From: Escherichia phage RB32
Length of the DNA stretch: 64,000 bases
Direction: 5' to 3' (one strand)
Sequence record: NC_008515.1
How positions within the stretch are numbered: position 1 is the stretch's first letter; every line of letters begins with the position of its first letter. Shown piece after piece: positions 1 through 64,000 of the stretch. Made by a program: the position numbers and the translations under genes. The notes below the pieces were generated by a model that worked only from the letters and a program-made list of their open reading frames with translations, ran no database searches and was not told where the DNA came from.

Positions 1-2178
1 TTAGGCCGCAAGGGCCTTCATAGTTTTAGCGATTTGGGAAACTTCATCATCACTTAAAGAGTTGCGATAACCGATGAAGTCGGAAACAATACGGAATTTC
101 TTGGTAAACTCAGCAACCATTTTATCACTGTTTTTTGAAGCATTATTTGATAATACATCAAAAAGATTAGTTACTGTCCAGATGTCATGACCAATGGTAT
201 CTTTTCCACCATTAAAATATACACCCTGTAATGAACTAACCATATTAGCGAGTCGTGTATATTCTTCAGAAACTTCATCTACACTGAAGTACTTCATCAT
301 AAAATCTAGCTCAGGATACTTGATAATTTTATCAATATATCGTTTAGCTGAACTTGAATAACCTACATACTTATCATAATCTACATCATCAAAAGCATCT
401 ACATATAAATCACGTAAAGCTTCAAAAATACATTGGCACTGACCGAGTTCTTTTACCTTTTTCTGTAAAAGCGGACGAATAACATAAAATTCATTAATGC
501 CAATAAGATTAGCCATACGAATCAAAATATTCATAGATGGATGACAAAGAGATGTAGTACCATCCATAGAGAAAATATCAGAACGATGCATATACGCTAC
601 ATAACCAGTAATTTCATCTGCTTCTGACGTGAGCGTAAATAATTCCTCTTTTTCCCAGCGCCCGTCTTTAATTTCAAACTTAAATGCTGTAGCAGCTTTA
701 GGACGAGGAGCTTTACTTTTAACTACCTTTGGAATATAGCTTTTAACTAAAGCTTCAATTTCTGACAAATAATGAATGTTAACTTCATCACTTTCAAACA
801 TCGCCATAATGTCAGGAAGCAAATCAATCTGCGATTCTACTTCTGGATTAATAAACAGAAGGCGTTCGTTGTGATGAATATTTAAAGTGTTATTAAATTC
901 ACTATCATCTAACGCATGTGCTAATCCACGGACAATATTAACACGATTTTTAATATTATCAATAACGATATTAATTTTTGTTGTATTAATACCAAACAGA
1001 CGATAACTTGATGCAATGGCTGAAGTTTCATGACTTTGCTTAATGCGTTTCAGTCGAGGGTCAAGATTTACTTCATACACAACTCCTGCATTGCATAACT
1101 TACTGTCAGGTTCAAACATGCTTTGCATCTTTTTATATGACAGATTTTTAGTCGTGAATTTGACTGAATTACTAATCATATAATCTCGAGCAGAATACCC
1201 CATCTTCATCAATTCACGGTATGTGTGACGAGGAGATGTAGATTCTTTAAATCGTTTTACATCTTCATTAAATGCTTTCTCACTAAGCTCTTTAACTCGT
1301 TCAATAATATTTTTACGAGTACGATCATCCAGTGAAAGAGCTTCACGAGATGGAGCAATATCAAGTGAACCCATTGGAAACTTAATGTAATTCACTTCAT
1401 TGCGAATGCTTAGCCAGTTACGGTCTCTAATAACACCATCGATAGGATAAACAATACCACCATAGATAGCATATAATCCACCACGATCAGGCCAGTATCT
1501 TTCTGGATTTACGCCGTAATAATCATCAAAATCCGGAAAATAATCAATTTCGCGGTCAAGACCATTAATGATAGCCAAATCTTTGAATGGTCGCATGATA
1601 TAAGAAACTTCATAAGCAAAGTTTCTAAAGTCTTTTTCTTCAACTGGAACTACGATTTCAATACCAGTTTTATCATCTGGACCCATTTCTTTTACGAATG
1701 TAGGTTTAATCTGTGGTCCATCACCATCCATGTAAGCTACATAACCACGAATTTCACCTTTATGATACGAAGTAATACTAAACGTATCAGTATAACTAAA
1801 CGGAGATTTAGAACCTAAACCAAATCCGCCAATGAAATCGTTAGATTCAGCCTTAGATGAACTGAAGTATGAATTATACAGACCAGGAGAATTATCATCA
1901 CCCTGAATATCAAAATCACTCATACCCGGACCAAAATCTCGACAAACAAATCGCGGATCTAAACGTCCAGGAACTTGTATAATAAATTTTTCAGGATTTC
2001 CATTAAGTGCATGAGCATCAATCATGTTAGTAATCAATTCACGGACTACTGCGCGAATCTTGTTTGTATACAAATCAGATGACAGAATTTTAAATACTTT
2101 AGGAGATGCTGTGATGCTAAATGCTTTTGATTTAGAACCATTACCAAGAATTGTTTCTTTTTCAGTGGTGATAATCAT
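1..2178 (-). CDS. rIIA: rIIA protein (rapid-lysis / exclusion locus)
   Basis: 725-aa ORF starting [14 protein letters not shown]; length and N-terminus match T4 RIIA as recalled; stop codon at window positions 1-3; gene 39 lies upstream as in the T4 map. Confidence 0.9.
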
Positions 2179-2188
2179 AATTTCCTCA

Positions 2189-2392
2189 TTAATTCATATT
2201 ACGCTTAATAACTTCAGCAACTTCTAGTAGTTCATCTTTAGTTGCGGTGTCAGATTGAATTTTATCTCTAATATCTTTAAAGCGGTTTTTAAATTCTTCG
2301 GCTTCTCCCATATCGAAAAAGCGTTGAATGATTCTATATTCTCGATGAACTGCTTTATCAAAAAGTTCTAAATTTACTTTATATGATTTCAT
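2189..2392 (-). CDS. small hypothetical protein (rIIA.1 position)
   Basis: 67-aa ORF between rIIA and gene 39; early-type promoter immediately upstream. Confidence 0.65.
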
Positions 2393-2417
2393 TTCAATAT
2401 CCTCATTTGCCCAATTA

Positions 2418-2447
2418 ATTATACCACATCCTTGTGGTAAAGTAAAC
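2418..2447 (-). promoter_or_regulatory. sigma70-type early promoter (-35 GTTTAC, 18-bp spacer, -10 TATAAT) reading toward rIIA.1
   Basis: minus strand reads GTTTACtttaccacaaggatgtggTATAAT upstream of the 2392 start codon. Confidence 0.5.
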
Positions 2448-4267
2448 TACTGGCTCATCCATTCTTTACGAAGGTCAGCGTTATCTCCCATGAGCATTTC
2501 AAAAAGCTCTTTCCAGTTCTCAGGAAGTTTAACAACATCATATACTGGATTTTGAATCATCTCACGATATTCAGATTTTTCCAAAGAGCCAAGTCCTTTA
2601 ATATAACGGATGCTATGTTTAGGTAGAGCATCTTTGGCACTCTCATATTCAGCGACTGTATAAAACCATTCTTGTTTTTTGCCGACCTGAGCGATGATTA
2701 CAGGAGTTTTGACAAAACGAATTCGTCCTTGCTCAAACAATTCTGGCCAATTACTAAAAAATCCGAGCAGAGAAGGATAAATGCTTCCTAGACCATCATG
2801 GTCAGCATCAGTCATAATAGCAATATTATGATAATTCAAGTTTTCAGCTTTTTCACCAAGAACTAATCCAGTGATTGCGCAAATATCAAATAGTTCTTTG
2901 TTTTTAAGCATATCAGCATATGACATACCCCAACTGTTGAGAACTTTACCACGTAATGGATAACCACCATGAAGTTCTTTATCACGAACATCAATAAGAT
3001 ATCCGATAGCCGAATCACCCTCAGTCAAGAACAATGTAGTATCAGCATCTTTACCACAAAGATTCGCTTTAATATGTTTATGAACCTTAGCTTTAGAAGC
3101 CTTTTTAGCTGCTTTAGTTTCTGCTGCTTTTTCTGCCGCCAATTTACGAGCCAAAGCAGCTTCAATAATCGGCATTAAAATTGCTTCATTATTTAGAATA
3201 GCACGTGAAATCTTTTTAGCATCAAGTTGAATATGACTACGAATTTCGCCAAATGGAGAAGTCAAACGCTCTTTAGTTTGAGAATCAAATCGCATGTTTT
3301 TCATATCACGAACAAACATAACGATAGTCAAACATTCTTTGACACGTGCTTTAGTTACATCAATTTTGAACTTACGTTTGATTTGTGGAATAAGGTCTTC
3401 ACAAATATCATCCATAACACAGTCAATGTGATGGCCACCATTCTTAGTGTGAATGTTATTCACGTAAGTTAATTGACGAAATCCATCCGGTGAACGACCA
3501 ACCGCAATAGAACAATTTTCTTGCTCTTGAACAATAGCATGTTCATCATACTGCCGTGCATATTTCTTAAAATTACCCTGAACCTTTTTACCATTAAAGG
3601 TAAATTGAATATCAGGATAAACAACAGCAAGTGTCTGGAGACGATCTAATGTAATGTCAAGATAAACTTGGGACAACTCATTAGTTTCAAATGACATAAA
3701 ATCAGGAATGAAAGTAACACGAGTTCCTTTCCATTTTCCAGGAATATCTTCCCATGATTTATTTTCCATGCCATTTGAACAACGAACTACAATATTATTT
3801 TGACCATCACCAGTTTCACCGACAAACATCACAGAAAAAATGTTTGTCAAACTAGAACCAACACCGTTCATACCGCCGGTGACGCGTTCTTTATCATCAC
3901 CGAAGTTACCACCTGCTTTTGGAATAGTCCATGCAGCAACAGGACCAGGAATTTCTTCACCGGTAGGTGTTTTAACCATCGCCTGTGGAATACCGCGACC
4001 GTTATCTTCAACTGTTACTTGATTGTTTTTAATAGTAACATTAATTTTATTTGCGAATTTAAACTTAGTACGAATACCTTCATCTACTGAGTTATCGATA
4101 ATTTCATCAATAAGCTTAACAAGACCAGGTACATACTGAACACTTTCCCATTTACCAAACAGAAAGCGCTCATGCATTTCATTAGCTGAAGAGCCAATGT
4201 ACATGCCGCTACGCTTTTTGATATGTTCAATATCGCTCAGAATTTTAATTTCATTCTTAATCATCAC
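2447..4267 (-). CDS. 39: DNA topoisomerase II large (ATPase) subunit, unsplit gp39+gp60 form
   Basis: 606-aa ORF; N-terminus MMIKNEIKILSDIEHIKKRSGMYIGS (GyrB-like ATPase), C-terminal ~150 aa correspond to T4 gp60; continuous frame, no bypass gap. Confidence 0.9.
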   Translation of the reverse strand: MMIKNEIKILSDIEHIKKRSGMYIGSSANEMHERFLFGKWESVQYVPGLVKLIDEIIDNSVDEGIRTKFKFANKINVTIKNNQVTVEDNGRGIPQAMVKTPTGEEIPGPVAAWTIPKAGGNFGDDKERVTGGMNGVGSSLTNIFSVMFVGETGDGQNNIVVRCSNGMENKSWEDIPGKWKGTRVTFIPDFMSFETNELSQVYLDITLDRLQTLAVVYPDIQFTFNGKKVQGNFKKYARQYDEHAIVQEQENCSIAVGRSPDGFRQLTYVNNIHTKNGGHHIDCVMDDICEDLIPQIKRKFKIDVTKARVKECLTIVMFVRDMKNMRFDSQTKERLTSPFGEIRSHIQLDAKKISRAILNNEAILMPIIEAALARKLAAEKAAETKAAKKASKAKVHKHIKANLCGKDADTTLFLTEGDSAIGYLIDVRDKELHGGYPLRGKVLNSWGMSYADMLKNKELFDICAITGLVLGEKAENLNYHNIAIMTDADHDGLGSIYPSLLGFFSNWPELFEQGRIRFVKTPVIIAQVGKKQEWFYTVAEYESAKDALPKHSIRYIKGLGSLEKSEYREMIQNPVYDVVKLPENWKELFEMLMGDNADLRKEWMSQ

Positions 4268-4291
4268 TTATCCTCGTTTGGTTTCGGGAAT

Positions 4292-4319
4292 ATTATACTC
4301 CAATAATCATAAAGCTAAA
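4292..4319 (-). promoter_or_regulatory. putative MotA-dependent middle promoter for gene 39
   Basis: minus strand TTTAGCTTTA (MotA-box-like) + 12 bp + TATAAT, 25 bp upstream of gene 39 start. Confidence 0.4.
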
Positions 4320-4331
4320 GGCCCGAAGGCC
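4320..4331 (-). terminator. GC stem with UUCG tetraloop (GGCC-UUCG-GGCC on the transcript) just after the upstream gene stop
   Basis: plus strand ggcccgaaggcc directly 3' of the stop of ORF 4334..4603; same hairpin type recurs at many gene junctions. Confidence 0.45.
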
Positions 4332-4333
4332 TT

Positions 4334-4603
4334 TTATTTAAAACGAATAGTCGAATCCTTGAAGAATAGTCCAGAACATACTGTTCCTTCTACTTTCTGC
4401 CCAGTAGGTCCAATAGCACGAAATCCAGTATGCTGGAAATCATTTTCAGAGCAACCGAACCAATTATATCCAGTGATTTCAATATTAGTAAAACCGCTTG
4501 AAGACAAAACTTTGGTTGCATTATCAGCATCAGTACATCCTATTAAAGACACTGCTAATACTAATGCTGCAATAGAACGATTAACATATTTCATAATTTT
4601 CAC
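4334..4603 (-). CDS. putative lipoprotein (signal peptide with lipobox-like LIGC)
   Basis: 89-aa ORF, N-terminus MKIMKYVNRSIAALVLAVSLIGC. Confidence 0.6.
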   Translation of the reverse strand: MKIMKYVNRSIAALVLAVSLIGCTDADNATKVLSSSGFTNIEITGYNWFGCSENDFQHTGFRAIGPTGQKVEGTVCSGLFFKDSTIRFK

Positions 4604-4971
4604 TTAAATTTAATGGCTTGAAGAAGACTAATAACTCTCAAGCGACTTCTTTCATCTTTAACTGTAAAGGAAAGAGGGTCACCAGATTTCATAGTGATAG
4701 TGCATCCAAAATCAAAATCTTCTGTAACTTCTTCGAATAGGTCAAATTCTTCATCATAAATTAGAACATTACTCTGAAAACTGTGAAGAATTTTTCCATC
4801 ATTTCCAGATGCTGTACTAATCATTGTAACATTATTACCTTTCATATCTTCAACGATAAATTCGCTTGTAGATATTACATTACTAATAGAACCATTCCTA
4901 TAAATAGCAGAAAATAGATATTTCTTTTCTTCACCTTCGCGAATGCGATATTTCTTACCGATTTTAAACAT
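4600..4971 (-). CDS. hypothetical protein
   Basis: ORF track 4600..4977; first ATG is the third codon (MFKIGKKYRI...), 4-nt overlap with downstream gene. Confidence 0.55.
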   Translation of the reverse strand: MFKIGKKYRIREGEEKKYLFSAIYRNGSISNVISTSEFIVEDMKGNNVTMISTASGNDGKILHSFQSNVLIYDEEFDLFEEVTEDFDFGCTITMKSGDPLSFTVKDERSRLRVISLLQAIKFK

Positions 4972-4973
4972 AA

Positions 4974-5150
4974 TCACCCTTTAAGTAAGTCGTAAAATCC
5001 ACCATTCACATGCTTAGGAGCGGAAACTAACCGAATAGCAATCCGATGACAATCAGGACATACATCAGTATCTCTTTCAGAAATTTTCTTGATTTTTTCG
5101 TATTCTTTTGCACAGTCTTTGGATTGACATTTATAATCATAAAGAGGCAT
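4974..5150 (-). CDS. small zinc-ribbon protein (CxxC...CPxC), below the ORF-track size cutoff
   Basis: 58-codon ORF read by hand: MPLYDYKCQSKDCAKEYEKIKKISERDTDVCPDCHRIAIRLVSAPKHVNGGFYDLLKG; fills an otherwise empty 175-bp gap. Confidence 0.4.
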   Translation of the reverse strand: MPLYDYKCQSKDCAKEYEKIKKISERDTDVCPDCHRIAIRLVSAPKHVNGGFYDLLKG

Positions 5151-5152
5151 AA

Positions 5153-5566
5153 TTATTCCTTAAAGTGAGCTTTCAACATCTGATACAAGGACCATGCTTG
5201 TTCATTATTTTCAATAGTAACTTTCATTACCGGGAATTCAGATGGTTCAGTTACTGGTGCAGGGTCTTCCTGCTCTTCAGCAGCCTGATATGGATTTTCC
5301 ACTTCATTAAAGAACTCGGCTTCGTTGCTAGAAAGCCAGATAAAGTTTTCGTCAATGACTGTACCTCGTGATGAATATCCAACTATGCCAGTAGATGTCA
5401 CAATTTTAGTAGGACGCCCGTAATAGTCAACATCTAAAATTTTAAAAGGTTCCATACCTAAACGCCGCGCATAGATTCCGTTATCAGTATGGTCTTTAAT
5501 AAAATTTTCTTGAGCTTGTTTATTTTTGAATTGATACCATTTATTAACTTCAAATTTAATAGCCAT
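5153..5566 (-). CDS. goF: hypothetical protein at the goF (comC-alpha) position
   Basis: ORF track 5153..5584; likely start [13 protein letters not shown] at 5566 in a TAATG overlap with the cef stop; naming by position and size only. Confidence 0.45.
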
Positions 5567-5781
5567 TAATAAATTTCCTTCCAATAAGTTGTGCCATTTT
5601 CAGTAATTTCACGAAATACACCATAAATTGGTTGTTTATCACCGACTTTCTCATACACATAAACAGAAGTCAAGTGAGTAAACTTGCTAGTATGTTCCTT
5701 TTGAACTACTACCAAATTTGGATCAAATAATACATCTTCAAATTCATCATTAGTGCAATTCTGAACAATTTTACGTTTCAT
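5566..5781 (-). CDS. cef: small protein at the cef position (71 aa)
   Basis: 71-aa ORF, same length as T4 Cef and in the expected map position; sequence identity not verified. Confidence 0.5.
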
Positions 5782-5952
5782 TACAATTTCCTCATTAATT
5801 GAACATTGGAGCGATGCGTTTCAGAAGAGTAGCAGCACCTTTGGCGAATTTTCCATTTTATTCTCCAAGTTGTTTTCTGTATCAGTAGTTGATATTGATA
5901 TAGTACCATAATCAACTACTGATGTATATAGTTTTATGAAAAATTTTAAACT
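5782..5952 (-). promoter_or_regulatory. early-promoter-like region with conserved leader and an 11-codon mini-ORF (possible remnant of a lost gene start)
   Basis: minus strand tggTACTATatcaatatcaact...ttggagaataaaATG, as upstream of imm.1 and the 326-aa ATPase gene, but the ATG opens only MENSPKVLLLF before a stop. Confidence 0.35.
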
Positions 5953-6450
5953 TTATGCACAGCGAGCTTTGCTATAGTGTTTAATCCAACTTTCAGGAAT
6001 GACTTTGTATGTTCCTAAAAATACCGCATTGTACAGCTTAACACCATCTTCTACCCATTGATCGGTAATGTATGCACACATAGCGCGAGTACGATGTTTT
6101 TGAACAACCCCTTCCTCATCTTCGGTAAATTCGAATTCATAAGGAGCAATGAACTTAATAGCCTGACCGAGTTTCCACTTAAAGTCTACACCTACGTGCG
6201 AAGTATCAATCGTTTCAATTCCTTTAGCAGGAACAGCTTTCAAAAACGCAGATTCAAGAAATTTCGCACGAACATAGCCAAACTGAGGTTTAGACTTTCC
6301 ATCTTTAGGAATGATACGCACTTTTACTTCAGAATCTTCATCTTTAACACCATGCTTAAGCTGAATGCTTACAATTTCGACCAATTTTCCTGCTGCTTTA
6401 GAACGGGATTTATCAGATACACGAGCAATTTCACCAATATTAATAATCAT
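5953..6450 (-). CDS. motB: MotB-like protein (modifier of transcription B position)
   Basis: 165-aa ORF at the position of T4 motB (162 aa); C-terminal region shared with the next ORF. Confidence 0.55.
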   Translation of the reverse strand: MIINIGEIARVSDKSRSKAAGKLVEIVSIQLKHGVKDEDSEVKVRIIPKDGKSKPQFGYVRAKFLESAFLKAVPAKGIETIDTSHVGVDFKWKLGQAIKFIAPYEFEFTEDEEGVVQKHRTRAMCAYITDQWVEDGVKLYNAVFLGTYKVIPESWIKHYSKARCA

Positions 6451-6494
6451 AGTTATCTCTCACTTGTTAAAAAGATTTTATACTCCACAGGACC

Positions 6495-6524
6495 ATTATA
6501 CTCTGGTCCCAAGAGTTTGTAAAC
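6495..6524 (-). promoter_or_regulatory. early promoter (-35 TTTACA, -10 TATAAT)
   Basis: minus strand TTTACAaactcttgggaccagagTATAAT upstream of 6450 start. Confidence 0.45.
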
Positions 6525-6526
6525 TA

Positions 6527-7066
6527 TTAATTCAAAATAGCTACCACTGCACTACGAGGTACTACGCTAAAATCACCTGCATGAACAACGTTCAGAAGTT
6601 CAACGCCATCTTCAATCCATTGGTCTGTTACCCAGCCACAGACCGAAATAAATGGAGTCTTGATAGCTACCGCACGAGTCAGAAGGTCAGTAGGATCAAC
6701 TTCTTGGAAGAGGATAATCTCTGCTTCAAAGACTATAGTTTTAATTACTTCATCATTATCTAAGCGGTGTACTCGAATCGCATAAGCTTTATTCTTATTA
6801 TACCAGTTACTTTTTGAAAAGCTTTTAACCACAAACTCGCCTTCACCAAAAACATTAGTCAATGCTTTATAACCCAAATTTAGTTCAGTAGTTTTAATTT
6901 CAGTTTCAACCAGTTTGTAGGTTTTGCCGATTTCAATAGCGGTAGTCATAGTAGGTTCCTTAATTTCCAGTGGTTTAACAGGGCATACATAAGTGCTTAC
7001 AACATCAAAATCAATCAGTTTAGCTACCGGATTTGGTATGTATTCAGGATTATAATTAAATTTCAT
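6527..7066 (-). CDS. MotB paralogue
   Basis: 179-aa ORF; C-terminus CGWVTDQWIEDGVELLNVVHAGDFSVVP resembles CAYITDQWVEDGVKLYNAVFLGTYKVIP of ORF 5953..6450. Confidence 0.55.
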   Translation of the reverse strand: MKFNYNPEYIPNPVAKLIDFDVVSTYVCPVKPLEIKEPTMTTAIEIGKTYKLVETEIKTTELNLGYKALTNVFGEGEFVVKSFSKSNWYNKNKAYAIRVHRLDNDEVIKTIVFEAEIILFQEVDPTDLLTRAVAIKTPFISVCGWVTDQWIEDGVELLNVVHAGDFSVVPRSAVVAILN

Positions 7067-7068
7067 AA

Positions 7069-7608
7069 TTATCTCATTTCAATAAAATCTACGAGTTCGG
7101 CATAGGATTTACGGAACATTACTTGATGCCCACCAATGATAACTTGGTCATCTGGTACTTCGTATACAGCAAGATAAAATCCTTTCGAAGATAATTCTTC
7201 CCGCTCTTCTCGCGTGAACCATCTCATCATATCATACTCACTAGCGAAAGCAAAATGATAAAGAGCTATAAACCATCCTGGAATATGATATTCTACTCCA
7301 ACATAATCTTTCTTGAACTTAGTATTAATTACTATATTAGCGTTTTTAACTAATAGTTTATCTTCGTGTGGTAAAGGAATTCTTTTATTATTATCGCTAT
7401 GATGCATAAAATTAGGTCTGTCATAACCTACGTGTAATAGCCACTCTTCACTCCATGAATCTATTATACTCCTGTACGGCGTTATTTGAACACAAAGATT
7501 TCGACGTATTGTTATAGCATCTTCATAATCAAGAATACTAAACGATGATTCAACACGATAAATTTTCATTTTATTATCCTCAGTAGCTATGGTGTTATAA
7601 TACCACAA
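7069..7608 (-). CDS. hypothetical protein
   Basis: 179-aa ORF, 3-nt spacing to downstream gene, early promoter upstream. Confidence 0.55.
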   Translation of the reverse strand: MWYYNTIATEDNKMKIYRVESSFSILDYEDAITIRRNLCVQITPYRSIIDSWSEEWLLHVGYDRPNFMHHSDNNKRIPLPHEDKLLVKNANIVINTKFKKDYVGVEYHIPGWFIALYHFAFASEYDMMRWFTREEREELSSKGFYLAVYEVPDDQVIIGGHQVMFRKSYAELVDFIEMR

Positions 7609-7626
7609 CTAACCGAGGAAGTAAAT
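7597..7626 (-). promoter_or_regulatory. early promoter (-35 ATTTAC, -10 TATTAT)
   Basis: minus strand ATTTACttcctcggttagttgtggTATTAT. Confidence 0.4.
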
Positions 7627-7632
7627 AACTTT

Positions 7633-8316
7633 TTATCGTTTTGTTGGAAGAGACAGAGGATCGCAATCTTCCTCTGACGGAGCATCTTCAAGACCCATAG
7701 CGTATCGCAAAGCATACTTCATCATCAGGATGTCTTTCGCACAGTCATGAATAGAATTATGCGCAACGAATCCATCTAAAGTTCCCTTTGGAAGGGGACA
7801 CGTTGTCATATCACGAACAAGCAGAAGTGCTTCAATTCTGGTACGAATATCACGCTGATTCCAGAATTTACATGGTTCTAACTTAAATGTATCAAGCTCA
7901 TTCTCGGAAACGCCGTTAAGACGTTGAATATCGCGAATGAGATCGACTAAAATTGGAAAATCAAACGACATTCCACGGCACCAGCCTTGAGATTTCCAAG
8001 GATCGATATTATGTGCATTGATGTAATCATTAAATTTTGCAATACCATCAATGGTGCTTACATCTTCATCTGATGGTGCAATATTTTTTCGAGCTTCAGG
8101 AGATTGATTCTTCCACCATTCGATAGTGCTTTTAGTAAAAAGACGATGTCCTTTTTGGCTTTTTAAATCAAACTTGATTTTAATGCCGCGTGAAACTAAT
8201 TCATCAAATGTTTCAACTACTTCTGGATTAGGGTCAAAGGCAATAACAGCCAAATCAATAACAGCTGCCTTTTCACCGCTTCCCATTGTTTCAAAATCTA
8301 TAATAAAATCAAACAT
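7633..8316 (-). CDS. dexA: exonuclease A (DEDD-type 3'-5' exonuclease)
   Basis: 227-aa ORF MFDFIIDFETMGSGEKAAVIDLAVIAF; matches T4 DexA length and DnaQ-like Exo I motif. Confidence 0.85.
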   Translation of the reverse strand: MFDFIIDFETMGSGEKAAVIDLAVIAFDPNPEVVETFDELVSRGIKIKFDLKSQKGHRLFTKSTIEWWKNQSPEARKNIAPSDEDVSTIDGIAKFNDYINAHNIDPWKSQGWCRGMSFDFPILVDLIRDIQRLNGVSENELDTFKLEPCKFWNQRDIRTRIEALLLVRDMTTCPLPKGTLDGFVAHNSIHDCAKDILMMKYALRYAMGLEDAPSEEDCDPLSLPTKR

Positions 8317-8558
8317 TAAATTTTCCTCGCTAAATCGCGAATTTGGCCTACAGTATAGTCTTGAATATAAACTTTATTAATAGGTTCATCAATAAATTTT
8401 GCCATAGATTCAATATCTTTTTGCATCTCTTCAAGACTGTATATTATCTTTAAAGCTTTTTCGCGAATAGTAATATTTTCAGGACCAGAATTTTTCTCAA
8501 TGACAGCTTTAACATTTGTCATAAGAGATTTAAACTGACACCAACTTAATTCAATCAT
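8316..8558 (-). CDS. hypothetical protein (dexA.1 position)
   Basis: ORF track 8316..8591; internal Met at 8558 limits the overlap with the upstream ORF to 8 nt. Confidence 0.5.
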   Translation of the reverse strand: MIELSWCQFKSLMTNVKAVIEKNSGPENITIREKALKIIYSLEEMQKDIESMAKFIDEPINKVYIQDYTVGQIRDLARKI

Positions 8559-8811
8559 TAATAACCGCCTTATAAAGATGGCTAATTTCACCTAAAATGT
8601 AATCACTGATTGTAACAGTTTTTACTTCACCACAAAAGAATTCTAACGCAATCAAATCTCGTTCAATTTCTTCCAATTGAAGCATTAACTTGCCTGATTC
8701 AGTTTTCACATTTTTGCGATTTTTGCTATAAGCTATTTCATAAATTTCGCTTACTTTATCTTGAAGAAGATAAAACTGATCTTTAGTTATTTCCACGAAT
8801 AGCTTCCTCAA
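8551..8811 (-). CDS. hypothetical protein (dexA.2 position)
   Basis: 86-aa ORF between dda and dexA. Confidence 0.5.
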   Translation of the reverse strand: MRKLFVEITKDQFYLLQDKVSEIYEIAYSKNRKNVKTESGKLMLQLEEIERDLIALEFFCGEVKTVTISDYILGEISHLYKAVIND

Positions 8812-8817
8812 ATTTAA

Positions 8818-10137
8818 TCATACATAAAACACATCATAACGACCACGGGTAACACCAACATAAAGAAGCTGCTGTGCTAGTTCAGCATCTGCATAATGAA
8901 TACAAGGTGTATAAATGAAAGCACGATCTACAGACATGCCCTGAGCTTTATGGAATGTTGACGCAGGAAGTGCTTTCACTTTACTGAACTGTGATTTAGC
9001 ATCCCAAAAATCACTCCACGGAGCTTTTCCGCCTTTGTTCCAATTTTTATAAGTTTCTGCCGTTTTACCTAAAAATAAATTAAACTTATATAGCTCTTCA
9101 TCAGATGAAATTATTTTAATCTTTTCACGATAATATTCATCATCGCCGTAAGTTTCTACTGTTAAATCCCAATGACGAATTAAGTATTCTCCAGAAACAC
9201 CACGAGCTTTAACAAAGGTTGATGTATACTCTGCTTCTATAATACGAACTAATTGTCCGTTATTAAAAATAATTTCTGACACAGGCTTTCCATCAATTTT
9301 ATATGTTTTAATTAATGGTTCCTGCATTACAATAATTTCACCGACAATAAAATCTTTATCAGTTTCAAAAATCTTTTTACGAATAATGCTATTTAACTTG
9401 TCAACAGATTTATTCGTAAATGCCATTACGCGATTTTCAAACAAATCATCTAGTGATTTGACGATTGAAAAATAATTTACCATAAAATCGCGTAAAGCGG
9501 TATCACCAGTAAATCCACGTACTCCATGCCCGTCAACAACTTTATCATAAATCCACTTACCATTACGAACATCAGTAGCTACATCAATAATAGGAGCATT
9601 ACTGCGTTTAACTTCAGTAAGTTCACACTGATAAAAATCTTTGTGTGTAAAGAATGGACTGATATAAGCAGTGTTTTCTCCTGGGTCAACAGGTCTGATT
9701 TGCTTATTATCACCTATTCCAATTATGGTACACCATGGCGGGATAGTTGAAAGCAGAATTTTAAATAGCTTTCTATCATACATTGACACTTCGTCGCAGA
9801 TTAATACCCTGCATTTAGCTAAATCTGGTACTTCCTTCTGTTCAAAAAGAACATTTTCTTCATATGTTACCGGGTTAATTTTAAGAATGCTGTGAATAGT
9901 ACTCTCTTCTTTCCCCGACAGTTTTGAAAGAATCTTTTTAGCTGCATGTGTAGGAGCTGCCAAAATGATACCAGTTTCGCCTGTTGATATTAAAGCTTCA
10001 ATGATGAACTTAGTAAGAGTAGTCTTACCAGTACCAGCAGGTCCATTAATAGTTACATGATGTTTCTTTTCTTTAATAGCCCTCATAACGATGTTAAAGG
10101 CATTTTTCTGGCCTTCTGTCAAATCATCAAATGTCAT
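8818..10137 (-). CDS. dda: Dda DNA helicase (SF1)
   Basis: 439-aa ORF, Walker A GPAGTGKTT; length equals T4 Dda. Confidence 0.9.
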   Translation of the reverse strand: MTFDDLTEGQKNAFNIVMRAIKEKKHHVTINGPAGTGKTTLTKFIIEALISTGETGIILAAPTHAAKKILSKLSGKEESTIHSILKINPVTYEENVLFEQKEVPDLAKCRVLICDEVSMYDRKLFKILLSTIPPWCTIIGIGDNKQIRPVDPGENTAYISPFFTHKDFYQCELTEVKRSNAPIIDVATDVRNGKWIYDKVVDGHGVRGFTGDTALRDFMVNYFSIVKSLDDLFENRVMAFTNKSVDKLNSIIRKKIFETDKDFIVGEIIVMQEPLIKTYKIDGKPVSEIIFNNGQLVRIIEAEYTSTFVKARGVSGEYLIRHWDLTVETYGDDEYYREKIKIISSDEELYKFNLFLGKTAETYKNWNKGGKAPWSDFWDAKSQFSKVKALPASTFHKAQGMSVDRAFIYTPCIHYADAELAQQLLYVGVTRGRYDVFYV

Positions 10138-10445
10138 CGTAAATTCCCTGCAATTGGTATACTAACAATACGCCCAGTATCTAAAATTCGCTGATATAAT
10201 CTTTGTGTGTCTACGTCAGGCTTAACATGTTTAACTTCTATTTTATTAAACCAAAACTTGCGTGGAGTCTCAACTAATCTTGGAATTCCCTTACCTAAAG
10301 CTAGTTGATACTGCTCTTTAAGAGTGGTAAATACTTTATCAGCAATCTTCCATTCAAAAAATACAGCAGGACGATGTTCATCAAGCGGAACTGGCGCCGT
10401 AAATCCGTCTTTGTCTCGGTAAACTATCGCATATACATAAACCAT
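10134..10445 (-). CDS. hypothetical protein (dda.1 position)
   Basis: 103-aa ORF, ATGA overlap with dda. Confidence 0.55.
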   Translation of the reverse strand: MVYVYAIVYRDKDGFTAPVPLDEHRPAVFFEWKIADKVFTTLKEQYQLALGKGIPRLVETPRKFWFNKIEVKHVKPDVDTQRLYQRILDTGRIVSIPIAGNLR

Positions 10446-10446
10446 A

Positions 10447-11193
10447 TTATCCTCGGATAAGTTTAAAAATTGAACAATCTAGCGGGTATCCTCTTTTTAA
10501 TTTGAGTTTATCAATAAATGACAAGTTTTGAAACCGCTCTACACCTTGAATAATTTTATCACACATATCATATTGCATTTCTGCTTCTGACAACTTTTTC
10601 ACAATTTTCCAATCCGAGCCTTTAAGAAGAACGTTCAGTTTAACAACTTCAGCGCCTTCTGCTATGCGAGAACCATCAATACGAGCTTTAAGTGCTATAA
10701 TCGTTAGCTTAACGTCAGAAGTTTGTTTTGATTTAGAAAGCTGAGAAATGTGTTCAATTCGGTTTTCACGTTTTTTCTGTATAGCTTTAATTTGATTATA
10801 AGTCTTTTTGATTTTAGCCCATTTCTTTTCATCTAAATTTAGTTTATGAACTTTTTTCGCAGATGAACGACCAATTCGCAAAGCAAACAAATCACGTTTT
10901 TCAATTAACTCCTCTAAAGTATAATCAGAACGAAATGTATTATACTTTTTCTTTACTGCAATAACATTCCCTTTAATGTATCCAACGTTATTATCAAAAC
11001 GTTCTAATGATAATTTCTCTCCTTCAATACGATTATCAAAAGGTTCTCCCGAGTAAGCACAAACTTTTTGGTCTAAAATGTTCTTAATGTAATTGAAGTC
11101 TAAGTTAAAATCTTTAGAACGTCTTTTTGCAGATGCCTGAGTATGCTCTAAACGACGTTTAATTTTACGAATTTGATTATTAGACAGCTTCAT
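10447..11193 (-). CDS. srd: basic protein at the srd position
   Basis: 248-aa Lys/Arg-rich ORF between dda.1 and modA; assignment by map position and size only. Confidence 0.45.
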   Translation of the reverse strand: MKLSNNQIRKIKRRLEHTQASAKRRSKDFNLDFNYIKNILDQKVCAYSGEPFDNRIEGEKLSLERFDNNVGYIKGNVIAVKKKYNTFRSDYTLEELIEKRDLFALRIGRSSAKKVHKLNLDEKKWAKIKKTYNQIKAIQKKRENRIEHISQLSKSKQTSDVKLTIIALKARIDGSRIAEGAEVVKLNVLLKGSDWKIVKKLSEAEMQYDMCDKIIQGVERFQNLSFIDKLKLKRGYPLDCSIFKLIRG

Positions 11194-11231
11194 ATTTTTC
11201 TCACATCTTACGGACGATTTAATACTTTATT

Positions 11232-11261
11232 ACTATAACATTTTTACCTTAACTTGTAAAC
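11232..11261 (-). promoter_or_regulatory. early promoter (-35 GTTTACA, 17-bp spacer, -10 TATAGT)
   Basis: minus strand GTTTACAagttaaggtaaaaatgtTATAGT upstream of 11193 start. Confidence 0.45.
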
Positions 11262-11318
11262 AACTTTATGTAAAAATGCTTTAAAAATTTCATGGTATAA
11301 TGAATCTAAGTCCTTCCA

Positions 11319-11921
11319 TTATAGATTAAATCCTTCAAAATCAAGAGTATAGATAGTGTATGTTGAATACTTTTTGTACTCATATCTATCTGCAATTCTA
11401 AATACACTTCCAGCTGGTATCATTACTTCTTGTTCATCTGAAACTAATTCCATATTACGATAGCGATGACTATCCGGAAACTTAAAGTTTGGATTGTATT
11501 CTTTACAGCGTAGAGCTTTTATAGCATACTCCTGGAAATTGAATACCATAGGAGCTTTGAATTCAAAAATAACTTGTGTGTTATACTCTAAACCAGAAGC
11601 AAAATGTAGAGCTATATTTTTATCATATGAAGCTGATACGACTTTATCAAATGTAATAATATCAATTCCTTGATTTAATACTTGCTTAGTCTCGACTGGA
11701 ACACCTCTCCAAAGAGGTTTATCGTTTGGAACCAAACGAGATTTGATTATTTCATTTAACCAAGTATGGTCATCTGGTTTGTTGGTAATACAATGAATTA
11801 AAAGTTCAATTTCAGATAAATTAAACCCTTCAGAAAGTAATTCTTCACGAATAGAAGCACGCACCGATGCATCCATTGATTTTATTTTAAAATCTTTTAG
11901 TTGCATTACTGAGTATTTCAT
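11319..11921 (-). CDS. modA: ADP-ribosyltransferase ModA
   Basis: 200-aa ORF, same length and position as T4 ModA; sequence-related to the adjacent 207-aa ORF. Confidence 0.7.
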   Translation of the reverse strand: MKYSVMQLKDFKIKSMDASVRASIREELLSEGFNLSEIELLIHCITNKPDDHTWLNEIIKSRLVPNDKPLWRGVPVETKQVLNQGIDIITFDKVVSASYDKNIALHFASGLEYNTQVIFEFKAPMVFNFQEYAIKALRCKEYNPNFKFPDSHRYRNMELVSDEQEVMIPAGSVFRIADRYEYKKYSTYTIYTLDFEGFNL

Positions 11922-12541
11922 TCAACTACCTCAATATCATAAACTTTAAATGTTCCAAATGAATCGTGTAATTTTTCTTTTGAAATAGAAGTTATTCTAT
12001 ACTTTCCAATTGGAATCATCCATTCTTGTTCACGCACAATCATCATTAAGTTATCAGTACGTTCTGAATCTAATCCATCAGTATCTTCATACGTGTACTT
12101 AAACTCAGTATTAGGAGAAGAAAGTATAATATCGCTGATATGGTCAGAATAATTAAAAGCTTTATCAGTTTTTAAGCGAAATATTATTTCAGTGAAATAC
12201 TCAACATAAGAAAAACCACATGCTGTGTGCAAACTAGTAGTAAATGAATCTACCCTGTTCGTTGAAAACACTTCTCCAACTTGTAAATCTTTAATGAGTT
12301 CTTTTGTCGATTTTGATATACCACGATATAACTGATATGGTGATTTAGTTAAATGCTTTTTAATGATTTTATTCAACTGCCTATGAAGAGCTTCATTCTT
12401 TTTGGCTTCCATACATTGCCAAAGAATTGACTGTTCAAAGTCAGTAAATTTTTCACAGACCTTTTTATACATATCATATTGAAAATCAACGCTTTCAGCT
12501 TTTATAGATAACTGTTCAACATCTGCAAGATTAATAATCAT
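11918..12541 (-). CDS. modB: ADP-ribosyltransferase ModB
   Basis: 207-aa ORF immediately upstream of modA with ATGA overlap; length equals T4 ModB. Confidence 0.7.
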   Translation of the reverse strand: MIINLADVEQLSIKAESVDFQYDMYKKVCEKFTDFEQSILWQCMEAKKNEALHRQLNKIIKKHLTKSPYQLYRGISKSTKELIKDLQVGEVFSTNRVDSFTTSLHTACGFSYVEYFTEIIFRLKTDKAFNYSDHISDIILSSPNTEFKYTYEDTDGLDSERTDNLMMIVREQEWMIPIGKYRITSISKEKLHDSFGTFKVYDIEVVE

Positions 12542-12567
12542 GATAGCCTCCGTATACTTCAGAAGCT

Positions 12568-12597
12568 ATCATATCATTGTTAGAAAGGAAAGTAAAC
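12568..12597 (-). promoter_or_regulatory. early promoter (-35 GTTTAC, -10 TATGAT)
   Basis: minus strand GTTTACtttcctttctaacaatgaTATGAT upstream of modB. Confidence 0.45.
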
Positions 12598-12608
12598 AAC
12601 TTTTTGAA

Positions 12609-12791
12609 TTATTTTGCCCAGGGAGCCCAAGGCGGAGGGTCAAGATGGTATGAAGCTAGTTCTTCTAGAAGAGCATCTGGGGCTTCAATTCCATAATTCT
12701 GTAATACTATACGGTACTCTTTCTTATAATCACTAGAATCATTCTGGTTATTCGTAGAATGATTATCTTCTAACATCTCAAATAAATCCAT
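12609..12791 (-). CDS. hypothetical acidic small protein
   Basis: 60-aa ORF. Confidence 0.5.
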   Translation of the reverse strand: MDLFEMLEDNHSTNNQNDSSDYKKEYRIVLQNYGIEAPDALLEELASYHLDPPPWAPWAK

Positions 12792-12799
12792 ATTAATTC

Positions 12800-13270
12800 C
12801 TAGCGATAAAAACCAAAATGACGATTAGCTTCAGCAATCTTTCTTTCTTCTTCGGACATTCTCCAGCGTAGTCCAACATCAAAATGAGCCCAGACCATCT
12901 TAACAAATGCATTTATATCTTTAATATCTTCAATAATGAATGTTTTACTTTTAAAAGGCTGACTCGCTAATTTAACTTTATCATCTTCAAACAGGTCAAA
13001 AAGACCATATTCGTGAGCTCTTTTATAGCCTTTAATAGTTAAAGCTTCAGAAGAAGAAAATGGTGAATCTGTATTCTGCAAAATATCTTCAGTATGCTTT
13101 ATAATTAGAATAATATTTTCTGGATATTTTCTTTCTTTTATATCTTTAATTAAAATATCCGGATTTTCTGCTAAAGGAATAATTAACGAGCAATTTTTAT
13201 CAAGTGTATTTACTGATTTACCTTCTTTAGACATAAATCCTATTGAATACAGTTTTGCTACTTCAATCAT
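12800..13270 (-). CDS. hypothetical protein (possibly mrh-region)
   Basis: 156-aa ORF. Confidence 0.55.
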
Positions 13271-13415
13271 GTGATTTCCTCTTGCCTACTAATGGACCAT
13301 CAGGAATTTTGTTTTCCTGGATATACTTCTCATTTTCTTCCATCATTTTACTACCGATTTTAAGAAGCAAATCCAACGCTTCATTTGCTTTAACCTTAGC
13401 TTCTTCTAATGTCAT
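13263..13415 (-). CDS. small hypothetical protein, below ORF-track cutoff
   Basis: 50-codon ORF read by hand ([50 protein letters not shown]); overlaps next start; weak RBS. Confidence 0.3.
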
Positions 13416-13423
13416 ATCTTTGT

Positions 13424-13627
13424 TCACGATTTATCCCCATAGATGTCTCTCATCAATTTAAGCGCTGAGCGTTCTAGTTTCTTTTCTTTCTCAGCACTAA
13501 TCATTGATTTCATCCATTCTTCTGATTCGTTCTGCATTTCTTTATTTGCTTGTTCAACCCAACCATCGTCAATGTACATTGAGTTTGGTCTATTGAACCA
13601 TTCAAACATTTTCTTCAGAACTTTCAT
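13424..13627 (-). CDS. hypothetical small protein
   Basis: 67-aa ORF; its first 21 codons lie inside copy 1 of the 91-bp tandem repeat. Confidence 0.5.
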
Positions 13628-13745
13628 TTGTTTTACCTAAAACAACAGTAGGAGCATCGTCAATGTACATTGAGTTTGGTCTATTGAACCATTCAAACAT
13701 TTTCTTCAGAACTTTCATTTGTTTTACCTAAAACAACAGTAGGAG
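13564..13745. repeat. perfect tandem duplication, 2 x 91 bp
   Basis: 13564..13654 is identical to 13655..13745 (catcgtcaatgtacattgagtttggtctattgaacc...aacagtaggag). Confidence 0.85.
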
Positions 13746-14190
13746 CATCATCAAATTCATGAATTTTTAGCAAATTTGGATGTAAACTATTCCATACAGA
13801 AGAAATAAAGTATGATAACGCATCTTCACTCGCAATTATAAATTTGTTTCCTTTGTCTATTTTCCAGTTATATACTGAATCGTACGAATAAAAAGATAAG
13901 GGTTTATCATTATATTGTTCTGCGCTAACATTAATGTATTCGGATTTAGTAAATGCTTCAATTGCTCTAAATGGAATATTTGGTACAGTTTCAATAATAC
14001 CAATCTTTTTAAGTTTTATTTCAGCATCTTCTGGAACTGGCATTGAAACGAAATTTTCTACGAGATACATTGGGTCACAATAACCCTTATCAATCATTAC
14101 GGCTACAGTAATTGGAACATCTTTAGCAAACGACATGCTATTACTGCTAATATACATTTCAAACAAAATCGCTTCCATAATTTTCCTCAA
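13693..14190 (-). CDS. hypothetical protein
   Basis: 165-aa ORF; last 53 nt lie inside copy 2 of the 91-bp tandem repeat. Confidence 0.55.
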
Positions 14191-14531
14191 TCACAAGATG
14201 TAGATGAACAACTAGAATCACAAGAACTTCCGCATGAATCGCCCGTCCATACATGAACAGGAACATTAGTATCATATGAATCAGAACTAGACTGTGTATT
14301 CTGTGTGTTAGATGATGTAGTAGGTGTTGACCAGCGCCAAGGATTTTTATAATATTCTTGGGCTTCTTCATAAGTCATAGTAACTGCTTCTACTGTTCCA
14401 TCTCCCATATAAACATACTCAACTACAGTTAAAGGAAGGTAGTCATTTGAAATAGGAACTACACCTTCCCCAGGAGTCGTAGAGAAAAAATCCGTAAAGA
14501 AACTTTTAAACCAATTAAAGATAAACATCAC
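14187..14531 (-). CDS. hypothetical protein with Ser/Cys-rich low-complexity C-terminus
   Basis: 114-aa ORF ending ...[17 protein letters not shown]. Confidence 0.5.
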
Positions 14532-14740
14532 AAAAATCCTCTTTGAAATTCGACTCTTTGAAATCCACCCCAGTCAGTATATCGCATTTCAGCATTGAAC
14601 TCGACTGAACCATCTGCATGCATCATGAATGAATGCGTGACGACATCACAATCCCAGCTTTTCATACCCCATTTATCAGCGATAGCTTTATCAAGAACCT
14701 TCTGGAGGTCTTCATTTGGTTTAATCCAACGATTTAACAT
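14528..14740 (-). CDS. hypothetical protein
   Basis: 70-aa ORF with early promoter upstream. Confidence 0.55.
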   Translation of the reverse strand: MLNRWIKPNEDLQKVLDKAIADKWGMKSWDCDVVTHSFMMHADGSVEFNAEMRYTDWGGFQRVEFQRGFL

Positions 14741-14766
14741 AGTGTTCTCCTCTATAAGATATTTTT

Positions 14767-14796
14767 ATTATACCACACTCATTTTGACATGTAAAC
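14767..14796 (-). promoter_or_regulatory. early promoter (-35 GTTTACA, -10 TATAAT)
   Basis: minus strand GTTTACAtgtcaaaatgagtgtggTATAAT. Confidence 0.45.
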
Positions 14797-14810
14797 CATA
14801 AAATGAAAAA

Positions 14811-14830
14811 AGGAATCCCGGAGGATTCCT
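14811..14830 (-). terminator. hairpin after the soc stop (AGGAAUCC-UCCG-GGAUUCCU)
   Basis: plus strand aggaatcccggaggattcct followed by T-run on the transcript. Confidence 0.45.
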
Positions 14831-14838
14831 TAAATTAT

Positions 14839-15096
14839 TTAACCACCGACACCAGGTGTCGGTGTAACAGTCCAAAGACCTTCATTAGCAGTGATCCATC
14901 CAGTACGCTGATTTTCTTCATATACTGTAGAATATGCTGCTTTTTCAGAAGGGAATGTCTGATAATGAGCACCAGAAATTTTGTGAACATCAGAATAAAG
15001 AGGGAAAGCTACAGAAATTTCTTTACCCTGAATTGTACCACCATCAACTGCTTGGTCAAATGTTTTGATATTAACATAACCGCGAGTACTAGCCAT
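14839..15096 (-). CDS. soc: small outer capsid protein Soc
   Basis: MASTRGYVNIKTF...VAFPLYSDVHKISGAHYQTFPSEKAAYSTVYEENQRT, near-identical to T4 Soc as recalled; 85 aa. Confidence 0.9.
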   Translation of the reverse strand: MASTRGYVNIKTFDQAVDGGTIQGKEISVAFPLYSDVHKISGAHYQTFPSEKAAYSTVYEENQRTGWITANEGLWTVTPTPGVGG

Positions 15097-15164
15097 GTAA
15101 TTCTCCTTTTATTTAAATTACATGATTATTTATAATAAATTCTCGCGGCTTTTAAGACGAACTG

Positions 15165-15683
15165 TTAATAACCTCGGTCTTGACGAGCAAAGTTTTCAGC
15201 ATTTTTCAGATAATAAAGTTTAAAGATTTCTTCTGCTGTAAGACCAAGACCTTGGAACATGTTCAGAACGAAATGGAGAATATCAATCATTTCAAATTTA
15301 ATTTCCAATTGGTCTTGTGGAGACAAATCAGTAATCAGAGTTTCACGGCGTTCACCATGCTGCGACTTCCAAGGCTTCCATACAGCAGATGCATCTTTTT
15401 CACCATTGCTCATACCACCAAGAGAAGTCAGAAGTTCGCGGAATTCATCATCAATATAATCTTTCTGATTGCGTAGCCAATCAACAACTTCACCTGCAGT
15501 AGCCAAGTCATCAGGATGACGATTATATTCAGGTTTATCTTTAGCTAAACGAACCTGCAAAGATTTCTGCATATCAAGCATAACCTGCAGCGGGTCTTTT
15601 TCATCACCGAGAATATCCCAATATTCATTTTGAGCTTTATCAGCGCCTTCAATCAGTTGTGAACATTCGTTAAAGTAAGCCAT
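15165..15683 (-). CDS. 56: dCTPase/dUTPase (dCTP pyrophosphatase, MazG-like)
   Basis: ORF track 15165..15776; conserved gp56 sequence begins at the internal Met (MAYFNECSQLIEGADKAQNEYWDILG) at 15683, giving 172 aa. Confidence 0.85.
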   Translation of the reverse strand: MAYFNECSQLIEGADKAQNEYWDILGDEKDPLQVMLDMQKSLQVRLAKDKPEYNRHPDDLATAGEVVDWLRNQKDYIDDEFRELLTSLGGMSNGEKDASAVWKPWKSQHGERRETLITDLSPQDQLEIKFEMIDILHFVLNMFQGLGLTAEEIFKLYYLKNAENFARQDRGY

Positions 15684-15754
15684 TATTTTTCCTTTCAATT
15701 CATGGGTTAGTAGATTAATTATACAATAAATATATAAAGCAATAAGGAGGACAT

Positions 15755-15955
15755 ATGGTACAAAAATTAATGGCACTTGTTAATGCCATCAAAGGTAATA
15801 AAAAGCGTATAGCTTTTACTATTTCTGTTATGGTAGGAATTTTACTCTGGAACTTTATTTTATCACCAATTGCAATTGCGCATGGTGTTAATATTCCAGT
15901 AGTTACTCTTGATACATTTGTAGATTTAGCATTTGCTTTAGTTGGGTTAATTTAA
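15755..15955 (+). CDS. small hydrophobic membrane protein on the opposite strand
   Basis: 66-aa ORF preceded by AAGGAGG 5 nt before ATG; two predicted TM segments; stop overlaps the gp61 stop. Confidence 0.5.
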   Translation: MVQKLMALVNAIKGNKKRIAFTISVMVGILLWNFILSPIAIAHGVNIPVVTLDTFVDLAFALVGLI

Positions 15956-16980
15956 ATCTTAGCATATTTAGATAACCGCATTTTAGCCATTAACCCCTGG
16001 GCAATATTATTTTTCATATATTCCATAATTTGTTCAGGGGTTGCACCTTCCTTTCTAATCATATCATTAACATCTTTTGATTTCCAGGGAGATTTATCCC
16101 AAAACATAACCCTTTCTCCTGCATCAACTAATTTAGTCATCCGTTTAATAGTGTCAGGGTGACGAGGTTCATTATCTAAGACCCACACTCGTCTATCTTT
16201 AAATGGAACAATTTCTAGGTCTAATTGACCACCCGTAATAGCTATACCATTTTCAATGAAAAGGGAATCGATAGGTCCTTCTAGAACATATACATCGCCA
16301 TCTTTAACTCGTTCGACTCCATAGATTTTTGTTGCCTCAGGATAAGCTTTGATGGTGATATATTTTTGAGGAGCATCTTTCTTTAATGCACGCCCTTGAA
16401 ACGACTCGGCTTTTCCGTTAGCATTATAAATTGGAATAACAAGACGAGGCTCAGGTATTTCCTTTTTATATGTTCCCGGTGCTATGCTATTAACTAATTT
16501 AGGCCATTCGGTTGTAAACCAAAGATATTTCCATTTATCCTTTGGAATACAACGAGCTTTTACATATTTTATAATTGCATGGTCTTCCGCCAGTTTATCT
16601 AATCTAACGCATGACGGAAGAGATTTAATTATTTTCTTCTCAGGTTGTTTAGGAAGTTCTTTAGGTTTTTCTACTGGACGACTTTTACCTTTTTCTTTTC
16701 TTATTTCAAAGATATACTCACGATATAAATCAGGTTCAAACTCCTTTAAATATATTCCGATTGGTGCATGATAGTTACAGTTATAGCAATGAATATTTCC
16801 TTCATTATTATCACCATAATACCATCCACGAGCTTTATTCTGGTCGGTTTTTGAATCTCCACAAACAGGGCATCTAAACCGTAATTTAAAAGTTGAACTA
16901 TTATTTACTTGTGTGAATTTAGGTAAATGAGCTAATGCACGATACGCAAATTCATTATCAATCCAAGGTATTGATGACAT
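15952..16980 (-). CDS. 61: DNA primase
   Basis: 342-aa ORF, N-terminal zinc ribbon CPVCGDS...CYNCNYH; length equals T4 gp61. Confidence 0.9.
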   Translation of the reverse strand: MSSIPWIDNEFAYRALAHLPKFTQVNNSSTFKLRFRCPVCGDSKTDQNKARGWYYGDNNEGNIHCYNCNYHAPIGIYLKEFEPDLYREYIFEIRKEKGKSRPVEKPKELPKQPEKKIIKSLPSCVRLDKLAEDHAIIKYVKARCIPKDKWKYLWFTTEWPKLVNSIAPGTYKKEIPEPRLVIPIYNANGKAESFQGRALKKDAPQKYITIKAYPEATKIYGVERVKDGDVYVLEGPIDSLFIENGIAITGGQLDLEIVPFKDRRVWVLDNEPRHPDTIKRMTKLVDAGERVMFWDKSPWKSKDVNDMIRKEGATPEQIMEYMKNNIAQGLMAKMRLSKYAKI

Positions 16981-16982
16981 TT

Positions 16983-17147
16983 TTACTCTTCTTTTTCTTT
17001 AGATTCCTCTTTTTTCTTTTTAGGAATCTGTTCAGGACCTTTATTTACTACAGCGCCTGATGTTGTTCCAGTAGAGATATTTTCAGGACTACCACCTGAA
17101 TCTCCAGCGACCATATCTTCTTTGATAAATTCTTTATATGTTTTCAT
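16983..17147 (-). CDS. small Lys/Glu-rich protein with capsid-targeting-like N-terminus, below ORF-track cutoff
   Basis: 54-codon ORF read by hand: MKTYKEFIKEDMVAGDSGGSPENISTGTTSGAVVNKGPEQIPKKKKEESKEKEE; GAGG 7 nt upstream; 2 nt before gp61 ATG. Confidence 0.4.
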   Translation of the reverse strand: MKTYKEFIKEDMVAGDSGGSPENISTGTTSGAVVNKGPEQIPKKKKEESKEKEE

Positions 17148-17192
17148 ATTAACCTCTATTCATAAAAGCATTAAAAATTTGGTCATCAATAG
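17145..17192. repeat. 48-bp direct repeat, copy A (3' end of the 118-aa gene plus RBS/ATG of the next gene)
   Basis: catattaacctctattcataaaagcattaaaaatttggtcatcaatag; copy B at 17503..17550 differs at one position. Confidence 0.8.
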
Positions 17193-17505
17193 ATGGCGCA
17201 GTAATATTTTCTGCATCATTTAGCAAATCATTAATTTCATCAGATAGCATAACACATGTACCTTTATTTCCTGTAATTGTTACTGCGCAATTACGAACGT
17301 TTTCTTTATTAAATTTTAGGTTAATATTTTCGTAATGAAAATCCTTTAATGCTGAATATATTTTTAAAATAAAATTGTCTTTTACTACAATAAACCCAAC
17401 CTCACTATTAAAACGTGGTTCATGGAAACTGTAATAAACCTTTTCATCTATAAAATCGTATGAAATTTTTTCCATTTTTAAATATGAAAATTCAGAACTA
17501 TACAT
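17149..17505 (-). CDS. hypothetical protein; C-terminal 14 aa shared with the upstream gene
   Basis: 118-aa ORF ending SIDDQIFNAFMNRG; flanked by the two 48-bp repeat copies. Confidence 0.55.
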   Translation of the reverse strand: MYSSEFSYLKMEKISYDFIDEKVYYSFHEPRFNSEVGFIVVKDNFILKIYSALKDFHYENINLKFNKENVRNCAVTITGNKGTCVMLSDEINDLLNDAENITAPSIDDQIFNAFMNRG

Positions 17506-17550
17506 ATTAACCTTTATTCATAAAAGCATTAAAAATTTGGTCATCAATAG
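17503..17550. repeat. 48-bp direct repeat, copy B
   Basis: catattaacctttattcataaaagcattaaaaatttggtcatcaatag. Confidence 0.8.
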
Positions 17551-18127
17551 AAACATTTACTTTAGACTGTTTTTCTGATGGTAATTCATATCCACATATT
17601 ACAATTTTGTGATCAATATCAAAATACACAGAAGCAATATGATTAATGATGTTTTCAGTAAAGTCTAAATCAACATCAATATCTTTTTGACCACAGCCCA
17701 AAGGATAAATAATGCGAGTAATTCGATTATCTTTAACAAATATTCCACCGACATACTCTGTGCTGCGTTTAAAGTCTACACGCCGACGAAATGAAAAATA
17801 TTCAGGCTCTCTATGAGCTCGGCTCATAGGACACAACGAGTAACTAGAATAAGAGATGTCAAATCCTACGCCTTCGATATGAGCCAAAGTGTCATGATTA
17901 AACCAATTATAATCGTACGCCAAATCCATTAGATTATAATATGTAAAAGGCACCGGATTAACATCATTAGTCACAAGCATGTAATTAGCAACTGCTATAA
18001 TTTCATTGTTTTTAACGAATACAAACCGTGATTGATGCGAATGACCTGGACCCGCGTTTTCACGATTAATGATATAACACTGAGACTTTTTATATTTGTA
18101 AGAATCATACTTATACATTTGAAACAT
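17507..18127 (-). CDS. hypothetical protein (61.2-like position)
   Basis: 206-aa ORF ending VSIDDQIFNAFMNKG. Confidence 0.55.
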   Translation of the reverse strand: MFQMYKYDSYKYKKSQCYIINRENAGPGHSHQSRFVFVKNNEIIAVANYMLVTNDVNPVPFTYYNLMDLAYDYNWFNHDTLAHIEGVGFDISYSSYSLCPMSRAHREPEYFSFRRRVDFKRSTEYVGGIFVKDNRITRIIYPLGCGQKDIDVDLDFTENIINHIASVYFDIDHKIVICGYELPSEKQSKVNVSIDDQIFNAFMNKG

Positions 18128-18420
18128 TATTCACCTACCACTTCAGCAATGATATTTTTGTTATTAAAGTTTTTATCGCAATACAGAACATAATTATACT
18201 GCATTACACCACCAGACTTAAGCTGTTTTTGCACTTCAGCTTTCATTTCAGGACGATCACGCTTAACGATATTCATAATATCTGCTTCAATTTGAGTTTC
18301 AACCTCAGTCTGATCCGCAGTCATAGACCATTCGCACAAATCTTTATCATAACCTGCCATAGCAGGCTGAGCAGCACAAGAAGCTAAAGCAAAAATTGTG
18401 GCAAAGATAAATTTTTTCAT
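18127..18420 (-). CDS. sp: Spackle periplasmic protein (superinfection exclusion)
   Basis: ORF track 18127..18468; signal peptide begins at internal Met MKKFIFATIFALASCAAQPAMA, giving 97 aa as in T4 Sp. Confidence 0.8.
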   Translation of the reverse strand: MKKFIFATIFALASCAAQPAMAGYDKDLCEWSMTADQTEVETQIEADIMNIVKRDRPEMKAEVQKQLKSGGVMQYNYVLYCDKNFNNKNIIAEVVGE

Positions 18421-18481
18421 GATTAATCTCCTCAGTAGTTTATGTTTATATAGTATCTCAATTTCCAATAAAAGTAAACAG

Positions 18482-18742
18482 TTATTTTAAAACTTTTGCG
18501 TAATCACATGTTACAAACTGTTTCTCTAGCTTAACGATCTTACGAAAATACCTTTTACACTGACGAATCTGTCGCTTCGTAGGACGTACAGCAAACTTAA
18601 TAAATTCCACTCGACCAAATGGAGGACTTTCTTCTGCTGGAATATCTAACACCAATTCCCACGTATCTGCAATAAGTGCTTTGAATTGCGTATTTTTCCT
18701 GACGTTATACGGAGTAGTAGGTTTAAATAAAACAATATGCAT
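18482..18742 (-). CDS. hypothetical protein (61.4 position)
   Basis: ORF track 18482..18784; internal Met at 18742 avoids overlap with dmd. Confidence 0.5.
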   Translation of the reverse strand: MHIVLFKPTTPYNVRKNTQFKALIADTWELVLDIPAEESPPFGRVEFIKFAVRPTKRQIRQCKRYFRKIVKLEKQFVTCDYAKVLK

Positions 18743-18743
18743 A

Positions 18744-18926
18744 TTATCCTCGGCAATCCACTTCGCACACTTTCTTGTCATCAATGAAAGCTTTAACTAA
18801 TGCTTTATTAACTTCAGCATACTGAGTAGTAGCCCATTGAACGTCATCTTTCATCATTGTGGTTTCTTTAGTAAACATGCTTTCATTCTTAAACCACCCC
18901 ATAAAAACTACCTTTACCAATTCCAT
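18744..18926 (-). CDS. dmd: Dmd antitoxin (inhibitor of host RnlA/LsoA mRNA endoribonucleases)
   Basis: 60-aa ORF MELVKVVFMGWFKNESMFTKE...DDKKVCEVDCRG matches T4 Dmd (gene 61.5) as recalled. Confidence 0.85.
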   Translation of the reverse strand: MELVKVVFMGWFKNESMFTKETTMMKDDVQWATTQYAEVNKALVKAFIDDKKVCEVDCRG

Positions 18927-18984
18927 AACAATCTCCTCATTTAACCAACAAGACTACTATACCATAGTCTCGTCAGCTTGTAAA

Positions 18985-20412
18985 CTAAAATTTTAATTCA
19001 TTTGCCAAAGCATCTAACTGAGCTCGAGTCGATTCGTTTCTTTGATAGCGATTCTGTTCAGCCTGAATCTGCTGTGAACCTGCTACCTCACTCACTTCAC
19101 TTGGAGTAGAATCTTGTTCAATTTCTACCCATTTCTGATTTCCTTTTTGAACACCCATCAAAAACTTATTCCATTTGTTCTTATCACCATATCGTGATTT
19201 GATTTGCTTAATAAGTTGTTGTTCAGCAGCTGCTAACTCCTCGGTTTCAATGACCGCAAGCATAAAATCAGCTGTTGCTGGAAGACCGGCAGATTCTGCG
19301 ATATCGCTCATGTTAACATCAGAAGAATCCCAAGCTTGTTTACCAACCTGTGCTGCAGTCCAAAGAACAGTTTCGGTTTCAACAGCCAGAGCACGCAATT
19401 CCTCTGCAATAGCTTTAACAGTTGTGTAACTATTTTCTGAATAAACCCGGATGCGACAAGATTTACAAATACCTAGATAGTCGACAATAATGATTGTTGG
19501 AACAAAATTCTTCTTGAGCTTCAATTCGTTTAAAAGTGATCGAAATGTATTAGCGTCTGCTCCACCAGTAGGATACTGTTTAACGATTAAACGACCGAGA
19601 GTAGATTTCTCACGCCATTTTTCCATTTTTCCTTTATACTCAGCGTAAGAAATATGCCCATCATCAATGTCATCAAGAGAAACATCAAGCATATTAGCAT
19701 CAATACGCTTAGCGCAGACTTCTTCTGCCATTTCCATGGAAATGTAAAGAACATTATGTCCGAGCTGTAAATAATCTGCCGCCAATGAACACAGACCTAA
19801 TGATTTACCAACGTTAACGCCAGCCATTAAAACGTTCAGTGTTCCAGTTTCAGCTCCGCCTTTCGTAATTTTGTTTAGAATTCTGAGTTTAAATGGAACC
19901 TTACGAGCTTTATTCATATAAGATAGCCAACGTGCTTCGTAGTCATCCATCCAATCATGACCAACGTAACTATCAAATGAAATTGATAATGCCTGGCGCA
20001 TGATGTCAGGAATAGCACCTACATCTGGCATTTTCTTATTTCGTTTTTCCGGAGGAAGTTCAGCATTAGTTTGAATTTCGATTATTTTAGACGTAGCATT
20101 AAACATCGCCCTTTGCTGAACATATTTTTCTGTTTCTTTTACTAACCAGCTGTGGTCTTCCGGAGAATCAGCCAGTTTTGAAATAAGTGTTTTTACACCA
20201 GAATATTCTGTTTCAGTAAATGAACTATTTTCTAATGCAACATTTAACGCATTAATAGATGGAACGCTATGATACTCATTGACATGAGATTTAATTAATT
20301 TGAATGTATTTTTAGCTGGACCACTTTCAAAATATTCTGAATCCATATATGGCCAAACTTTTGAAAAATAAGCTTGATCAAATATGAGATGAGAAAGAAT
20401 AATTTCTACCAC
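18985..20412 (-). CDS. 41: replicative DNA helicase (DnaB-like)
   Basis: 475-aa ORF with Walker A GVNVGKS; length equals T4 gp41. Confidence 0.9.
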   Translation of the reverse strand: MVEIILSHLIFDQAYFSKVWPYMDSEYFESGPAKNTFKLIKSHVNEYHSVPSINALNVALENSSFTETEYSGVKTLISKLADSPEDHSWLVKETEKYVQQRAMFNATSKIIEIQTNAELPPEKRNKKMPDVGAIPDIMRQALSISFDSYVGHDWMDDYEARWLSYMNKARKVPFKLRILNKITKGGAETGTLNVLMAGVNVGKSLGLCSLAADYLQLGHNVLYISMEMAEEVCAKRIDANMLDVSLDDIDDGHISYAEYKGKMEKWREKSTLGRLIVKQYPTGGADANTFRSLLNELKLKKNFVPTIIIVDYLGICKSCRIRVYSENSYTTVKAIAEELRALAVETETVLWTAAQVGKQAWDSSDVNMSDIAESAGLPATADFMLAVIETEELAAAEQQLIKQIKSRYGDKNKWNKFLMGVQKGNQKWVEIEQDSTPSEVSEVAGSQQIQAEQNRYQRNESTRAQLDALANELKF

Positions 20413-20421
20413 ACTTACTCC

Positions 20422-20766
20422 TTAAAAGAATTTAAATTTTTTCTTTGACCTTTTATTAAATGCATCTTGTAGTTGCATTGTAATACATTTTTCTACATGA
20501 GGAGCTAACTCAGCTTTTCTTTCTTGGTCAAGAACAGCAAAGTCCATTACAACCTTTCCATCAACCCAATCTAATTTTGTCACATACACAATGTGTGTAG
20601 AACCATCTTCTAGTTTAATGACAATCTCCTGGATAACATTTTCCATGGCAGATTTAATTATCTTAAGAGACTCATTAAAAAGACGCTCTTTTCTTTCTTC
20701 TTCCCCCTCCGAAGAGGGGGATTCATCGATAATTTCTAGATCTAAATCTAAATCATCTTTATTCAT
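20422..20766 (-). CDS. 40: acidic protein at the gene 40 position (head vertex assembly chaperone in T4)
   Basis: ORF track 20422..20784; internal Met at 20766 reduces overlap with uvsX; position between uvsX and 41. Confidence 0.55.
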   Translation of the reverse strand: MNKDDLDLDLEIIDESPSSEGEEERKERLFNESLKIIKSAMENVIQEIVIKLEDGSTHIVYVTKLDWVDGKVVMDFAVLDQERKAELAPHVEKCITMQLQDAFNKRSKKKFKFF

Positions 20767-21940
20767 TAAATTCTTCCATATCACTTAACTGCTCGAGGTC
20801 AGTTTCTAAATCAGCTGCTGATTTACTTTTACTTTCTGGAGATTTAAATTTTTCAACCTTTGAGTTAATCAATTCATCAACTTCAGCTTCAACAATTTCA
20901 TTACTATCAATAGCACCTAACTGATAAGCGCGTTTAATAGCATCTCGGAATGGTTGATGCTTAAATAAAGGACCCCAGAATGTAGTGCAGTTGGTATCTT
21001 TTGCACGCCAAGATTTTTCTTCGCGAATCATCTCGCCGGTTTCTTCGTCAAGAAATTCACGAGCATACCAGCCATTTTTAGGTTTTACTACAAATCCTAA
21101 TTCTAGAGCCATATCTAACAATCCAGAATAAGGATCGATACCACCGTCAAATTTAACATCAATAAAGAATTTACTTTTTTCTTTAACGGTACGAGATTTT
21201 TCTACATTTAGAACAAATTGATACCCTTGAAGATCAGAACCATCTTTAATCTGACGTTTACCGATAATGAATACAGTATCAGCCGAATACATTACGCCTG
21301 TACCACCTGTCATCACGGTTTTACTAAACATTTCAATTGTTTCAATTGTATGGTTAACCGCAACGCATGGAATATTTTTAATGCTAAAATAAGGAGTAAC
21401 AATACGGAATAATGACTTCAGTGATTTAGCACGAGTCATATCTGCCACAGATTTTTCATTCAAGGCATCTTCCGTTTCTTTCTTAGAAGCCATATTACCG
21501 ATTGAGTCGATGAATACAATAACCTTTTCACCACGCTCAATAGCTTCAAGCTGGTTCACCATATCAATTTTCAGTTGTTCAACTGACTGAATTGGCGTAT
21601 GAATTACACGTTCCGGGTCAACTCCCATGGATCGCAAATAAGCTGGAGTAATACCAAATTCGCTATCATAGAATAGACAAACCGCGTCAGGATATTTGTT
21701 CAAATATGCCGCAACCATAGTCAAAGACATATTTGATTTAAAGTGTTTAGAAGGCCCTGCAAAAATAGTTAAACCAGATTGCATACCGCCATCAATCGCA
21801 CCAGAAATAGCAATATTAAGCATTGGGATTTTTGTACGGATTACATCCTTTTCATTAAAGAATTTAGATGTAGTCAGTTCAGCAGTCATTTTAGAAGTGG
21901 AAGCTTTAATCAAACGGGATTTTAAATCTGCAATAGACAT
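20759..21940 (-). CDS. uvsX: UvsX recombinase (RecA-like)
   Basis: 393-aa ORF MSIADLKSRLIKASTSK..., Walker A GPSKHFKS. Confidence 0.9.
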   Translation of the reverse strand: MSIADLKSRLIKASTSKMTAELTTSKFFNEKDVIRTKIPMLNIAISGAIDGGMQSGLTIFAGPSKHFKSNMSLTMVAAYLNKYPDAVCLFYDSEFGITPAYLRSMGVDPERVIHTPIQSVEQLKIDMVNQLEAIERGEKVIVFIDSIGNMASKKETEDALNEKSVADMTRAKSLKSLFRIVTPYFSIKNIPCVAVNHTIETIEMFSKTVMTGGTGVMYSADTVFIIGKRQIKDGSDLQGYQFVLNVEKSRTVKEKSKFFIDVKFDGGIDPYSGLLDMALELGFVVKPKNGWYAREFLDEETGEMIREEKSWRAKDTNCTTFWGPLFKHQPFRDAIKRAYQLGAIDSNEIVEAEVDELINSKVEKFKSPESKSKSAADLETDLEQLSDMEEFNE

Positions 21941-22018
21941 TCATTTTTTTCCATAGGCATCATTATATTTTCCTCACTGGTTAAAGATAGAGTAATTATA
22001 ACACAATAAATTTAGGCA

Positions 22019-22867
22019 TTAATCAACTACTATTGGATGAATAGCATTAAACTTATGAAATGCTTCTGATTTTTCTTTACGCGAAACACACATGCGAAGA
22101 ACCTTTAATGGCTCGTCTTCTTCACCCAACGATTTTCGTTTTTCAATATTCGATGTTTTCCAACGAGCTTGCTCTGGAAACTCTCTATTGATTTGCTCAA
22201 GCGCTCTATTATGTTTAGAATTACTACGAATTGAACTGCACCCGCCAGGAGCTTGTGCTTTTCCAGATACAACTAGATATTTGAACAAGGCCAAATGCGG
22301 ATAACCTTGATTAATTAAATTGAGAAATGCATACATATCTTCACATAAATCAATTTTTCCATACCCAATTTGTTCTGTCGTAAGTTTTCCGAGGTCATAC
22401 CATGTATTCGTGAATCCATATGAGTTTTCACGATAATTACCCCAAGATGAAGTAATTTTAAAAATTGGTAGACGAGCATGACCGTGATAATACCCGCAAT
22501 CCATGGCATCTTCAACATATTGAATCAATTCATAGAACTGTTCACGGGTTAATTGATTGACTTTATCTACACAGCGACGATCATCTCTTTTTCGCATTGA
22601 ACTCATACGAATAGTAGTATCATCGTCAATCATCCAGATTCGTTGACCTGCATACATATCAGTAATTGCTTTACGAGTACCGGCAATTCCATTAACATCA
22701 TCAGGAATAGTTACAATTTTAGCTTTAGACCCATAGGCATCATAATAAGCTTTTTCTTCATGTTCACGCACTACAATATGGGGTTCATAATCAGTCGGAA
22801 ACATATCAAGGGCAGAAACTGCCCCTACACGTTGATAGCTCGGAATTACGAATTGAATCATTTCCAC
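22019..22867 (-). CDS. DNA glycosyltransferase candidate (DxD-type), occupying the slot of T4 beta-glucosyltransferase
   Basis: 282-aa ORF with QRIWMIDDDTTIR (DxD-like); located between uvsX and 42; shorter than T4 beta-gt (351 aa). Confidence 0.5.
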   Translation of the reverse strand: MEMIQFVIPSYQRVGAVSALDMFPTDYEPHIVVREHEEKAYYDAYGSKAKIVTIPDDVNGIAGTRKAITDMYAGQRIWMIDDDTTIRMSSMRKRDDRRCVDKVNQLTREQFYELIQYVEDAMDCGYYHGHARLPIFKITSSWGNYRENSYGFTNTWYDLGKLTTEQIGYGKIDLCEDMYAFLNLINQGYPHLALFKYLVVSGKAQAPGGCSSIRSNSKHNRALEQINREFPEQARWKTSNIEKRKSLGEEDEPLKVLRMCVSRKEKSEAFHKFNAIHPIVVD

Positions 22868-23598
22868 TCACCGTTATAATCTTTTTTCACAATATGAGTT
22901 TCGCCAGTATTCCACCAATGATCAACCAAGTAAAAATGACGAGAATATACATGAAGACTTCCAACATTCCATATAATAGAACCTGCTTTATACTGACGAG
23001 TTGAATCGCCTGCATTCAAATCAGATACTAATTTATCTAATACGTATTTTTGCCATGCATAATCATTACGGAATCCGAAGACCACGTCATTTGAGCGCAT
23101 GTTAACAACCGCATTGATTTTCTTGTCACGAATCAGATACTGTACGGTATTCGTACACATGAAATCTGACATGCCATCTTTATTGTAGTCAAACTGCATA
23201 GATGGACGAGTATAAATCATGATACCACGTCGAGAATCAGGATTTTGACCAAGTTCAGCTAAACACATGTCATATTGAGCATAGTTATCTTCTGACCAGA
23301 TAGCCCAACCATAATTCGAGTTAATTTCACCTTTAGAAGATGCTACCTGCTGCCAAATCTTCGGTGTTTCACCTGGAATATCTTTAACAAACAGACTTTG
23401 AGACTTATACCATTCAAGTTCACGCTGAATGTATTCATCATTAAGAGCGCCAAAAATAAACGGTTCATCTGCTACAAATGATGCGCCAATAATTTCAATA
23501 GTTTTAACACCAGTTTTATCAATTACGAAATCTTTTTCCTTTAATGCAATTCCCAAATGAAGACGGATTTCTTCAACTGTCAAAGAGTCATTAATCAT
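22858..23598 (-). CDS. 42: dCMP hydroxymethylase
   Basis: 246-aa ORF, thymidylate-synthase-like; length and position as T4 gp42. Confidence 0.9.
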   Translation of the reverse strand: MINDSLTVEEIRLHLGIALKEKDFVIDKTGVKTIEIIGASFVADEPFIFGALNDEYIQRELEWYKSQSLFVKDIPGETPKIWQQVASSKGEINSNYGWAIWSEDNYAQYDMCLAELGQNPDSRRGIMIYTRPSMQFDYNKDGMSDFMCTNTVQYLIRDKKINAVVNMRSNDVVFGFRNDYAWQKYVLDKLVSDLNAGDSTRQYKAGSIIWNVGSLHVYSRHFYLVDHWWNTGETHIVKKDYNGEWK

Positions 23599-23605
23599 TT
23601 AAACC

Positions 23606-23755
23606 TCAATTGATACATTCATATTTAAATTGTAACAGTAATAAACCCCACCCTATGATAAGAGTTGGAATCATAGCAGGAACTGTTACGCTATAGTATA
23701 TACTTATTATAACCATCAAGATTAAAAGCAATGCTGTTATAATTTTGCTTTTCAT
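23606..23755 (-). CDS. small hydrophobic peptide, below ORF-track cutoff
   Basis: 49-codon ORF read by hand (MKSKIITALLLILMVIISIYYSVTVPAMIPTLIIGWGLLLLQFKYECIN); ATGA overlap with imm stop. Confidence 0.35.
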   Translation of the reverse strand: MKSKIITALLLILMVIISIYYSVTVPAMIPTLIIGWGLLLLQFKYECIN

Positions 23756-24003
23756 TCCTTCTCTCTGATGATAATTACCTGATTTGGCTGCGCAGACTTT
23801 TTAGTTTCACCTGCAATTGACCAAATAAATGTAATAAACCAACCAATAATTGACCAGTTAAACAGTAAAGATGTGAAAAAGATTCCTACTGTCGATTTTG
23901 ACCCACGCATCAAGGCGATAAACCATGGAAGCATGTATATAATAATAGCCAACACGCCTGAAACTAAAACCATAAAAATTGAACCTGCTACTAAAGTTTC
24001 CAT
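23752..24003 (-). CDS. imm: immunity protein Imm (superinfection exclusion, inner membrane)
   Basis: 83-aa hydrophobic ORF, same length and position as T4 Imm. Confidence 0.8.
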   Translation of the reverse strand: METLVAGSIFMVLVSGVLAIIIYMLPWFIALMRGSKSTVGIFFTSLLFNWSIIGWFITFIWSIAGETKKSAQPNQVIIIREKE

Positions 24004-24010
24004 GTTTTCC

Positions 24011-24403
24011 TCACTTAGTCAAATTTTTTACACATGAATTATAAGAATTCACTACATACTCCATCGGAGCATTTTTACCTGTACGCCATTGGTAATTATT
24101 AGCCCAATTTGCCCAAAGTTCTGCGCAGTAGTTTTCAATTTTTTCTTCGCGTGTAATTACATCCGAATTACGATATGCTTGAGCAGATTCATCTGGACGA
24201 ATAGCTTCGTCAAAATTCGCCTGCATTTGTTCTACTGTTTGCTTTGAAGCTTCTTTATAACACTTGACATTAGGATTATAAAATTTGCTTGAACAGTTTA
24301 CAATTTTTCCTGCATCAGACTGATTTACTACCGGTCCTTGAGCTACACAACCAGTAAGACCTAATGCAATAACCAAAATAGCGATTTTCATTTCATTCTC
24401 CAA
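24011..24403 (-). CDS. putative lipoprotein (imm.1 position)
   Basis: 130-aa ORF, signal peptide with LTGC lipobox. Confidence 0.6.
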   Translation of the reverse strand: MENEMKIAILVIALGLTGCVAQGPVVNQSDAGKIVNCSSKFYNPNVKCYKEASKQTVEQMQANFDEAIRPDESAQAYRNSDVITREEKIENYCAELWANWANNYQWRTGKNAPMEYVVNSYNSCVKNLTK

Positions 24404-24425
24404 ATCCGTATTAGTTGATAGTTGT

Positions 24426-24455
24426 ATAGTACCATGGAAGAACAGTCTTGTAAAC
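24426..24455 (-). promoter_or_regulatory. early promoter (-35 TTTACA, 17-bp spacer, -10 TACTAT) with conserved leader
   Basis: minus strand GTTTACAagactgttcttccatggTACTATacaactatcaact...ggagaatgaaATG. Confidence 0.45.
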
Positions 24456-24542
24456 AGTTTTGTGAAAAATTTTTAGGGAATCCAAAGGGTCCAGAATCAT
24501 CTGTTTTTCATAAGTATAGATTTATATTACTTGTATGAAAAA

Positions 24543-24558
24543 GGGACCTGGAGGTCCC
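24543..24558 (-). terminator. palindromic hairpin after gene 43 stop
   Basis: gggacctggaggtccc immediately 3' of the gp43 stop on the transcript. Confidence 0.45.
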
Positions 24559-24571
24559 TAGATTTATTCTA

Positions 24572-27268
24572 TCAGCCAAACAGGAAGTCTAACGAAGCTT
24601 TTTCTTCATAGTCCATGCCAGCCGATTCACACATACCCGCAAGCGGTTTAACAAACGATTTTTGGAACAAAGTTGAGTGGTCAATCCAAGATAGTACGTC
24701 AGAACGAATTTCTTTTGGAAGTTCTGTACCCGATGGCCAAGCAATGCACTTGTCACCAAATGGATTTCCTTCACGTAATGGAAGAACCATTACTTTATTT
24801 CCATCCAAAATTGGAGCTACACCCAGACCACTAACAGCTCGACGATAAGTTAGCACACCGCGAATATGGAACGGGCATTTAAATCCTGGCCAACCTTTAT
24901 CATCATATTTCGCTATATCGTTCGCAGTTTTTACTTCAGCAATAACTTTATAGTCGAGTTGACGATATTCTTTCTCGAAGTTCTTGTAATATTCTTGGAC
25001 AGACTCTTCGCCTTCCTGAAGAATACGACGAATACTTTCTTCGAGAGCTTCTTGCACTGCTTTTGGTGTTGAACTCTGCTGAGTTTCCATACCCATAATT
25101 TTTAGATGCGGTTCAGCAAATCGTTTATCTTCCATATCATAAACGTTCAGAGCATAACGCTTTTTCGCTTTCCAAAATCCACCAACGCCCTTTGAACCAA
25201 GTGGAGGACAAGAAATAGCTTCACGGTCCATATGCATCAGATGCTCGCGGTTATTCATATAATCGCATAACTCACGATATGCAACATCAATCATAGGTTC
25301 CATCTTTTTCTTACCGAACTGATTCATAAATTCAACCAAATCGTTCTGCTCTTTGAATCGGTCAAGACCAACTTTTTCAATAACTTTATCTACACAAACA
25401 TATACCGAATCAGTATCACCTGCTGCGATGAAATCTTCATCATTAGTTCCGCATACTTTATTCAGATATTCATTAATTTTACGAGCAATCCACTGAATAC
25501 CGACTTGGCCAAAAATTGTGATAGCAGTAGCATTTCGCAAATCATAGTAACGGAAATGAATATTACCAAGAGCACCATAAAGACTGTTAATAAGAATTTT
25601 ACGGTTCAGCTGATTTGTATTAGCAAGTGTAGCAGCTTTTTCACATTCCTCAATCAGACTATTGAGAACAGATTCAGTATAATTCGACAGTTCATTTAAG
25701 AAATCATCATTGAACTTAACATATCGTTCAACTTCTGGTTTAGTTGAACAGGACCCTGCGCCTTTCATAATAATCTTTTTAATAGCTTCGGCATTCATTT
25801 CTTCAGCGAACATTTTCTTTTTCCAGTCTTTACGCTGGAAAAATACTTTAGCGATTTCCTTTGGAATGATACCTTCTTGATGCTTATCATACATCCATCC
25901 ATTCGGAGAACAAGAATATTCATCACTCGGTTTAGGAGCTGTTCCTGCGATATATTCATGAATTGGATGAACTTTAAACTGCCCACGAATAGTCTCAGGA
26001 CTAATGTTAACCTGACGAATAATGCTCGGATACAGAGACGTCAAGTCAAAACTCATAATATATCGACGAGCAATTGGTTTAGGTTCAAATACAAATGCAC
26101 CCGGAAAACTTTGTTTAACGTGTGAACCTTGTTGAGGAATAACCTTATGTTCACCTTTCAATGAGTTAAAAATAATAGCATCCCAAGTTTTAATAGGACT
26201 CATTACACCGGAAAAAGGCATTTTAGCGTAATAAGACATACTTAAAACTAGATCAATAAACCCACGAATTTTATCAATTGCTTGAACTGATTCTACGTCA
26301 ATGATGTTATAACTAATGTATCGTTGATGATTAGTCTCACGAAGTTTATTAATAGGACCGTCGTATGGTAATTTACCCTTTTTGGTTTCATGTTGAGCAA
26401 CTGATTCCAAAGAGAATGACGGCAAATTAGTAAAAGCGAATTTCTTGTACAAATCTAAATAATCAAGAATAGATACGCCATCAATAGAATAAATTTCTTT
26501 GCTACCGTACATATTTTGAATTAGTTTAGATTTTACTCGACCGATTGGAGAGAAGCGTTTCATACTACGTTCACCGAGAACCATTTTAACGCGATTCATG
26601 ATATACGGAACGTCAAATCCCTCAATATTCCAACCAGTAAAAATAGCAGGTCGTTTCTGTTCCCAGAGATTGATATATTCCATGAGCATATCACGCTCAT
26701 TATCGAATGGCATATAAATTACTCGGTCAAGAATTTCTTGAGGAACTTCATCACCACCTTCGCAGTCGAGCTTAGCAGCTAACTTTGCATCCCATTTTGA
26801 TACTGAACCGTACATTGAATTCAACAAATCAAAGACGTAAAAACGATCGTCAATTGAATCATAATGAGTGATAGCATCAATTTCATATTCTGCTTTCATT
26901 GGGTCAGGAAATTTATCACCAGTAACCTCAATGTCGCAGTTAGCTACACGAACAAATTTTCGGTCATAAACAATTTCTGAACCATATGTATCACTGATGT
27001 AAGCGAGTTTAAAATCGTTCATACCGAGAGCTTCGAGACCGATGTCTTCCATTCGCTTCATCCAGTCTCGCGCATCTTTCATTGATGGAAATTTTTGAGG
27101 AGCGCAATTTTTACCATAAATGTCTTTGTATTTTGACTCTTCCTTACAATGTCTAAACATAGTTGGAAGATATTCTACTTCGCGAGTACGTTCCTTTCCA
27201 TTTTCATCAATATAACGTTCAACAATATTATTTCCGACTGTTTCGATAGAGATATAAAATTCTTTCAT
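24572..27268 (-). CDS. 43: DNA polymerase (family B)
   Basis: 898-aa ORF, exo motif FDIE, polymerase motif GDTDS; length equals T4 gp43. Confidence 0.95.
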   Translation of the reverse strand: MKEFYISIETVGNNIVERYIDENGKERTREVEYLPTMFRHCKEESKYKDIYGKNCAPQKFPSMKDARDWMKRMEDIGLEALGMNDFKLAYISDTYGSEIVYDRKFVRVANCDIEVTGDKFPDPMKAEYEIDAITHYDSIDDRFYVFDLLNSMYGSVSKWDAKLAAKLDCEGGDEVPQEILDRVIYMPFDNERDMLMEYINLWEQKRPAIFTGWNIEGFDVPYIMNRVKMVLGERSMKRFSPIGRVKSKLIQNMYGSKEIYSIDGVSILDYLDLYKKFAFTNLPSFSLESVAQHETKKGKLPYDGPINKLRETNHQRYISYNIIDVESVQAIDKIRGFIDLVLSMSYYAKMPFSGVMSPIKTWDAIIFNSLKGEHKVIPQQGSHVKQSFPGAFVFEPKPIARRYIMSFDLTSLYPSIIRQVNISPETIRGQFKVHPIHEYIAGTAPKPSDEYSCSPNGWMYDKHQEGIIPKEIAKVFFQRKDWKKKMFAEEMNAEAIKKIIMKGAGSCSTKPEVERYVKFNDDFLNELSNYTESVLNSLIEECEKAATLANTNQLNRKILINSLYGALGNIHFRYYDLRNATAITIFGQVGIQWIARKINEYLNKVCGTNDEDFIAAGDTDSVYVCVDKVIEKVGLDRFKEQNDLVEFMNQFGKKKMEPMIDVAYRELCDYMNNREHLMHMDREAISCPPLGSKGVGGFWKAKKRYALNVYDMEDKRFAEPHLKIMGMETQQSSTPKAVQEALEESIRRILQEGEESVQEYYKNFEKEYRQLDYKVIAEVKTANDIAKYDDKGWPGFKCPFHIRGVLTYRRAVSGLGVAPILDGNKVMVLPLREGNPFGDKCIAWPSGTELPKEIRSDVLSWIDHSTLFQKSFVKPLAGMCESAGMDYEEKASLDFLFG

Positions 27269-27328
27269 AGATATTCCTTAGTTTATAGCCCGAGTTATTA
27301 GGCTCTTGATATATTATACTCCAAATAA

Positions 27329-27342
27329 GGGGCCGAAGCCCC
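27329..27342 (-). terminator. GC hairpin with UUCG loop between regA-distal ORF and gene 43
   Basis: ggggccgaagcccc. Confidence 0.4.
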
Positions 27343-27346
27343 TTGC

Positions 27347-27568
27347 TTAAATTAATACCAGTTGTCGGTGAAAAATTGTCAATCCATCTGCATTAATTGA
27401 CTTAACGACTGCTGTAAAATGTTTTTGTTCTGGATGAACTAGTTTTTGAAATTCTACTTGAAATTTTAGTTGGAGGTTTTCTGGTAAATCAAAAAGTGTT
27501 TCTGTCGCAGAAAGATTATATTTTTCTTTAAGAGACGTCATGTATTCTTGTGGAGTTATAGCAGTCAT
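27347..27568 (-). CDS. hypothetical small protein between regA and gene 43
   Basis: ORF track 27347..27610; likely start at internal Met 27568 (MTAITPQEYMTSLKEKYN...), 2 nt after regA stop. Confidence 0.4.
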   Translation of the reverse strand: MTAITPQEYMTSLKEKYNLSATETLFDLPENLQLKFQVEFQKLVHPEQKHFTAVVKSINADGLTIFHRQLVLI

Positions 27569-27569
27569 A

Positions 27570-27938
27570 TTAATTACCAATCGTATATTTAGGAACGAGT
27601 TTCCATTCATGTTTTTGTTTAAAAGAAATAACTCGGAAGTTATTAGTTAAATCTTTCATAAAAGTTCTTTGACCAGGAACGATTTCAATCAGTCCCCAAT
27701 CTTCTAACAGCCATGCAATCGAATCACGACGAACTTCATCTTCTTCTGTCATTTCAACTTGGCGACCATCCATACGAAGCATTTCTTTAAAATGAACGAT
27801 ATAGTATAGTCCTTTTTTCTGAAGAATATGACAGGACTGATACAGAACTTTATCTTTATTATTAGCAATTCCCATACGAGTCAAAGTTTCTTTTACTTTC
27901 AGAAAATCTTCAGGTTTTTTAAGAGTAATTTCAATCAT
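27570..27938 (-). CDS. regA: translational repressor RegA
   Basis: 122-aa ORF MIEITLKKPEDFLKVKETLTRMGIANN...; length equals T4 RegA. Confidence 0.9.
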   Translation of the reverse strand: MIEITLKKPEDFLKVKETLTRMGIANNKDKVLYQSCHILQKKGLYYIVHFKEMLRMDGRQVEMTEEDEVRRDSIAWLLEDWGLIEIVPGQRTFMKDLTNNFRVISFKQKHEWKLVPKYTIGN

Positions 27939-27939
27939 T

Positions 27940-28503
27940 TTACCATTCCAATGCTAGTTTTTTGAGTTGTTTCTGTTCTTTTACGTTCTTAGTCACTTCT
28001 TTCAAAAAATCATCCGTGACTAAACCTTTTAGTTCTTTTAATACTAAAGGAAGTTTTCCATTTTTAGTAAGAATTGATTTATAGTTAATTGCATCATTTG
28101 TATTAACTTGATACCGCTTAGCAAGTAACTTAATAATCAATACTTCGGTAGAATCTTCAACCAGTTTTGCCCATTTACCATATCTTTTACCCCGAGGAAC
28201 AGCAGCCATCAGATAATTAAAATGGGCTTCATCACTTAAACCTGATCCAATTAAATTCATAGCATATACAGCTGGCATGCATTCAGGAAATTGTGATAAT
28301 GCATTCTCAACCATGTATTTTGAATAATCTTTTTGAGCAATAGAGCATTTAGTTTTATTATTAATAGCTCCAATTATTTCAAAAAATTCATTTTCAGCTT
28401 TTTCTTTAAAAGAATCAGCAGCGGATTGGACAGCTGTCCAATCTTTTGAATACCAAGCAACTTGATGCTCGTTTAATTGAATATCATCTTCAAATAAGCT
28501 CAT
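27940..28503 (-). CDS. 62: clamp loader small subunit
   Basis: ORF track 27940..28524; start at internal Met gives 187 aa as in T4 gp62; position between regA and 44. Confidence 0.8.
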
Positions 28504-28504
28504 A

Positions 28505-29464
28505 TCACTTCCACTGCATTTCACATGCCAATTGAATGAAAAGATATGCTAAATGCAATTCAGTATTAGCTGCAATACCATGATACTGGTTATTTTCACC
28601 AACAATTTCATACATACGAATAATACTTTGCGGAGTTACGCGTGTATAGATTTCTTCGGCAAGTTTACCTACGAACCACGAATAATCAGCTGCATATTTT
28701 GGTGCTAAAGCTCTGAGCTGTTTAACATCTTTATTTTTGAGAGACTCAAGAACATCATCAATAGCACCACGATCGTTAGTAACCAGTGATAAAATACCAG
28801 CATCCAAAACACCTTTAGATGAATAACTATCGAGCTCGCCAATAGTTTTACGAAAATCAGGAAAATTCTTTTTAACCAAAGCTGCTACAACTTTCATATC
28901 AGCTATAGCAATTCCTTCACGCTTGCAGATTTCAGTCAATCGACGAATCATCTGCTTCATCATTTCAATTTTATCTTCATCGGTCGGTTGACCGAATGTA
29001 ATAACTCGGGAGCGTGACTGAAGCGGTTTAATAATACCATCAATATTGTTAGCAGTAATAATAATACTACAGTTTGAGCTATAAGCTTCCATAAAGGAAC
29101 GAAGATGTCGCTGAGACTCTGCTAACCCTGAGCGGTCAAATTCATCAATAACGATTACTTTTTGACGACCATCAAATGAAGCGGCGCTGGCAAAATTAGT
29201 CAAAGGACCACGAACGAAATCAATTTTACAATCTGATCCATTCACAAACATCATATCAGCATTTACATCATGACACAATGCTTTTGCTACAGTTGTTTTA
29301 CCTGTTCCTGGAGAAGGAGAATGAAGAATAATATGTGGAATCTTACCTTTACTTGTAATAGATTTAAAGGTTTCTTTATCAAAGGCGGGAAGAATACATT
29401 CATCGATAGTAGATGGACGATATTTCTGTTCAAGAATGTGTTCTTTTTCATTTACGGTAATCAT
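28505..29464 (-). CDS. 44: clamp loader large subunit (AAA+)
   Basis: ORF track 28505..29479; Walker [11 protein letters not shown]; start at internal Met gives 319 aa as in T4 gp44. Confidence 0.9.
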
Positions 29465-29498
29465 AATTTCCTCATTCAAGTTTTAGTGTAAATTATAA

Positions 29499-29512
29499 AG
29501 GGCCGAAGCCCT
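29499..29512 (-). terminator. GC hairpin with UUCG loop between genes 45 and 44
   Basis: agggccgaagccct. Confidence 0.4.
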
Positions 29513-29515
29513 TTA

Positions 29516-30202
29516 TTAAAAATCGTGGGTAGAATCAGCTTCAAGAGCTACCACATAATTCGCGTGTTCACCTTCAAATTTAGCAGCACCTTGTTTACCT
29601 TTTGCCCAGAGCAGAAGTTTATAATTTCCTGGTTGCATTTTCATATTTGCCATATTGATAATGAAATTAAATGTATTTTCACCATCATAATCACCAAGAG
29701 TCAAAGAATATTTAACACGGGTCAGAGCAGAATCTTCTACTTTATTAAAACCGTTAATTACGATTTTACCTTCTTTTACCGTGATAGCAATTGTATCAAT
29801 TTGCAGACCACGAGATACACGCAACAGTTGTTGAAGGTCTTCAGCTTTAATTTCAGTAACAACAGATGCTACCGGGAATGGAATTGGTTTATTAGGAGCA
29901 ACTACTGTACTCGGATCGGCTGCTGGCCAAAAAATTGTTGAGCGAGCATCAGCAATTTTAATATTACCATCTTCTGACTGGGAAATTTCTGCATCATCAT
30001 TAACTAGAGACAGAATACCGAGAAAACCGTTCAAATCGTAAATTGCTACATCAAAATCAATAACGTCAGAAATATTTGCTTCCGCATAAGTTGTACCATT
30101 AACTGCGCGAGTCATAATAAATTGACCGGATTTAAGCATAATACCAGAGTTAATAGTAGCGAAATTTTTAAGCAGAGCAGTAGTATCTTTAGACAGTTTC
30201 AT
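29516..30202 (-). CDS. 45: sliding clamp
   Basis: 228-aa ORF; length and position as T4 gp45. Confidence 0.9.
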   Translation of the reverse strand: MKLSKDTTALLKNFATINSGIMLKSGQFIMTRAVNGTTYAEANISDVIDFDVAIYDLNGFLGILSLVNDDAEISQSEDGNIKIADARSTIFWPAADPSTVVAPNKPIPFPVASVVTEIKAEDLQQLLRVSRGLQIDTIAITVKEGKIVINGFNKVEDSALTRVKYSLTLGDYDGENTFNFIINMANMKMQPGNYKLLLWAKGKQGAAKFEGEHANYVVALEADSTHDF

Positions 30203-30257
30203 GTAATTTCCTTCAATTCAAATGAGATTTAATTTTATAACTAATTTAATAAAGCAA

Positions 30258-30647
30258 TTAACGATTAAAATCAGCCGCAATTGTTTCGGCAACAATTTGA
30301 GCAGCAACAATCAGACGTTCATCTGCATTGCCGCAATAATCATCTTCAAGGCGTTCATGACCATGTGCCATAAGAACCTTAGCACCGGCGTTTAGGGATT
30401 CTGTAGTATGTTTGCGCATTAGTTCAATCCATTTATTACTTACTTCACGATCGATAGCTTCATAATACGCATGACGAGCAGGTGCAGATTTAATTTTGTT
30501 CTGAATAACTTCCATTGCGTTATCAGAAAGAGACAAAACCCATGCGCGACGAATTTTATTTTGGTTTTGTGGATTTGATTCAGAACGCACGTGTTTTGGC
30601 TGAATATCTTTTACATCAACAGTATAATTCACAGTAATTTTAGTCAT
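30258..30647 (-). CDS. rpbA: RNA polymerase-binding protein RpbA
   Basis: 129-aa ORF at the 45.1 position; length equals T4 RpbA. Confidence 0.75.
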
Positions 30648-30656
30648 AATACACCT

Positions 30657-30848
30657 TTAGTCATAATAATCAGTAACAGTCCAAGCTTCATTTCTATTGG
30701 ACATTATTTTTGTATATTCTGCTTTAAATGCATTCCTAAGCATAGATTCAGTAACTATATGCTCTTCATTAGAAAAATTATTTCTCAGAATATATCGTTT
30801 TATTTCAGGAATAGTTAATAGATGCTGTCCAGTTGAATATTCTGCCAC
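30657..30848 (-). CDS. hypothetical protein (45.2 position)
   Basis: 63-aa ORF. Confidence 0.55.
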   Translation of the reverse strand: MAEYSTGQHLLTIPEIKRYILRNNFSNEEHIVTESMLRNAFKAEYTKIMSNRNEAWTVTDYYD

Positions 30849-30858
30849 AGTTCCTCCG

Positions 30859-30866
30859 TATAAATA
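30859..30866 (+). promoter_or_regulatory. T4-type late promoter box TATAAATA (gp55-dependent), plus strand
   Basis: exact TATAAATA 34 nt upstream of the HNH gene ATG. Confidence 0.5.
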
Positions 30867-30899
30867 TGTTTATCACTCGCTGTATCAAAAGGATATGTT

Positions 30900-31616
30900 A
30901 TGAATTATAAACTAATTTATGAAAAGTTAATCTCTAATGCTAAATCTCGAAAACTTGATTGCTATACTGAATCTCATCACATTATACCACGCTGTTTAAA
31001 TGGCAGCGATGATGCTTCAAACTTAGTAGATTTAACACCAGAAGAGCACTATGTAGCTCATCAACTTTTAGTAAAAATTTATCCTTCTGAACCAAAATTA
31101 GTCTATGCTGCTAACATGATGACAGTTTCTACGAAATACGCTAAACGCAACAATAAAACTTTCGGTTGGATTCGTCGTAAACTCTGGGAATTAGAAAAGA
31201 ATAAAGAATTCTCCCAGGAGACACGAAAGAAAATGTCTGATGCAGTAGCTAATAAAGCAAGACTAACTTGTCCTCATTGCGGTAAGTCTGGATTAAGCGG
31301 GAATATGAATCGTTGGCATTTTGATAACTGCCCAAATCACCCTAATCCTAAAGTTAGACCACCAATGTCTAAAGAACACAGAAATAATATCTCAAACGGG
31401 CTTAAAGCAATCGTTCTTGAAGAAACATCCTGCGAATTCTGCGGAATGATAGGCAAGAAATGCGTTATCGCAGCGCATAGAAATTTCTGCAAGAAAAATC
31501 CAAATGGACGCAAGAAAACTGAAAAGACTGGTACTTGCGTCCATTGCGGTAAAGTTACCACTTTCGGAAATTTATCAAGGTGGCATAATGATAACTGTAA
31601 ATATAAACCTAGCTAA
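30900..31616 (+). CDS. HNH homing endonuclease (free-standing, mob-like) with three C-terminal zinc-finger-like repeats
   Basis: 238-aa ORF; HNH motif ESHHIIPRCLNGSDDASNLVDLTPEEHYVAHQ; repeats CPHCGK...RWHFDNC, CEFCGM...HRNFC, CVHCGK...RWHNDNC; AGGA RBS. Confidence 0.8.
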   Translation: MNYKLIYEKLISNAKSRKLDCYTESHHIIPRCLNGSDDASNLVDLTPEEHYVAHQLLVKIYPSEPKLVYAANMMTVSTKYAKRNNKTFGWIRRKLWELEKNKEFSQETRKKMSDAVANKARLTCPHCGKSGLSGNMNRWHFDNCPNHPNPKVRPPMSKEHRNNISNGLKAIVLEETSCEFCGMIGKKCVIAAHRNFCKKNPNGRKKTEKTGTCVHCGKVTTFGNLSRWHNDNCKYKPS

Positions 31617-33297
31617 TCTTAGCTAAACTAAATCTACCAACTTTTTCCATCTGAATATGCTGACCATATTCTTGTGGGTCATGGTCTTTATGCGAAATTA
31701 TGAAGAAGTTGGTATCCTTCAAACCATCTAAAATTTTAGCTACATTTTTAATGCCTTCAGCATCAAATGCACCATCATACACTTCATCAAGAAATAAACA
31801 ACTTATTTTAACACCTGAAACTTTTTCAGCAATATCACGCCAAGTAAATAAAAGAGCAATATCAATTCGCGCTTTTTCACCTTGACTAAATGAAGCATAA
31901 CTAAAATCTTCACGACCACGGGATTTAATTGTCTCATTAAATTCTTCATCTAATGTAAACACATAATCTGCTTCCATTATTTTAAGATAATGGTTAATCT
32001 GCTTATTAAATAATGGAATGTACTTTTTAATAATAGCACCTTTAATACCAGAATCTTTGAGCATATCAGTCAAAATTCCTCGGTGGTATTTTTCCATTAC
32101 TAAATTAGTTTTTGTCTTAACAATTTTATCAAGTTCTTCTTGAAGCAGTGCTATTTCATCAGCATGGTCAATAAATTCAGAAGATGCTTTTTCTATAGCC
32201 GCTTTAACTTTTTTAGCTTTATCTACCGTCGTGATTAGAGATTGCTTTTTATTGCGAATATCATTTGCCAACGTCTGCTGGGTTTTAATATTATCTCGGT
32301 ATTCATCAACAAGAACTTTTAAATTATCACGATGTGTTGAAAGCTGTTCAAATGAATGTGTGCATTCAGAAACTTTATCTTTAATTTTAGAAACAACTTT
32401 ATCACCGGAACTTAATTGTGACAAACAGGTTGGACATAATCCACCTTCGTGATACATATTAATGACTTTATTATACGAGTCAATTTTTGATTTAATTAAA
32501 ACTGCTTCTTGACCGATTTTATTAAATGCATCAGTAGGGTCTTCATCCAAAACAATATTAACTAATCTTTCATTAGCTTCTTCTATTTCCGATTTTAGCG
32601 TTCTAGCTTCTTTTGCCAAATCATCATACATATTTTGCAGACGAGTAAGGTTGTCACCCGTTAATTTTTTCTGGCGTTCAACGTTATCATTATATATTTT
32701 AATTTGTTGGATAATACTATCTTTTTTAACATCAAGCACTTGGTTTTGTGAATTTAATTCACGTATTAGTGCTTTATTAAGCTTATCCATTTCAGCTAAT
32801 GTTCCTACCTCAAGCAGGTCTTCCACAAGCTTTCTTCGCGCAGGGGTCGACAAACCCATGAAAGGGGTATACCCTGCTGTACCAAGGACAACAATCTGCT
32901 TGAAACTGGCATATGACATTCCGATAAGCTGTTCAAATTCTGCTTGGAAATCTTTACTGCTGGCAGATTCATTAAGACGTGTACCGTTAATGGTGATTTC
33001 AAAAACGTTCGGTTTTTGTCCTCTTTTGATATAGTACTTTTTCTCATCATATTCCATCCACAGTTCAACTAAAAGTTCTTTCTTATTTGTGCTGTTTATT
33101 AATTGACCTTTCTTTACATCACGAAATGGCTTACCAAAAAGCCCAAATGTGATGGCTTCTAACATAGTAGACTTACCACCGCCATTTCGTCCAGTAATAA
33201 GAGTTTTTTGAACCTTATCTAATTGAATGTCAATAGGATTTCCACCTACTGACATTATATTTTGATACCTAACTCGGTTTAGTTTAAAATTCTTCAC
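31609..33297 (-). CDS. 46: recombination endonuclease subunit (Rad50/SbcC-like)
   Basis: 562-aa ORF, Walker A GRNGGGKST, central coiled coil with CPTC zinc hook. Confidence 0.9.
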   Translation of the reverse strand: MKNFKLNRVRYQNIMSVGGNPIDIQLDKVQKTLITGRNGGGKSTMLEAITFGLFGKPFRDVKKGQLINSTNKKELLVELWMEYDEKKYYIKRGQKPNVFEITINGTRLNESASSKDFQAEFEQLIGMSYASFKQIVVLGTAGYTPFMGLSTPARRKLVEDLLEVGTLAEMDKLNKALIRELNSQNQVLDVKKDSIIQQIKIYNDNVERQKKLTGDNLTRLQNMYDDLAKEARTLKSEIEEANERLVNIVLDEDPTDAFNKIGQEAVLIKSKIDSYNKVINMYHEGGLCPTCLSQLSSGDKVVSKIKDKVSECTHSFEQLSTHRDNLKVLVDEYRDNIKTQQTLANDIRNKKQSLITTVDKAKKVKAAIEKASSEFIDHADEIALLQEELDKIVKTKTNLVMEKYHRGILTDMLKDSGIKGAIIKKYIPLFNKQINHYLKIMEADYVFTLDEEFNETIKSRGREDFSYASFSQGEKARIDIALLFTWRDIAEKVSGVKISCLFLDEVYDGAFDAEGIKNVAKILDGLKDTNFFIISHKDHDPQEYGQHIQMEKVGRFSLAKIS

Positions 33298-33557
33298 AAA
33301 AGATTCCTTTTAATGTATCTTTTAGACCATTCTATCATATCATCATAATCTAAAAAGTATTCATCAAATTCAGCCATGCAAACAACACCTTGTGCTGTTT
33401 TTGATGTAATATAAATTATTCCAACATATCTAGAATCTTCTTCGGTATAATCAATGTTTGCTATGAATTCATCATTAATGTCAAATGTCGAAAACTTCAC
33501 AGTATGCATCCTTAATACAAGATACGGCCATATCTCGCAATGATTTAGGTGTGTCAT
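33294..33557 (-). CDS. hypothetical protein (46.1 position)
   Basis: 87-aa ORF; overlaps the next ORF, true start uncertain. Confidence 0.5.
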   Translation of the reverse strand: MTHLNHCEIWPYLVLRMHTVKFSTFDINDEFIANIDYTEEDSRYVGIIYITSKTAQGVVCMAEFDEYFLDYDDMIEWSKRYIKRNLL

Positions 33558-33744
33558 TATCTAAAATGTTGAAGTTAAAAGATACAGCCCAGTCAGTGCA
33601 GACCGTGACCTTTTTAATACAATTATCTTCAACCTCTAGCGGTTCAAACCAATATTCAATAATTTCTTTATGACCAATATCATCTTTTACTTCGCATTCA
33701 AAATGCTGACTCATCATAACATTTTTAAATTCATCAAAAGTCAT
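33481..33744 (-). CDS. hypothetical protein (46.2 position)
   Basis: 87-aa ORF. Confidence 0.5.
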   Translation of the reverse strand: MTFDEFKNVMMSQHFECEVKDDIGHKEIIEYWFEPLEVEDNCIKKVTVCTDWAVSFNFNILDNDTPKSLRDMAVSCIKDAYCEVFDI

Positions 33745-34760
33745 TGTGTTGCCTCTACATATAGCTGATTTGCATATTGAATAAGTGCTTCACGGTCAGA
33801 ATCAGTGATGTCTGGAATTGCATTAATGTATTCTTCCATCAACGTCTGAAGAGATTGAACTTCAACTTCTTCACTGTCATCTGACTCGACAGAGTTATCA
33901 ATTTTTGACACAACTCGTAATGAATGCACAACTTTTTCTAGTTCAGATTCGAACTTCGTTAGATTTTTGTCTACCTCAATTACTATAACACGTACTGATA
34001 GATTTGTAAAATCTTTATAGTCAATTTTTCCTTTAAATGGATAATGAATTCTACGATGCCAGGTAGTATTGTTTGGAATAAATTCCATTCGTTCTGTTTC
34101 TGTATCAAACATCCAGAACCCGCGAGGGTCATTCTCGTCACCTGCAGTTAGTGTCCATGGTGTCCCAATATATCTGACGTTTGCAGCCTCAGAAATAGTA
34201 TGGAAGTGACCAGACCACACTTCTTTATAAGTCTTAAGGAAATCAGGTTCAAGACCGTGAGATTTCATTCCTTTATAAAAATAAAATCCATTCAGTTCCC
34301 AGTGACCGACGCAAAAAGAAGCAGATGAAGTTTTGATGTGCTCAAGAATTTCACCAGTATTTTCTTCACACATCCAAGGAATTAAATCAATTAAACATCC
34401 GTCAAAATCTACTGTAGTAGGCTTATCATATACTTTAACATTAGGATATTTAGCCAAAAGCTCAGTAGAGGCATTTGGAGTTAAAGTATTTTTAAAGTGC
34501 ATATCATGGTTTCCTACAACAGTATGTAGGGTAATACCAGCATCATCAAGCATTTGAACTATTTCACGAGCGAACTCCATAGTTTTATGCGTGATTGCTT
34601 TTCGCACATCAAAAATATCGCCATATTGAATCCAGGTAGTAATTCCATTTTTCTTAGAATATTCTATGGCTTGTTTAATTCCATCCAACTGAATGGATTG
34701 AACCCACTCATCATCGGCTTTAACGCCTAAATGCCAATCACCTAAATTTAAAATTTTCAT
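33741..34760 (-). CDS. 47: recombination endonuclease subunit (Mre11/SbcD-like phosphoesterase)
   Basis: 339-aa ORF MKILNLGDWHLG..., calcineurin-like motifs; length equals T4 gp47. Confidence 0.9.
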   Translation of the reverse strand: MKILNLGDWHLGVKADDEWVQSIQLDGIKQAIEYSKKNGITTWIQYGDIFDVRKAITHKTMEFAREIVQMLDDAGITLHTVVGNHDMHFKNTLTPNASTELLAKYPNVKVYDKPTTVDFDGCLIDLIPWMCEENTGEILEHIKTSSASFCVGHWELNGFYFYKGMKSHGLEPDFLKTYKEVWSGHFHTISEAANVRYIGTPWTLTAGDENDPRGFWMFDTETERMEFIPNNTTWHRRIHYPFKGKIDYKDFTNLSVRVIVIEVDKNLTKFESELEKVVHSLRVVSKIDNSVESDDSEEVEVQSLQTLMEEYINAIPDITDSDREALIQYANQLYVEATQ

Positions 34761-34897
34761 ATATCAAGAACCGTCATTGAAATGCAAAATAAAATTATTG
34801 AAATAAATCCATCTGGAGTGCTAAAGAACCCAATCCAACATGCTCTAGTGAATAGATAAAATGCAAGAAAAAGTATCACATATCCAAGAAATATCAT
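34757..34897 (-). CDS. possible small membrane peptide (47.1 position), below ORF-track cutoff
   Basis: 46-codon hydrophobic ORF read by hand; its ATG overlaps the -10 of the putative middle promoter, so translation would need read-through transcripts. Confidence 0.25.
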   Translation of the reverse strand: MIFLGYVILFLAFYLFTRACWIGFFSTPDGFISIILFCISMTVLDI

Positions 34898-34923
34898 TAT
34901 ATCAAACTCCGTATAAAGCTAAA
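34896..34923 (-). promoter_or_regulatory. putative MotA-dependent middle promoter
   Basis: minus strand TTTAGCTTTA + 12 bp + TATAAT, same architecture as upstream of gene 39. Confidence 0.4.
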
Positions 34924-34935
34924 GGGCCGAAGCCC
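34924..34935 (-). terminator. GC hairpin with UUCG loop after a-gt stop
   Basis: gggccgaagccc directly after the stop codon. Confidence 0.45.
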
Positions 34936-34936
34936 T

Positions 34937-36139
34937 TTATTTTGTAATAATGTCAAATTGCTCTTTAAAGCAGAAGCTTGAATCTTGATGCTGATACAAA
35001 AATTCATATGCTTTTTCTCGCTCACGGTCATAAAGAGCTCGGTCAGATGACAGTTCTTTAATACGCTCGAATGTTGATTCCATGTCATTTTCATCAAACC
35101 AAATGATACCGCTATCATGCGAGGTCAAAGGAGTATTATCAACACGGAATTTCAAATTATCACCCGTTGATTTCCAGAAAACAGGAATTGTACCGCAAGC
35201 ACCAAGCTCGAGATGAGTATATTCTAAAGAACGTTGTAGATATTTTTTGTCCAACTTACTCAACTGATAACCAAATCCGGATTTACTCATGCGTTCAAGC
35301 ATTTCGCTATTTACATAACGGTCAAGAATTTGCGTTGGCAAATTAGGAGCAATTTTAATTTGGTCTACTTGATGAAGACGATAATACTCGTATGGAATTC
35401 CTTTTTCTTTAATAGGAATGAACGCTGGAGAACGTTCCAGACCTTCCATAATAGTACTTAGTCCTGCAGGTTTAAGATGTTTTTCATGAAAATCAAACAT
35501 CTGATAAAAACCTTTCCATGTAGTCGTACGACCAATCCAACGGTTGATATTCATGTTAATTTCAGAAACATCTTTCCAGTAGGTTGATCTAACCTTCGCA
35601 ATATCCATAGGAGGCTGAAAGTTATATACTGTCGGCGCTTCTTCAATATCATCAAACAAAGAAACTGTTTCAGGATACCATTCTTTCATCAGAACTTTAT
35701 TAAAATCGCCATTATCAGAATGACTAAAAATAACATCAGCTCGACGAACAGTTTCTTCTAATCCCAAATTTCGACGCAAAGAAAGAGAAGAATGGTCATG
35801 TTGATAAACTACAACACGAACCGAAGGTTTAATGTTATCAATAATTTTTTTATAGTTATTAATTGTGTCTTCTTCAACTGAAGTAGCAGGAACTGAATTG
35901 ATAATTAGAATATCACAATCATTTACCAGCTTAAGCGTTTTATCGTATTCTTTTGCCAATAAAACCGGAATTGAAAATGATTTATAATCATGCGCACAGT
36001 TACGAGTAAATGATTTATCTTTAGCATAAACCAAAGTTACTTCATGACCATTTTTAATAAACCAATCACGCTGCTCAAGAGAAAATTTAGTTACACCGCA
36101 ACCTTCAAGACCTCGAGCCATAAAAATACATACTTTCAT
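34937..36139 (-). CDS. a-gt: DNA alpha-glucosyltransferase
   Basis: 400-aa ORF; same length as T4 alpha-gt and in the expected position upstream of gene 47. Confidence 0.85.
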   Translation of the reverse strand: MKVCIFMARGLEGCGVTKFSLEQRDWFIKNGHEVTLVYAKDKSFTRNCAHDYKSFSIPVLLAKEYDKTLKLVNDCDILIINSVPATSVEEDTINNYKKIIDNIKPSVRVVVYQHDHSSLSLRRNLGLEETVRRADVIFSHSDNGDFNKVLMKEWYPETVSLFDDIEEAPTVYNFQPPMDIAKVRSTYWKDVSEINMNINRWIGRTTTWKGFYQMFDFHEKHLKPAGLSTIMEGLERSPAFIPIKEKGIPYEYYRLHQVDQIKIAPNLPTQILDRYVNSEMLERMSKSGFGYQLSKLDKKYLQRSLEYTHLELGACGTIPVFWKSTGDNLKFRVDNTPLTSHDSGIIWFDENDMESTFERIKELSSDRALYDREREKAYEFLYQHQDSSFCFKEQFDIITK

Positions 36140-36192
36140 TTAATATCCTCATTGTTTTGGTTTATTTTACCAAAAATTTATAAAGCAATATA

Positions 36193-36206
36193 GGAGCCGA
36201 AGCTCC
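36193..36206 (-). terminator. GC hairpin with UUCG loop
   Basis: ggagccgaagctcc. Confidence 0.4.
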
Positions 36207-36379
36207 TATCCGCATAATACGCCATACAAAGGCTCGTTAGAGCTTCTAAATTTTATACGCTTATATGTTATAGTTCCTTCTGCTTTAGCTTTATCATGAG
36301 ACTCTTTAAAGCGTCTCATCATTTCTACTTTAGAGGAACGAATTTTATTATAATCTATTTCAGAAGTCTGGGTGTTCAT
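36206..36379 (-). CDS. small hypothetical protein, below ORF-track cutoff
   Basis: 58-codon ORF read by hand (MNTQTSEIDYNKIRSSKVEMMRRFKESHDKAKAEGTITYKRIKFRSSNEPLYGVLCG). Confidence 0.3.
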   Translation of the reverse strand: MNTQTSEIDYNKIRSSKVEMMRRFKESHDKAKAEGTITYKRIKFRSSNEPLYGVLCG

Positions 36380-36382
36380 CTT

Positions 36383-36589
36383 TCACAGTTGCCACCATTT
36401 TTTGACTTGATAAGAATCAACCCACACTTTCATATTAGGGTCTGCTCTTACAATAGGAGGATTAACTTCTTTAATTGAACTATCATGGTATTCTTTTTCA
36501 GAAATTTTCACACAAAGATGACCATTCAAAGATTCAGTAAATCCTGCATTAATTTTAAGACGCTTGAATTTTACGTGTGTAAGCATCAA
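36383..36589 (-). CDS. hypothetical protein
   Basis: 68-aa ORF. Confidence 0.5.
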   Translation of the reverse strand: MMLTHVKFKRLKINAGFTESLNGHLCVKISEKEYHDSSIKEVNPPIVRADPNMKVWVDSYQVKKWWQL

Positions 36590-36872
36590 TCATATCCTCA
36601 ATCTGCGATCTAGTAGTCTTCCAAAGAATACTGATGAGTTCATCGTTATATGGCTGTTTTAGAATATCCCGACTTTTCTTGATAGCATATTCGTATTGAG
36701 CAAAATTATTATTTTCAGCTGCAATCTGAGCGTGCTTATAAAGACGATTCAGTTCGCGTTTGTTTTTAGACAATAACTTATTTGCTTTTCTTTCTGCTTC
36801 AAGACGGTTCTTTTCTTCAATAGAAGAAATAAGCTTTTCCACTTCATCATTAATTTCGGGTTTATCAGTCAT
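36555..36872 (-). CDS. hypothetical protein
   Basis: 105-aa ORF. Confidence 0.5.
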   Translation of the reverse strand: MTDKPEINDEVEKLISSIEEKNRLEAERKANKLLSKNKRELNRLYKHAQIAAENNNFAQYEYAIKKSRDILKQPYNDELISILWKTTRSQIEDMIDAYTRKIQAS

Positions 36873-36873
36873 A

Positions 36874-37092
36874 TTATTTCTCTAATATAAAATAAAAATC
36901 ATCATCTGTTAAATGATACCGATAGTTTAATTCTACACCATTAGATTTAAAAGCGGTATCATACGGATTTTCTGGATCAATATCAATGTCAAGAGCTAAA
37001 ACTTCCCTGAGATACATTTTAAGTAAATAGGGAATAGCTTCAACTTCAGGTATTTCTTCCAAGAATCCGGAGAGGTTAATCGTTAGCCTCAT
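36874..37092 (-). CDS. hypothetical protein
   Basis: 72-aa ORF. Confidence 0.5.
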
Positions 37093-37633
37093 ATAAAAAA
37101 TCCAAACTAGGAGAATCGTCTACAACACTTTTCTTTTCAGCCCCCGGTGTTCTATAGGTTGATTCTTCGTAATGCGTCATTTTATCGTAGATGTCTTGAA
37201 TAAAAGTTTCATCTACTAACGCAACCATATCGTCGTCACGGCTGTCATAGACATTGTGAACGAAGTAACTATATTTCTTTGCAACTTCCTTACGTTCTTT
37301 TTTAATACGTTGGACGAATGCATTAAAACAAGCTTGAGTTATATACGCATGTGGGTTTTTATATTTCGTTTCATCAAAATTATGAAGCCCCTTAATAGAA
37401 GCTTCTATACCATCTGCAATCATTTCTTGTTTCCAAGACTGGGTGTATCCTGAAAAGTTGAAACGTTTAGATAAGCCTTCTGCAATAAGCATAATGGCTA
37501 ATCCGATAGTATCATTCTGACGAACTACTTTATTTGGGTCTTTATTATTTGCTAATTCTGTTTTCCAATCAATAATAGCTTGTAAAAGCTCTTTATTGTT
37601 TACGTAATTATATTTAGGCTTAGTTTCTGACAT
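37076..37633 (-). CDS. 55: late-transcription sigma factor gp55
   Basis: [24 protein letters not shown]...; 185 aa from the MSETK start, as T4 gp55. Confidence 0.9.
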
Positions 37634-37715
37634 TTTCACCTCTTAGCTCAATTCATAGATCTATTATATCATAATATTTGAAGATCTATCTTAAAGCACA
37701 GAGGATGAATCAATT

Positions 37716-37937
37716 TCAAGCATTCATCAGCTTAGCTGCTCCAAGAGCTGCATCTAGTGAATCAAATTGGTCAACATATTCAATCAATTCGCCGTAATTA
37801 GCATATAACCACCATTGGCTAAATTCATACTCAAGGATGAATCCATTTCCTTCAATTTGAGTTAAACCAATGCCATTTGTATTTACTTCATATCCGGCAA
37901 GACGCAAATCGTTAATAAGAGCTTCGTTCATATTCAT
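37716..37937 (-). CDS. hypothetical protein
   Basis: 73-aa ORF. Confidence 0.5.
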   Translation of the reverse strand: MNMNEALINDLRLAGYEVNTNGIGLTQIEGNGFILEYEFSQWWLYANYGELIEYVDQFDSLDAALGAAKLMNA

Positions 37938-38260
37938 ACCTTAGCAATTTTCAGGTCTGTAAATTTTTTCTTGCGTTGATTTTTCATGCGACGAATAGTC
38001 TTATCGGAAATTTCATGCTTTTGATAAGCTTTAGATTCTACACCAAAAGCTTTAACATCAAATTCTGACAAGATATATTGAACCAGCAATTCACGGACAG
38101 TATTGCGTCCAATCTTCTGATCATTTTGTTTCATCGTCTGATGAAGCTCTTTTTCCCATTTATCCAAAATTTGAGGAGTTACAATATCGCCTTTTTCTAG
38201 CAAAGAAACTACTTTATCATATGCGTAAGAATTAATGACGTTTTTAATTTGAATAGTCAC
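37934..38260 (-). CDS. hypothetical protein (probable GTG start)
   Basis: 108-aa ORF; GAGGA RBS 7 nt upstream of GTG. Confidence 0.5.
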   Translation of the reverse strand: MTIQIKNVINSYAYDKVVSLLEKGDIVTPQILDKWEKELHQTMKQNDQKIGRNTVRELLVQYILSEFDVKAFGVESKAYQKHEISDKTIRRMKNQRKKKFTDLKIAKV

Positions 38261-38301
38261 ACATTATCCTCAATTACGTTAAAAATTTTATTATCCAAAA
38301 A

Positions 38302-38313
38302 GGGCCGAAGCCC
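38302..38313 (-). terminator. intrinsic terminator (GGGC-UUCG-GCCC followed by U5)
   Basis: gggccgaagccc directly after stop codon, followed by TTTTTGG on the transcript. Confidence 0.5.
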
Positions 38314-38514
38314 TTAGCTAAACTTTTTGGCACCCTTCCAGCCTTCATACATCATTGCGGCTGATATTAATATTGCTCCTGAGCAACTTGAATATTTGTG
38401 ATTCCAAAACCAGTTTAGAAAAACTTCATCATCAATACCTTGGGCTATCATATTTTCAAAGAACTGACGACGAGCTTCGGCAATTCGCTGCGATAATTTA
38501 GATTCAGGATTCAT
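38314..38514 (-). CDS. hypothetical protein
   Basis: 66-aa ORF. Confidence 0.5.
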   Translation of the reverse strand: MNPESKLSQRIAEARRQFFENMIAQGIDDEVFLNWFWNHKYSSCSGAILISAAMMYEGWKGAKKFS

Positions 38515-38646
38515 TTAAATTTCCCAATTGCCATTTTCATCAATAAATTTAATCCAGTCATTTACTGACCACTTGGTCGTATCGCCTTTTGGAGTAACAT
38601 TTAAAGTGTATAGCCCTTGCTTAAAAAGCATTCGTTTGATATTCAT
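38515..38646 (-). CDS. small hypothetical protein
   Basis: ORF track 38515..38730; internal Met at 38646 (MNIKRMLFKQGLYTLNV...) removes overlap with upstream ORF. Confidence 0.4.
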   Translation of the reverse strand: MNIKRMLFKQGLYTLNVTPKGDTTKWSVNDWIKFIDENGNWEI

Positions 38647-38653
38647 AATTTCC

Positions 38654-38947
38654 TCAGCTATAACGATAACACTCGTTTGATTTACGTTTAGCAACTCGTT
38701 GAGAAGTATTATAATCAAAATCATCGTCAATGTAAACTGATTTTTTCAACTTTCTTACTTCACCGCGTAATTGACGATTTAGCTCATCTTTAACTTCTGA
38801 ATCAATGCCTTTCATTCTACGCCATTTATCTGAGCGAAAAATGTTTTCAACCATATCTTTATGACTTACACCATCAGGAGCTTTACGCTTTCCGAAATAG
38901 TCATAATCACGCACTTTTAAGTCTTTACGACGATACGTTTTACCCAT
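38654..38947 (-). CDS. hypothetical basic protein
   Basis: ORF track 38654..38992; internal Met at 38947. Confidence 0.45.
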   Translation of the reverse strand: MGKTYRRKDLKVRDYDYFGKRKAPDGVSHKDMVENIFRSDKWRRMKGIDSEVKDELNRQLRGEVRKLKKSVYIDDDFDYNTSQRVAKRKSNECYRYS

Positions 38948-39122
38948 GGAGTTTAATTTCCTTAGCAACTGAACTAAATACAGCACGGTCACAAATCATG
39001 TGTTTATGTAACTTAAGTATAAGATAATAAACATCATAACCATTTACGTAAGTAACGCGAACAGCATTACCATTAATAAGATAATACTGTCCCTTTTTAA
39101 TTTCTTTATCAATCATAACCAT
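38940..39122 (-). CDS. hypothetical protein
   Basis: 60-aa ORF with early promoter upstream. Confidence 0.5.
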   Translation of the reverse strand: MVMIDKEIKKGQYYLINGNAVRVTYVNGYDVYYLILKLHKHMICDRAVFSSVAKEIKLHG

Positions 39123-39152
39123 ATCAATTCCTCAAAGGCAATTCATGTGTTA

Positions 39153-39182
39153 ATAATACCGCAGTTTGAGCTCGTTGTAAAC
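39153..39182 (-). promoter_or_regulatory. early promoter (-35 GTTTACA, -10 TATTAT)
   Basis: minus strand GTTTACAacgagctcaaactgcggTATTAT. Confidence 0.45.
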
Positions 39183-39263
39183 AACTTTGCGAAAATTATT
39201 TTAGGGAATGATAAGAAAGGAACGATAGCTTAGAATGGTAATATACAGAATGTGAGAAAGAAA

Positions 39264-39277
39264 GGCCCAGAGGGCCC
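39264..39277 (-). terminator. hairpin after nrdH stop
   Basis: ggcccagagggccc. Confidence 0.4.
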
Positions 39278-39280
39278 GTC

Positions 39281-39589
39281 TTAATCTTCTATGATATCTC
39301 TATCATATCCAAGTGAAATGAGAGTTTCTTTGAAGTGTTTAATGTTCTTTTGTCTAGAATCATTAATGAAAATGACTGGATAACGAATGTTAAGAGATGT
39401 GAATCCAGCGCGTTTAGCAAGAGATACAATCAGTGGACGATCATACTCAATCTTACCGTTATTTGTAAGAACTTTATAGAAAGTAAAAGGAGCATTAAGC
39501 TCCTTTAGAAGTTTTGTAACTGATTGACATCCAGGACAACGACCTACTTCATCTGGAATTCCATAGACTTCAATCTTATTTTGTTTCAC
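39281..39589 (-). CDS. nrdH: glutaredoxin-like protein NrdH
   Basis: 102-aa ORF with CPGC redox motif. Confidence 0.8.
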   Translation of the reverse strand: MKQNKIEVYGIPDEVGRCPGCQSVTKLLKELNAPFTFYKVLTNNGKIEYDRPLIVSLAKRAGFTSLNIRYPVIFINDSRQKNIKHFKETLISLGYDRDIIED

Positions 39590-39591
39590 AA

Positions 39592-39804
39592 CTATTCCTT
39601 ACTAAGAGCAGCATTCAGCTTGTTAGTAATTTTATCCAGACGCTCATTAAACTCACTAGAAGATAAGCCCTTTTCTGGAGAAATCAAACTAATCACGAAA
39701 AATATAGCAATAAAAGGAATAAGGAAAATAGCTCCAACTGCCATAAACAGAAAGAATGTTACAGTTGTAAGAAAATCAGCTAAACCTTTACGAAATTTAT
39801 ACAT
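39592..39804 (-). CDS. small membrane protein
   Basis: 70-aa ORF with two hydrophobic segments. Confidence 0.5.
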   Translation of the reverse strand: MYKFRKGLADFLTTVTFFLFMAVGAIFLIPFIAIFFVISLISPEKGLSSSEFNERLDKITNKLNAALSKE

Positions 39805-39919
39805 ATTTTACCCTTAATTAATTAACCAAGCATTGATAAGCACTAAACTATATTGGGAATAAAATTCTGGACCAAAATGAAAAATCATATCATTTATAGT
39901 ATCCATAATGTAATTCAAT

Positions 39920-40390
39920 TTAATCATGTTTCCACACCCCATCGGTATTTGACCAAAGCCGCTGATTATCTGATCCTCGCCACAGCTTTTTGGTCGGAAG
40001 ATTTTTCTCATACTTCCCATCAATAATAACATCAACATATTTAAGCATTTCTAGTTGTTTAATATCTTCAAACTTATATCCTGTCCACAACCAAATGCTT
40101 TTATTGGGATAAAGATTTTTTACTGTTTGAACAATGCAATGAATAACATCTCGGTTATCAGGATAGAGAGGGTCACCTCCAGTTATAGTCAATCCTTCTA
40201 TATAATCATTATTCAAACATTCAATTAATTGCTCTAGTGTTTCACCAGTGAATGGAATACCATTTCTAGCATTCCATGTTGATTTATTATAACACCCTTC
40301 ACATTTATGCAAACAACCTGTAACGAAAAGAACGGTCCTGCAGCCAGGACCATTAATAAAATCGCAAGGATAAAATCTATCATAATTCAT
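39920..40390 (-). CDS. nrdG: anaerobic ribonucleotide reductase activating enzyme (radical SAM)
   Basis: 156-aa ORF with CLHKCEGC (CxxxCxxC). Confidence 0.9.
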   Translation of the reverse strand: MNYDRFYPCDFINGPGCRTVLFVTGCLHKCEGCYNKSTWNARNGIPFTGETLEQLIECLNNDYIEGLTITGGDPLYPDNRDVIHCIVQTVKNLYPNKSIWLWTGYKFEDIKQLEMLKYVDVIIDGKYEKNLPTKKLWRGSDNQRLWSNTDGVWKHD

Positions 40391-42204
40391 TGGTGTTTAA
40401 CCCTATGCATGATTTCTTTATTTTTGCCGAGATTAAATCCGCGTTCGTTCGGATTTCCCAAATAACCACACGTTCTTCTTATTGTGTTCATCTTTTTAGG
40501 ATCAGTTTCTCCACAAATAGAACAAACAAATCCGTTTTCAGTAGGAGTCATTTCATGGGTACTTCCGCATGTAAAACACTTATCTACTGGCATATTAACA
40601 CCAAAATAATCTAAATGTTGTGCAGCATAATCCCATACAGCCTCAAGACCTTTTAGGTTATTTTTCATATCAGGAAGTTCAACATAAGAAATGTGACCAC
40701 CTGTCGCAATGAAATGATATGGCGCTTCACGAGAAATCTTTTCAAACGGAGTAACATTTTCTTCTACTGAAACGTGGAAACTGTTAGTGTACCAGCCTTT
40801 ATCGGTAACATCTTTTACGCTTCCATATTTTTCTGTATCAAGTTTACAGAAGCGATAACAAAGGTTTTCAGCAGGAGTCGAATACAAACTAAAAGCAAAC
40901 CCAGTTCTTTCAGTCCACTGTTTAAGATGAGCATTCATTTTAGTTAAAATTTCTCGTCCAATATCACGACCGACAAGAATATTCAATTCGTGAATACCAA
41001 TGTATCCTAGGGACACTGAACTTCTACCGTTTTTAAATAACTCAATTATGTCGTCATCAGGTTTAAGACGAACCCCGAATGCACCTTCTTGGTAAAGAAT
41101 AGGAGCAACAGTAGCTTTAACTCCTTTTAAGGAACTAATTCTACACATCAAAGCTTCAAAACACAAATCCATACGTTCATTGAATAATTCAACAAATTTC
41201 TGTTCGTTAAATTGTGTTCCAATATAAGAATCTAATGCAATGCGAGGAAGATTCAGTGTTACAACACCAAGATTATTACGTCCATCAAGAATTTCATTAC
41301 CAGTCGAATCTTTCCATACGCTCAAGAAACTACGGCAACCCATTGGAGAAACAGGAATAGATGAACCGGTGATAGCTTTATTATTCTTAACTGAAATAAT
41401 ATCAGGATACATCCTTTTGCTTGCACACTCTAGAGCAAGCTGCTTAATATCATAGTTCGGATCGTCTTTATAAAGATTAACGCCTTCTTCAACGAACATA
41501 ACAAGTTTAGGAAAAATAGGAGTTATCCCATCACGACCAAGACCTTTAATACGATTTTTCAAAATTGCTTTCTGAATCATTCGTTCAGTCCAGTCAGTTC
41601 CCGTACCAAATGTAATTGTTACAAAAGGAGTCTGTCCGTTTGAACTAAAGAGAGTATTTACTTCATATTCATAAGCTTGGAATGCATCGTATACGTCTTT
41701 TTCTGTTTTAGATTGGGCATAATTCAGTGCATCGGCGATTTGCCATTTTTCTGCGTCCTCGATATGTTTTGCATAGGTGCGTTTAACATAAGGAGAAAGT
41801 ACTTTATCTACATTCGCAAAAGTCGTTCCGCCGTATTGGTGAGAAGCAACCTGTGCGGTAATTTGTGCCATAATTGCAGTAGCAACGCCAATTGATTTAG
41901 GAGTTTCAATCTGCGCATTACCAAGCTTAAATCCGTTCTCAAGCATTCCTTTTAAATCTACTAAACAACAATTAGTAAATGGAAGAGCAGGGGAATAATC
42001 AATATCATGAAAATGAATAATTCCGCTTTCATGCGCTTTCATAATAAAAGACGGGACCTTATTTTTGGCAATGTGTTTAGACACAATACCAGCCATAAGG
42101 TCCCGTTGAGTTGGAAAAACACGAGAATCTTTATTAGCATTCTCGTTTAAAAGGTCTTTATTAGTTTTATGAATCAATCCTTCAATTTCTTTTTCAATTG
42201 TCAT
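40387..42204 (-). CDS. nrdD: anaerobic ribonucleoside-triphosphate reductase (intronless)
   Basis: 605-aa continuous ORF; C-terminal zinc site CFTCGS...CSICG and glycyl-radical motif RRTCGYLG. Confidence 0.9.
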   Translation of the reverse strand: MTIEKEIEGLIHKTNKDLLNENANKDSRVFPTQRDLMAGIVSKHIAKNKVPSFIMKAHESGIIHFHDIDYSPALPFTNCCLVDLKGMLENGFKLGNAQIETPKSIGVATAIMAQITAQVASHQYGGTTFANVDKVLSPYVKRTYAKHIEDAEKWQIADALNYAQSKTEKDVYDAFQAYEYEVNTLFSSNGQTPFVTITFGTGTDWTERMIQKAILKNRIKGLGRDGITPIFPKLVMFVEEGVNLYKDDPNYDIKQLALECASKRMYPDIISVKNNKAITGSSIPVSPMGCRSFLSVWKDSTGNEILDGRNNLGVVTLNLPRIALDSYIGTQFNEQKFVELFNERMDLCFEALMCRISSLKGVKATVAPILYQEGAFGVRLKPDDDIIELFKNGRSSVSLGYIGIHELNILVGRDIGREILTKMNAHLKQWTERTGFAFSLYSTPAENLCYRFCKLDTEKYGSVKDVTDKGWYTNSFHVSVEENVTPFEKISREAPYHFIATGGHISYVELPDMKNNLKGLEAVWDYAAQHLDYFGVNMPVDKCFTCGSTHEMTPTENGFVCSICGETDPKKMNTIRRTCGYLGNPNERGFNLGKNKEIMHRVKHQ

Positions 42205-42674
42205 TTTAAACTCTTTCTAAGCTGCTTCTTAAATGAAGCTATTAATTGTGTTTTGGTGTCAGATTCATTATATTCAAATCCTCTTTGAAGCATCTCGGCC
42301 ATCATTTCCTCTTTTCCTAAACGAGAAAATTCCTTTGATTTATCTCCAACAAAGTTAGGGTGAATATTATTTTGGGTGTAATCGGATTTTAAATAAGTAA
42401 GTAAATTTTCTAACCATTCAAGATAATCAACACCTTGTCCCTTTAAGCCAGAACGATTAAATTTATGCTTCATTTGACCTTCTGCGGCATTGCATAGATT
42501 ACAAAGCAATCCACGTACCTTTCCTGCTTTTGGTCCATTTAATTCATGGTCATGATCAAGATGATTAGCTTGAACATCAGGATTTAGTTCTCGTTGGCAA
42601 ATTAAGCATTTACCGTTTTGTGCATTATAAAATTTCTGTTTTTCTTCTTTGTATAATTTGCCAGTCAATAACAT
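42201..42674 (-). CDS. 49: endonuclease VII (Holliday junction resolvase)
   Basis: 157-aa ORF MLLTGKLYKEEKQKFY...CLICQ...CNLCN matches T4 gp49 as recalled. Confidence 0.9.
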   Translation of the reverse strand: MLLTGKLYKEEKQKFYNAQNGKCLICQRELNPDVQANHLDHDHELNGPKAGKVRGLLCNLCNAAEGQMKHKFNRSGLKGQGVDYLEWLENLLTYLKSDYTQNNIHPNFVGDKSKEFSRLGKEEMMAEMLQRGFEYNESDTKTQLIASFKKQLRKSLK

Positions 42675-42716
42675 AATAAAACCCTTACCTTAAATAGATA
42701 AGGGTATTTATTATTT

Positions 42717-42893
42717 TTAAGTATTGTAAAACATTCGATGCAATCGTTTATACTGTCGAATCATCTTTTTAGTAGGACGAGAATAGGTTCCTACGCAAGT
42801 GGTCATATGAGGGTCCGTAGAATGTCCTTTAATAAAAAGTTTCCAAACCTTACCGCCATTTAACTTTTCAGTATAAACCAATTCGGTTTTCAT
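42717..42893 (-). CDS. small protein whose C-terminal 15 aa duplicate the Pin C-terminus, below ORF-track cutoff
   Basis: 58-codon ORF read by hand (MKTELVYTEKLNGGKVWKLFIKGHSTDPHMTTCVGTYSRPTKKMIRQYKRLHRMFYNT); AGGA RBS. Confidence 0.4.
   Translation of the reverse strand: MKTELVYTEKLNGGKVWKLFIKGHSTDPHMTTCVGTYSRPTKKMIRQYKRLHRMFYNT
42719..42764. repeat. diverged copy of the pin 3' end (R1)
   Basis: 46 bp, 5 mismatches versus 42932..42977. Confidence 0.7.
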
Positions 42894-42904
42894 TAAAATG
42901 TCCT

Positions 42905-42927
42905 GTCAGAAAAAGAATTTTGAGTTT
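42905..42927. repeat. 23-bp exact direct repeat (R2) of pin-internal sequence at 42981..43003
   Basis: gtcagaaaaagaattttgagttt present twice. Confidence 0.8.
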
Positions 42928-42929
42928 TT

Positions 42930-43415
42930 TCAAGTATTATAAAACATTTGATGCAATCGCTTATATTGCCGAATCATTTGGTCAGAAAAAGAATTTTGAG
43001 TTTCAAGCCATTCAATATATTCTGCCGCAGCTTGCATCAGGTTACCTTCATAGCCATCGTTATTTTCTTGCGCAGCTAATTTAGCTAATGCGTATGAAAT
43101 ACGTTCACCTTGAAAAGAGGCTTCAGGCTTCTGAACAACTTGATTAGTTCGCTCTACAACTTCTTCAATTTCGCCATTTTCAACGGATTCAGTATTCCAC
43201 AAGCACCAATACGTAATTGGCTTATCATAGATATTAATAATCTTTCCACCAGAAAGTTCAATTTCAATAATTCCAGTATCAGGCTCTATATCATCTTCAC
43301 ATTCTTTTGTAAGTTCACGAACTTTAAAGACAGTACCTGCACTAAGTTCCGGCCAGTAATTACACAGCCCTGTATCAGCACGATTAATTCTAAACCACTT
43401 ATCTACTGTAATCAT
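42930..43415 (-). CDS. pin: protease inhibitor Pin (position and size)
   Basis: ORF track 42930..43433 (TTG-initiated); first ATG gives MITVDKWFRIN..., 161 aa as T4 Pin. Confidence 0.6.
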   Translation of the reverse strand: MITVDKWFRINRADTGLCNYWPELSAGTVFKVRELTKECEDDIEPDTGIIEIELSGGKIINIYDKPITYWCLWNTESVENGEIEEVVERTNQVVQKPEASFQGERISYALAKLAAQENNDGYEGNLMQAAAEYIEWLETQNSFSDQMIRQYKRLHQMFYNT

Positions 43416-43537
43416 GTCCCATCTCCATATCAATTAAGTCATTTATCGTTGGTTCATTATATACTGTTTCTTCATCAGTGTAAACCGGTTCTTCCGGCTC
43501 TGGCTCTACAGTTTCCCATCTAGCCGCCCACCAGGGT

Positions 43538-43708
43538 TTAACCCCGAAGCTTATTAAGTTCTTCATAATCAATCCAGGATTCTAGTCCTGATGGCAAATC
43601 AGATTCAATTTCCCAAAGAAGTTCTTCAATTTTCTGAAGACGATCTAATTCTTCAGCTGGAATAGTAACCATTGATGGAGTTCTTGATACACTAATATCG
43701 TAAATCAT
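43538..43708 (-). CDS. small acidic hypothetical protein, below ORF-track cutoff
   Basis: 56-codon ORF read by hand (MIYDISVSRTPSMVTIPAEELDRLQKIEELLWEIESDLPSGLESWIDYEELNKLRG). Confidence 0.3.
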   Translation of the reverse strand: MIYDISVSRTPSMVTIPAEELDRLQKIEELLWEIESDLPSGLESWIDYEELNKLRG

Positions 43709-43710
43709 AT

Positions 43711-43926
43711 TTACCCCAGTTTAACCATGCAATCGCCGTATTTCCACTTAGAAATAGACTTTTCGCCATTAGAATAATAAACTTCGAGTTTAGCACGGTT
43801 ATTTTTAATTTGAATAATCTTTGCTGTCATCAAAGTTCCATACCCATAGTAAACTGCAACTTCATCACCTACATATACCGCGCTTCCGCGGTAATCATGG
43901 ATATAATCAGTTCCTTCGAGCATCAT
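43711..43926 (-). CDS. hypothetical protein
   Basis: 71-aa ORF. Confidence 0.5.
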   Translation of the reverse strand: MMLEGTDYIHDYRGSAVYVGDEVAVYYGYGTLMTAKIIQIKNNRAKLEVYYSNGEKSISKWKYGDCMVKLG

Positions 43927-44186
43927 TTAAAGTATTCCCGCAATTGGTCAAATCCACCAATATAACTTCCATCAGGAGCAAATACCTGAGGCATTGTCAA
44001 GCCGATTTGAGTATCACGACCTAGTTTCGTCAGAAGCTCAGCAATTTTCTCATCATCAAAAACACCTTTTTCCGGCATAATGTTGATAAATTCAAACGGC
44101 TGTTTCTTCACGGTCAAAAGACGTTTTGCATTATCACAATACACGCATTTATGAATGTTGCTATCATAACCATATACTTTAAACAT
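43923..44186 (-). CDS. nrdC: thioredoxin/glutaredoxin NrdC
   Basis: 87-aa ORF with CVYC redox motif; length equals T4 NrdC. Confidence 0.85.
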   Translation of the reverse strand: MFKVYGYDSNIHKCVYCDNAKRLLTVKKQPFEFINIMPEKGVFDDEKIAELLTKLGRDTQIGLTMPQVFAPDGSYIGGFDQLREYFK

Positions 44187-44187
44187 A

Positions 44188-44430
44188 TTATTCCTTAATT
44201 CCTAGTACTTGTTTAAAAGTCTCGTCGTAATCAAGACTTTGGCCCGTTTGTTCTTTATATTTGTATATAATATCACTTACTTCTGATAGCATATTTTTAT
44301 ATGAACGAGTTAAAGCAGATTTAAGCACGCTGTATCTATCAGGAAATTTACCATGTTCATTATAATAAGCTATTGTTAATTCACGGACTGCCTTTTCAGC
44401 AGTCTCCATATATTCTTTACGCTTGGTCAT
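44188..44430 (-). CDS. hypothetical protein (nrdC.1 position)
   Basis: ORF track 44188..44571; probable start at internal Met [13 protein letters not shown]. Confidence 0.45.
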
Positions 44431-44731
44431 TTTCTTCTCGGTCAAATCGGTGTTTACAATGACGACATTTATAACGAAGATTACTAGTCTGCCAATGGAC
44501 CAATTGCACCTGTTCAGTTCCACATTCAGGGCAATTAGGAACGTTTTTAGAAGCCCTTTCGCGACGTTCAACCATGACCATTACAGAATCCCAATTAACA
44601 GGAGGGCTATAATCATCACAACCATGAATCTTTCCACGCATTTCCAGATCGTCTTCTTCACCAGCCATAATAATTTTAATTAGACTAGAATTACTTGAAG
44701 CTGCAATGTCTTCTAATAGACGCTTTTTCAT
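44417..44731 (-). CDS. zinc-ribbon protein
   Basis: 104-aa ORF with CPECG...CRHCKH. Confidence 0.5.
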
Positions 44732-45654
44732 TTCAATACCTCAATAGCATTGCGTAAACCATTTGCTTTGGCGGTTAAAGCCTTAAGAACTTTAGTATGC
44801 TCTTCAATTTGTTTTTCAACTTCAATCAAACGAGCATTGAGATATTCGCGTTCTTCTTTCATAGTATCATTCCCATGATTGGATTTTGGTGTAGGTTTAA
44901 ATTCACTAGGGTCCTTTAATTTAATAACAAATTTAGTTTCAAACAGCGAAAGACCATAATTCGTATTATCATCAAAGGATTTGACTACATCCATATCAGA
45001 TAATAACACGCGTAAATTATAAGCCAAAGAACTAATAGTTTCATTGTGTTTATTAGCTTCGCGTGGTTTCATATACGGAAGATTTTTATATATCTCGTGC
45101 GGAGCACAAATGATAATTGACAATTCAAATTGCCCATTCTGGGACGATGGAGTGAATTTAGCCGTAACCCAGTCTTTTACATTCACATTAATAGTACGGT
45201 TATCACCATGACAAAACAGTCTACGAGAATGCTTAAAAAGCATATTCACGTTATTATTGAATTCGTGTGAAAATTCACTAGCAAATTTTTCTTTACTATC
45301 TTTAGAAAACCATTCTTCTAAATAAGTTCTTTTCACGTCGTTAATAATATTAAATGTAACAACACTAGCATTTGATACATTAGTCTCAATGTAGCTTGGA
45401 TACATAAATTTTTTAACATTATTAACAGCTATCACAGAAGATAGTAATCGGGAACGTTTGAACCACTCGAGCAAAGAACCAAGAGAATGTGAATACGCAT
45501 TTTGTGTATCTTTACAAATATGGTTTTCCCATCCAATATAGTCTAAAAAATCACGAAGAATATTATTGATTACTGCTCTGTGCCCGATCTGATAATTACG
45601 GTGTTTAGTAATAAGACTGTCAAAATAATCAATATAATGTTTACGAGTTTTCAT
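44728..45654 (-). CDS. uncharacterised protein with C-terminal coiled coil (tandem family member 1)
   Basis: 308-aa ORF, starts MKTRKHY, ends ...[31 protein letters not shown]. Confidence 0.6.
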   Translation of the reverse strand: MKTRKHYIDYFDSLITKHRNYQIGHRAVINNILRDFLDYIGWENHICKDTQNAYSHSLGSLLEWFKRSRLLSSVIAVNNVKKFMYPSYIETNVSNASVVTFNIINDVKRTYLEEWFSKDSKEKFASEFSHEFNNNVNMLFKHSRRLFCHGDNRTINVNVKDWVTAKFTPSSQNGQFELSIIICAPHEIYKNLPYMKPREANKHNETISSLAYNLRVLLSDMDVVKSFDDNTNYGLSLFETKFVIKLKDPSEFKPTPKSNHGNDTMKEEREYLNARLIEVEKQIEEHTKVLKALTAKANGLRNAIEVLK

Positions 45655-45706
45655 ATTCTTCTCACTTGGTTAATGGTTTATACTCCGAGCCATCCTTGGC
45701 TTTAAA

Positions 45707-46708
45707 TTACTTAATTAACTGTAAAGCTTGTTCAAGACGATCAAGACGATTAACGGATTCTTCCCAAATCTTTTTAGCCTGCTCATATTCTTTCTGCGCT
45801 TTATTAGAAATTTCTAGAACTTCTTTATAAGCTTTTTCTAGTGCAATAACTTCTGGACGAATTTCTATCGGTTCAGGTGAATCATCAAGACATTCCATTA
45901 GTTCCTCAAGGGTAGTTTCTTCTTTAGGAGTATTCACAATTTCATCACATTTTTGTTGGTAAATTTCTTTATCAGTAGGTGAATAAGCACATTTCACTTC
46001 ACGAAGGCTAATTATAATTTTATATCCTTCCCAACCACACATATTTTTGAAAGGATATGTATGAATACTTTTTACAGTTTCCATACAGCCCAAAACCGCC
46101 TCTAATTGATAAGTTATAGTGCTAGCAATTGAGAAAAATTTATTAATGCTCTTTTGGTTAGCTTCTGGTGTAAAAAATCCATAATTCACAAAAATAGATA
46201 CTTTATTTTTATCAAGTTCATATTCTTTTATGATAATCATATCAGAAGCCAAAGGATGAATTTGACGATAATCGCCATAACATAATTTAGAAGCTGATTT
46301 TAGAATTTGTCCTTTGAAAAGTCTGAAATTACTAATCCAACGACGAGTAAAAATATTCTCAGGGTCTTCTTTATTATTGAGATGATAAGAATTAACATCA
46401 CCGAACCAATTATATCCTACTACATCTTTAGTTCGTTTAATTTCTTTCCCAAAATTACCAAGAATATCCCGATTAACCAAATATGAAAGAAGACGAGACT
46501 CTTTAAAGGTTTTCTTGATAACATCTTTATCTACACGGCTAGAAATTTTACGAACTTCATGAATAAATTTGCCGGAAGAAACAATACCTGCATCAACACT
46601 ATTGAGCCATTGATTGATAATAGAAAGAACGCTATTTTGGCCAAACATCGGTATAGCTTTATCATCAATAACGCTATTGAATGATTTGATATATTCGTTA
46701 CGAGTCAT
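45707..46708 (-). CDS. uncharacterised protein with C-terminal coiled coil (tandem family member 2)
   Basis: ORF track 45707..46759 runs through the early promoter; start at MTRNEYIKSF (GAGGAG RBS) gives 333 aa. Confidence 0.6.
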   Translation of the reverse strand: MTRNEYIKSFNSVIDDKAIPMFGQNSVLSIINQWLNSVDAGIVSSGKFIHEVRKISSRVDKDVIKKTFKESRLLSYLVNRDILGNFGKEIKRTKDVVGYNWFGDVNSYHLNNKEDPENIFTRRWISNFRLFKGQILKSASKLCYGDYRQIHPLASDMIIIKEYELDKNKVSIFVNYGFFTPEANQKSINKFFSIASTITYQLEAVLGCMETVKSIHTYPFKNMCGWEGYKIIISLREVKCAYSPTDKEIYQQKCDEIVNTPKEETTLEELMECLDDSPEPIEIRPEVIALEKAYKEVLEISNKAQKEYEQAKKIWEESVNRLDRLEQALQLIK

Positions 46709-46736
46709 ATTAATCTCCTCAGTAGAAAGTAAGAAC

Positions 46737-46766
46737 ATTATACCACATCCTTGTGGCAAAGTAAAC
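46737..46766 (-). promoter_or_regulatory. early promoter (-35 GTTTAC, 18-bp spacer, -10 TATAAT)
   Basis: minus strand GTTTACtttgccacaaggatgtggTATAAT, near-identical to the promoter at 2418..2447. Confidence 0.5.
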
Positions 46767-47788
46767 TAGTTCAGTGCATTTAGTGCATTGTTCAGTTTAG
46801 AACGTTGCTTTGTCAGATTTTGAACCCTTGACTGAGCTTGTTCTAACGCCTTTTCAGCTTCTAGCACTTCATTGGTAGCTTTAACGAGTTCATCATCTAC
46901 TGCCTTAAGAGACTTCTCAATCGCGTCAGCGTGCCATTTTTCTACAGGTTTAAAATTTGAATTTTCAGTAGGAAGAAAACTCACTTTATTAAGTTTACAT
47001 GCATCTATATTGCTTGAGCTATACATCCAAAATTTAGGATCGTTTGATAAGTAATTGGATAAATTTAAGTTATCTTGCACTTCCTGCTTTTTCTCTTGCG
47101 GGACTTCGTCCTTTCTCAAAAAATCGTATTTAAATGAAACGATCATATCAAGTTCATATGTTGTTGTATGTTCCCAATTTCGCTCAAAACGAGGTAAAAT
47201 CTTAGATTGAACAGCAGCAACAACATCCATATACTTAAATGCTTCTGTCAGCTGTGATTTAAGACATTCACAAATTGAAAGAGAATTTTTAGTATTAGGC
47301 TTAAAGCTAATTCGTGCAGTTCTATTATTTTCTTTTAACGGTCTTACTTCCATCTGAAGAGTATAACCATCAAATTTCAGATTCTTTAAGTTAATATCAG
47401 AGCCTTTTAATCGACTAGCAGTAGACAAAATTTGCTTTAATTGTCTACGGAACAGAGCAATAAATCTCCATTCAATACGATAATGATTTGGATTGAAAAA
47501 TCCAGATGATAAATCGACCTTACTTTGACCAACGCCTTGAACAATCAAAGGATTTTTATAATCAATAGTTTTACAGAAATCGGTGAGCTGTTCACGAGCA
47601 GTCATTTGTGTAATATACCCTGCTTTACTAAAATTACGCACCCATTCACTGCTATTCGTATACTTAAAGTGATGAATAACACGATTAACTTTATCAGGGT
47701 CTAAATTATTTTGGCACAAAAATGTCATAACATCACGAGTATAACTGGCATTACGAACCATATCTTCAATTTGAGAACGAGTTTTCAT
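46766..47788 (-). CDS. uncharacterised protein with C-terminal coiled coil (tandem family member 3)
   Basis: 340-aa ORF, starts MKTRSQI, ends ...AEKALEQAQSRVQNLTKQRSKLNNALNALN. Confidence 0.6.
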   Translation of the reverse strand: MKTRSQIEDMVRNASYTRDVMTFLCQNNLDPDKVNRVIHHFKYTNSSEWVRNFSKAGYITQMTAREQLTDFCKTIDYKNPLIVQGVGQSKVDLSSGFFNPNHYRIEWRFIALFRRQLKQILSTASRLKGSDINLKNLKFDGYTLQMEVRPLKENNRTARISFKPNTKNSLSICECLKSQLTEAFKYMDVVAAVQSKILPRFERNWEHTTTYELDMIVSFKYDFLRKDEVPQEKKQEVQDNLNLSNYLSNDPKFWMYSSSNIDACKLNKVSFLPTENSNFKPVEKWHADAIEKSLKAVDDELVKATNEVLEAEKALEQAQSRVQNLTKQRSKLNNALNALN

Positions 47789-47796
47789 AGTGTTCC

Positions 47797-48708
47797 TTAA
47801 GATTTAAGTAAATCAACAATTTTAATTAACTTTTCACGCTCAGATTTAGCTTTACTACTCAGTCCAGATAGTCTGAAAATTTCATCATCATATTGTTGAA
47901 TAGAAATATTCAGCTCTTCAATTTGCTTATTAAAATAATCAATTTGCTCAGAATGTTTTTCGTTACTACGAACTGGTACAGGGTTTGTAGGCAATTTAGT
48001 TAAACTGGATTCATCCGGGCGATAAATTAAAATGCAATTTGAACCAATCGGGCATTTAGCACCAGATGAATATTCTAATGTTCCAGATTCTTTTAAAACT
48101 TCAAAAGCTAAACAGAGATGATGCCCCATATTGACATAATCTGTAGAGTGAGCTCTGATATAATAATCATCGCCGCGAATACTAAATTTAAAGCATTTAA
48201 GGTCTTCTGTATTATTGGTCTTAAAAATCATTTGTTTATCTAGACCTTTAGCTAATCGAGCGCCTAATGCTAATAATCGTCGTTGATTTTCCCACAAATC
48301 TGCGATCATTTGACCAAATGATAATTTCGGCATTAGTCGACCATAAAGGTCATATCCTTTATTATAATTGCGAAGGATTTCACTCGCATTAATACGAGAC
48401 AATGCTCCAATTTTATTAAGGGCTTTCATGATGCGATTAGATAAACTCATTCCAGACCCGTTTGTTCGCTGTAAATGTTTTTCTAATCCAAATCCAATAT
48501 CAACTTTAAATTTATCTAAAATTTCAGCATGAACATCTCTGTCAATAACATTCAAATCCAAAGTTGGGTTAAATCTATGAAAAAATTTATCTGGCTCTCC
48601 ACGACGAAATACAGTCCATTCATTCATCATTTTTTTATTAACTAAAGATTTAATTACTGCATTGACATTATTAATTACGACTGACATATTTTCCTCACTC
48701 AATTTCAA
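47797..48708 (-). CDS. uncharacterised protein with C-terminal coiled coil (tandem family member 4)
   Basis: 303-aa ORF ending ...QIEELNISIQQYDDEIFRLSGLSSKAKSEREKLIKIVDLLKS. Confidence 0.6.
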   Translation of the reverse strand: MKLSEENMSVVINNVNAVIKSLVNKKMMNEWTVFRRGEPDKFFHRFNPTLDLNVIDRDVHAEILDKFKVDIGFGLEKHLQRTNGSGMSLSNRIMKALNKIGALSRINASEILRNYNKGYDLYGRLMPKLSFGQMIADLWENQRRLLALGARLAKGLDKQMIFKTNNTEDLKCFKFSIRGDDYYIRAHSTDYVNMGHHLCLAFEVLKESGTLEYSSGAKCPIGSNCILIYRPDESSLTKLPTNPVPVRSNEKHSEQIDYFNKQIEELNISIQQYDDEIFRLSGLSSKAKSEREKLIKIVDLLKS

Positions 48709-49102
48709 TTTTACTAAATATACAGAATAAGATGGAACAGACTATATAAGCACCACACACAGATTGAACTAATACCATTCCAAAGAACCAAACAATATTA
48801 TCAAACAATGTCTGTTTTACGTCGAAAGGACGTAAACTTACAGTAATATTATCACCTTTTTCTATTGAAGAATACATCTCTGGGGAAATATATTCACTAA
48901 ATCTATAACCGTCTTTGAGTTCATATACAGCAATAAACGATAAACTAGACCCCTTTCCTTGAGTTCCTGTAAGGGTATTAACTACAGTAACATCATAATC
49001 TTTATAATGCATATAATCATTAATTGCGTAATAACCATATGCAATTACTATACATAAACAACATATCAATAAATTCAATCTTTTAATTATCAACTGTTTC
49101 AT
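48695..49102 (-). CDS. membrane protein (N- and C-terminal TM segments)
   Basis: 135-aa ORF, hydrophobic stretches LLICCLCIVIAYGYYAI and VWFFGMVLVQSVCGAYIVCSILFCIF. Confidence 0.55.
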   Translation of the reverse strand: MKQLIIKRLNLLICCLCIVIAYGYYAINDYMHYKDYDVTVVNTLTGTQGKGSSLSFIAVYELKDGYRFSEYISPEMYSSIEKGDNITVSLRPFDVKQTLFDNIVWFFGMVLVQSVCGAYIVCSILFCIFSKIEIE

Positions 49103-49157
49103 AATAATCTCAATTAAAAGGGCTTAGAACCATTATACCATCCTTGGTATAAAGCGG

Positions 49158-49685
49158 TTATGCGAGTACCGTCTTTAACCGTTCTTCAAACTTCCGAAGA
49201 GTATTCTGGCGTTCAGCTCTTTGCTTTTTGTAAGTTTCAATACGCTCTGAAATGAGAGTGTATCGTTCATTTACTGATTCTTTCATAAAATCAGGAATTT
49301 CACGAGAAGCTTTAATCTCATCAAATTTATCAATAACAACTTGCTCTTCAGCAATTAAGTTATCATACATTAAAATATCTTTCTTGATGAACTCAATATC
49401 TTCTTGAGTTACACGAGATAATTTAGATGCTTTATCCTTTTTGTACTGTTCATTAGTATCACGAGACCAGTGTAATGTACGATTTTTATTCGTATTCTTG
49501 TAAATTTCTACAATACCAATCTCATCGATAATAACGATCCAATTCCAACGGGATTTGTAAATTTGTCCTCCATCAACCGTGATTTCACCTCCAATTGAGA
49601 TGTCATTAAAGAACTTGCTTTGTGCTTCAGATTTAAATTTACCATCGTTGTAATTTACCAGGTTGAAAATATCTTTAGCGTTCAT
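49158..49685 (-). CDS. hypothetical protein
   Basis: 175-aa ORF, first gene after early promoter 49714..49743. Confidence 0.55.
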   Translation of the reverse strand: MNAKDIFNLVNYNDGKFKSEAQSKFFNDISIGGEITVDGGQIYKSRWNWIVIIDEIGIVEIYKNTNKNRTLHWSRDTNEQYKKDKASKLSRVTQEDIEFIKKDILMYDNLIAEEQVVIDKFDEIKASREIPDFMKESVNERYTLISERIETYKKQRAERQNTLRKFEERLKTVLA

Positions 49686-49713
49686 TTTGTGTTCCTCCGT
49701 AGTTGATAGTTGT

Positions 49714-49743
49714 ATAGTACCACAGAGGAACAGTCTTGTAAAC
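49714..49743 (-). promoter_or_regulatory. early promoter (-35 TTTACA, -10 TACTAT) with conserved leader
   Basis: minus strand GTTTACAagactgttcctctgtggTACTATacaactatcaact. Confidence 0.45.
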
Positions 49744-49745
49744 CA

Positions 49746-50048
49746 CTAAAAGAAACTTCTTTTACAATTTTTTCCACTGAACCATGCGCTCACTGCTTTC
49801 TTAGTCTCAGGAGCAGTGTTATCCATAAACCATTCAAAGGCAGCCTTTTTATGATTCTGGAGGGCTTCTCGGGCTTTAATCTGCTCACGGTCTATTAACA
49901 CTAACATATGAGCCTTTCTTGTCACCAAGGGCTTCTTATGATTTTTTGAATACTCCCAATCATTTGTCCATCGCATCGTTGTTGCGAATTGAAGTACAGC
50001 TTCTTTAATTTTAGTTTCGTAAATTTCACGAGCCTTTGAGTATAACAT
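49746..50048 (-). CDS. hypothetical protein
   Basis: ORF track 49746..50060; GGAGG 5 nt upstream favours the Met at 50048 (MLYSKAREIY...). Confidence 0.5.
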   Translation of the reverse strand: MLYSKAREIYETKIKEAVLQFATTMRWTNDWEYSKNHKKPLVTRKAHMLVLIDREQIKAREALQNHKKAAFEWFMDNTAPETKKAVSAWFSGKNCKRSFF

Positions 50049-50130
50049 CATTACCTCCATTTACCAGTTTAATTCTAGTCATCTTTTTGATGGCAGTCCA
50101 TATAATCTATTTCTGAACTGCCTTTTTGTC

Positions 50131-50850
50131 TTAGGATTCTTCTAAATGTCTTTTCTGAAAAGTTGATACCATACTACGATACGGTTCATTTGGATATCCG
50201 TGTTTTATAGCTTCCTTTGTAAATTTTCTCCATCCATATTTAGTTTCTTTCCAAAGCTCGAATAATTCATCTTCATACTGCCATATAGTTAAATGAGAAC
50301 GCTTTGCAGCTTTAATTCCATTAATATGCTTTTCTTTTACTGCAGGATTGTTTAGTTTCTTTTTAATAATATTACTAACTTTTCTAACAAAAACTGGGTC
50401 CTTATATCGTTGCGAAGTTTTTATTGAAGTGTTTAATTTAGCTTCCGGCGTGGATGTGACCTCTTTCATCTTTTTCTTCATATGCTGTATATGATTAGGA
50501 TTTTTCCATAAATTTATAGAATGCTTTTTGCATTTTATCCTAGTTTCATCTGCAACCTTTCCTCCTTCACCCCCGTATGACAGGTTAACACAGTTTTTTC
50601 CATATTTCAATTTACCTGCCATGATATATAATATTTCAGCTTGTACCATTTTATCATAATTATCAAAAACTTCTAAAACCGTTTTTGATAATATGTGGTC
50701 ATTTGACACTTTTACACGTTCTATATAATTTCCACTACCAACATACGAATCATTGATGTTATTAGTTATATGTCGACCATAATAGTATTTCTTAATACCT
50801 GTCTTTAAATTTAATATTTCAGTTTTATAGATAGTAAAATATTTTTTCAT
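50131..50850 (-). CDS. GIY-YIG family homing endonuclease (Seg-like)
   Basis: 239-aa ORF; N-terminal FTIYKTEILNLKTGIKKYYYGRH...YVGSG resembles the GIY-(x10-15)-YIG module; basic C-terminal half. Confidence 0.55.
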   Translation of the reverse strand: MKKYFTIYKTEILNLKTGIKKYYYGRHITNNINDSYVGSGNYIERVKVSNDHILSKTVLEVFDNYDKMVQAEILYIMAGKLKYGKNCVNLSYGGEGGKVADETRIKCKKHSINLWKNPNHIQHMKKKMKEVTSTPEAKLNTSIKTSQRYKDPVFVRKVSNIIKKKLNNPAVKEKHINGIKAAKRSHLTIWQYEDELFELWKETKYGWRKFTKEAIKHGYPNEPYRSMVSTFQKRHLEES

Positions 50851-51827
50851 TTTAATAATACCGTTTCAGCGATTTCTTCCCAACCGTTTTTGTCGGTCAT
50901 AATAAAGTCAGCAAGATAAAGAGCAGTACGCAGTGAAACATTGCGTAAACGATTAACATTGACTTTCATCCATGATAATGCTTTATAAGTTTCTTCATCA
51001 GAAAGACCGCGCTTTTGCATCATGTCGGTTGAAAGAATAACATCTTCAACCCTGACCATAATTTCTTCATTAGTGTGAACACCCAAATCCAAATAAACCG
51101 AGCGGGACACTAATGCTTGTAAATGTGGAGCAAGTTTAGTACCACGGTCTAATTCGCGGTCAATGTCAACGTTTGTGATAAAAACAATCGTTCCTTTAAA
51201 TTCAAACTCACGCTCAATGCCTTTTTCTTCTAAGTAAGAAGATGCAGTGCTCCAGCAGACTTTACGGGTCTCTCCAGTGTCCAGAGCAGCTTTCAGAAGA
51301 TTAAGAATGTCCATATCAGAGAAAACATCCACATCATCAATCAAAAGGACAGAATTCTCTTCACGATTATTCCAAAGCTGCTCATAAAGACCAATACCAG
51401 AGATTTTACCATTAATGCTTTTATATTCAATGTATCCAATATCATTTGCTTTATTTAAAGCTTTATCTAAAGAATATGTTTTACCTATACCTGCCGCACC
51501 AGAGATAATTAATGAACGAATGTTTCCGTTAATAATACCATTCGTCATCATTCCCATAACATTAAATCTTTTATTAATGCGGGTTTTCATATCTTCATAT
51601 GATTCTTTAACTTCTTCAACTTTTACACCATCATATGAAATGTCTGATTTGTAAACCCAAACACCGCGACGCTTACCGTCAATTTCAACAAAAACTTTAC
51701 CATCTCCTTGTGCATCTACCGGAGCATTATCTGGGAACCATTCACCTAAGAGCTCAAAAGTTCCAGAGATTTCTTTACCAAAGTAGATACCCTTATTGAT
51801 AGTTACAGTTTTCATTTTATTCTCCAA
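50847..51827 (-). CDS. P-loop ATPase (AAA-like)
   Basis: 326-aa ORF; Walker A GAAGIGKT, Walker B LLIDDVD; ATGA overlap with the GIY-YIG gene. Confidence 0.65.
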   Translation of the reverse strand: MENKMKTVTINKGIYFGKEISGTFELLGEWFPDNAPVDAQGDGKVFVEIDGKRRGVWVYKSDISYDGVKVEEVKESYEDMKTRINKRFNVMGMMTNGIINGNIRSLIISGAAGIGKTYSLDKALNKANDIGYIEYKSINGKISGIGLYEQLWNNREENSVLLIDDVDVFSDMDILNLLKAALDTGETRKVCWSTASSYLEEKGIEREFEFKGTIVFITNVDIDRELDRGTKLAPHLQALVSRSVYLDLGVHTNEEIMVRVEDVILSTDMMQKRGLSDEETYKALSWMKVNVNRLRNVSLRTALYLADFIMTDKNGWEEIAETVLLK

Positions 51828-51849
51828 ATCCGTATCAGTTGATAGTTGT

Positions 51850-51879
51850 ATAGTACCATAAAGCTTTATGCTTGTAAAC
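51850..51879 (-). promoter_or_regulatory. early promoter (-35 TTTACA, -10 TACTAT) with conserved leader
   Basis: minus strand GTTTACAagcataaagctttatggTACTATacaactatcaactgatacggatttggagaataaaATG. Confidence 0.45.
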
Positions 51880-51909
51880 CGTTTTGTGAAAAATTTTTGA
51901 AATAAAAAA

Positions 51910-51927
51910 GGGAGCCCGAAGGCTCCC
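51910..51927 (-). terminator. intrinsic terminator (GGGAGCC-UUCG-GGCUCCC followed by U-run)
   Basis: gggagcccgaaggctccc after the stop of the 337-aa gene; T-run follows on transcript. Confidence 0.5.
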
Positions 51928-51929
51928 TA

Positions 51930-52943
51930 TCATTTATAATAACTTCGGTGGTTTTCAAGATAGACCTTCTCAAGGAAGTCATCCCAGAAACCCATGTCTA
52001 CTTTTTGCTGCATACCGTTCTTAGAAGCTTCAGTAGATGCTGCTTCTACTTGATCGACCACATCTTCCAAAAACTCTTGAACTGTTTTAAATGGATGTTT
52101 ACCCAACTTCACGTCGAGAATAAATGGAGCATCTTGGAGTGGATAAACCAAGTCACCAGTTTTGTAAATTTCCAATAGTTGAAGTCCACCACGACAAGCA
52201 TGACTCAGAGCTTTCCAGTCAATGCCTTCATTGGCTTCGGCCTTACGAGCGCGTTCACCATATTCAGCATCTAATTTGTTCAGTGACTGCTTAAGCTCAA
52301 TAAGAGAAAGAGTTGTCTGATATTTACGACCCAACACAGTGTAGAACGTTTGTGGGCCTGTTTTCTCATGATTATGGAACACCCATTCACAGAATTCGTT
52401 TTCTGGAAGACGATGCTTAATATCTTCAACTTTAGTACGACGCTGCTTAATGGAACCGTCTTCTTGGTAATCAACCCATTGCTCAGGGATTTGATTAACT
52501 ACTTTCAATACATCGCGTAATGCAGCCAAACGAGAACCCTTGACGCCATATTTAGAAGCTTGCTTACGGACATATCCTAAATAGGATTTCATGTTAGTCG
52601 TATAAAAACGAGAACGGTTGTCTTGAATAAACTTCCACACATCAGGCAAATCAGATTTAACCACTAATTCAGGTGGAGTGTGAAGCATATCCAATGCTAC
52701 AGTTTCACCATCTGCTGCTAATTTAAAGAAATATTTAAGACTATATAGTTCATGGTCAATATCATCTTTAGTGTTTTTAGATGATGTGTTGTTGGTATTT
52801 TTACTCATATGCTCTTTAACATTTCCGATAAGAATATCGCGAGCAGGAGGAACAAAAATTTCTTTAAAATCTACATCAGATTCTGGGGTAGAAGTTCCAT
52901 AAAGATGACTACCAAAATAGCTTTTCATTACTGTTTTCATCAT
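51930..52943 (-). CDS. nucleotidyltransferase-fold protein (minimal NTase signature GS-x3-G-x5-SDVD)
   Basis: 337-aa ORF; N-terminus MMKTVMKSYFGSHLYGTSTPESDVDF fits the Pol-beta-superfamily NTase motif. Confidence 0.55.
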   Translation of the reverse strand: MMKTVMKSYFGSHLYGTSTPESDVDFKEIFVPPARDILIGNVKEHMSKNTNNTSSKNTKDDIDHELYSLKYFFKLAADGETVALDMLHTPPELVVKSDLPDVWKFIQDNRSRFYTTNMKSYLGYVRKQASKYGVKGSRLAALRDVLKVVNQIPEQWVDYQEDGSIKQRRTKVEDIKHRLPENEFCEWVFHNHEKTGPQTFYTVLGRKYQTTLSLIELKQSLNKLDAEYGERARKAEANEGIDWKALSHACRGGLQLLEIYKTGDLVYPLQDAPFILDVKLGKHPFKTVQEFLEDVVDQVEAASTEASKNGMQQKVDMGFWDDFLEKVYLENHRSYYK

Positions 52944-53401
52944 TCAGCCTTATATTCAATAACAGGACATACTTTAGCTTTACGAGCTTTTAAAAATTCA
53001 ACGATAATCGATTTCTTGGGTTGAATAGGAGGTAAACCTTTATACGCCCTATCAATATTTTCTACGTGTAAAGCATAATCCTTTTTCCATTTATAATCTT
53101 TATATTTTTCACGCAAATGTACAGGAATAACAAATGAACCAATAATAAGTAAAACAACCAAAAGCGCAAGTATAAATGCTGATGGAAGCAAAGTCCATAA
53201 ACTACCAAAAATAAGCCAACGCTGTAGGCTTTCTGCACAAATAATTGTTAGCCCTACGAGTATAGCACATCCAAAAATAGAAACGAAAAATGTAGGAATG
53301 GCAATAGACCAAAAATATGCGCATAGTGTCTTAGGTCGTTGCCATTCATCGTTAAACATTTTGAATAATTTATAGTGCCAAGAGTTTTCATTAATAATCA
53401 T
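52940..53401 (-). CDS. membrane protein (three predicted TM helices)
   Basis: 153-aa ORF; ATGA overlap with the NTase gene. Confidence 0.55.
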   Translation of the reverse strand: MIINENSWHYKLFKMFNDEWQRPKTLCAYFWSIAIPTFFVSIFGCAILVGLTIICAESLQRWLIFGSLWTLLPSAFILALLVVLLIIGSFVIPVHLREKYKDYKWKKDYALHVENIDRAYKGLPPIQPKKSIIVEFLKARKAKVCPVIEYKAE

Positions 53402-53403
53402 AA

Positions 53404-53925
53404 TTATCCTTTCATTGAAGGCGTAACGGTTGTTAAATACTTAATCATAGCTTCAGCTTCTGATTTTGATAATGAAATTTCTCCATTGTTTTGACGAATA
53501 GAAATAAAATCCGGATGACGGTCACCACCAGCTTTTAAAACACACATATAAGTATCAGTTTCATCTTCAATATTTGAAATGATTGAAGCAGTTCCACATG
53601 AATGCGGTTTTTGATAAATCAATACAGCTTTTCTTCCGCCATTTGACTGTTCATAGGCTTTTAATACATCAAACAAATCAGTTCTTTTATCAATAGCTAA
53701 AATGTTATTTTCATCTTCAATGTTAAATCCTTCGGATACTTCATAAAGCGTTACCCATAAATCACCGATGTCAATAACAGCATTTACTTTTCCACGGCTT
53801 TCAAGAATATGACAAATTTTCTTGATTTCGTCATAGCTCATTTTAATAATATCATCTCCTTGACTAAGAAAGATGTCATTTTTAAATTCAACGCGAATTA
53901 AACCGCTTCCACTTGAAATAAACAT
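53404..53925 (-). CDS. hypothetical protein, paralogue of the next ORF
   Basis: 173-aa ORF ending ...GEISLSKSEAEAMIKYLTTVTPSMKG. Confidence 0.55.
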   Translation of the reverse strand: MFISSGSGLIRVEFKNDIFLSQGDDIIKMSYDEIKKICHILESRGKVNAVIDIGDLWVTLYEVSEGFNIEDENNILAIDKRTDLFDVLKAYEQSNGGRKAVLIYQKPHSCGTASIISNIEDETDTYMCVLKAGGDRHPDFISIRQNNGEISLSKSEAEAMIKYLTTVTPSMKG

Positions 53926-53931
53926 ATTTCC

Positions 53932-54465
53932 TCACTTTGAAATCATAGTTGGAATGACAGAATCAAGATAAGTCTTTAGTGCAATAGCTTCGTCTTTGTT
54001 TAATGTAATGATATGTGATCGAAAATCGTCAATTTGACGAATAGATACTACATCTCCCTCTTCATAGCATTTTGAAACATTTAAAATAGTTTCATCATTC
54101 TGATTACAGGAGTTAGTAATAATAGCATTACAATTTTTGAGCCATTTTAAACTATGTTTTCTTTCATTAGAATAATAAAAATATTTAATCTTAGCTATAA
54201 AACTATCCCAATGGATAACTGATAAACACATTGACTCACTTTTAATATTAAATCCTGGGCATGAAGAATAAAAATGAATTTTGTGCTCATCATTGATGCT
54301 TACTATTTTATCAGTATAAGGATATTCAATTTGGGTTAAATGAATGATTTCACTAGGCGTAAAATATAGCATATCGTCTTCTTGCGTCAAACGATACATG
54401 TTATTTACTTTTTCTATAGCCAATTCACCAAAAAGCGGACTAACTTCTAATACTAATCGTTTCAT
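53932..54465 (-). CDS. hypothetical protein, paralogue of the previous ORF
   Basis: ORF track 53932..54489 (GTG); ATG start MKRLVLEV; ends ...IITLNKDEAIALKTYLDSVIPTMISK. Confidence 0.5.
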   Translation of the reverse strand: MKRLVLEVSPLFGELAIEKVNNMYRLTQEDDMLYFTPSEIIHLTQIEYPYTDKIVSINDEHKIHFYSSCPGFNIKSESMCLSVIHWDSFIAKIKYFYYSNERKHSLKWLKNCNAIITNSCNQNDETILNVSKCYEEGDVVSIRQIDDFRSHIITLNKDEAIALKTYLDSVIPTMISK

Positions 54466-54624
54466 ATTGATTCTCTTCGACTCACTCACAATTACATACT
54501 CCTTTGAATAATATCAATAATGTTGTTCACCAGATTATAAGTAAACATTGGGTAATTATATTGAATCATTACATACACAACAAACAAAACTTTCATTCTC
54601 TTCTCCTTGACAGTTGACAAGATT

Positions 54625-54654
54625 ACTATACCATAACCTTGCCAACTTGTAAAC
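54625..54654 (-). promoter_or_regulatory. early promoter (-35 GTTTACA, -10 TATAGT)
   Basis: minus strand GTTTACAagttggcaaggttatggTATAGT. Confidence 0.45.
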
Positions 54655-54656
54655 CG

Positions 54657-54830
54657 TTAAATGTTGTTTTCAATAAAATTTTGAAGCTTTGTGTGAGCAT
54701 CAACCATGATTTTCATTTCTTCTTTGGCGAAAGCTGTACCTCTTTCCCGAGCAGAATACTCATAGTCAGAAACTGCATTAGCATATTCTTCAATTAGCTT
54801 CATTAAAAACATCTGCTTTTCAGTTTTCAT
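54657..54830 (-). CDS. small hypothetical protein, below ORF-track cutoff
   Basis: 57-codon ORF read by hand (MKTEKQMFLMKLIEEYANAVSDYEYSAREGTAFAKEEMKIMVDAHTKLQNFIENNI). Confidence 0.3.
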   Translation of the reverse strand: MKTEKQMFLMKLIEEYANAVSDYEYSARERGTAFAKEEMKIMVDAHTKLQNFIENNI

Positions 54831-55014
54831 TATTCCACCTAATCATTTCAAGATATTGAACTAACTTAGCTTTAGATTTATCCAAATCCCTTTTAGCTGA
54901 TTCTATACCATCGTATGAATATCCTTCACAATGCTCAACTGCTAATTGGTATGAATCTATTTCAATATCATGCGCTAATTTAATGATTTTTTCAAACTGT
55001 TCGCGTGTTAGCAT
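54820..55014 (-). CDS. small helical protein
   Basis: 64-aa ORF MLTREQFEKIIKLAHDIEID... Confidence 0.5.
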   Translation of the reverse strand: MLTREQFEKIIKLAHDIEIDSYQLAVEHCEGYSYDGIESAKRDLDKSKAKLVQYLEMIRWNNEN

Positions 55015-55016
55015 AA

Positions 55017-55220
55017 TTAAACTCTCGTATTATGATCGATAATTTCATCAAGAAACATATCTAACGCTTCTAAAGCATTATCAACTTTAGCTTCAAGTTC
55101 ATCAATGCCTTTATTTGCAATGCCTGACGAAAACCAAGCAAAGTCACTAAGTTCCTCGTCTGCTTTACGAATTAAAGCTACCAATTCCTTAATTTTATCC
55201 GCTTGTTCGATACTAATCAT
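55017..55220 (-). CDS. small helical protein
   Basis: ORF track 55017..55256; internal Met [24 protein letters not shown]. Confidence 0.45.
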   Translation of the reverse strand: MISIEQADKIKELVALIRKADEELSDFAWFSSGIANKGIDELEAKVDNALEALDMFLDEIIDHNTRV

Positions 55221-55408
55221 TATTCCACCACATATGAAAGAGAGAATATTGCACACGCCATGTGAGTTGCAACTTCATCACACATATTATAACGTTTCTT
55301 AAGAAGTTCTACAAGTTCTTCACTAGTAACTTCATCCATGTCGACGAAAAAATCACCATTAATGATGACGTAGATATTTCCTTCTTGATTAAGTGCTTCA
55401 ATTTTCAT
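55220..55408 (-). CDS. small acidic protein
   Basis: ORF track 55220..55453 runs through the promoter; start at [10 protein letters not shown] with GAGGAG RBS. Confidence 0.5.
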
Positions 55409-55436
55409 GATGTTCTCCTCTTTATCCGATGGTTGT

Positions 55437-55466
55437 ATAGTATCACAGCTCAAATGGAAAGTAAAC
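55437..55466 (-). promoter_or_regulatory. early promoter (-35 GTTTAC, -10 TACTAT)
   Basis: minus strand GTTTACtttccatttgagctgtgaTACTAT. Confidence 0.45.
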
Positions 55467-55481
55467 CGTTTAAATGAAAAA

Positions 55482-55499
55482 AGTCTCCCGAAGGAGACT
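55482..55499 (-). terminator. intrinsic terminator hairpin after the rI.-1 stop
   Basis: agtctcccgaaggagact followed by T-run on transcript. Confidence 0.45.
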
Positions 55500-55503
55500 A
55501 ACG

Positions 55504-55890
55504 TTATTCGAGGGAAAGAAGATATTTACTCTGGTAAAACATTCCAGTAATATCATCTATCGTGCTTTGAATGGCTGGAGGCATTTCTTTGTAAATGCTG
55601 TTAGATTGGTCTAGTATGCGATCAATCATTTTAATTGTGTCGGTAGGAAGTTTACTGGCATCTGGAATTGAAGGTGTGTATTTTCTACCAGAATACCCCA
55701 AATATTGCTCACCAAATTTATCAATCAAATCTGGCAACTCGGAGAAAATAAAATCGTATGCTTTGTGTCTAGCATAATTTTTAGTTTCAAAATGTGCAGA
55801 ATGAAAATAAGCTTGTGCAGCCATTAATAAACCTAAGTATTCATCTGCCTTTGAAGGTTTTCCACTTTGTGAAAAGTCGCTGAATTTCAT
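55504..55890 (-). CDS. hypothetical protein (rI.-1 position)
   Basis: 128-aa ORF immediately downstream of rI with ATGA overlap. Confidence 0.55.
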
Positions 55891-56180
55891 TCAGTCTCCA
55901 ATTTAATGTTCATAATTCTAGCGTATGATTGTGCCATCTCCGCGCCTCGCTCTATACATTCAAAATCAGAAGAGCACGGGTCATTTTTATAGGTCGTTCT
56001 CATAAAACTATAGAATTGTTCAGACGATTCTACGCTTTTATTTTCAAAAAGTGTATAAACGTGCCTAATACCAGATTCCATAAATTTATCAAAATGAGGA
56101 TCGACATTCGCTTCAATCGATGGAGATAAAACAAATGACAATCCTAGCATGGCAAAAAGTGCCGTTGCTTTTAAGGCCAT
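55887..56180 (-). CDS. rI: lysis-inhibition regulator RI (signal-anchor periplasmic protein)
   Basis: 97-aa ORF MALKATALFAMLGLSFVLSPSIEANVDPHFDKF... matches T4 RI as recalled. Confidence 0.85.
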   Translation of the reverse strand: MALKATALFAMLGLSFVLSPSIEANVDPHFDKFMESGIRHVYTLFENKSVESSEQFYSFMRTTYKNDPCSSDFECIERGAEMAQSYARIMNIKLETE

Positions 56181-56192
56181 AAAGGCCTCCTA

Positions 56193-56405
56193 TCATTTTT
56201 GTCCTGTATTTACTTTATGCCGGTGCACGGCCTTAACTTTATCAAGGTATTTTTCAAAATTTCGCAATCTAGTATAGTCTGCCGGAGATTGGTTGAGCGA
56301 TACTTCTCGACGCAAAGCTGAAATGATATTTCCAACTTCCCTACGAATTTCATCTAATTGAAGCACAGTAAGATTGCGAAGTTGCTTTTCAGTTAATTGT
56401 AGCAT
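56193..56405 (-). CDS. hypothetical protein (rI.1 position)
   Basis: 70-aa ORF. Confidence 0.5.
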
Positions 56406-56447
56406 ATATACCCCTTTAGTTAGATAAACCTATTTATAACTTTTGCA

Positions 56448-57029
56448 CTAACCGAGTTTTTTAGTTAATTCATTCCAATGTTTTCTACACAAAGAAACAT
56501 AAATTTCATCACCAATACAGATTTGATTACCTTCTTTAACGGGTGTTCCATCTTCCATTAATCGAGCTGTCATAATAGCTTTTTTACCACAATGACAAAC
56601 TGCCTTTAGTTCAATAAGTTTATCTGCAATCGCCAAAAGTTCTTTAGAACCTTCAAACAATTTTCCAGCGAAATCAGTCCTTAATCCATAAGCCATAACA
56701 GGAACATTATATGTATCAACAATTCGGCTCAATTGATGCACCTGTTCAGTTTTTAAAAACTGGGCTTCATCTACAAATACGCAATGAATATCTTTTTGTG
56801 CTTCAGCCCATTTATAGAACTCGAAAATATCCATATCATCTGTAATAATATTCGCTTCCTGCTTAATTCCAATGCGAGAAACGACTTCACAGACAGAATC
56901 ACGAGTATCAATAGCAGGCTTAAGAACTAATACACTCATTCCACGTTCTTTATAATTGTGTGCAGCAGTCAAAAGAGAAGCAGATTTTCCAGCATTCATT
57001 GCTGCATAAGTAAAAATTAAACTCGCCAT
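56448..57029 (-). CDS. tk: thymidine kinase
   Basis: 193-aa ORF, P-loop NAGKSASLL, zinc site CHCGKKA; length equals T4 Tk. Confidence 0.9.
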   Translation of the reverse strand: MASLIFTYAAMNAGKSASLLTAAHNYKERGMSVLVLKPAIDTRDSVCEVVSRIGIKQEANIITDDMDIFEFYKWAEAQKDIHCVFVDEAQFLKTEQVHQLSRIVDTYNVPVMAYGLRTDFAGKLFEGSKELLAIADKLIELKAVCHCGKKAIMTARLMEDGTPVKEGNQICIGDEIYVSLCRKHWNELTKKLG

Positions 57030-57030
57030 C

Positions 57031-57219
57031 TTAGTCCTTAGTTAAATTTTCTAAATATGTTTCTAAATCATTTTCAGCTTTATCGATAGATTTTACTAAT
57101 TCATAATATGTTTCGGCATCTCCATAATCAGAAGATAATTCAAAAGACAAATCCTTTTCTAAACTAATAATTTCACCAACTAAAAATAATATTTCGTTCT
57201 TTTGTTCGCGAGTAATCAT
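57031..57219 (-). CDS. small acidic helical protein (tk.1 position)
   Basis: 62-aa ORF MITREQKNEILFLVGEIISLEKDL... Confidence 0.5.
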   Translation of the reverse strand: MITREQKNEILFLVGEIISLEKDLSFELSSDYGDAETYYELVKSIDKAENDLETYLENLTKD

Positions 57220-57401
57220 AAGGAATTTATATAATTAATAAGTTCTTGTTCTTTATTATCGAATTCTTTAGAAAGTTCTTCGTACTCGTTTGCACTAAAA
57301 GGACCGCATTCATTACAAACTTTTTCCAATTCACTATTTTTATCCATAACTTCATGGATAAGAGAAAAGAGTTTGTCTTTTTGTTCTTTGCTTAGGCTCA
57401 T
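57216..57401 (-). CDS. small acidic helical protein (tk.2 position), paralogue of tk.1-like ORF
   Basis: 61-aa ORF MSLSKEQKDKLFSLIHEVMDKNSEL... Confidence 0.5.
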   Translation of the reverse strand: MSLSKEQKDKLFSLIHEVMDKNSELEKVCNECGPFSANEYEELSKEFDNKEQELINYINSL

Positions 57402-57571
57402 ATATTAATTTCCAGAAGTTTTAAAATAATTCGCTTTTGCTTAAATATTTCCATAGTTAAATGATCAGTATCTTTTTGACCAATTCCAATAGCAAAACCT
57501 TTATTAGCAACGAGTTCAATTAAATTATCAAGTTCACGTGACACTTCATATTGTAACTCAGAACTATTCAT
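57398..57571 (-). CDS. small hypothetical protein (tk.3 position), below ORF-track cutoff
   Basis: 57-codon ORF read by hand (MNSSELQYEVSRELDNLIELVANKGFAIGIGQKDTDHLTMEIFKQKRIILKLLEINI); ATGA-coupled at both ends. Confidence 0.4.
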   Translation of the reverse strand: MNSSELQYEVSRELDNLIELVANKGFAIGIGQKDTDHLTMEIFKQKRIILKLLEINI

Positions 57572-57795
57572 TTCGGTTTACCTTCTTTAACGAAATCTGG
57601 ATAAGGATAAAATCCCGAATAAAATCCTTCACCTTTATGATTGATGCATCCTTTATTAGAACAATAGCACCAATAATCGAAATCACAAGCCATTTCATCA
57701 TTACATAAAGCAAAAACAACCGGCCATTTACACTTTTCACAATGGGCATTTTTAAGAATACTAGTTTGGCTCATAACCATGTAACCTTTAAGCAA
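57568..57795 (-). CDS. cysteine-rich small protein (probable zinc-binding)
   Basis: 75-aa ORF with CEKCKW...CNDEMACDFDYWCYCSNKGCINH. Confidence 0.5.
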   Translation of the reverse strand: MLKGYMVMSQTSILKNAHCEKCKWPVVFALCNDEMACDFDYWCYCSNKGCINHKGEGFYSGFYPYPDFVKEGKPK

Positions 57796-57998
57796 TATTC
57801 TTCTACATGTTGTTTACGACCTTTCTTATCAATAAAGGTATATTCAACGAATGTTCCAATGTAGTCTTTATCTACATCATGTGGACTATTAATTGGACAT
57901 TTAGTACGACAAATGCGTTCCCATTGACGAATAATTACTGTCTTATTCTTTGGGTCATATGGATGTGGATAATGTATATTCATAATAATGGTTCCCAA
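57771..57998 (-). CDS. hypothetical protein
   Basis: 75-aa ORF. Confidence 0.45.
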   Translation of the reverse strand: MGTIIMNIHYPHPYDPKNKTVIIRQWERICRTKCPINSPHDVDKDYIGTFVEYTFIDKKGRKQHVEEYCLKVTWL

Positions 57999-58447
57999 TC
58001 AACAATCACAATTTCTAATTTAGAGGAATATGTATCTAAAATCCCCTCAATAATATCCCAGTTCCCTTTACCTATGCCTGCACCAATCCTAGGCATATAG
58101 ATTGTAGGTTTAGTCAGTTTATTTTCACCAAACTCATTTAATTCTAACATACAATTCATTAAAGCGGAATACTCAAAATTTGGCCCTGGTTGAAATTGAG
58201 TATAAAGATTAAAGCAATACGCTTTATGAGTCCTAAAGTATTTTTCATAGACTGAGTAAGAACCGAGTTTAGTTACATCACCACATTCAGTCTGTAATTT
58301 ATCAGCTTCCAAAATTTTAGGGAAAGCTTTGGTTAATTGACCCGCTACACCTGAACCCATAGTATGAAAACAATTGCATCCATGCGCAATATTTTTACCT
58401 TCAGCGAAAAGGGCGACAATATCGCCCTTGATATATTTTACAATCAT
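57980..58447 (-). CDS. macro-domain-like protein (ADP-ribose binding/processing fold)
   Basis: 155-aa ORF; N-terminus IVKYIKGDIVALFAEGKNIAHGCNCFHTMGSGVAGQL resembles macrodomain GD[IV]...N.AN....GGGV pattern. Confidence 0.5.
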   Translation of the reverse strand: MIVKYIKGDIVALFAEGKNIAHGCNCFHTMGSGVAGQLTKAFPKILEADKLQTECGDVTKLGSYSVYEKYFRTHKAYCFNLYTQFQPGPNFEYSALMNCMLELNEFGENKLTKPTIYMPRIGAGIGKGNWDIIEGILDTYSSKLEIVIVDWEPLL

Positions 58448-58791
58448 CTAGTACTCAATCCTCGATTATAAGAATCTACCAAACGGTCAACCATTGAATG
58501 ACAAGCGGCTTTATCTTTCTCCTCCGCAACTGAACATTCTAAGGTATTCCACTTTTTAGCATATCGTTTTAATAATGTATCGTTTTTGTATCTGCTTGAT
58601 TTATCTCTTTCTCCGTCTTTATATGCATATATTAATTTCTGTGCAAATTCAGCTTGGCATGCTTTATTTTTCCCACAATAATCTGCCGCAGTGCGGTTTA
58701 CATATTCTCTAATTTCAGTATATGATGTATCTGCTGACGCAGAAGCAGAAAATGAAATTAATCCTATACATAAAACCAAAATTTTAGTCAT
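58444..58791 (-). CDS. secreted/periplasmic protein (cleavable signal peptide)
   Basis: 115-aa ORF, N-terminus MTKILVLCIGLISFSASASA. Confidence 0.55.
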   Translation of the reverse strand: MTKILVLCIGLISFSASASADTSYTEIREYVNRTAADYCGKNKACQAEFAQKLIYAYKDGERDKSSRYKNDTLLKRYAKKWNTLECSVAEEKDKAACHSMVDRLVDSYNRGLSTR

Positions 58792-59329
58792 TTACTATTT
58801 CCAAAAGTTTATTATTTTTAAGGTAATTAGCCTTTTCTAGGACTTCAGAAGCATATTTAGAACCTGCTTTAACATTCCATCCCGAATTATAAGAGGATAT
58901 TGCTTTTCTTATATCGCCCTTATGTATATTTAACCAATAAGAAAGTTCAATGTACGCCCAGGAAGCTGAATTGGATCGTTTATTCAACATTCTTTTTATT
59001 TCAGCATCGGTCATATTATAACCAAGTTCCTTAACTCTTGCTCGCATAGTAGGCAAATAATTTTGGAACATTCCGTAGGCATGATGCTTTGGTTTAGATT
59101 TTAAATTAACTCCGCCAGAGCTTTCTTGCCATAAAATAGCAGCCATTATATGACCTAATCCGCTCTTGTGGATATTTTTATGTGTTTTATATTTTCCATC
59201 CTTAGAAAATTGTTCCCCGAATTGATACGCGTAACGCATGTTATCGAGTTGGACATTACTGAAAGTATGCTCGGAGCTATGTGCCATCATTGAAATGGCC
59301 AATAGACCAGCGAGTAGTGCTTTTCTCAT
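58784..59329 (-). CDS. secreted lytic-transglycosylase-domain protein
   Basis: 181-aa ORF with signal peptide MRKALLAGLLAISMMAHS and SLT-like motifs ILWQESSG, AYGMFQ, SYNSG. Confidence 0.6.
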   Translation of the reverse strand: MRKALLAGLLAISMMAHSSEHTFSNVQLDNMRYAYQFGEQFSKDGKYKTHKNIHKSGLGHIMAAILWQESSGGVNLKSKPKHHAYGMFQNYLPTMRARVKELGYNMTDAEIKRMLNKRSNSASWAYIELSYWLNIHKGDIRKAISSYNSGWNVKAGSKYASEVLEKANYLKNNKLLEIVND

Positions 59330-59336
59330 GCTTACC

Positions 59337-59798
59337 TCATTGAGTTTTAATTACTGCTTTAGAAGCCTTTCCTGGTAAACGACGACTATTGATAATTGCC
59401 ATCCTGCACTGAAGTGACGGGTCTTTGAACTTCGCATTAGGTTTACAAACTGTAAATCCAAGCCAAAGATTTCCATCTGTGATTTCTAAACGTCCAGGAC
59501 GATATTCAACCCCATCAATAAAATCCTCGTCAATGTCAGGACGCGGAGGCATACTCAGGAATTCATTAACTTCTAAAACATGGTCTTTTATTTTATGGAA
59601 TAATTCAAAAACGTATGTCTCATCAATCTCCCGTTGAATTGCGCGATCAAGAAGATGCTGAGAATATTTTAGATGAAACGATGAGACCCCTGCTGCTTTT
59701 GATGCCTCACGAATCTCATTGTTAATTTGACGAAACTCCGACTCAAAGTGACGACGAAGCTTATTTCGACGGATAAAAACTTCTGTATTGATAGTCAT
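59337..59798 (-). CDS. regB: endoribonuclease RegB
   Basis: 153-aa ORF; length and position (between tk/vs region and the IP/e region) as T4 RegB. Confidence 0.75.
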   Translation of the reverse strand: MTINTEVFIRRNKLRRHFESEFRQINNEIREASKAAGVSSFHLKYSQHLLDRAIQREIDETYVFELFHKIKDHVLEVNEFLSMPPRPDIDEDFIDGVEYRPGRLEITDGNLWLGFTVCKPNAKFKDPSLQCRMAIINSRRLPGKASKAVIKTQ

Positions 59799-59825
59799 GT
59801 TATTCTCCTCTTAACTGATAGAAAA

Positions 59826-59855
59826 ATTATACCACAGTCAAGAGGAAAAGTAAAC
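59826..59855 (-). promoter_or_regulatory. early promoter (-35 GTTTAC, 18-bp spacer, -10 TATAAT)
   Basis: minus strand GTTTACttttcctcttgactgtggTATAAT upstream of regB. Confidence 0.5.
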
Positions 59856-59857
59856 AA

Positions 59858-60136
59858 TTATTCTTTAAATCTAATCAATTTATTCATAGACTTTGAAACT
59901 TCTGCACGAACCTCATGTAGATTTTTGAGCTGTTCAAGACGCTGCGTATAGTAAGCAATTTCATCTTCTTCGAGACAGTCCTGTGAATCTTCTTTAAGAT
60001 AACGTGTATAGTCCTGAAAAGCGTTACGAACTACTTCCTGGAAATCATCAAGACTTTGAATTTTCTTAGTAGCAGCAGATACATGACGAGGGGCAGTATA
60101 ATACTCATAACCAAACCCTGCGCTTAATTGAGCCAT
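59858..60136 (-). CDS. hypothetical protein
   Basis: ORF track 59858..60178; internal Met [13 protein letters not shown] gives TAATG-type coupling. Confidence 0.45.
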
Positions 60137-60402
60137 TAGTATTTTTCCTCTGGTTGGAACACTGCACGACAAGCCCACATACTGGCTTCTTTGAGTTTCG
60201 TTTTAGCAATAGTTAACTGATCGAGGCTTTCGGCGTAATTCTTCACGAGTTCATCATCTTCACAATTATCTAGTGCTTCCCAGAATTCATCATACAAAGC
60301 ATCAAAGATAAGTCCTAAACGAACTTCAGCATCTTTGATAGCATTCACTTTACTGATTTTATCGTCAGTATGTGGCTTATAACCTTTAATGTCTTCAATC
60401 AT
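60136..60402 (-). CDS. hypothetical protein
   Basis: ORF track 60136..60438; internal Met at 60402. Confidence 0.45.
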
Positions 60403-60616
60403 ATTTGACTTCCTCACCAGTACATAAATCGTATTCAACTAAACGAATAGGTTCATGAATGCCATATCCCTGAACAGAAATTTCTGTCGTAGGATAAATT
60501 CCGTCAATATCACCCATATTCCACGCTTCATTAAATTGCTGTTCGCCTGAATTACTAAACCACTCGGCGAAAGCATTTAGAACATCTTTAGAACCTTCAA
60601 TAATTATCTTTGCCAT
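60395..60616 (-). CDS. hypothetical protein
   Basis: 73-aa ORF. Confidence 0.5.
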   Translation of the reverse strand: MAKIIIEGSKDVLNAFAEWFSNSGEQQFNEAWNMGDIDGIYPTTEISVQGYGIHEPIRLVEYDLCTGEEVKYD

Positions 60617-60978
60617 TACAAACTCTCGGTGAAGGTACGAGCGATAACGTCGCGCTGCTGTTCCGGAGTCAGAGAGTTAAAGCGAACTGCATAACCGGAT
60701 ACACGGATGGTCAGCTGCGGATATTTTTCCGGATGCTTAACTGCATCTTCCAGAGTTTCACGACGCAGAACGTTAACGTTCAGGTGTTGACCACCTTCAA
60801 TTTTAACTGTAGGCTGTGGCTCAATTTCAATTTCACGGGCATGCAAACCATAGAAAATTTCTGGGTCTACAAAAGAGTCCTCTTTAAAGGTTTTAGAAAC
60901 GATAATTCGTGCTTGAATACCATCTTCAAAATAAATAGTACCTTTATGTGTGCCTTCAAGAATTTGATATGCTTTCAT
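60616..60978 (-). CDS. autonomous glycyl-radical cofactor (GrcA/YfiD-like)
   Basis: 120-aa ORF; C-terminal ...[56 protein letters not shown] carries the RVSGY glycyl-radical motif; 3' half is GC-rich with host-like codons. Confidence 0.8.
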
Positions 60979-60985
60979 ATAAACC

Positions 60986-61315
60986 TCAATTAGAAAATAA
61001 ATTTATCCAAGATTGTTCTTTAATTAAAAATGGCTCAGAATCATATGCCATTAAACTTTGCGTAATTAATCCTTTAAAAGGTCCATCAATAAATTCCATG
61101 GTAAAATATGGAATTTTATTCATTAGCCGTGCATTAGGAGCCGTGCACAAAACTCTGCATCCTTTGAATACACCTTTTTGTAATTTGTATTGCTTGGGAT
61201 AAAATTCGCTCAAAATGTTATTATTTGCTAAAATTTCAAAATGATTCACCAATTTATTTTTAATAGTTTTTGGCGAAAAATAAAGATATTCGAAAAGCTG
61301 AGTGTCTGTCATCAT
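60986..61315 (-). CDS. hypothetical protein (possibly C-terminal part of a frameshifted gene)
   Basis: ORF track 60986..61366; internal Met [10 protein letters not shown]; overlaps upstream ORF in another frame. Confidence 0.4.
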
Positions 61316-61851
61316 TGCATTCCGATTACGAAAAACTGTGGACGAGTAATACCACCAATACAACATTTAATATTACAGCAGCAGTGTACAGTGTCAATAT
61401 GGACACTATAAATCTTATCCATATCAGGAGATTTGACGGGCTCATCAATTATATACAAAATTCGCGAAAGCGATAAACCTCTGAACTTGCTTCCTTTATT
61501 ACCAATAAAACTGCGCACAGAATCAGTAAATAAACGAAAACGTATATCATCATTAGAATAACGCGAAAATTCCTTTTTAATGTTATTTGCAGAAATTTTA
61601 GCGTAAGCTGAAGTATTAGAAAGAACAATAACTGTTCCGCCATCATACAACCAATTAGCAGCAAAGTTAGTCACAGCAATTGATTTACCGGATTGACGTC
61701 CACCATCTAGTCGAAGTGTGCAATACTGTTTAAGTAAGTCTTCAAATGGTGGAATATAATCGTTTTTACAAATTTCTTCTACTCTAGCATCAGAATGGTG
61801 TGTAAAAGCATTCATCAGGGATAGATAAGGACCAGTTAAAAATGTTCTCAT
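61312..61851 (-). CDS. P-loop NTPase-like protein (possibly truncated/frameshifted)
   Basis: ORF track 61312..61899; start MRTFLTGPYLSL; Walker A-like GGRQSGKS, Walker B-like ILYIIDEP; odd Cys-rich C-terminal tail. Confidence 0.4.
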   Translation of the reverse strand: MRTFLTGPYLSLMNAFTHHSDARVEEICKNDYIPPFEDLLKQYCTLRLDGGRQSGKSIAVTNFAANWLYDGGTVIVLSNTSAYAKISANNIKKEFSRYSNDDIRFRLFTDSVRSFIGNKGSKFRGLSLSRILYIIDEPVKSPDMDKIYSVHIDTVHCCCNIKCCIGGITRPQFFVIGMQ

Positions 61852-62004
61852 TTTATTCTCTCTAGGTTTGGGCCATTCCATGGCGCATGAATTGTCCATT
61901 TCTGTATTTACCCATTACCGCACTTGGGCTCGACCTTATTACAGGTTGGCGGGAATCCCTCACAGAATCATGAGGTCCAGCTTGTTCCCATATTTCTTAT
62001 TTGC

Positions 62005-62478
62005 TTATTTGAATGATTTAACGTACTGAATAGAACCTTTACTATTCACGAAAGCGATTTTACCATTTTTATTATACATTGTAGCAGTACGTTGATAGCC
62101 ATAAGTTTGTTTACCAGATTGATAACCAACTAATGCGAAATTATCTTCACCCATTTTATTCTGTTTAGCGCGAATACGTTCATGACCATGTGCCATAAGA
62201 ACCTTAGCATCACCGGTTGCAATGGATCGACGAGTTTTTTCATCTTCAACTGTATTAACAAAGTCGTCAAATGAATCAAATTTAGCATGAGATTTATTAT
62301 ACAGTTTTCCATCTACTGCATAATTATATCCCTGTACATCCATCTCAACTTCTGTACCATCATCCAGTACAGCAGTGATTTTCTGTCCTTTTTTAAATTT
62401 CAAAAGATCAGTAAAAGATTCAGCAATAATTTGAGAATTAATAGCTGCTTCAGTAATAAATTCTTGATATGTTTTCAT
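62005..62478 (-). CDS. internal protein with capsid-targeting sequence (IP-locus protein)
   Basis: 157-aa ORF starting MKTYQEFITEA, the conserved T4 internal-protein CTS; located just upstream of e as the IP locus. Confidence 0.7.
   Translation of the reverse strand: MKTYQEFITEAAINSQIIAESFTDLLKFKKGQKITAVLDDGTEVEMDVQGYNYAVDGKLYNKSHAKFDSFDDFVNTVEDEKTRRSIATGDAKVLMAHGHERIRAKQNKMGEDNFALVGYQSGKQTYGYQRTATMYNKNGKIAFVNSKGSIQYVKSFK
62177..62209. repeat. 33-bp exact repeat shared with rpbA (30352..30384)
   Basis: cgttcatgaccatgtgccataagaaccttagca occurs in both genes, encoding [11 protein letters not shown] in each. Confidence 0.85.
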
Positions 62479-62538
62479 GTGTATCCTTTAAATGTAAATA
62501 TTTTAATTAATAATTTATCTCTTCAAGTAACTGTGAAT

Positions 62539-62568
62539 ATACTATCACAATTCTAGAAGAAAGTAAAC
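62539..62568 (-). promoter_or_regulatory. early promoter (-35 GTTTAC, -10 TAGTAT)
   Basis: minus strand GTTTACtttcttctagaattgtgaTAGTAT upstream of the IP gene. Confidence 0.4.
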
Positions 62569-62572
62569 AACT

Positions 62573-63545
<973 letters not shown>

Positions 63546-63611
63546 TTTAATTTCCTACAATCACTCACAAACTCTTTCATTGATTCATTTTCAATATAAG
63601 ACATGTAGCTA

Positions 63612-63908
63612 TTATATTCTTTTAATTGTATTTTGTAATCTTTTTTTTTTTCTTTGCCAATTTATTTTAAAATTATCATAATGAAAATATAACATGGTAC
63701 CAAAGAATGAAAATAATGAAATAATTTTAGTATAGTGAAGTTCACTCCAAACTTCTATTATATTTACTGTGCCGTCGATGTTTAAAATAAGACAGTCAAT
63801 TAACAATCCAAAAAGACTACCCGCAAGAGCTGCAGCCAACGCCACAGCAAAAATTAAAAATGACTCAGGAAGCGAATATTTGACTTTATTTAGTTTTGGC
63901 TTTTGCAT
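63612..63908 (-). CDS. membrane protein
   Basis: 98-aa ORF with hydrophobic segments FLIFAVALAAALAGSLFGLLI and IISLFSFFGTMLYF. Confidence 0.5.
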   Translation of the reverse strand: MQKPKLNKVKYSLPESFLIFAVALAAALAGSLFGLLIDCLILNIDGTVNIIEVWSELHYTKIISLFSFFGTMLYFHYDNFKINWQRKKKRLQNTIKRI

Positions 63909-64000
63909 CGTGATTCCTTAACAAATTTCATAATTTCATCAAATTCATACGCAGCAAGTTTAAGCTGGTGTTCCTTTTTAATCTTTTTACACTGTGCTTT
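63892..64000 (-). CDS. C-terminal fragment of a gene continuing beyond the window end
   Basis: open frame from the window edge to a stop at 63892 (...KAQCKKIKKEHQLKLAAYEFDEIMKFVKESRCKSQN). Confidence 0.3.

Follow-up and report, generated by a model that had tools for sequence, protein, structure and literature searches.

The region between gene 61 (DNA primase; 15952..16980, a 342-aa open reading frame, ORF) and gene 41 (replicative helicase; 18985..20412), both named as in the record of Enterobacteria phage RB33, contains six small genes, which, according to the ORF list, are all located on the minus strand, as are the two flanking genes. The window, i.e. the whole stretch of 64,000 nucleotides analysed here (NC_008515.1), is 100% identical to RB33 (KM607001.1) and is referred to as RB33 in the following. 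In coding direction the six genes start with dmd (gene 61.5; 18744..18926, 60 aa), the antitoxin against RnlA/LsoA (Pfam Dmd, E 1.8e-45), followed by tifA (gene 61.4; 18482..18742, 86 aa), the ToxN inhibitor (Pfam DUF7279, E 2.6e-20), and sp (spackle, gene 61.3; 18127..18420, 97 aa), coding for a periplasmic protein (Pfam T4_Spackle, E 1.6e-44). The stop codon of sp overlaps the start of adfA (gene 61.2; 17507..18127, 206 aa), which encodes anti-DarT factor A (Pfam PF23813, E 2.9e-129, full length). The last two genes are a variable cassette coding for a 118-aa protein, 'mini-AdfA' (17149..17505; phrog_4122, E 4.4e-72), and gene 61.1 (16983..17147, 54 aa; phrog_1823, E 2.4e-33). None of the six proteins was assigned to a family in a search of NCBIfam. 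Upstream of dmd-tifA an early-promoter-like site is found on the minus strand (18956..18984; TTTACA-17-TATAGT with an upstream TG, 10/12 matches), and an early promoter drives dmd-tifA in T4 (PMC9391042).

A preliminary description of the locus, made from the sequence alone, had recognised dmd and sp, in line with their Pfam matches, but had missed that gene 61.4 is tifA. It also counted sp among the genes of a counter-defence island, whereas the role of spackle is superinfection exclusion rather than counter-defence; the note on sp in the T2 record mentions lysis phenotypes only. The region was proposed as "anti-TA island" in 2022 (Srikant et al. 2022, PMC9391042), and T4 61.4 was given the name tifA as anti-ToxIN factor (PMC9391042). 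All three known anti-toxin genes, dmd, tifA, and adfA, are present between genes 41 and 61 of RB33, as identified by the Pfam families Dmd, DUF7279, and AdfA. The three genes and the island concept are already published.

The 206-aa gene, initially regarded as a fresh candidate for a counter-defence factor, is the known adfA (PMC9391042). Its product matches PF23813 over its full length (residues 1-206 to model positions 2-211) with 429 bits at a cut-off of 27, and shares 95% identity with the T4-type protein cluster P0006. The gene immediately follows sp and precedes 61.1 and 61, and in the records of vB_EcoM_P8 and Ec_O157kw the ortholog is labelled anti-DarT factor A. AdfA(R164H) of RB69 binds DarT1, and DarT1 is neutralised by RB69 AdfA(R164H) as well as by T4 AdfA (PMC9391042); according to published data adfA is dispensable in T4. 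At the position equivalent to R164H of RB69, with the numbering offset taken from a published primer, RB33 AdfA carries a His (H163 in IINHIAS; the RB69-type sequence is NINRIAS). The full-length match, the position after sp, and this His residue are the features that the 206-aa protein has in common with AdfA of T4/RB69 (Pfam PF23813). The specificity residue (R164H) is located in the body of AdfA, not in its C-terminal tail. A sequence search of the PDB with AdfA gave no match, and AdfA was modelled by AlphaFold2 with low confidence (pLDDT 66).

A direct repeat at two gene junctions

Between positions 16500 and 19500 a repeat search detected a single family of long direct repeats, which consists of two copies of 49 nt (17145..17193 and 17503..17551) with one mismatch and a spacing of 358 bp. 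Its 23-nt core occurs twice in the window, and two matches were obtained in 0/100 shuffles. Read on the minus, i.e. coding, strand each copy comprises 14 codons, SIDDQIFNAFMN[R/K]G, the TAA stop codon, one T, and the ATG of the next gene. Copy 1 contains the last 14 codons of the 118-aa gene (…SIDDQIFNAFMNRG) and the start of 61.1 and includes a GAGGT Shine-Dalgarno sequence; copy 2 contains the last 14 codons of adfA (…SIDDQIFNAFMNKG) and the start of the 118-aa gene, with a weaker Shine-Dalgarno sequence, AAGGT. The last two codons and the stop codon, AGA GGT TAA, double as Shine-Dalgarno sequence of the following gene, and the single mismatch, AGA to AAA, changes both the tail (Arg to Lys) and this element (GAGG to AAGG). 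The preliminary description had reported near-identical direct repeats bracketing the 118-aa gene, with one mismatch and with the last 14 codons, stop, ribosome-binding site, and next ATG in each copy; this is confirmed on the minus-strand reading, the repeat being one base longer than the 48 bp given there.

All 12 degenerate codons of the tail are the same in both RB33 copies (P = 4.6e-4 given the codon usage of the window). In genomes that contain both genes with a 210-aa adfA allele 10/12 degenerate codons match (P about 0.035) and, therefore, homogenisation of the tails is not universal. Codon usage specific to lineages could mimic concerted evolution between genera.

The 118-aa gene had been proposed to be a cassette that varies at the junction repeat, and alignment with T4, T2, and vB_EcoM-CHD94UKE2 indeed places the breakpoint of the cassette inside the repeat. 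T4 corresponds to RB33 minus exactly one 358-bp repeat unit, T2 has kept the 118-aa gene and lacks adfA, and both genes are absent from vB_EcoM-CHD94UKE2, i.e. the six genes are not common to all relatives, and all four presence/absence states are found. The body of the 118-aa protein is encoded in 297 phage records, in 156 of them adjacent to adfA. About 20 loci were sampled, and junctions were counted as exact matches to the variants in the phage GenBank collection, which was used instead of IMG/VR, where a scan for the tail found 13 loci, too few for population statistics. The R-type tail with the 61.1 start, AGAGGTTAATATG, precedes 61.1 in 464 phage records and the K-type tail is joined to the start of the 118-aa gene in 110, the exceptions being K with the 61.1 start in 3 records and R with the 118-aa start in 2. 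Hence, the mismatch goes with the downstream gene in 574 of the 579 junctions, with five converted exceptions. Moreover, the tails of RB33 and vB_EcoM_P8 are mosaic, and a 13-14-nt junction, AGAGG(T/C)TA(A/G)TATG, occurs in all four states. Recombination of T4 at microhomologies of 6-10 bp has been shown experimentally at this locus (PMC9391042).

We conclude that the DNA of the tail is a recombination joint as well as a coding end, its copies being used by homologous recombination of the phage because they are nearly identical. Either insertion or deletion may be behind the polymorphism. Recombination at this joint gives rise to gain and loss of the cassettes, swapping of alleles, and occasional tail-by-tail conversion, and the repeats would predispose the 118-aa gene to deletion, to being excised as a 358-bp circle, or to amplification in tandem. 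A deletion between TGAATA repeats in a genome of the RB33 type was rejected as a simple origin of the T2-type junction between sp and the 118-aa gene, as the predicted joint is devoid of three bases present in T2.

The arrangement is reminiscent of other repeat-flanked systems. In PeSL recombination cassettes short conserved repeats flank the variable genes of hyperplastic regions and act as recombination joints that can excise a gene as a mini-circle. We liken the RB33 repeat to these, as it flanks genes that some close relatives have and others lack. In contrast to the PeSL cassette, the RB33 repeat consists of coding sequence, a ribosome-binding site, and a start codon, not of an intergenic promoter with terminator: a sigma-70 scan detected no promoter-like site on the coding strand of either copy, and no terminator-like sites were found in 16900-19050. 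Direct repeats flanking a counter-defence gene also allow fast changes in copy number in gene 'accordions', which arise by unequal crossing-over between the repeats, such as the tifA amplification in T4 and poxvirus K3L. Unlike these, amplification of the RB33 118-aa cassette is putative; the sole candidate, phiD1, was set aside as proof of a tandem amplification because its record contains ambiguous bases there. The RB33 locus resembles the T4 anti-TA island (dmd, tifA, adfA; PMC9391042) in its position between 41 and 61, its early toxin-inhibiting genes, and its evolution via short-homology recombination, whereas the T4 study deals with neither the 118-aa gene, which is absent from T4, nor the shared tail or the 49-bp repeat, and the amplifications in the T4 island used microhomologies of 6-10 bp (PMC9391042).

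Relation of the 118-aa protein to AdfA

The 118-aa protein matches the Pfam AdfA family with 32.2 bits (cut-off 27), covering model positions 113-211 only and including the tail; when the 14-residue tail is removed no Pfam AdfA match is listed. The tail-less body aligns to residues 106-162 of AdfA with about 34% identity over 57-65 aligned residues, and its similarity to the C-terminal half of AdfA, tails removed, is supported by a shuffle test (P = 0.003), tail-less BLASTP (E 0.011), and hhalign (E 0.004-0.014). Pairwise comparisons of the 118-aa body with a 145-aa family from the same slot were not significant in the shuffle test. Predicted strands and helices of the 118-aa protein and AdfA are in register with the alignment, the AdfA model being of low confidence. 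A Foldseek search of BFVD at E <= 0.001 returned only family members, of 118, 212, 157, and 145 aa, the match of the 118-aa protein to the 212-aa member having an E value of 1.1e-4 with the tail included. An exhaustive phmmer search with the 118-aa protein added just two more representatives of the mini-family, and two long repetitive proteins in its output were treated as spurious.

The AlphaFold2 model of the 118-aa protein (pLDDT 82, pTM 0.71) predicts one α/β domain that is joined by a flexible linker (residues 102-105, pLDDT <50) to the conserved tail helix at residues 106-115. The protein does not have the two-half architecture of the AdfA forms of ~206-216 aa, as only the C-terminal half of AdfA is aligned. 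Thus, it resembles AdfA in its C-terminal tail, its weakly similar core domain, and its locus, but differs from it by the missing N-terminal half, a body that is only about 34% identical, and a Cys residue at the position of the His/Arg specificity residue of AdfA. Based on sequence comparison the 118-aa protein appears to be a new relative of AdfA, with one domain that corresponds to the C-terminal half, sequence support being modest without the tail, and the bodies of the two proteins are probably distantly paralogous and not unrelated. The earlier view that both proteins differ outside the tail is only partly correct and has to be modified for the region that aligns to AdfA 106-162.

A conserved tail in a probable diversifying superfamily

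The shared tail, S[IV]DDQIFNAFM[NK]R[GD], varies hardly at all among at least three gene families found in this slot in four genera of Tevenvirinae. A profile search yielded 71 proteins of three length classes, from T4-like phages only, in which Q109, I110, F111, F114, and M115 are invariant, although the bodies are 21-26% identical to the 118-aa query. The bodies of all three families can be aligned on a common core, G-x-[IF]-x-V-[KD]-D-x-x-I, in which G37 is invariant and V41 nearly so. Synteny of the slot is found in Bp7 (Dhakavirus), VR7 (Gaprivervirus), and SCS57 (Mosigvirus), and in VR7 the slot is filled by a tandem pair of a 145-aa and a 119-aa gene. Between genera the tail codons differ synonymously, as found in Mosigvirus, Dhakavirus, and Gaprivervirus; it is thus the peptide that is under selection. 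As the tail is near-invariant in spite of bodies of ~21-26% identity, it is an old functional motif and not merely a recombination scar. The tail is not mainly the mark of a recent exchange that it was first taken for, but a deeply conserved C-terminal motif of a superfamily.

We consider it rather probable that the slot between sp and 61.1 harbours one diversifying superfamily with a shared tail whose DNA serves as recombination joint. The slot of T-even phages would thus contain AdfA forms of 206-216 aa, one-domain 'mini' forms of 116-125 aa, and a 145-aa form, every member would close with the same tethered C-terminal helix, and RB33 would carry adfA and the 118-aa mini form as a tandem pair of members. 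Alternatively, the Pfam match of the 118-aa protein is lost without the tail and the 145-aa family gives no significant pairwise match and, therefore, the bodies could be unrelated and the common tail transferred, i.e. the tail would be a portable junction module pasted on by recombination in a pure cassette exchange. Such an exchange would fit the marginal similarity between the 118-aa and AdfA bodies, the location of the indel breakpoints at the junction, and the 13-14-nt junction sequence in all four states. Nevertheless, we regard it as unlikely in view of the common core in three families, the predicted secondary structures being in register, the shuffle test, and Foldseek matches that are restricted to family members. 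Moreover, a tail that persists in four genera while its codons change synonymously requires that the peptide has been under selection for a long time, beyond a recent transfer.

The opposite reading, that the repeat plays no role in recombination, its 49-bp identity resulting from purifying selection combined with a strong AT-rich codon bias and the indels being unrelated to it, can draw on the invariance of the tail peptide across genera and on the fact that for 11/12 degenerate codons of the tail the one used is also the most frequent of the window for that residue. We consider it very improbable, since the degenerate codons are identical in 12/12 cases, a single repeat unit is the exact difference between T4 and RB33, the mismatch is tied to the downstream gene with a few converted exceptions, mosaic tails exist, and much shorter homologies recombine at this locus (PMC9391042). 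Finally, the repeat might be conserved as nucleotides, constituting a regulatory DNA or RNA element, e.g. a promoter. The record of vB_EcoM_Lutter marks 'promoter' over both tail copies and, reading by eye, a MotA-box-like TGCTTT is found in the repeat with TAATAT 12 nt later. The site scan gave no support for a promoter or terminator, the TGCTT is not kept in the tails of Mosigvirus (TGCATT) and Dhakavirus (TGCCTT), although the peptide is, and a transcript begun in the repeat would miss the start codon of the next gene, making a regulatory element hardly credible.

Possible function of the 118-aa protein and its tail

A putative role of the 118-aa protein in counter-defence is plausible. The protein would be a toxin-binding inhibitor, its target being a DarT-like or another toxin rather than the DarT1 tested so far. 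T2 without adfN forms no plaques on DarTG1 cells, as evident from published data, and contains the 118-aa gene only and no adfA, which argues against the 118-aa protein neutralising DarT1 at native levels. According to the authors of the DarTG1 study, T2 has no adfA homolog. However, T2 and some 140 further phages in the database, all of which are counted as adfA-less, do encode a relative of one domain that shares the C-terminal motif.

The invariant tail would dock onto a putative common partner, whereas the variable body would set the target specificity. Extending this, we speculate, while giving the idea only a small chance, that the tail is a portable docking helix for one putative partner, which may be a surface common to DarT-like toxins or a component of the replisome, and at the same time a recombination handle by which specificity domains are swapped, stacked, deleted, or amplified during co-infection by T-even phages without a dedicated recombinase, the 118-aa protein being an anti-toxin factor with a target other than DarT1. 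If true, this would define a plug-and-play inhibitor family. The tail was also compared with the sliding-clamp-binding C-termini of gp43 and gp55 (SLDFL[FY]), a resemblance too weak to serve as evidence.

Since adfA, tifA, and dmd, as well as the concept of the island, had been described before, the gain from the analysis of RB33 is incremental. It provides a clean, countable case in which the coding end of a gene is both ribosome-binding site and recombination joint, and this joint accounts for a polymorphism with four states across more than 500 sequenced genomes. No other part of AdfA is as conserved as the tail motif. Experiments on the tail and on the mini form could clarify how targets are recognised by AdfA, and a further anti-toxin factor may come to light.

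Gene layout and the 49-bp repeat

The region is 100% identical to that of the Tequatrovirus Enterobacteria phage RB33 (KM607001.1), and in the ORF listing every gene of interest lies on the minus strand, i.e. gene 61 (primase; 15952-16980, 342 aa), 61.1 (16983-17147, 54 aa), a 118-aa gene (17149-17505), a 206-aa gene (17507-18127), sp (18127-18420, 97 aa), 61.4 (18482-18742, 86 aa), dmd (18744-18926, 60 aa) and gene 41 (helicase; 18985-20412, 475 aa counted from the first GTG). The locus is mostly known already. The 206-aa protein, which the preliminary description had listed as a further counter-defence candidate, is covered from end to end by a Pfam PF23813 match (E 2.9e-129) and is the known anti-DarT factor A (AdfA, T4 gene 61.2). 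The products of dmd and sp each match their own Pfam family. Spackle, also counted there as a counter-defence gene, acts in superinfection exclusion instead, and the note on sp in the T2 record gives lysis phenotypes only. RB33 AdfA carries a His at the position equivalent to RB69 R164H, and RB69 AdfA(R164H) binds DarT1. The 61.4 product matches DUF7279 in a Pfam search; T4 61.4 has been renamed tifA, ToxN toxin inhibitor, and a possible "anti-TA island" has already been proposed for the region, with its other genes as attractive anti-toxin candidates (PMC9391042). The 61.1 protein also matches a 156-aa family (phrog_2086, E 2.3e-16), and as this match is confined to positions 109-154, 61.1 may be the C-terminal part of a longer protein, standing as a gene of its own; its label 'major capsid domain-containing protein' in several GenBank records looks like a mis-annotation. 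Compact stop/start joints recur through the island, e.g. TAA-T-ATG at dmd/tifA (18743-18746) as at both repeat copies, and the adfA ATG and the sp stop share one base (18127), an arrangement that suggests translational coupling along the operon.

A repeat search found one long direct repeat of 49 nt with one mismatch (17145-17193 and 17503-17551, spacing 358 bp), so that the 118-aa gene is indeed flanked by near-identical copies. A 23-nt core has two matches in the window, a number reached in 0/100 shuffles. The coding-strand sequence of each copy is TCT ATT GAT GAC CAA ATT TTT AAT GCT TTT ATG AAT A[G/A]A GGT TAA T ATG, i.e. 14 codons (SIDDQIFNAFMN[R/K]G, hereafter the tail, the remainder of each protein being the body), the stop, one base and the ATG of the next gene, just as previously described. 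The repeat thus corresponds to the conserved 3' end shared by two tandemly arranged family members, and it extends into the region where translation of the next gene starts. The last codons and stop (AGA/CGA GGT TAA) contain GAGGT, with the next ATG one base past the stop, and to judge from the sequence GAGGT is the Shine-Dalgarno site of that gene. Directly upstream of the mini gene, i.e. the 118-aa gene or its counterparts, this site is weakened in three forms, AAAGGT (RB33-type; window 17503-17551), AGAGAT (Yersinia phage phiD1, locus L033, 2349-2397) and CGAGAT (phage VR7, locus L032, about 1955-2003), and GAGGT is kept at the junction downstream of it; the weakening may tune mini-gene expression. 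A sequence scan found neither a sigma-70-like promoter nor a terminator within the repeat. Both tail copies are labelled 'promoter' in the vB_EcoM_Lutter record (locus L022, 502-528 and 860-886), an annotation not supported by the scan, which found no sigma-70-like site there.

Relation of the 118-aa protein to AdfA

With its tail, the 118-aa protein matches its own PHROG (phrog_4122, E 4.4e-72), the AdfA PHROG weakly, and Pfam AdfA with 32.2 bits (cut-off 27) at model positions 113-211 only; the Pfam match is gone from the listing once the 14 residues are removed. For the tail-less protein, BLASTP against the AdfA body gives E 0.011 (65 residues, 34% identity); in Smith-Waterman shuffle tests P is 0.003 with the C-terminal half of AdfA and 0.016 with its entire body, and E is 0.004-0.014 in profile-profile comparisons. 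The AlphaFold2 model shows a domain of good confidence (pLDDT 82, pTM 0.71) made up of five strands, helix, strand and helix, followed by a linker (102-105, pLDDT < 50) and a low-confidence tail helix (106-115). AdfA is modelled less well (pLDDT 66); strands and a helix follow one another in its C-terminal half as in the 118-aa protein, matching the sequence alignment in register, and its terminal helix lies at 194-203. Foldseek against viral models (E <= 0.001) returned family members only (118, 212, 157 and 145 aa); the 157-aa protein, from Yersinia phage fPS-65, looks like a shortened AdfA. Thus, the two bodies, held earlier to differ, are probably paralogous on the strength of the BLASTP and shuffle results and the register of the predicted structures, the 118-aa protein probably being a single-domain paralog of the C-terminal half of AdfA, with modest tail-less sequence evidence. 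AdfA is the closest protein family, of which the 206-aa protein is a member, whereas the full AdfA architecture was not found in the 118-aa protein. The literature searched yielded no description of the short paralog or the C-terminal motif, and one paper states that T2 has no adfA homolog; this mini-AdfA appears to be new.

Both halves of AdfA contain an [FI]VFVK[ND]N-I motif (hhalign of N against C half, E 0.0018; shuffle test, P 0.024), and the N-terminal half may have arisen by internal duplication of the C-terminal domain. In Shigella phage CT01 (locus L027, 505-1067) adfA falls into two ORFs, one of 306 bp and one of 219 bp, and has probably decayed to a pseudogene.

The tail as a peptide motif across genera

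A C-terminal-domain profile search found 71 proteins, all from T4-like phages, in three length classes (AdfA, 206-216 aa; mini forms, 116-125 aa; a third family, 143-148 aa). Among 48 aligned members Q109, I110, F111, F114 and M115 are invariant and D107, D108, N112, A113 and G118 nearly so, and in the most distant family the body is only 21-26% identical to the 118-aa query. The slot after sp holds these families in other genera too, i.e. a 146-aa form in Dhakavirus Bp7, AdfA in Mosigvirus SCS57, and, in Gaprivervirus VR7, a tandem pair of tail-bearing genes, first a 145-aa form and then a 119-aa mini form. Tail codons differ synonymously between genera (GCT/GCA/GCC; CAA/CAG; AGA/CGA), which argues for selection on the peptide; from these comparisons the tail is an old conserved motif, and its invariance in at least three families appears to be new.

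In Gaprivervirus and related IMG/VR contigs of roughly 170 kb (loci L005-L016) the gene after the tail-bearing gene begins MFVLTQFS; in VR7 (L032, 2362-2583) it encodes 73 aa, is annotated 61.4-like and looks like a second tifA-type gene, a 61.4 homolog also being present at the usual position. The tail start S-I-D-D-Q-I-F weakly resembles the C-termini of the window ORFs 24572-27268 (898 aa, …ASLDFLFG) and 37076-37633 (185 aa, 11 protein letters not shown), which we take to be gp43 and gp55 with sliding-clamp-binding C-termini.

Recombination at the tail and its possible role

Relatives occur in four states, with both genes (RB33), adfA only (T4), the 118-aa gene only (T2) or neither (vB_EcoM-CHD94UKE2), so the six-gene set is not universal. 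T4 equals RB33 less exactly one 358-bp unit, which places the breakpoint in the repeat, as had been proposed, and resolves it to the repeat as a whole. The 118-aa body is present in 297 records of the phage collection, adjacent to adfA in 156 and without it in about 141. T2-type and 'neither' genomes have, after the sp stop, a 13-14-nt AGAGG(T/C)TA(A/G)TATG junction equal to the tail-end sequence. Counted as records from exact-variant queries, AGAGGT (R) precedes the 61.1 start in 464 and the 118-aa start in 2, AAAGGT (K) the 118-aa start in 110 and the 61.1 start in 3; as the state tracks the downstream gene in 574/579 junctions, the lone mismatch goes with position rather than with the gene body. 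The remaining five junctions have the appearance of conversions, or of crossovers 3' of the site; one case is PinkRuby, with K in both copies, 358 bp apart. Mosaic adfA tails also occur: that of RB33 combines T4-type GAT GAC with K, that of vB_EcoM_P8 (adfA only) GAC GAT of the 210-aa allele with an AAC…AGA 3' part also seen in the 118-aa tail of ZCEC14. In RB33 12/12 degenerate tail codons are identical (P = 4.6e-4 by chance, given the peptide and window codon usage), in other 'both' genomes 10/12 (P about 0.035). At this locus T4 recombines experimentally at microhomologies of 6-10 bp (PMC9391042). Cassettes have been gained, lost and exchanged with joints inside the repeat; the notion of a gene cassette recombining at the junction thus stands in part, the tail being also an old peptide motif with synonymous changes across genera. 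Among known recombination devices the PeSL cassette of T4-type phages (PMC2839356) comes closest; as there, the repeat flanks a variable gene, but here it is coding sequence without a promoter-like or terminator-like site by scan.

In phiD1 (L033, HE956711.1, 1434-2397) there are four 49-bp tail copies at spacings of 358, 194 and 358, along with two complete 118-aa genes and part of another (33 aa); as the region contains ambiguous bases, either the tandem amplification is real or assembly of the record went wrong at the repeat. In the 'both' genomes Ec_O157kw (L004) and wV7 (L021), which carry the 210-aa adfA allele, the sp 3' end (…ACCGAAATCACAGG[C/T]GAATAATATGATTTATTA) agrees with the RB69 sequence given for a published gene fragment, suggesting exchange of an sp-3'/adfA segment between Mosigvirus and Tequatrovirus.

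We speculate that the tail is a tethered amphipathic helix that would dock on a partner common to all members, and that the body would set specificity, since residue 164, known to govern specificity, belongs to the first helix of the domain they share. The 118-aa protein may inhibit a toxin other than the DarT1 already tested; a role against DarT1 is disfavoured because T2, which of the pair has the 118-aa gene only, forms no plaques on DarTG1 cells when it lacks adfN. T4 adfA is likewise dispensable. Recombination between the copies could delete the 118-aa gene, set free a 358-bp circle that might insert at any tail, or amplify the gene. The triple role of the tail as peptide motif, ribosome-binding site and recombination joint appears to be new.

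Follow-up and report, generated by a model that had tools for sequence, protein, structure and literature searches.

Gene 61.1 of phage RB33, a small gene lying directly before the DNA primase gene, encodes a protein that probably serves the head-maturation protease as a substrate, one that has gone unrecognised, rather than being a random small ORF. As judged from the comparisons presented below, it is a truncated member of an old family of the T4 superfamily that is built on the maturation junction of the capsid protein gp23. We propose that the protein is directed into the prohead and cleaved there behind Glu10, and that the resulting 44-residue, gp23-arm-like peptide acts in head assembly, a reading to which we give about an even chance. 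The gene itself is already known and annotated. A search of the literature found no publication on the function of 61.1, on the resemblance of its leader to a capsid targeting sequence (CTS) or on its homology to the gp23 arm.

Gene 61.1 is a conserved gene coupled to the primase gene

The window (the whole stretch of DNA analysed, 64,000 nucleotides) was 100% identical to the RB33 record KM607001.1, the record coordinate being the window coordinate plus 119. The locus contains the following features, given in window coordinates.

15952-16980, minus strand: gene 61 (DNA primase), the translationally coupled neighbour 3' of 61.1
16983-17147, minus strand: coding sequence of gene 61.1 from the ORF list, with an ATG start, 54 codons and a TAA stop at 16983-16985
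codons from the ATG at 17147, minus strand: intact N-terminus of 61.1, reading MKTYKEFIKEDMVAGD...
17153-17156, minus strand: Shine-Dalgarno sequence GAGG, 5 nt 5' of the 61.1 ATG, the sequence reading AGAGGTTAAT-ATG

The initial annotation had placed a 54-aa ORF, tightly coupled between a 118-aa ORF and the primase gene, at 16983-17147; both the ORF list and the sequence bear this out, the coding strand being the minus strand. The start of 61.1 is located one base past the stop of the 118-aa ORF, its Shine-Dalgarno sequence falls inside the final codons of that ORF, and the gap between its stop and the primase ATG is 2 nt. In KM607001.1 the ORF is annotated as gene 61.1 (RB33_033, hypothetical protein), and its T4 orthologue is T4 61.1, MKTFKEFIKEDMVAGDSGGNPENISIGTTSGAVVNKGPEQIPKKKKEESKEKEE. 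Conservation in related phages, which had been suggested as a check, was readily found: tblastn returned matches in 1432 phage records, and the dN/dS value of the core was 0.09-0.34, with synonymous sites close to saturation, indicating purifying selection. Among the PHROGs, 61.1 matched phrog_1823 (54 aa) with an E-value of 2.4e-33, and its C-terminal 46 residues matched the end of phrog_2086 (156 aa; E 2.3e-16). The search against Pfam gave no match, even at E 10. Gene 61.1 is thus a real, conserved gene. The ORF is short and biased in composition, and a CTS-like N-terminus is also carried by UvsW.1 (see below), which might suggest a non-functional ORF or a chance resemblance. We regard the probability of either as next to negligible. 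The conservation and dN/dS values effectively refute this explanation, and the dedicated PHROG family, the gp23-specific profile match and the invariant junction described below also speak against it.

The position between genes 41 and 61 is conserved

The relatives that were read came from Acinetobacter, Aeromonas, Pseudomonas, Vibrio, Krischvirus and RB69-type phages. In RB33 and T4, gene 61.1 is situated in the interval between genes 41 (helicase) and 61 (primase), and it occupies the same interval in five annotated records (Acinetobacter, Aeromonas, Krischvirus, Pseudomonas and RB69-type). The record of Vibrio phage VS1 is unannotated; a related KVP40-type phage lists gp61.1 directly before the primase. 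The ancestral cluster is uvsX-40-41-61.1-61. Upstream of 61.1 in T4 and RB33 lie dmd, tifA (61.4) and adfA (61.2), and in the RB69-type phage NRG-P0074 spackle and an immunity gene are found there. Five of the six distant straboviruses sampled (Aes012, PspYZU05, Apostate, FL15 and VS1) possess 61.1, and the stretch of each that was read carries no annotation of dmd, tifA or adfA. The location of 61.1 beside the primase gene in distant straboviruses without annotated island genes suggests that the 41-61.1-61 arrangement is ancestral, the anti-TA island genes of T-even and RB69-type phages being located upstream of this arrangement. The remaining genes of this 'anti-TA island' have been proposed as candidates (PMC9391042). 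The conserved position, together with a pelagiphage relative described below, points to a conserved function rather than one shaped by an arms race.

The constant location between or beside helicase 41 and primase 61, with only 2 nt before the primase ATG, would also suit a small replication accessory that is co-expressed and translationally coupled with the primase and helicase, acts at the replisome and retains its gp23-like segment and CTS-like leader as relics. The early expression of the gene and its Lys-rich tail are in line with such a role. Nevertheless, the conserved residues of 61.1 are exactly those conserved in the gp23 arm, a cleavage-type junction is universal in the family, and no similarity to replication proteins was detected in Pfam, PHROGs or the PDB. 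Gene 40, a head-vertex assembly gene, belongs to the same cluster, and therefore a role in replication cannot be deduced from the position. We consider a replisome accessory very unlikely.

The leader resembles the capsid targeting sequence of internal proteins

Two features are compared in this section; a slash marks a known or predicted cleavage site here and below.

17118-17147, minus strand: codons 1-10 of 61.1, MKTYKEFIKE, a CTS-like leader ending at the predicted gp21 site I-K-E/D
62005-62478, minus strand: Ip4 internal-protein gene, used as comparator, beginning MKTYQEFITE/AA

The resemblance of MKTYKEFIKE to the CTS of internal proteins, pointed out in the initial annotation, held up on direct comparison. 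In the T4 record, both IPII and IPIII begin with MKTYQEFIAE/A, and the 61.1 leader is identical to theirs at 8/10 positions. The leader also lies within the range of the RB33 internal-protein leaders, which read MKTYQEFITE (Ip4), MKTFKEFINE (Ip7) and MKTYQEFISE (Ip9), with one further leader reading MKTFKEFATK. The likeness extends to DNA, as the first 30 nt of 61.1 are identical to the Ip7 leader codons at 28/30 positions; the similarity begins at the ATG, and there is no common DNA upstream of it. A six-frame regular-expression scan of the 64-kb window identified a CTS-type start only in Ip4 and 61.1. Within the CTS, residues 4 and 7 mainly serve targeting and residues 8 and 10 serve processing (PMC9026906, summarising Mullaney & Black 1996). 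All four mapped residues are kept in 61.1, Y4 and F7 being identical to those of T4. The prohead protease gp21 cleaves after Glu in the motif I/L-x-E (PMC12991175). The [IL]-x-E motif previously noted at the end of the leader is present as I8-K9-E10 and fits this rule, making it a predicted site of cleavage. The P1' residue is Asp in 61.1 and Ala in the gp23 and internal-protein sites that were read. By its sequence, the leader is a good CTS.

UvsW.1 of RB33 starts with MLLEFKQFLYE-AS, a CTS-like N-terminus, and therefore CTS-likeness is not fully specific; UvsW.1 is not known as a head protein. When the Krischvirus, whose 61.1 leader is divergent, was scanned, the only other ORF with a start similar to the 61.1 leader began MISFKRFLVE-AA. 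This ORF was rejected as an internal-protein comparator, as it proved to be UvsW.1 (phrog_1143), which renders a test of leader co-variation in the Krischvirus void. An internal start at the invariant Met12 was also considered and judged unlikely from the sequence, because the sole purine-rich stretch sits 2-3 nt from that ATG.

The core of 61.1 is homologous to the N-terminal arm of gp23

The remainder of the protein consists of two segments.

17034-17117, minus strand: codons 11-38 of 61.1, DMVAGDSGGSPENISTGTTSGAVVNKGP, forming the conserved module, a paralogue of gp23 residues 66-93
16986-17033, minus strand: codons 39-54 of 61.1, EQIPKKKKEESKEKEE, forming the variable Lys-rich tail, whose codons make up an A-rich tract

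The part following the leader had been described as a low-complexity, Lys/Glu-rich peptide. This description fits residues 39-54 and fails for residues 11-38, which are Gly/Ser/Thr-rich, form the best conserved stretch of the family and carry the homology to gp23. The tail is of the basic KKRK type in most relatives, and frameshifted variants of it occur in T6-type phages (P0002, P0004).

BLASTP against RB33 gp23 aligned 61.1 residues 2-38 with gp23 residues 57-93 without gaps, at 41% identity and with an E-value of 7e-8. The alignment runs across the maturation site LTE65/A66 into mature gp23*, of which it covers the first 28 residues. When the 61.1 family profile was run against all PDB sequences, the sole match was gp23 (E 3.3e-6 for the precursor and ~1e-4 for the mature chains), and nothing besides gp23 appeared in the whole PDB up to E 10. 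In line with this result, hhalign gave a probability of 94% for the 61.1 family versus gp23. Where the module is invariant (G, D, G, I, G, T, G, GP), gp23 has identical residues, as seen in the gp23s of three genera (RB33, a Krischvirus and a KVP40-type vibriophage). The similarity is confined to gp23 residues 57-100. These alignments identify the module as a homologue of gp23 residues 66-93 (N-fist), preceded by a copy of the gp23 maturation site. The presence of a paralogue of the gp23 cleavage junction and arm directly after the leader provides new, independent support for reading the leader as a CTS.

In the unexpanded head, gp23* residues 66-105 are disordered, internal and probably on the scaffolding core, and mutations in this region alter head length (PMC9546572). 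After expansion, the same residues are externalised as the N-arm/N-fist, where they make intra- and inter-capsomer contacts and form part of the Soc site (PMC9546572). The 61.1 module alone was likewise predicted by AlphaFold to be disordered (pLDDT below 50), as the gp23 arm is before expansion. Cross-comparison of the modules and gp23 arms of RB33, the Krischvirus and the KVP40-type phage VS1 gave 13-16 identities of 28, and among these three no module preferred its own gp23 over the others. VS1 carries an insertion in 61.1 that has no counterpart in VS1 gp23. The absence of an own-gp23 preference within Straboviridae means that ongoing co-evolution of 61.1 and gp23 is not supported. Some public records name 61.1 homologues 'major capsid (domain-containing) protein'. 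On the present comparison this label is misleading and overstates an arm-limited match, because 61.1 does not have the HK97-fold body and shows no Pfam Gp23 match.

A hydrophobic-x-Glu junction precedes the module across the family

Most relatives of 61.1 are 127-165 aa long and carry the module behind a helical N-domain. The family module follows the pattern Phi-x-E-x-MVAGD...NIAsGtTsGAV..GP plus a basic tail, to which 61.1 conforms. The N-domain of the long forms comprises ~100 residues (YAYRFIRLMQK..W.A...GIID..G...KRP.T.EEK..YT.FH); it is absent from RB33 and T4, and present in RB69-type phages and most other genera. We examined the junction in 85 module-bearing proteins of the family with upstream sequence. 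A hydrophobic-x-Glu-x sequence, with Glu at P1, stood directly before [M]VAGD in 82/85 of them. P3 was Leu in 57, Ile in 15, Met in 6 and Val in 2, plus others. The remaining 3/85 lacked the P1' residue only and still read L-M-E, M-Y-E or M-L-E, and hydrophobic-x-Glu was thus kept before the module in 85/85 members. The gp23 junction, LTE/A, has the same Phi-x-E arrangement.

Short forms were found in three lineages: the T4 group, Krischvirus (MIGFKQFVEENKLKE/DMTAGD) and Tulanevirus (MKTF...IQVDE/DVVAGD). All three retain a leader and Phi-x-E, and none starts at the invariant Met12. That three independent truncations kept both elements suggests that a cleavable leader is required and, as far as the sequences can tell, that the cleavable N-terminal extension matters in 61.1. 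The RB69-type long form, which belongs to the same subfamily as T4, reads ...EEQQKEIFKELPLFE/DMVAGDSGGSPQAIASGTTTGAVVNKGP..., and at the DNA level the RB33 gene is homologous to its RB69-type counterpart from the Glu10-Asp11 codons onwards; the short form of T4 and RB33 is therefore a recent truncation. On this evidence, the N-domain has been swapped in the T4 group for a ten-residue leader of the internal-protein type. The junction helix of the long form, KEIFKELPLFE, can be aligned by eye, in frame, with MKTYKEF-IKE, and the leader may have arisen in situ or may have been captured from an internal-protein gene.

An exhaustive HMMER search returned 1704 representative clusters at E <= 0.001. 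Many of these consist of proteins of 160-470 aa that have only the N-domain in common, followed by degenerate junctions. The N-domain-only proteins fall in phrog_2086 and phrog_18642, families of unknown function without a Pfam domain. Comparison of the 61.1 family with gp67, gp68, gp22 and gp40 by hhalign gave probabilities below 1%, revealing no relationship. In pelagiphage HTVC008M, a 61.1-like ORF near the primase gene reads ...QQED-IANVAGDGAVSMPP...KKKK, and the capsid protein of this phage, ...FLGE/IANVTGSAVANWDP..., agrees with it in its start and in its shortened length. BLAST of the HTVC008M 61.1-like ORF against its capsid protein gave no match; a metagenomic relative gave an E-value of 0.18. 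The resemblance, although striking by position, is thus not significant by BLAST and serves here as a hint only.

Gene 61.1 appears in early RNA

A sigma-70-like promoter was identified upstream of dmd, and no terminator-like site was seen after it. No TATAAATA late-promoter motif was found upstream of 61.1 on its strand, unlike soc and e/Ip4; two such motifs are located upstream of Ip4, at 63081 and 63094. In a proteome study of the T4 infection time course, the RNA of T4 61.1 was classed as early, and the protein was absent from the quantified set. In the same time course ipII and ipIII were classed as early-RNA/late-protein, and hence an early transcript is compatible with packaging. A mass-spectrometry paper on T4 particles does not mention 61.1 in its text or supplements, the PDB holds no entry with 61.1 as a chain, and the literature search found no report of 61.1 in the prohead or virion.

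These data bear on the proposal of the initial annotation that 61.1 is an additional internal protein, packaged through its CTS, trimmed by gp21 and injected with the DNA as an immediate anti-defence factor. The CTS-like leader and the I-x-E motif are consistent with such a role, 61.1 adjoins the dmd/tifA/adfA anti-TA island (PMC9391042), and the Lys-rich tail could keep the protein on DNA. The anti-defence idea rests only on this neighbourhood, however. The Pfam and PHROG family searches gave no homology between 61.1 and dmd, tifA or adfA. Internal proteins are hypervariable accessory genes, whereas the position and core of 61.1 are conserved across the annotated Straboviridae genera. Internal-protein genes reside in the e/57B loci, and two late-promoter motifs precede Ip4; neither holds for 61.1. 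The core of 61.1 is a paralogue of a capsid protein and not an effector-like domain, and long forms without a CTS are the majority of the family. Internal proteins have been described as basic (PMC9026906), whereas mature 61.1 would be slightly acidic, a count by eye giving 9 acidic and 7 basic residues. The silence of the particle mass-spectrometry paper with its supplements and the missing PDB chain also count against injection, and we consider an injected factor distinctly unlikely.

Discussion

Leader, gp23 homology, junction and synteny taken together make 61.1 look like a gp21 substrate; that it is targeted to the prohead, cleaved there and active in the head is about as likely as not. 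According to the proposed scheme, 61.1 would be made from the early dmd-to-61 transcript, and the protein would last into late infection. Through its leader it would dock on the scaffolding core while the prohead assembles, and gp21 would cleave it after Glu10 (I-K-E/D). The freed 44-residue peptide would mimic the free N-terminus of gp23* and bind the partners of the gp23 arm, either the scaffold core of the prohead or the sites in the capsid lattice at which the arm docks. Its role would lie in head assembly or maturation.

Several observations point away from a role in the head. A 4.5-kDa peptide could escape, as other core fragments do, and capsomer openings of 14-17 Å offer an exit for core fragments (PMC9546572). 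The gene has no late-promoter motif, its P1' residue is Asp, and the N-terminus of UvsW.1 is also CTS-like. The tight coupling to the primase gene would also suit a replication function.

The early transcription of 61.1 without a late promoter, and its specific likeness to the exposed, disordered N-terminal segment and cleavage site of gp23, would also be expected of a cytoplasmic mimic that is made early, never enters the head and titrates a recogniser of nascent gp23 or free gp21. The target of such a decoy may be a host chaperone or protease, a capsid-sensing immune protein, or gp21 itself, for which 61.1 may serve as a pseudo-substrate limiting off-target cleavage. Both gp23 and gp21 are known immune triggers, as CmdTAC binds gp23 (PMC11618068) and cleavage of an LPE loop by gp21 switches on a CBASS CD-NTase (PMC12991175). 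The location of 61.1 at the edge of the anti-defence island fits this explanation as well. Nevertheless, sensor binding usually triggers abortive infection instead of blocking it, a conservation deep enough to include a pelagiphage relative is unusual for a counter-defence gene, and a leader of the internal-protein type would be unneeded in the cytoplasm. The Lit/Gol determinant, at approximately gp23 residues 93-122, lies downstream of the segment common to 61.1 and gp23. Gol/Lit mimicry was set aside, because the common segment ends at about residue 100 and most of the Gol determinant is located beyond that point. We consider a purely cytoplasmic decoy unlikely.

A broader idea, which we put forward as a speculation and regard as improbable, is that 61.1 represents a trans-acting copy of the gp23 arm, made before gp23 across the T4 superfamily, and serving as a structural element or a decoy. 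As a structural element, it may fill the arm-docking sites left vacant by the substitution of gp24 pentamers or the portal for gp23. As a decoy, it may pre-empt the readout of nascent gp23 or of gp21 activity by the host, as in CmdTAC-like systems or protease-tripwire CBASS.

T4 head assembly is among the most thoroughly dissected morphogenetic pathways, and its gp21 substrates and head components are taken to be fully listed. If the prohead-targeted arm mimic is real, 61.1 would add a new player in T4 itself. The family also bears on the relation between the CTS and long targeting domains, as a domain appears to have been replaced by a tag within one subfamily. The leader might constitute a second natural CTS for loading cargo into T4 heads. 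Should the decoy explanation be true, it would represent a novel means of countering immune systems that sense the capsid or the protease.

With the internal proteins (IPI, IPII and IPIII of T4; Ip4, Ip5, Ip7 and Ip9 of RB33), 61.1 has in common a leader of the form MKT[YF][QK]EFIxE and a small size. Unlike them, it is found in the 41-61 interval, between 61.2 and 61, and not at the hyperplastic e/57B loci, and it differs in being conserved, in the lack of a late promoter, in the Asp at P1' and in the capsid-paralogue nature of its mature part. In comparison to gp23, 61.1 has neither the HK97-fold body (A, P and I domains) nor the 65-residue delta propeptide, and a Lys-rich tail follows the module in place of MGMVRR...P-domain. 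The small proteins gp67/PIP and gp68, and the 10-residue propeptide of gp24, are cut after Glu by gp21, and 61.1 is predicted to be cut alike; gp67/PIP and gp68 are core components that leave only peptides behind. In contrast to gp67, gp68 and gp24, 61.1 is the product of an early-transcribed gene that does not belong to the 20-24 block of head genes, and it is unrelated to gp67 and gp68.

The giant phages SPN3US and phiKZ carry long N-terminal propeptides on head-internal proteins, which are removed at A-x-E by the prohead protease, and T4 generally uses a ten-residue CTS in place of a long propeptide (PMC5694885). Compared by architecture only, these propeptides are similar to the long-form 61.1, which consists of an N-domain of ~100 aa, an x-x-Glu sequence and a retained part. 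The small proteins encoded by dmd, tifA and adfA, formerly of unknown function, belong to the same early transcription unit as 61.1; they inhibit specific toxins and are confined to T-even relatives, whereas the 61.1 family is wider.

A 61.2 paralogue, a direct repeat and possible sequence instability around 61.1

Between 61.1, the 54-aa ORF that adjoins the primase gene 61, and 61.2, which encodes the anti-DarT protein AdfA, an additional 118-aa ORF is present in RB33, which T4 lacks. The following features were assigned in the window:

17149-17505 and 17507-18127, minus strand: the extra 118-aa ORF and 61.2/AdfA
17145-17193 and 17503-17551: the two copies of a direct repeat
16986-17033, minus strand: the Lys-rich tail of 61.1, A-rich tract AAAAAGAAAAAAGAGG

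With 34% identity (E 2e-8) to the C-terminal half of 61.2/AdfA, the 118-aa ORF is paralogous to that part of the protein, and the C-terminal sequence IDDQIFNAFMN[KR]G is identical in both proteins. The direct repeat (49 nt, 98% identical) spans the 3' end, the ribosome-binding site and the next start codon, and resembles the trace of a recombination event in the anti-DarT gene.

At the other end of 61.1, the A-rich tract AAAAAGAAAAAAGAGG codes for the Lys-rich tail. A 62-aa variant of 61.1 found in T6-type relatives (proteins P0002 and P0004) carries a frameshifted tail (…KKKKRNLKKKKSKNVINTLD), which would extend into the primase start. The A-rich tract, taken together with this frameshifted variant, suggests that variation at the 61.1/61 junction is prone to slippage.

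Organization of the 61.1 family in other phages

Two regions were delineated in the compared records:

L010 (RB69-type phage NRG-P0074), 2269-2309: perfect hairpin GGCCTTAAATTAATTTAAGGCC, between the long-form 61.1 and primase
L011 (Pelagibacter phage HTVC008M), 3489-5544: 61.1-family region

RB33, in which 2 nt separate 61.1 from primase, lacks the hairpin GGCCTTAAATTAATTTAAGGCC; this hairpin may have had a regulatory or terminator-like role and have been lost together with the truncation of 61.1. The long-form relatives P0070, P0072 and P0082 (239-251 aa) possess an extra conserved C-terminal domain of approximately 90 aa, located beyond the Lys tract, with the motif …FSFKA[IL]G[AG]NSVVVEA…VLAY[IV]KE.T.L[IV]W[KR]T.

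In HTVC008M, the family appears to be split into separate ORFs: one of 201 aa for the N-domain, one of 123 aa, and after these a third of 359 aa that begins with MKTFTDF. The whole set lies upstream of primase, at a distance of a few kb. The 359-aa ORF contains the motif IANVAGDG, which resembles the capsid N-terminus, as well as a Lys tract and an additional C-terminal domain; that domain is shared with several metagenomic proteins about 290 aa long (P0124, P0135, P0141 and P0179).

UvsW.1 and late promoter motifs

The N-terminus of UvsW.1 was compared in two records:

L002 (RB33), 12557-12787: uvsW.1, N-terminus MLLEFKQFLYE-AS
L012 (Krischvirus), 18274-18510: UvsW.1, N-terminus MISFKRFLVE-AA

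These N-termini are close to the internal-protein targeting sequence and include a Phi-x-E (hydrophobic-x-Glu) site. UvsW.1 is not known as a head protein. Either the targeting-sequence pattern would be non-specific or UvsW.1 would be a candidate for packaging.

The T4-type late promoter motif was under-represented across the window (6 found versus 11 expected). Its occurrences include:

15127, 63081 and 63094, minus strand: T4-type late promoter motif TATAAATA

The motifs were found at the expected places, upstream of soc and of e/Ip4.

Follow-up and report, generated by a model that had tools for sequence, protein, structure and literature searches.

The gene between uvsX and gene 42 of phage RB33 very probably encodes a T2/T6-type β-glucosyl-HMC-α-glucosyltransferase

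The gene that lies between uvsX and gene 42 in this phage DNA can be assigned with high confidence to the T2/T6-type β-glucosyl-HMC-α-glucosyltransferases (βα-GT, also called g-gt or TAGT), which are small, DxD-dependent, inverting enzymes of the GT-A fold. Which host defences a T-even phage evades depends on the type of sugar attached to its hmC, and the combination of α-GT with TAGT informs users of RB33 about the defence outcomes to be expected. The gene, its annotation and its function class are already published for RB33, so that nothing new arises from the gene itself, and a T2-specific change of arginine 11 to histidine provides only a modest lead.

The DNA analysed here (the window, 64,000 nucleotides in its full length) was related to public genomes by a megablast search of phage records with positions 21500..23700. 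This segment has a single 100% match, Enterobacteria phage RB33 (KM607001.1), and approximately 380 Tequatrovirus records match it at 95-99%, with T2 at 97.2%. The RB33 record names the identical gene RB33_042, 'b-gt: beta-glucosyl-HMC-alpha-glucosyl-transferase', with protein AIT74680.1. Thomas et al. 2018 (PMC6024577, Table 1) list this protein among the ba-gt homologues, at 98% to T2, together with AIT74699.1 as a-gt (91% to T4) and no b-gt for RB33. Over the whole 64 kb, the window and KM607001.1 differ in only two places. A perfect 119-bp tandem duplication at 7287-7524 of the record is represented by a single copy at 7287..7405 of the window, and position 9906 of the window is a T where the record has a G. 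Because a length of 119 bp is not divisible by three, the extra copy would shift the frame of RB33_012; the two differences could represent an assembly artefact or a difference between stocks. The βα-GT gene is untouched by either of them, and coordinates of the record downstream of the duplication are converted to those of the window by subtracting 119. The genes relevant to the assignment are as follows.

20759..21940, minus strand: uvsX, on the other flank of the βα-GT gene
22019..22861, minus strand: βα-GT (TAGT) coding sequence, 280 aa and stop, identical to RB33_042 (AIT74680.1)
22858..22861, minus strand: ATGA overlap, in which the ATG of the βα-GT gene (22861-22859) shares bases with the TGA of gene 42 (22860-22858); the coding sequence boundaries of the record agree
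22858..23598, minus strand: gene 42, dCMP hydroxymethylase, from the open reading frame list and the annotation of the identical record KM607001.1
15165..15683, minus strand: gene 56, dCTPase, corresponding to KM607001.1 15284..15802 minus 119
34937..36139, minus strand: α-GT (a-gt), 400 aa, RB33_061 in KM607001.1, matching Pfam PF11440 at E 5.4e-237

The first-pass annotation of this DNA described a 282-aa protein at 22019..22867. The open reading frame list does contain a minus-strand frame at these positions, which opens with a GTG at 22867 and would encode 282 aa; the reading frame was therefore retained, and its length was revised to 280 aa. The minus strand at the start of the gene reads 5'-GGTGAGTGGAAATGATTC, and the ATG at 22861 is the likely start, on account of the overlap with the end of gene 42 and the annotation of relatives. 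The GTG at 22867 was rejected on the same two grounds, as the annotated starts of all relatives, including RB33_042 and T2, are at odds with it. The ATGA arrangement implies that βα-GT would be translationally coupled to, and transcribed together with, gene 42. A scan of 21700..24600 for sigma-70-like promoters returned 14 sites against 13.9 in shuffled sequence, and thus no excess. One terminator-like hairpin (TAGGGGCAGTTTCTGCCCTTG) lies at 22807..22827 on the minus strand within codons 12-18 of the βα-GT gene and is probably fortuitous. The location between uvsX and gene 42 agrees with the open reading frame list and the annotation, as does the earlier statement that T4 has its 351-aa b-gt in this interval. 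T4 additionally has the homing endonuclease gene segA there, between uvsX and b-gt (3571..4236 of the compared T4 locus), where the window has only a 78-bp spacer (21941..22018) between uvsX and βα-GT.

Comparison with the classical enzymes places the protein in a narrow group. Over 280 aa its identity (tblastn) amounts to 98.2% with the T2 enzyme and 97.5% with that of T6. The ba-gt genes of these two phages (g-gt; UniProt Q06717 and Q06718 according to PMC6024577) encode proteins of equal length, 280 aa, occupy an equal slot and have the same ATGA overlap, and both phages have the same partner α-GT and the same absence of β-GT as found here. The protein matches PHROG 842 ('beta-glucosyl-HMC-alpha-glucosyltransferase') at E 9.9e-90, and its sole Pfam match at E up to 1 is the TET-associated glycosyltransferase family (TAGT, PF20691), with 38.1 bits against a gathering cut-off of 27.5 and coverage of profile positions 2-205 of 205. 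Homologues were detected by tblastn in 687 phage records. These include 471 records with at least 95% identity, from Tequatrovirus phages of Escherichia, Shigella, Yersinia and Citrobacter, and approximately 200 records at ~65% from phages of Klebsiella and of Enterobacter (for example CC31), with a Serratia phage at 48%. The T-even subgroup forms a compact clade, in which identity is 96-100% within Tequatrovirus, ~65% to the group of CC31 (Karamvirus) and the Klebsiella phages and ~48% to the Serratia phage, whereas other TAGTs (PF20691) share only 20-30% identity with the T-even enzyme.

The structural model provides a second line of evidence. AlphaFold prediction from the single sequence was too poor for use (pLDDT 39.3), and prediction with an alignment of 49 homologues, collected in two search rounds and extending down to ~14% identity, produced a model with a pLDDT of 92. 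This model consists of a single Rossmann-like α/β/α domain with the GT-A fold, so that the glycosyltransferase fold, on which the first-pass annotation had made its proposal depend, is present. Structural neighbours of the model are all GT-A, and a Foldseek search of viral models (BFVD) returned a Klebsiella phage βα-GT as the best match (E 2e-47), followed by proteins named TAGT. An AlphaFold3 model of the T6 enzyme gives the same fold and has been placed as sister to GT2 (PMC13216743). Searches of the PDB yielded nothing real with the single sequence (E of at least 1.5), and the family profile yielded only a marginal GT2 match (E 0.09) and no solved TAGT structure. Cellular GT2 inverting glycosyltransferases (9jma, an AvpGT/PglI-like β-1,3-glucosyltransferase, and TarP, 6h1j) share only 8-16% identity with the phage protein, have no DNA acceptor and are a sister group of the TAGTs rather than members of the same family (PMC13216743). 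The residues of functional interest are encoded at the following positions.

22619..22627, minus strand: codons of D79-D80-D81 (gacgatgat), a DxD motif with a role in metal/nucleotide-sugar binding proposed from the fold, invariant in 49/49 homologues
22829..22831, minus strand: codon of R11 in the IPSYQR loop after strand β1, Arg in 49/49 homologues and His in T2
22337..22342, minus strand: codons of E174-D175, an 'ED' motif with the candidate catalytic base, D175 being present in 43/49 homologues

Five residues (R11, R63, D79, D80 and D81) are invariant throughout the 49-sequence alignment. The DxD-like motif IWMIDDDTTIR was correctly recognized from the sequence at the outset and corresponds to residues 75-85 in the 280-aa numbering; in the model its three aspartates directly follow strand β4 (residues 74-78), which is the canonical position of a DxD motif. 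The suggestion of a DxD-type glycosyltransferase of the T2/T6 kind is thereby borne out by identity to both enzymes, by Pfam family, by fold and by the invariant DDD. In the family profile search (E 0.09), the IPSYQR loop aligns with the nucleotide-binding loop PTYNR of the GT2 enzyme 9jma, and D175 aligns with the eD motif of the same protein, where the stretch scores -2.0 bits and the whole match (E 0.09) is not significant. A catalytic-base role of the 'ED' motif is established for GT2 enzymes. By analogy, D175 may serve as the catalytic base of an inverting GT-A enzyme.

The protein was also compared with T4 β-GT (b-gt, 351 aa, Pfam PF09198), which shares its genomic slot. Both enzymes use UDP-glucose as donor, have the same inverting outcome (a β-linkage) and complete the glucosylation begun by α-GT. 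They differ in fold, which is GT-B in T4 β-GT and GT-A in βα-GT (PMC13216743), and in acceptor, as T4 β-GT uses the hydroxymethyl group of hmC whereas βα-GT uses the glucose of α-glucosyl-hmC. Homology between the two was rejected, since BLASTP shows no similarity to the 351-aa T4 protein (E 2.2), PF09198 gives no match, and the model has the single domain of a GT-A enzyme rather than the two domains of a GT-B enzyme; the two proteins are unrelated, as had been proposed. A homologue of T4 β-GT is also absent from the whole RB33 genome (tblastn, best E 3.8).

The pathway in which βα-GT acts has been described for T-even phages (PMC6024577, PMC11078745, bioRxiv 10.64898/2026.02.25.707755). The gene 42 product generates hm-dCMP, gp56 removes dCTP, and the polymerase then inserts hmC, of which ~75% receives an α-linked glucose from α-GT; βα-GT subsequently adds a second glucose, linked β-1,6 to the first, which yields gentiobiosyl-hmC. 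The genes for gp42, gp56, α-GT and βα-GT lie in the window; α-GT is confirmed by the PF11440 match at 34937..36139, the position given for it at the outset, and lies on the minus strand. The products of gene 42 and gene 56 would thus place hmC instead of C in the phage DNA, and α-GT would attach an α-linked glucose to about three quarters of the hmC, creating the acceptor for βα-GT. The latter would transfer a second glucose from host UDP-glucose, β-1,6 to the first, to produce gentiobiosyl-hmC, although the chemistry of the RB33 enzyme itself is inferred from that of its relatives. The DNA would be expected to contain free hmC, α-glucosyl-hmC and gentiobiosyl-hmC; β-glucosyl-hmC is not expected because the RB33 genome is without β-GT.

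Phages with nearly identical enzymes support this expectation. T6 with a deletion of ba-gt contains α-glucosyl-hmC only and shows raised sensitivity to the glycosylase Brig1 (PMC11078745), and the deglucosylase BapA acts on DNA of T6 Δg-gt but not on that of wild-type T6 (bioRxiv 10.64898/2026.02.25.707755). The Durham phages Solly and CP, with enzymes 98.9% and 98.6% identical to that of RB33, contain by LC-MS approximately two thirds gentiobiosyl-hmC, approximately one third hmC and no β-glucosyl-hmC (PMC13390438). A decoration of the T2/T6 kind, in which a second glucose is added to α-glucosyl-HMC, had been considered likely from the sequence, and the identity to both enzymes, the TAGT family membership and the lack of β-GT in the RB33 genome support it. 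The alternative offered with it, of 'something else', became unnecessary with this identification.

Two other chemistries were weighed at this point. The enzyme might take unglucosylated hmC as its direct acceptor and so stand in functionally for T4 β-GT, whose genomic slot it shares, and solitary distant TAGT homologues in some phages without α-GT or β-GT (PMC13216743) make such an activity conceivable somewhere in the family. For RB33 we regard this as highly improbable, as T2, T6 and the Durham phages, with enzymes 98-99% identical, are without β-glucosyl-hmC and retain ~25-33% bare hmC (PMC13390438, PMC11078745), and the T6 deletion leaves only α-glucosyl-hmC, without a reported increase in bare hmC. 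Still more remote is the transfer of a sugar other than glucose, or the formation of a linkage other than β-1,6, which would result in a new decoration. The sugars on T4-like phage DNA do vary, with arabinose used by RB69 and NP (PMC6024577, PMC13390438), and the RB33 enzyme has three private substitutions. However, these substitutions (R46K, I50V and A278V) are conservative and none falls in an invariant or nearly invariant column of the 49-sequence alignment, and the arabinose phages use unrelated transferases together with a sugar-nucleotide gene cluster and are without homologues of a-gt, b-gt and ba-gt (PMC6024577). The formation of gentiobiosyl-hmC by β-1,6 transfer of glucose is accordingly the reading that we adopt for RB33.

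The extent of this modification is a separate matter. Gentiobiosyl-hmC accounts for 72% in T6 and for only ~5% in T2 (PMC6024577), a contrast known for sixty years, and the two enzymes are 98% identical; the extent is therefore not securely readable from sequence. An alignment of the RB33, T2, T6, Solly and CP enzymes contains ten variable positions. Only K46, V50 and V278 set RB33 apart from the T6 (AP018814), Solly and CP consensus, and these three changes relative to the T2 and T6 enzymes are conservative, private to RB33 and at unconserved positions. T6 has N40, G55 and H106 where RB33 and T2 have Y40, D55 and R106, and T2 has His11 where RB33 and T6 have Arg11. The histidine occurs in all four T2 records that were translated, whereas the arginine is found in RB33, T6 (AP018814), Solly, CP and all 49 homologues. 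An exact match to the N-terminal 44 aa of the T2 enzyme is present in only 8 of 680 phage records, which comprise seven of T2 and one of SV76.

Since R11 lies in the IPSYQR loop that was aligned to a nucleotide-binding loop, R11H is a plausible cause of the low level in T2. We tentatively suggest, as a possibility with somewhat less than even chances, that R11H is a hypomorphic mutation of T2 that explains the difference between 5% and 72%, with RB33 (Arg11) as a normal, highly gentiobiosylated phage and T2 as the odd one out. No discussion of R11H as the cause of the T2 level was found in the literature searched, which did not extend to older publications. RB33 might instead resemble T2 in having a poor enzyme that converts only a few percent of hmC to gentiobiosyl-hmC, as the T2 gene has this low level at 98.2% identity (PMC6024577) and RB33 agrees with T2 rather than T6 at residues 40, 55 and 106. 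We consider this unlikely, given that RB33 retains the Arg11 that is invariant in 49/49 homologues and replaced by His in the four T2 records. Moreover, Solly and CP share Y40, D55 and R106 yet carry approximately two thirds gentiobiosyl-hmC, so positions 40, 55 and 106 do not decide the level. A high, T6-like gentiobiosylation is predicted for RB33 because its sequence keeps the Arg11 lost in T2. The α-GT of RB33, which is of the class ~91% identical to that of T4 (PMC6024577, Table 1), could also affect the pattern.

The sequenced T6 stocks differ at this gene. In T6 record MH550421.1, codon 10 of ba-gt is amber (CAA to TAG, Q10*) and the coding sequence of the depositors is shortened, starting from Met20; in AP018814.1 the gene is intact. 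Judged from these records, a functional second glucosyltransferase may be missing in some laboratory stocks of T6.

With respect to host defence, gentiobiosyl-hmC is resistant in vitro to Brig1, a glycosylase of α-glucosyl-hmC (PMC11078745), and also withstands the deglucosylase BapA (bioRxiv 10.64898/2026.02.25.707755), and GmrSD-type enzymes still cut DNA containing it (PMC13216743, PMC13390438). Concerning other modification genes, only a small 'dam.1' is located between gene 56 and gene 61 (approximately 15700..15960 in the window; 15874..16074 in the record). The annotation contains no dam methyltransferase in this interval, and RB33 appears from it to be without Dam, like most Durham Tequatrovirus phages.

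The pairing of α-GT with ba-gt has been described for 12 sequenced RB phages, with the T4 pair in RB55 and RB59 only (PMC6024577). In a broader survey, α-GT with TAGT or β-GT with TAGT is the rule, and just 6 of 753 genomes combine α-GT with β-GT (PMC13216743); the unusual state is therefore that of T4 and not that of the phage examined here. The combination of α-GT and TAGT is the common Tequatrovirus arrangement, to which T4 is the exception. In CC31, the interval from gene 42 to uvsX contains a TAGT homologue (65%) and, directly adjoining it, a β-GT of the T4 type (2995..4904 of the compared locus). This pairing of β-GT with TAGT, which is also discussed in PMC13216743, suggests either that both anomers are acceptors for TAGTs or that there are two kinds of TAGT.

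Follow-up and report, generated by a model that had tools for sequence, protein, structure and literature searches.

The spacer between the DNA polymerase gene 43 and imm.1 of Escherichia phage RB32 (NC_008515.1) occupies positions 24404-24571, minus strand, of the 64,000-nucleotide stretch analysed here, which we call the window. It places a hairpin, a promoter and a leader between one stop codon and the next start codon, and it raises the question of what such a composite is and why parts of it recur before unrelated genes. Our analysis indicates that these modules very probably mark, in the usual manner of a T4-like phage, where one early transcription unit gives way to the next, and that they are of the type published for T4-type phages as PeSL (promoter-early stem-loop) cassettes (Arbiol et al. 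2010, PMC2839356; Comeau et al. 2014, PMC4122927). PeSLs are composite terminator, early-promoter and Shine-Dalgarno (SD) elements, with promoters of the form TTTACW-N17-TAYWAT in the T4/PST pair (PMC2839356, PMC4122927). A preliminary description of the same DNA had arrived at this reading from the letters alone; the reading is correct, the phenomenon is already described, and the case illustrates that a tool-free reader can recognise the regulatory signals that punctuate the early region of a T4-type phage.

The gene 43-imm.1 spacer and the early promoters of the window

The early genes of the window lie on the minus strand, and the window is the same as RB33 (KM607001.1, Tequatrovirus) except for one 119-bp repeat unit and one mismatch. 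In the spacer, read 5' to 3', a predicted intrinsic terminator is followed by a T4 early promoter, then by 34 nt of leader and the ribosome-binding site GGAG (Table 1). The terminator hairpin folds with -12 kcal/mol (z -3.22) and runs into five U residues (24542-24538), the first of which is also the closing base of the stem. Downstream of it, the -35 and -10 elements stand 17 nt apart and fit the PeSL promoter form as TTTACA-N17-TACTAT, with transcription predicted to start at the A at 24419. The leader is close to unfolded in its own transcript (dG -0.3 kcal/mol, z +0.84), and GGAGAAUGAAA at its end overlaps the A of the imm.1 ATG (24391-24389). The starts named in the preliminary description, 24403 here and 51827 at nrdC.10, are TTG-extended ORF starts, the true ATG codons being at 24391 and 51815. 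Long-range pairing of the UP region with the SD was considered for the imm.1 spacer and dropped: the minimum free energy fold yielded only an 8-bp A-U/G-U helix closing a loop of ~80 nt, and the segment from the -35 to the ATG is no stabler than shuffles (z +1.18). An Rfam scan of the whole window returned zero family matches at the gathering threshold.

Table 1. Features of the gene 43-imm.1 spacer and of related junctions in the window
Feature	Position	Strand	Details
Stop codon TGA of gene 43	24574-24572	minus	
Predicted intrinsic terminator	hairpin 24559-24542	minus	stem AGGGACC, loop UCCA, stem GGUCCCU
A/T-rich UP-like region	24456..24480	minus	ctaaaaatttttcacaaaact; common to other early promoters
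-35 element	24455-24449	minus	GTTTACA
Extended -10	24434-24426	minus	TGG + TACTAT
34-nt leader	24392..24425	minus	ACAACUAUCAACUAAUACGGAUUUGGAGAAUGAA; predicted unstructured
Shine-Dalgarno GGAG	24401-24398	minus	within GGAGAAUGAAA (24401-24391)
nrdC.11/nrdC.10 module	51813..51928	minus	UUCG terminator 51928-51909, GTTTAC 51879-51874, TACTAT 51855-51850
nrdC.10 module, 3' part		minus	same leader as imm.1; exact RegB/S1 consensus GGAGAAUAAAA 51825-51815; ATG 51815
nrdC.9/nrdC.8 module	49683..49746	minus	-10 as at imm.1, then GGAGG SD
motB/cef module	5821..5950	minus	UP region, TATACA -35, TACTAT 5905-5900, leader variant
motB/cef module, 3' part		minus	GGAGAAUAAAA 5866-5856, then 11-codon remnant ORF 5856-5821
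rI.-1/mobD.5	55437..55499	minus	UUCG terminator 55499-55482 and early promoter
soc/mrh.2	14767..14831	minus	UCCG terminator 14831-14810 and early promoter
nrdH/55.6	39153..39277	minus	hairpin 39277-39263, early promoter 39181-39153
e/ipIV early promoter	62539..62567	minus	
vs.3/regB early promoter	59826..59854	minus	within dyad pairing spacer with SD
mobD.2a/mobD.2 early promoter	54625..54653	minus	-10 TATAGT; 15-bp dyad centred on -10
nrdC.5/nrdC.4 early promoter	46737..46765	minus	
41/dmd early promoter	18956..18984	minus	-10 TATAGT; dyad centred on -10
61.4/sp early promoter	18450..18478	minus	
modA.2/modB early promoter	12568..12596	minus	
modA/srd early promoter	11232..11260	minus	-10 TATAGT
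dexA/hyp012 early promoter	7597..7625	minus	within dyad pairing spacer with SD
hyp010/motB early promoter	6495..6523	minus	
39/rIIA.1 early promoter	2418..2446	minus	
UUCG hairpin	4317..4334	minus	no U-tract; MotA box and -10 directly after; homologue of T4 P39
UUCG hairpin upstream of gene 43	27327..27344	minus	no U-tract; homologue of T4 P43
UUCG hairpin at 45/44	29495..29516	minus	no U-tract, no mapped promoter
UUCG hairpin then MotA box	34920..34939	minus	homologue of T4 P47
UUCG hairpin then TGCTTTA MotA box	36190..36209	minus	homologue of T4 PmobB/Pa-gt.1
UUCG hairpin + U5 at 55.3/55.2	38300..38315	minus	no promoter behind

We propose that polymerase leaving gene 43 would be stopped at the intrinsic terminator and that, about 60 nt on, a very strong sigma-70 early promoter, combining the UP-like A/T tract with GTTTACA, TGn and TACTAT, would initiate a second RNA. 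The leader of this RNA, CA-rich, short and predicted to be unstructured, would end in a GGAG SD inside an 11-nt sequence for the phage nuclease RegB acting with ribosomal protein S1. With a strong promoter and a RegB/S1 site in one unit, the first gene would therefore be expressed hard right after infection and its mRNA then inactivated.

The motif GTTTAC-N17/18-TA[TC][AT]AT has 13 minus-strand matches in the window and 0 on the plus strand, versus 0.06 +/- 0.24 in 200 dinucleotide shuffles, and the T4/PST form TTTACW-N17-TAYWAT gives 14 minus-strand and 0 plus-strand matches versus 0.14 in shuffles. Looser matches to the promoter motif fall in non-coding DNA, which makes up 5% of the window, in 13 cases out of 17. 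Eighteen early promoters were curated in the window. The UP region, -35, TGn and -10 are all present together on the early-gene strand, as in T4 early promoters, the upstream consensus A.A.AA.TTTT.A.AAA.TTG precedes TTTAC, and a GGAG or GGAU SD lies 25-45 nt past the -10 in 14 of the 18 modules. The nrdC.4 and rIIA.1 promoters share 97% identity over 32 nt (repeat family D1). The RefSeq and GenBank records of T4 carry no annotated promoter features.

Promoter-like hexamers might simply have been over-read in intergenic DNA of A+T-rich composition, and a generic TTGACA/TATAAT scan indeed stays at shuffle level, with 39 sites versus 40.1 +/- 6.1 and no excess; having shown no enrichment, this generic sigma-70 scan is uninformative for DNA so rich in A+T. 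The artefact is refuted by the T4 motif (13 and 0 matches versus 0.06), by a 19-mer leader query (TACTATACAACTATCAACT) that found 4 window matches at <=3 mismatches versus 0.09 expected, and by hairpin z-scores of -2 to -4.5 across the window. As the elements are moreover kept at orthologous sites in T4 and T2, we give a compositional origin practically no credence.

Hairpins upstream of and across the early promoters

Eleven stop-proximal GC hairpins were found in the window, and in eight of them a UUCG loop is closed by C-G. Stop codon, GC hairpin and early promoter follow one another at 43/imm.1, nrdC.11/nrdC.10, rI.-1/mobD.5, soc/mrh.2 and nrdH/55.6; the repeated layout noted in the preliminary description is thus present, at five junctions rather than the dozen it had counted. 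The remaining 13 early promoters directly abut the preceding stop codon without an upstream hairpin, and five further hairpins, all with UUCG loops, stand before MotA-box middle promoters or have no mapped promoter. A G+C-rich hairpin followed by a U-tract, the mark of an intrinsic terminator, is present at 24559, 51928, 55499 and 14831, whereas the hairpins at 4334, 27344, 29516, 34939 and 36209 have no U-tract, and four of these five precede middle promoters.

As a separate observation, the breakpoint of the hyp048 insertion lies 6 nt from the hairpin at 27327..27344.

Ten more early promoters lie inside a dyad spanning the -10 (z<-2), so that a stem-loop adjoins or overlaps the promoter in 15 of 18 cases (five upstream hairpins and ten promoter-spanning dyads). 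In the nrdC.8 module the dyad measures 12 bp and pairs the spacer with the SD. Transcripts beginning at their own early promoter are predicted to be unstructured (mean z +0.40). Folding places the 5' arm of the hairpin at regB, nrdC.8 and hyp012 upstream of the predicted local start, and therefore only read-through RNA would hide the SD at these three genes. General occlusion of the SD by the spacer at all early promoters was rejected, there being only three strong cases; cognate and non-cognate spacer-SD pairing differed at p=0.04, but the SDs are too alike for a clean test.

A wider rule might be drawn from this arrangement, by which early promoters in T4-type phages would carry either a true terminator upstream or a dyad over the -10 and start ("either/or insulation"), such that RNA reading through from upstream would either terminate or fold, in some cases masking the SD, and RNA from the promoter itself would be unstructured. 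This rule and a protein-binding role for the 5' half of the leader (below), both of which go further than what has been published, make up a single joint proposal that we consider unlikely.

The leader family and its RegB/S1 match

The sharing of a leader by three sites, as set out in the preliminary description, is real, and a fourth copy at 49686-49719 (nrdC.9/nrdC.8) had been overlooked. The copies at imm.1 and nrdC.10 share 96% identity across 51 nt, and the nrdC.8 module is like imm.1 at 15 of 18 spacer bases and has the same first 14 leader bases. The copy at 5905 had been called a remnant; its leader is intact, and the term fits instead the gene that follows, an ORF of 11 codons here that is full-length in T2 and NIC06P2. 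Individual copies are mosaic: that of imm.1 combines an UP region and leader of nrdC.10 type with a spacer of nrdC.8 type, and at the gene 43 junction T2 has a promoter and leader of nrdC.8 type. Modules of promoter, leader and hairpin form the largest direct-repeat families in the window (D1-D3, D5, D6, D8). Across 545 Tequatrovirus records, leader matches occur at about 7 places per genome; T4 and RB33 carry copies at shared loci, others precede e.8, motA and a denB-proximal gene, and at least 10 unrelated first genes lie behind the leader. An exact-match scan of IMG/VR returned 25 stretches from about 10 contigs, three being chance coding matches in unrelated phages.

The 3' 11 nt of the leader equal the published RegB/S1 consensus GGAGAAUAAAA, the target being a single-stranded GGAGRAYARAA in the intergenic part of an early transcript (PMC1702504). 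The sites of nrdC.10 and of the cef-proximal remnant ORF match it exactly (Table 1), and the imm.1 site (24401-24391) agrees with GGAGRAYARAA at 10 of 11 positions. The window's best consensus matches fall on the SDs of genes that come first after an early promoter, and the leaders that carry them are predicted to be unpaired, in keeping with a single-stranded intergenic site. Of this family, nrdC.8 is reported to be moderately cleaved by RegB (PMC1702504). To judge by their sequence, the imm.1 and nrdC.10 sites are predicted RegB/S1 targets coinciding with the SD, and what the preliminary description offered as a translational operator would be better put as this known cleavage site.

If the leader were the operator of a translational repressor, for instance RegA, its location would suit, because it overlaps the start codon and the ribosome-binding site, as RegA sites do. 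By inspection, however, GGAGAAUGAAAUGAAAAUC is without the poly(A)-UU..AUG character of the SELEX consensus aaAAUUGUUAUGUAA or of known sites, RegA sites being poorly defined, and the RegB/S1 match accounts better for the conserved bases. RegA targets are also mostly middle-mode replication genes, and an operator of this kind appears very improbable.

A stronger case can be made that selection has kept the leader as a functional RNA, a RegB/S1 site together with an unstructured S1-binding translation enhancer, and that recombination is incidental; we see this as a substantial possibility that stops just short of probable. The consensus equalled by the 3' end was derived experimentally and finds its top matches in SDs behind early promoters, the leaders are predicted to be single-stranded, which RegB requires, and ACA motifs are reported as S1 ligands. 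The copies are also old, because T4, T2 and RB33 have them at shared loci. Nonetheless, identity extends to positions without a known role, namely the -35/-10 spacer shared by imm.1 and nrdC.8 and the 5' half of the leader. Past the -10 there is little conservation among the 14 early promoters that do not belong to the family, and whole promoter-leader types swap loci between phages. Selection on the RNA and our interpretation of the modules as PeSL-type boundaries are compatible rather than exclusive.

The second part of the unlikely joint proposal concerns the CA-rich 5' half of the leader (ACAACUAUCAACU..GAUAC), which may be an RNA element to which a protein binds specifically, such as one that enhances both translation and RegB cleavage in an S1-dependent way. 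If this were true, the leader family would be a portable 5' adaptor giving a captured gene "burst then shut-off" early expression.

Gene exchange at the junctions and comparison with known systems

Junctions were compared in four genomes, T4, T2, BCH953P4 and NIC06P2, with U115 and IMG-VR loci included at 43/imm.1, and different genes were found inserted at them. At 43/imm.1 there are two alternative inserted genes, one in T2 and one in U115, NIC06P2 and the IMG-VR loci, both beginning at the ATG behind the leader; the downstream bound of the indel is only 8-14 nt of identity (..ATGAAAAT), without a second module. The nrdC.11/nrdC.10 junction has four architectures among the compared genomes, and the inserts of T2, BCH953P4 and NIC06P2 are each flanked by two early-promoter modules. 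The module of the window joins the hairpin of the upstream T2 module to the promoter and leader of the downstream one, with the crossover inside the shared 'ttttatttcaaaaatttttcacaaa' tract. T2 has a deletion from the motB promoter to the hyp012 promoter, and one in BCH953P4 extends from the nrdC.4 promoter to a degenerate copy. At e/ipIV the internal-protein (IP) gene is replaced in T4 and IP genes are inserted in BCH953P4 and NIC06P2, the variants keeping a common promoter, leader and N-terminal coding segment. This gain, loss and replacement of genes at named junctions, together with the match to the published composite elements, upholds the identification as PeSLs.

A promoter-plus-leader unit of roughly 95 nt is scattered as a small repeat family before unrelated genes. 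No dispersed patches of homology in the early region are longer than these units, and the general homologous recombination of the phage would therefore use them as crossovers, alongside ordinary gene junctions; small genes would be gained, lost or swapped between modules or just behind them, as in the published PeSL model. A dedicated, integron-like site-specific system that excises and integrates cassettes as mini-circles would also explain why the nrdC.11/nrdC.10 inserts lie between two modules, and mini-circles were found by inverse PCR in RB49/phi1 (PMC2839356). Such a system is quite improbable, however, given that the crossovers are scattered over the T-tract/UP region (T2), the leader after 'caactatcaa' (NIC06P2, locus L024), the ATG at imm.1 and a point 31 nt into ipIV. 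There is no conserved core site, stems and loops vary among modules, the region has no known or annotated recombinase, and short homology suffices for T4 recombination (PMC2839356).

While the breakpoints that the preliminary description wished to see mapped do fall inside modules of relatives, they show no significant excess per junction: 7 of 18 early-promoter junctions are polymorphic versus 38 of 110 others (p=0.79, four genomes). Counted as events, 10 of 43 lie at early-promoter junctions versus 14% expected (p=0.07, four genomes), and in the comparison with T4 alone an early module is touched at only 1 of 20 listed junctions. Homing endonuclease genes are involved in about ten differences and account for about as many as the modules do. 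Module junctions are, as a caution, not demonstrably hotter than other gene junctions in the four-genome comparison. The preliminary description had seen junction duplications as fitting the PeSL mechanism; those found here, the repeats flanking hyp034 and hyp080 and a 91-nt tandem, were rejected as products of module recombination, as they are coding or junction duplications away from promoters.

The underlying biology is textbook or published, comprising T4 early promoters, UUCG hairpins, RegB sites and PeSL-mediated shuffling. The analysis contributes an annotated map of the window, with 18 early promoters, 11 stop-proximal hairpins, 4 leader copies and RegB-type sites, and modest additions: a clean four-architecture case at nrdC.11/nrdC.10, evidence for the movement of whole promoter-leader types between loci, and the caution given above on breakpoint rates.

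Compared with PeSLs, the window modules show no essential difference. Both have an A/T-rich tract, a sigma-70-type promoter, a stem-loop and an SD with start codon, are intergenic, provide ~100 nt of dispersed homology and adjoin indels or replacements, with inserts flanked by two elements and a single chimeric element elsewhere. An upstream stem-loop with U-tract is present at only 5 of the 18 window early promoters, and the stem-loop over the -10 seen at ten of them is described for RB49/phi1 and not stressed for T4/PST. T4 early promoters (Hinton 2010, PMC2988021) share the A/T-rich UP region, GTTTAC -35, TGn, TAnnAT -10 and prereplicative genes downstream. One subfamily in the window adds a common transcribed leader of about 34-40 nt, which the other 14 promoters do not share. 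Tuerk and colleagues reportedly described C(UUCG)G tetraloop hairpins in T4 intercistronic regions in 1988; the hairpin behind gene 43 differs from these in its UCCA loop. The e/ipIV junction, with IP genes replaced or inserted behind a common promoter and leader, echoes the shuffling described for the IP locus in T-even phages (Repoila et al. 1994, as cited in PMC4122927); homology at e/ipIV runs about 30 nt into the coding sequence, whereas at imm.1 and nrdC.10 it ends at or just past the ATG. SD-occluding hairpins with an internal promoter occur at T4 e, soc, 49 and I-TevI, with late promoters (PMC3014915), and folding suggests that regB, nrdC.8 and hyp012 may resemble them, but with early promoters. 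Finally, the RegB/S1 sites of T4 early mRNAs (Durand et al. 2006, PMC1702504) have a GGAG SD with an A-rich tail, as do those of the window, the imm.1 site differing from the consensus at position 8, which is G rather than A.

Early promoters and a shared leader

Megablast placed 23600-25200 at 100% identity to Enterobacteria phage RB33 (KM607001.1, Tequatrovirus), with ~500 further T4-like genomes matching at 90-99%, and alignment of the whole window to KM607001.1 revealed 1 mismatch and the absence of one 119-bp repeat unit (~7287-7408, hyp011/hyp012 region) that is present in the deposited RB33 record. As the sequences are otherwise identical, the RB33 annotation is transferable to the window, although the reading frame of hyp012 differs between the two because of the missing unit. 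The genes, running from rIIA to e.4, are those of the classic early/middle block of T4, with a coding share of 95% and all genes except three on the minus strand.

The early-promoter motif that a preliminary description of this DNA had placed at gene boundaries proved to be real. GTTTAC-N17/18-TA[TC][AT]AT has 13 matches on the minus strand of the window and none on the plus strand, against 0.06 +/- 0.24 in 200 dinucleotide-preserving shuffles; for the published T4/PST form, TTTACW-N17-TAYWAT, the numbers are 14 and 0, respectively, against 0.14. A looser motif had 13 of its 17 matches in non-coding sequence, which makes up 5% of the window. Curation, which also admitted TATAGT/TAGTAT -10 boxes and one TATACA -35, yielded 18 early promoters, each of them intergenic and pointing toward the next gene. 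As a scan of the window with the generic E. coli consensus promoter showed no enrichment, only the phage-specific motif is informative. An extra early-promoter-like sequence (GTTAAC..TGGTATAAT; 62648-62679) is embedded in the 3' end of e (lysozyme), upstream of the e to ipIV promoter, and the nrdC.4 to nrdC.3 spacer (45655-45706) resembles a degenerate nrdC.5 to nrdC.4 promoter (tttaaagccaaggatggctcggagTATAAA). The annotated plus-strand ORF 55.7 (39147-39233), which overlies the minus-strand nrdH to 55.6 early-promoter module, is probably not a gene.

The flagged interval, 24404-24571, is the spacer between gene 43 and imm.1, and its anatomy was read directly on the minus strand (see table); the start originally placed at 24403 is that of a TTG-extended ORF, the annotated imm.1 start being the ATG. 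The shared leader is genuine and larger than first described. Copies of TACTATACAACTATCAACT, for which the chance expectation in the window is 0.09, include one at 49.7 kb (nrdC.9/nrdC.8) that was omitted from the initial list of three, and the copies at imm.1 and nrdC.10 show 96% identity across 51 nt and have the UP region in common. At 5905 the supposed remnant is an intact leader; what has been truncated is the gene behind it, reduced here to an 11-codon ORF but complete in T2 (T2_009) and NIC06P2. In other parts of RB33 the promoter-leader unit stands ahead of e.8, motA, and an ORF close to denB, and incomplete copies occur at frd.3 and ndd.4/5; T4 carries leader copies at orthologous sites. 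A 92-nt query found 3760 places in 545 records (~7 per genome), nearly all from Tequatrovirus-type phages of enterobacteria. As sequence past the -10 is little conserved among the 14 early promoters that do not belong to this subfamily, long leader identity is a subfamily trait and not a general promoter property. A possible, predicted function for the 5' half of the leader might go beyond the literature.

Features of the gene 43 to imm.1 spacer, leader copies, and UUCG hairpins lacking a U-tract
Feature	Position	Strand	Remark
Gene 43 (DNA polymerase) stop TGA	24574-24572	minus	
Hairpin AGGGACC-UCCA-GGUCCCU	24559-24542	minus	folds at -12 kcal/mol, z -3.2
Five-U run	24542-24538	minus	first U closes stem
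~60-nt spacer, then A/T-rich tract		minus	between hairpin and GTTTACA
GTTTACA	24455-24449	minus	followed by 17-nt spacer
TGG-TACTAT	24434-24426	minus	
34-nt leader		minus	between TACTAT and imm.1 start
GGAG	24401-24398	minus	
imm.1 ATG	24391	minus	
TACTATACAACTATCAACT, exact	24413-24431		
TACTATACAACTATCAACT, exact	49701-49719		
TACTATACAACTATCAACT, exact	51837-51855		
TACTATACAACTATCAACT, 3 mismatches	5887-5905		
UUCG hairpin	4317-4334		before MotA-box middle promoter
UUCG hairpin	27327-27344		before MotA-box middle promoter
UUCG hairpin	29495-29516		
UUCG hairpin	34920-34939		before MotA-box middle promoter
UUCG hairpin	36190-36209		before MotA-box middle promoter

Stop-proximal hairpins and promoter-spanning dyads

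The transcribed strand of the window carries 11 stop-proximal G+C hairpins, all of which fold as drawn and eight of which have a UUCG loop, a hairpin type reportedly described by Tuerk et al. in 1988. The layout of stop codon, hairpin, and early promoter, previously claimed for at least a dozen junctions, exists, but at five: 43/imm.1, nrdC.11/nrdC.10, rI.-1/mobD.5, soc/mrh.2, and nrdH/55.6. A clean U-tract is present in four of these five hairpins, the tail at nrdH/55.6 being UUUCUUUCU. Four hairpins without a U-tract adjoin a MotA box and -10 and are homologous by position to P39, P43, P47, and PmobB, which are mapped middle promoters of T4; the 45/44 hairpin, also without a U-tract, has no mapped promoter behind it, and the 55.3/55.2 hairpin has nothing behind it. 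These arrangements suggest that U-less UUCG hairpins act in stabilization or processing, whereas U-tract hairpins before early promoters are true terminators.

The remaining 13 early promoters begin a few bases from the upstream stop codon. Of these 13, 10 are enclosed by a dyad that covers both the -10 and the start site, and no such dyad is present at the five terminator-preceded promoters (Fisher p=0.0065), with the same but weaker direction in the rest of RB33 (combined 20/29 vs 1/8, p=0.012). Predicted folding of the -35-to-ATG RNA of the 10 dyads gave z < -2 (lowest -6.2), and RNA starting at the local promoter start is predicted to be unstructured (mean z +0.40). At regB, nrdC.8, and hyp012 (59826-59857, 49686-49746, and 7570-7632), the 5' arm of the dyad, located in the promoter spacer, pairs with the Shine-Dalgarno sequence (SD), so that the ribosome-binding site would be hidden solely in read-through RNA. 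If placement is flexible, as in the definition of the promoter-early stem-loops (PeSLs) of RB49 and phi1, a stem-loop accompanies 15 of the 18 early promoters. The predicted either/or pattern of upstream terminator and promoter-spanning dyad might extend beyond what has been published.

Gene exchange at the module junctions

Mosaicism and breakpoints could be observed directly at several junctions. In the imm.1 copy the UP region and leader are of nrdC.10 type and the spacer is of nrdC.8 type; the gene 43 junction has an nrdC.8-type promoter and leader in T2 and an e.8-type spacer in U115 and at locus L020. In IMG/VR loci and reference genomes taken together, at least 10 unrelated first genes lie behind the same leader. 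Inserts behind it at 43/imm.1 are T2_046 in T2 and an MKIVMGCL... gene shared by U115, NIC06P2, and several IMG/VR genomes; behind the insert, imm.1 follows a short GAGGAAATTATT ribosome-binding site, and identity at the downstream boundary of the indel is only 8-14 nt. The nrdC.11/nrdC.10 junction has four architectures, namely a single module (window, T4), a 161-aa gene (T2), a 66-aa gene (BCH953P4), and two genes (NIC06P2), and every insert has an early-promoter module on both sides. In the single module of the window, the hairpin is that of T2's upstream module and the promoter and leader are those of its downstream one, with the crossover in shared T-tract/UP sequence, a configuration matching the PeSL model, in which two-module brackets are reduced to one chimeric module (PMC2839356, PMC4122927). 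The T2 161-aa gene (T2 loci L033/L034, at 51800-52285 there), absent from the window and T4, is annotated as ADP-ribosylase-like and is flanked on either side by a terminator and promoter of its own. The 1-kb block that separates the motB promoter from that of hyp012 is also missing in T2, the deleted gene in BCH953P4 is nrdC.4, bounded by its own promoter and the degenerate copy, and internal-protein genes are replaced and inserted at e/ipIV.

Gene exchange at the named junctions bears out part of the proposal that the modules are recombination sites, but no significant breakpoint excess over other junctions emerges. Among T4, T2, BCH953P4, and NIC06P2, 7/18 early-promoter junctions and 38/110 others are structurally polymorphic (p=0.79), and ~10/43 independent events fall at module junctions vs 14% expected (p=0.07). 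Against T4 alone, only 1 of 20 listed junctions touches an early module. Homing endonuclease genes are carried by ~10 of the differences. The modules (1865 nt, 3% of the window) are clearly over-used relative to sequence length, but this null is unfair because viable indels must end between genes. Module junctions are not demonstrably special.

The preliminary description had also regarded junction duplications as fitting module recombination; the hyp034 and hyp080 cassettes are instead flanked by duplicated coding ends unrelated to promoters. The hyp034 repeats (49 nt, 98% identical; 17145-17193 and 17503-17551) mark a cassette-type insertion away from promoters, T4 having one copy and no gene. 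Those of hyp080 (51 nt, 45/51; 42714-42764 and 42927-42977) duplicate the 3' coding end of pin, of which T4, T2, BCH953P4, and NIC06P2 have a single copy and no hyp080. A perfect 91-nt tandem duplication (13564-13654 and 13655-13745) lies at the srh/hyp025/mrh junction, where overlaps of ~95 nt in the T4 and T2 alignments suggest copy-number differences. A 42-nt, 90% identical pair (30352-30393 and 62177-62218) lies inside the apparently unrelated rpbA and ipIV, and rIIA and gene 44 (2145-2190 and 29431-29476) have in common, at 83% identity, a ribosome-binding region (AATGAGGAAATTATG) and their first ~11 codons.

A probable RegB/S1 target and relation to known systems

In T4, mapped RegB cuts define an 11-nt RegB/S1 target, GGAGAAUAAAA (general form GGAGRAYARAA), a single-stranded site located in the intergenic stretches of early transcripts; nrdC.8 is moderately cleaved (Durand et al. 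2006; PMC1702504). The exact 11-mer is found at the nrdC.10 SD (51825-51815) and at the remnant ORF before cef (5866-5856), the imm.1 counterpart being GGAGAAUGAAA, and among all SDs the top consensus matches belong to first genes behind early promoters. As the 3' end of the leader matches this consensus, the suggested shared translational operator would most simply be the RegB/S1 site already described; by inspection, the leader is a poor fit for a RegA operator.

The best-supported account, drawn from published work on T4, RB49, and phi1, is a sequence of events in which upstream transcription would be terminated, or the read-through RNA folded, before a very strong early promoter fires from the putative start site and the unstructured leader, with its GGAG SD, supports a burst of translation that cleavage of the SD by RegB with S1 would end. 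Small genes may be moved in and out by general homologous recombination between promoter-leader units, candidates for this role because no other dispersed homologies in the early region are as long, together with microhomology at the ATG. All of these components have already been described, including T4 early promoters (PMC2988021) and PeSLs, the latter for the T4/PST pair and the nrdC region (PMC2839356, PMC4122927), and the finding correctly identifies biology that was already known.
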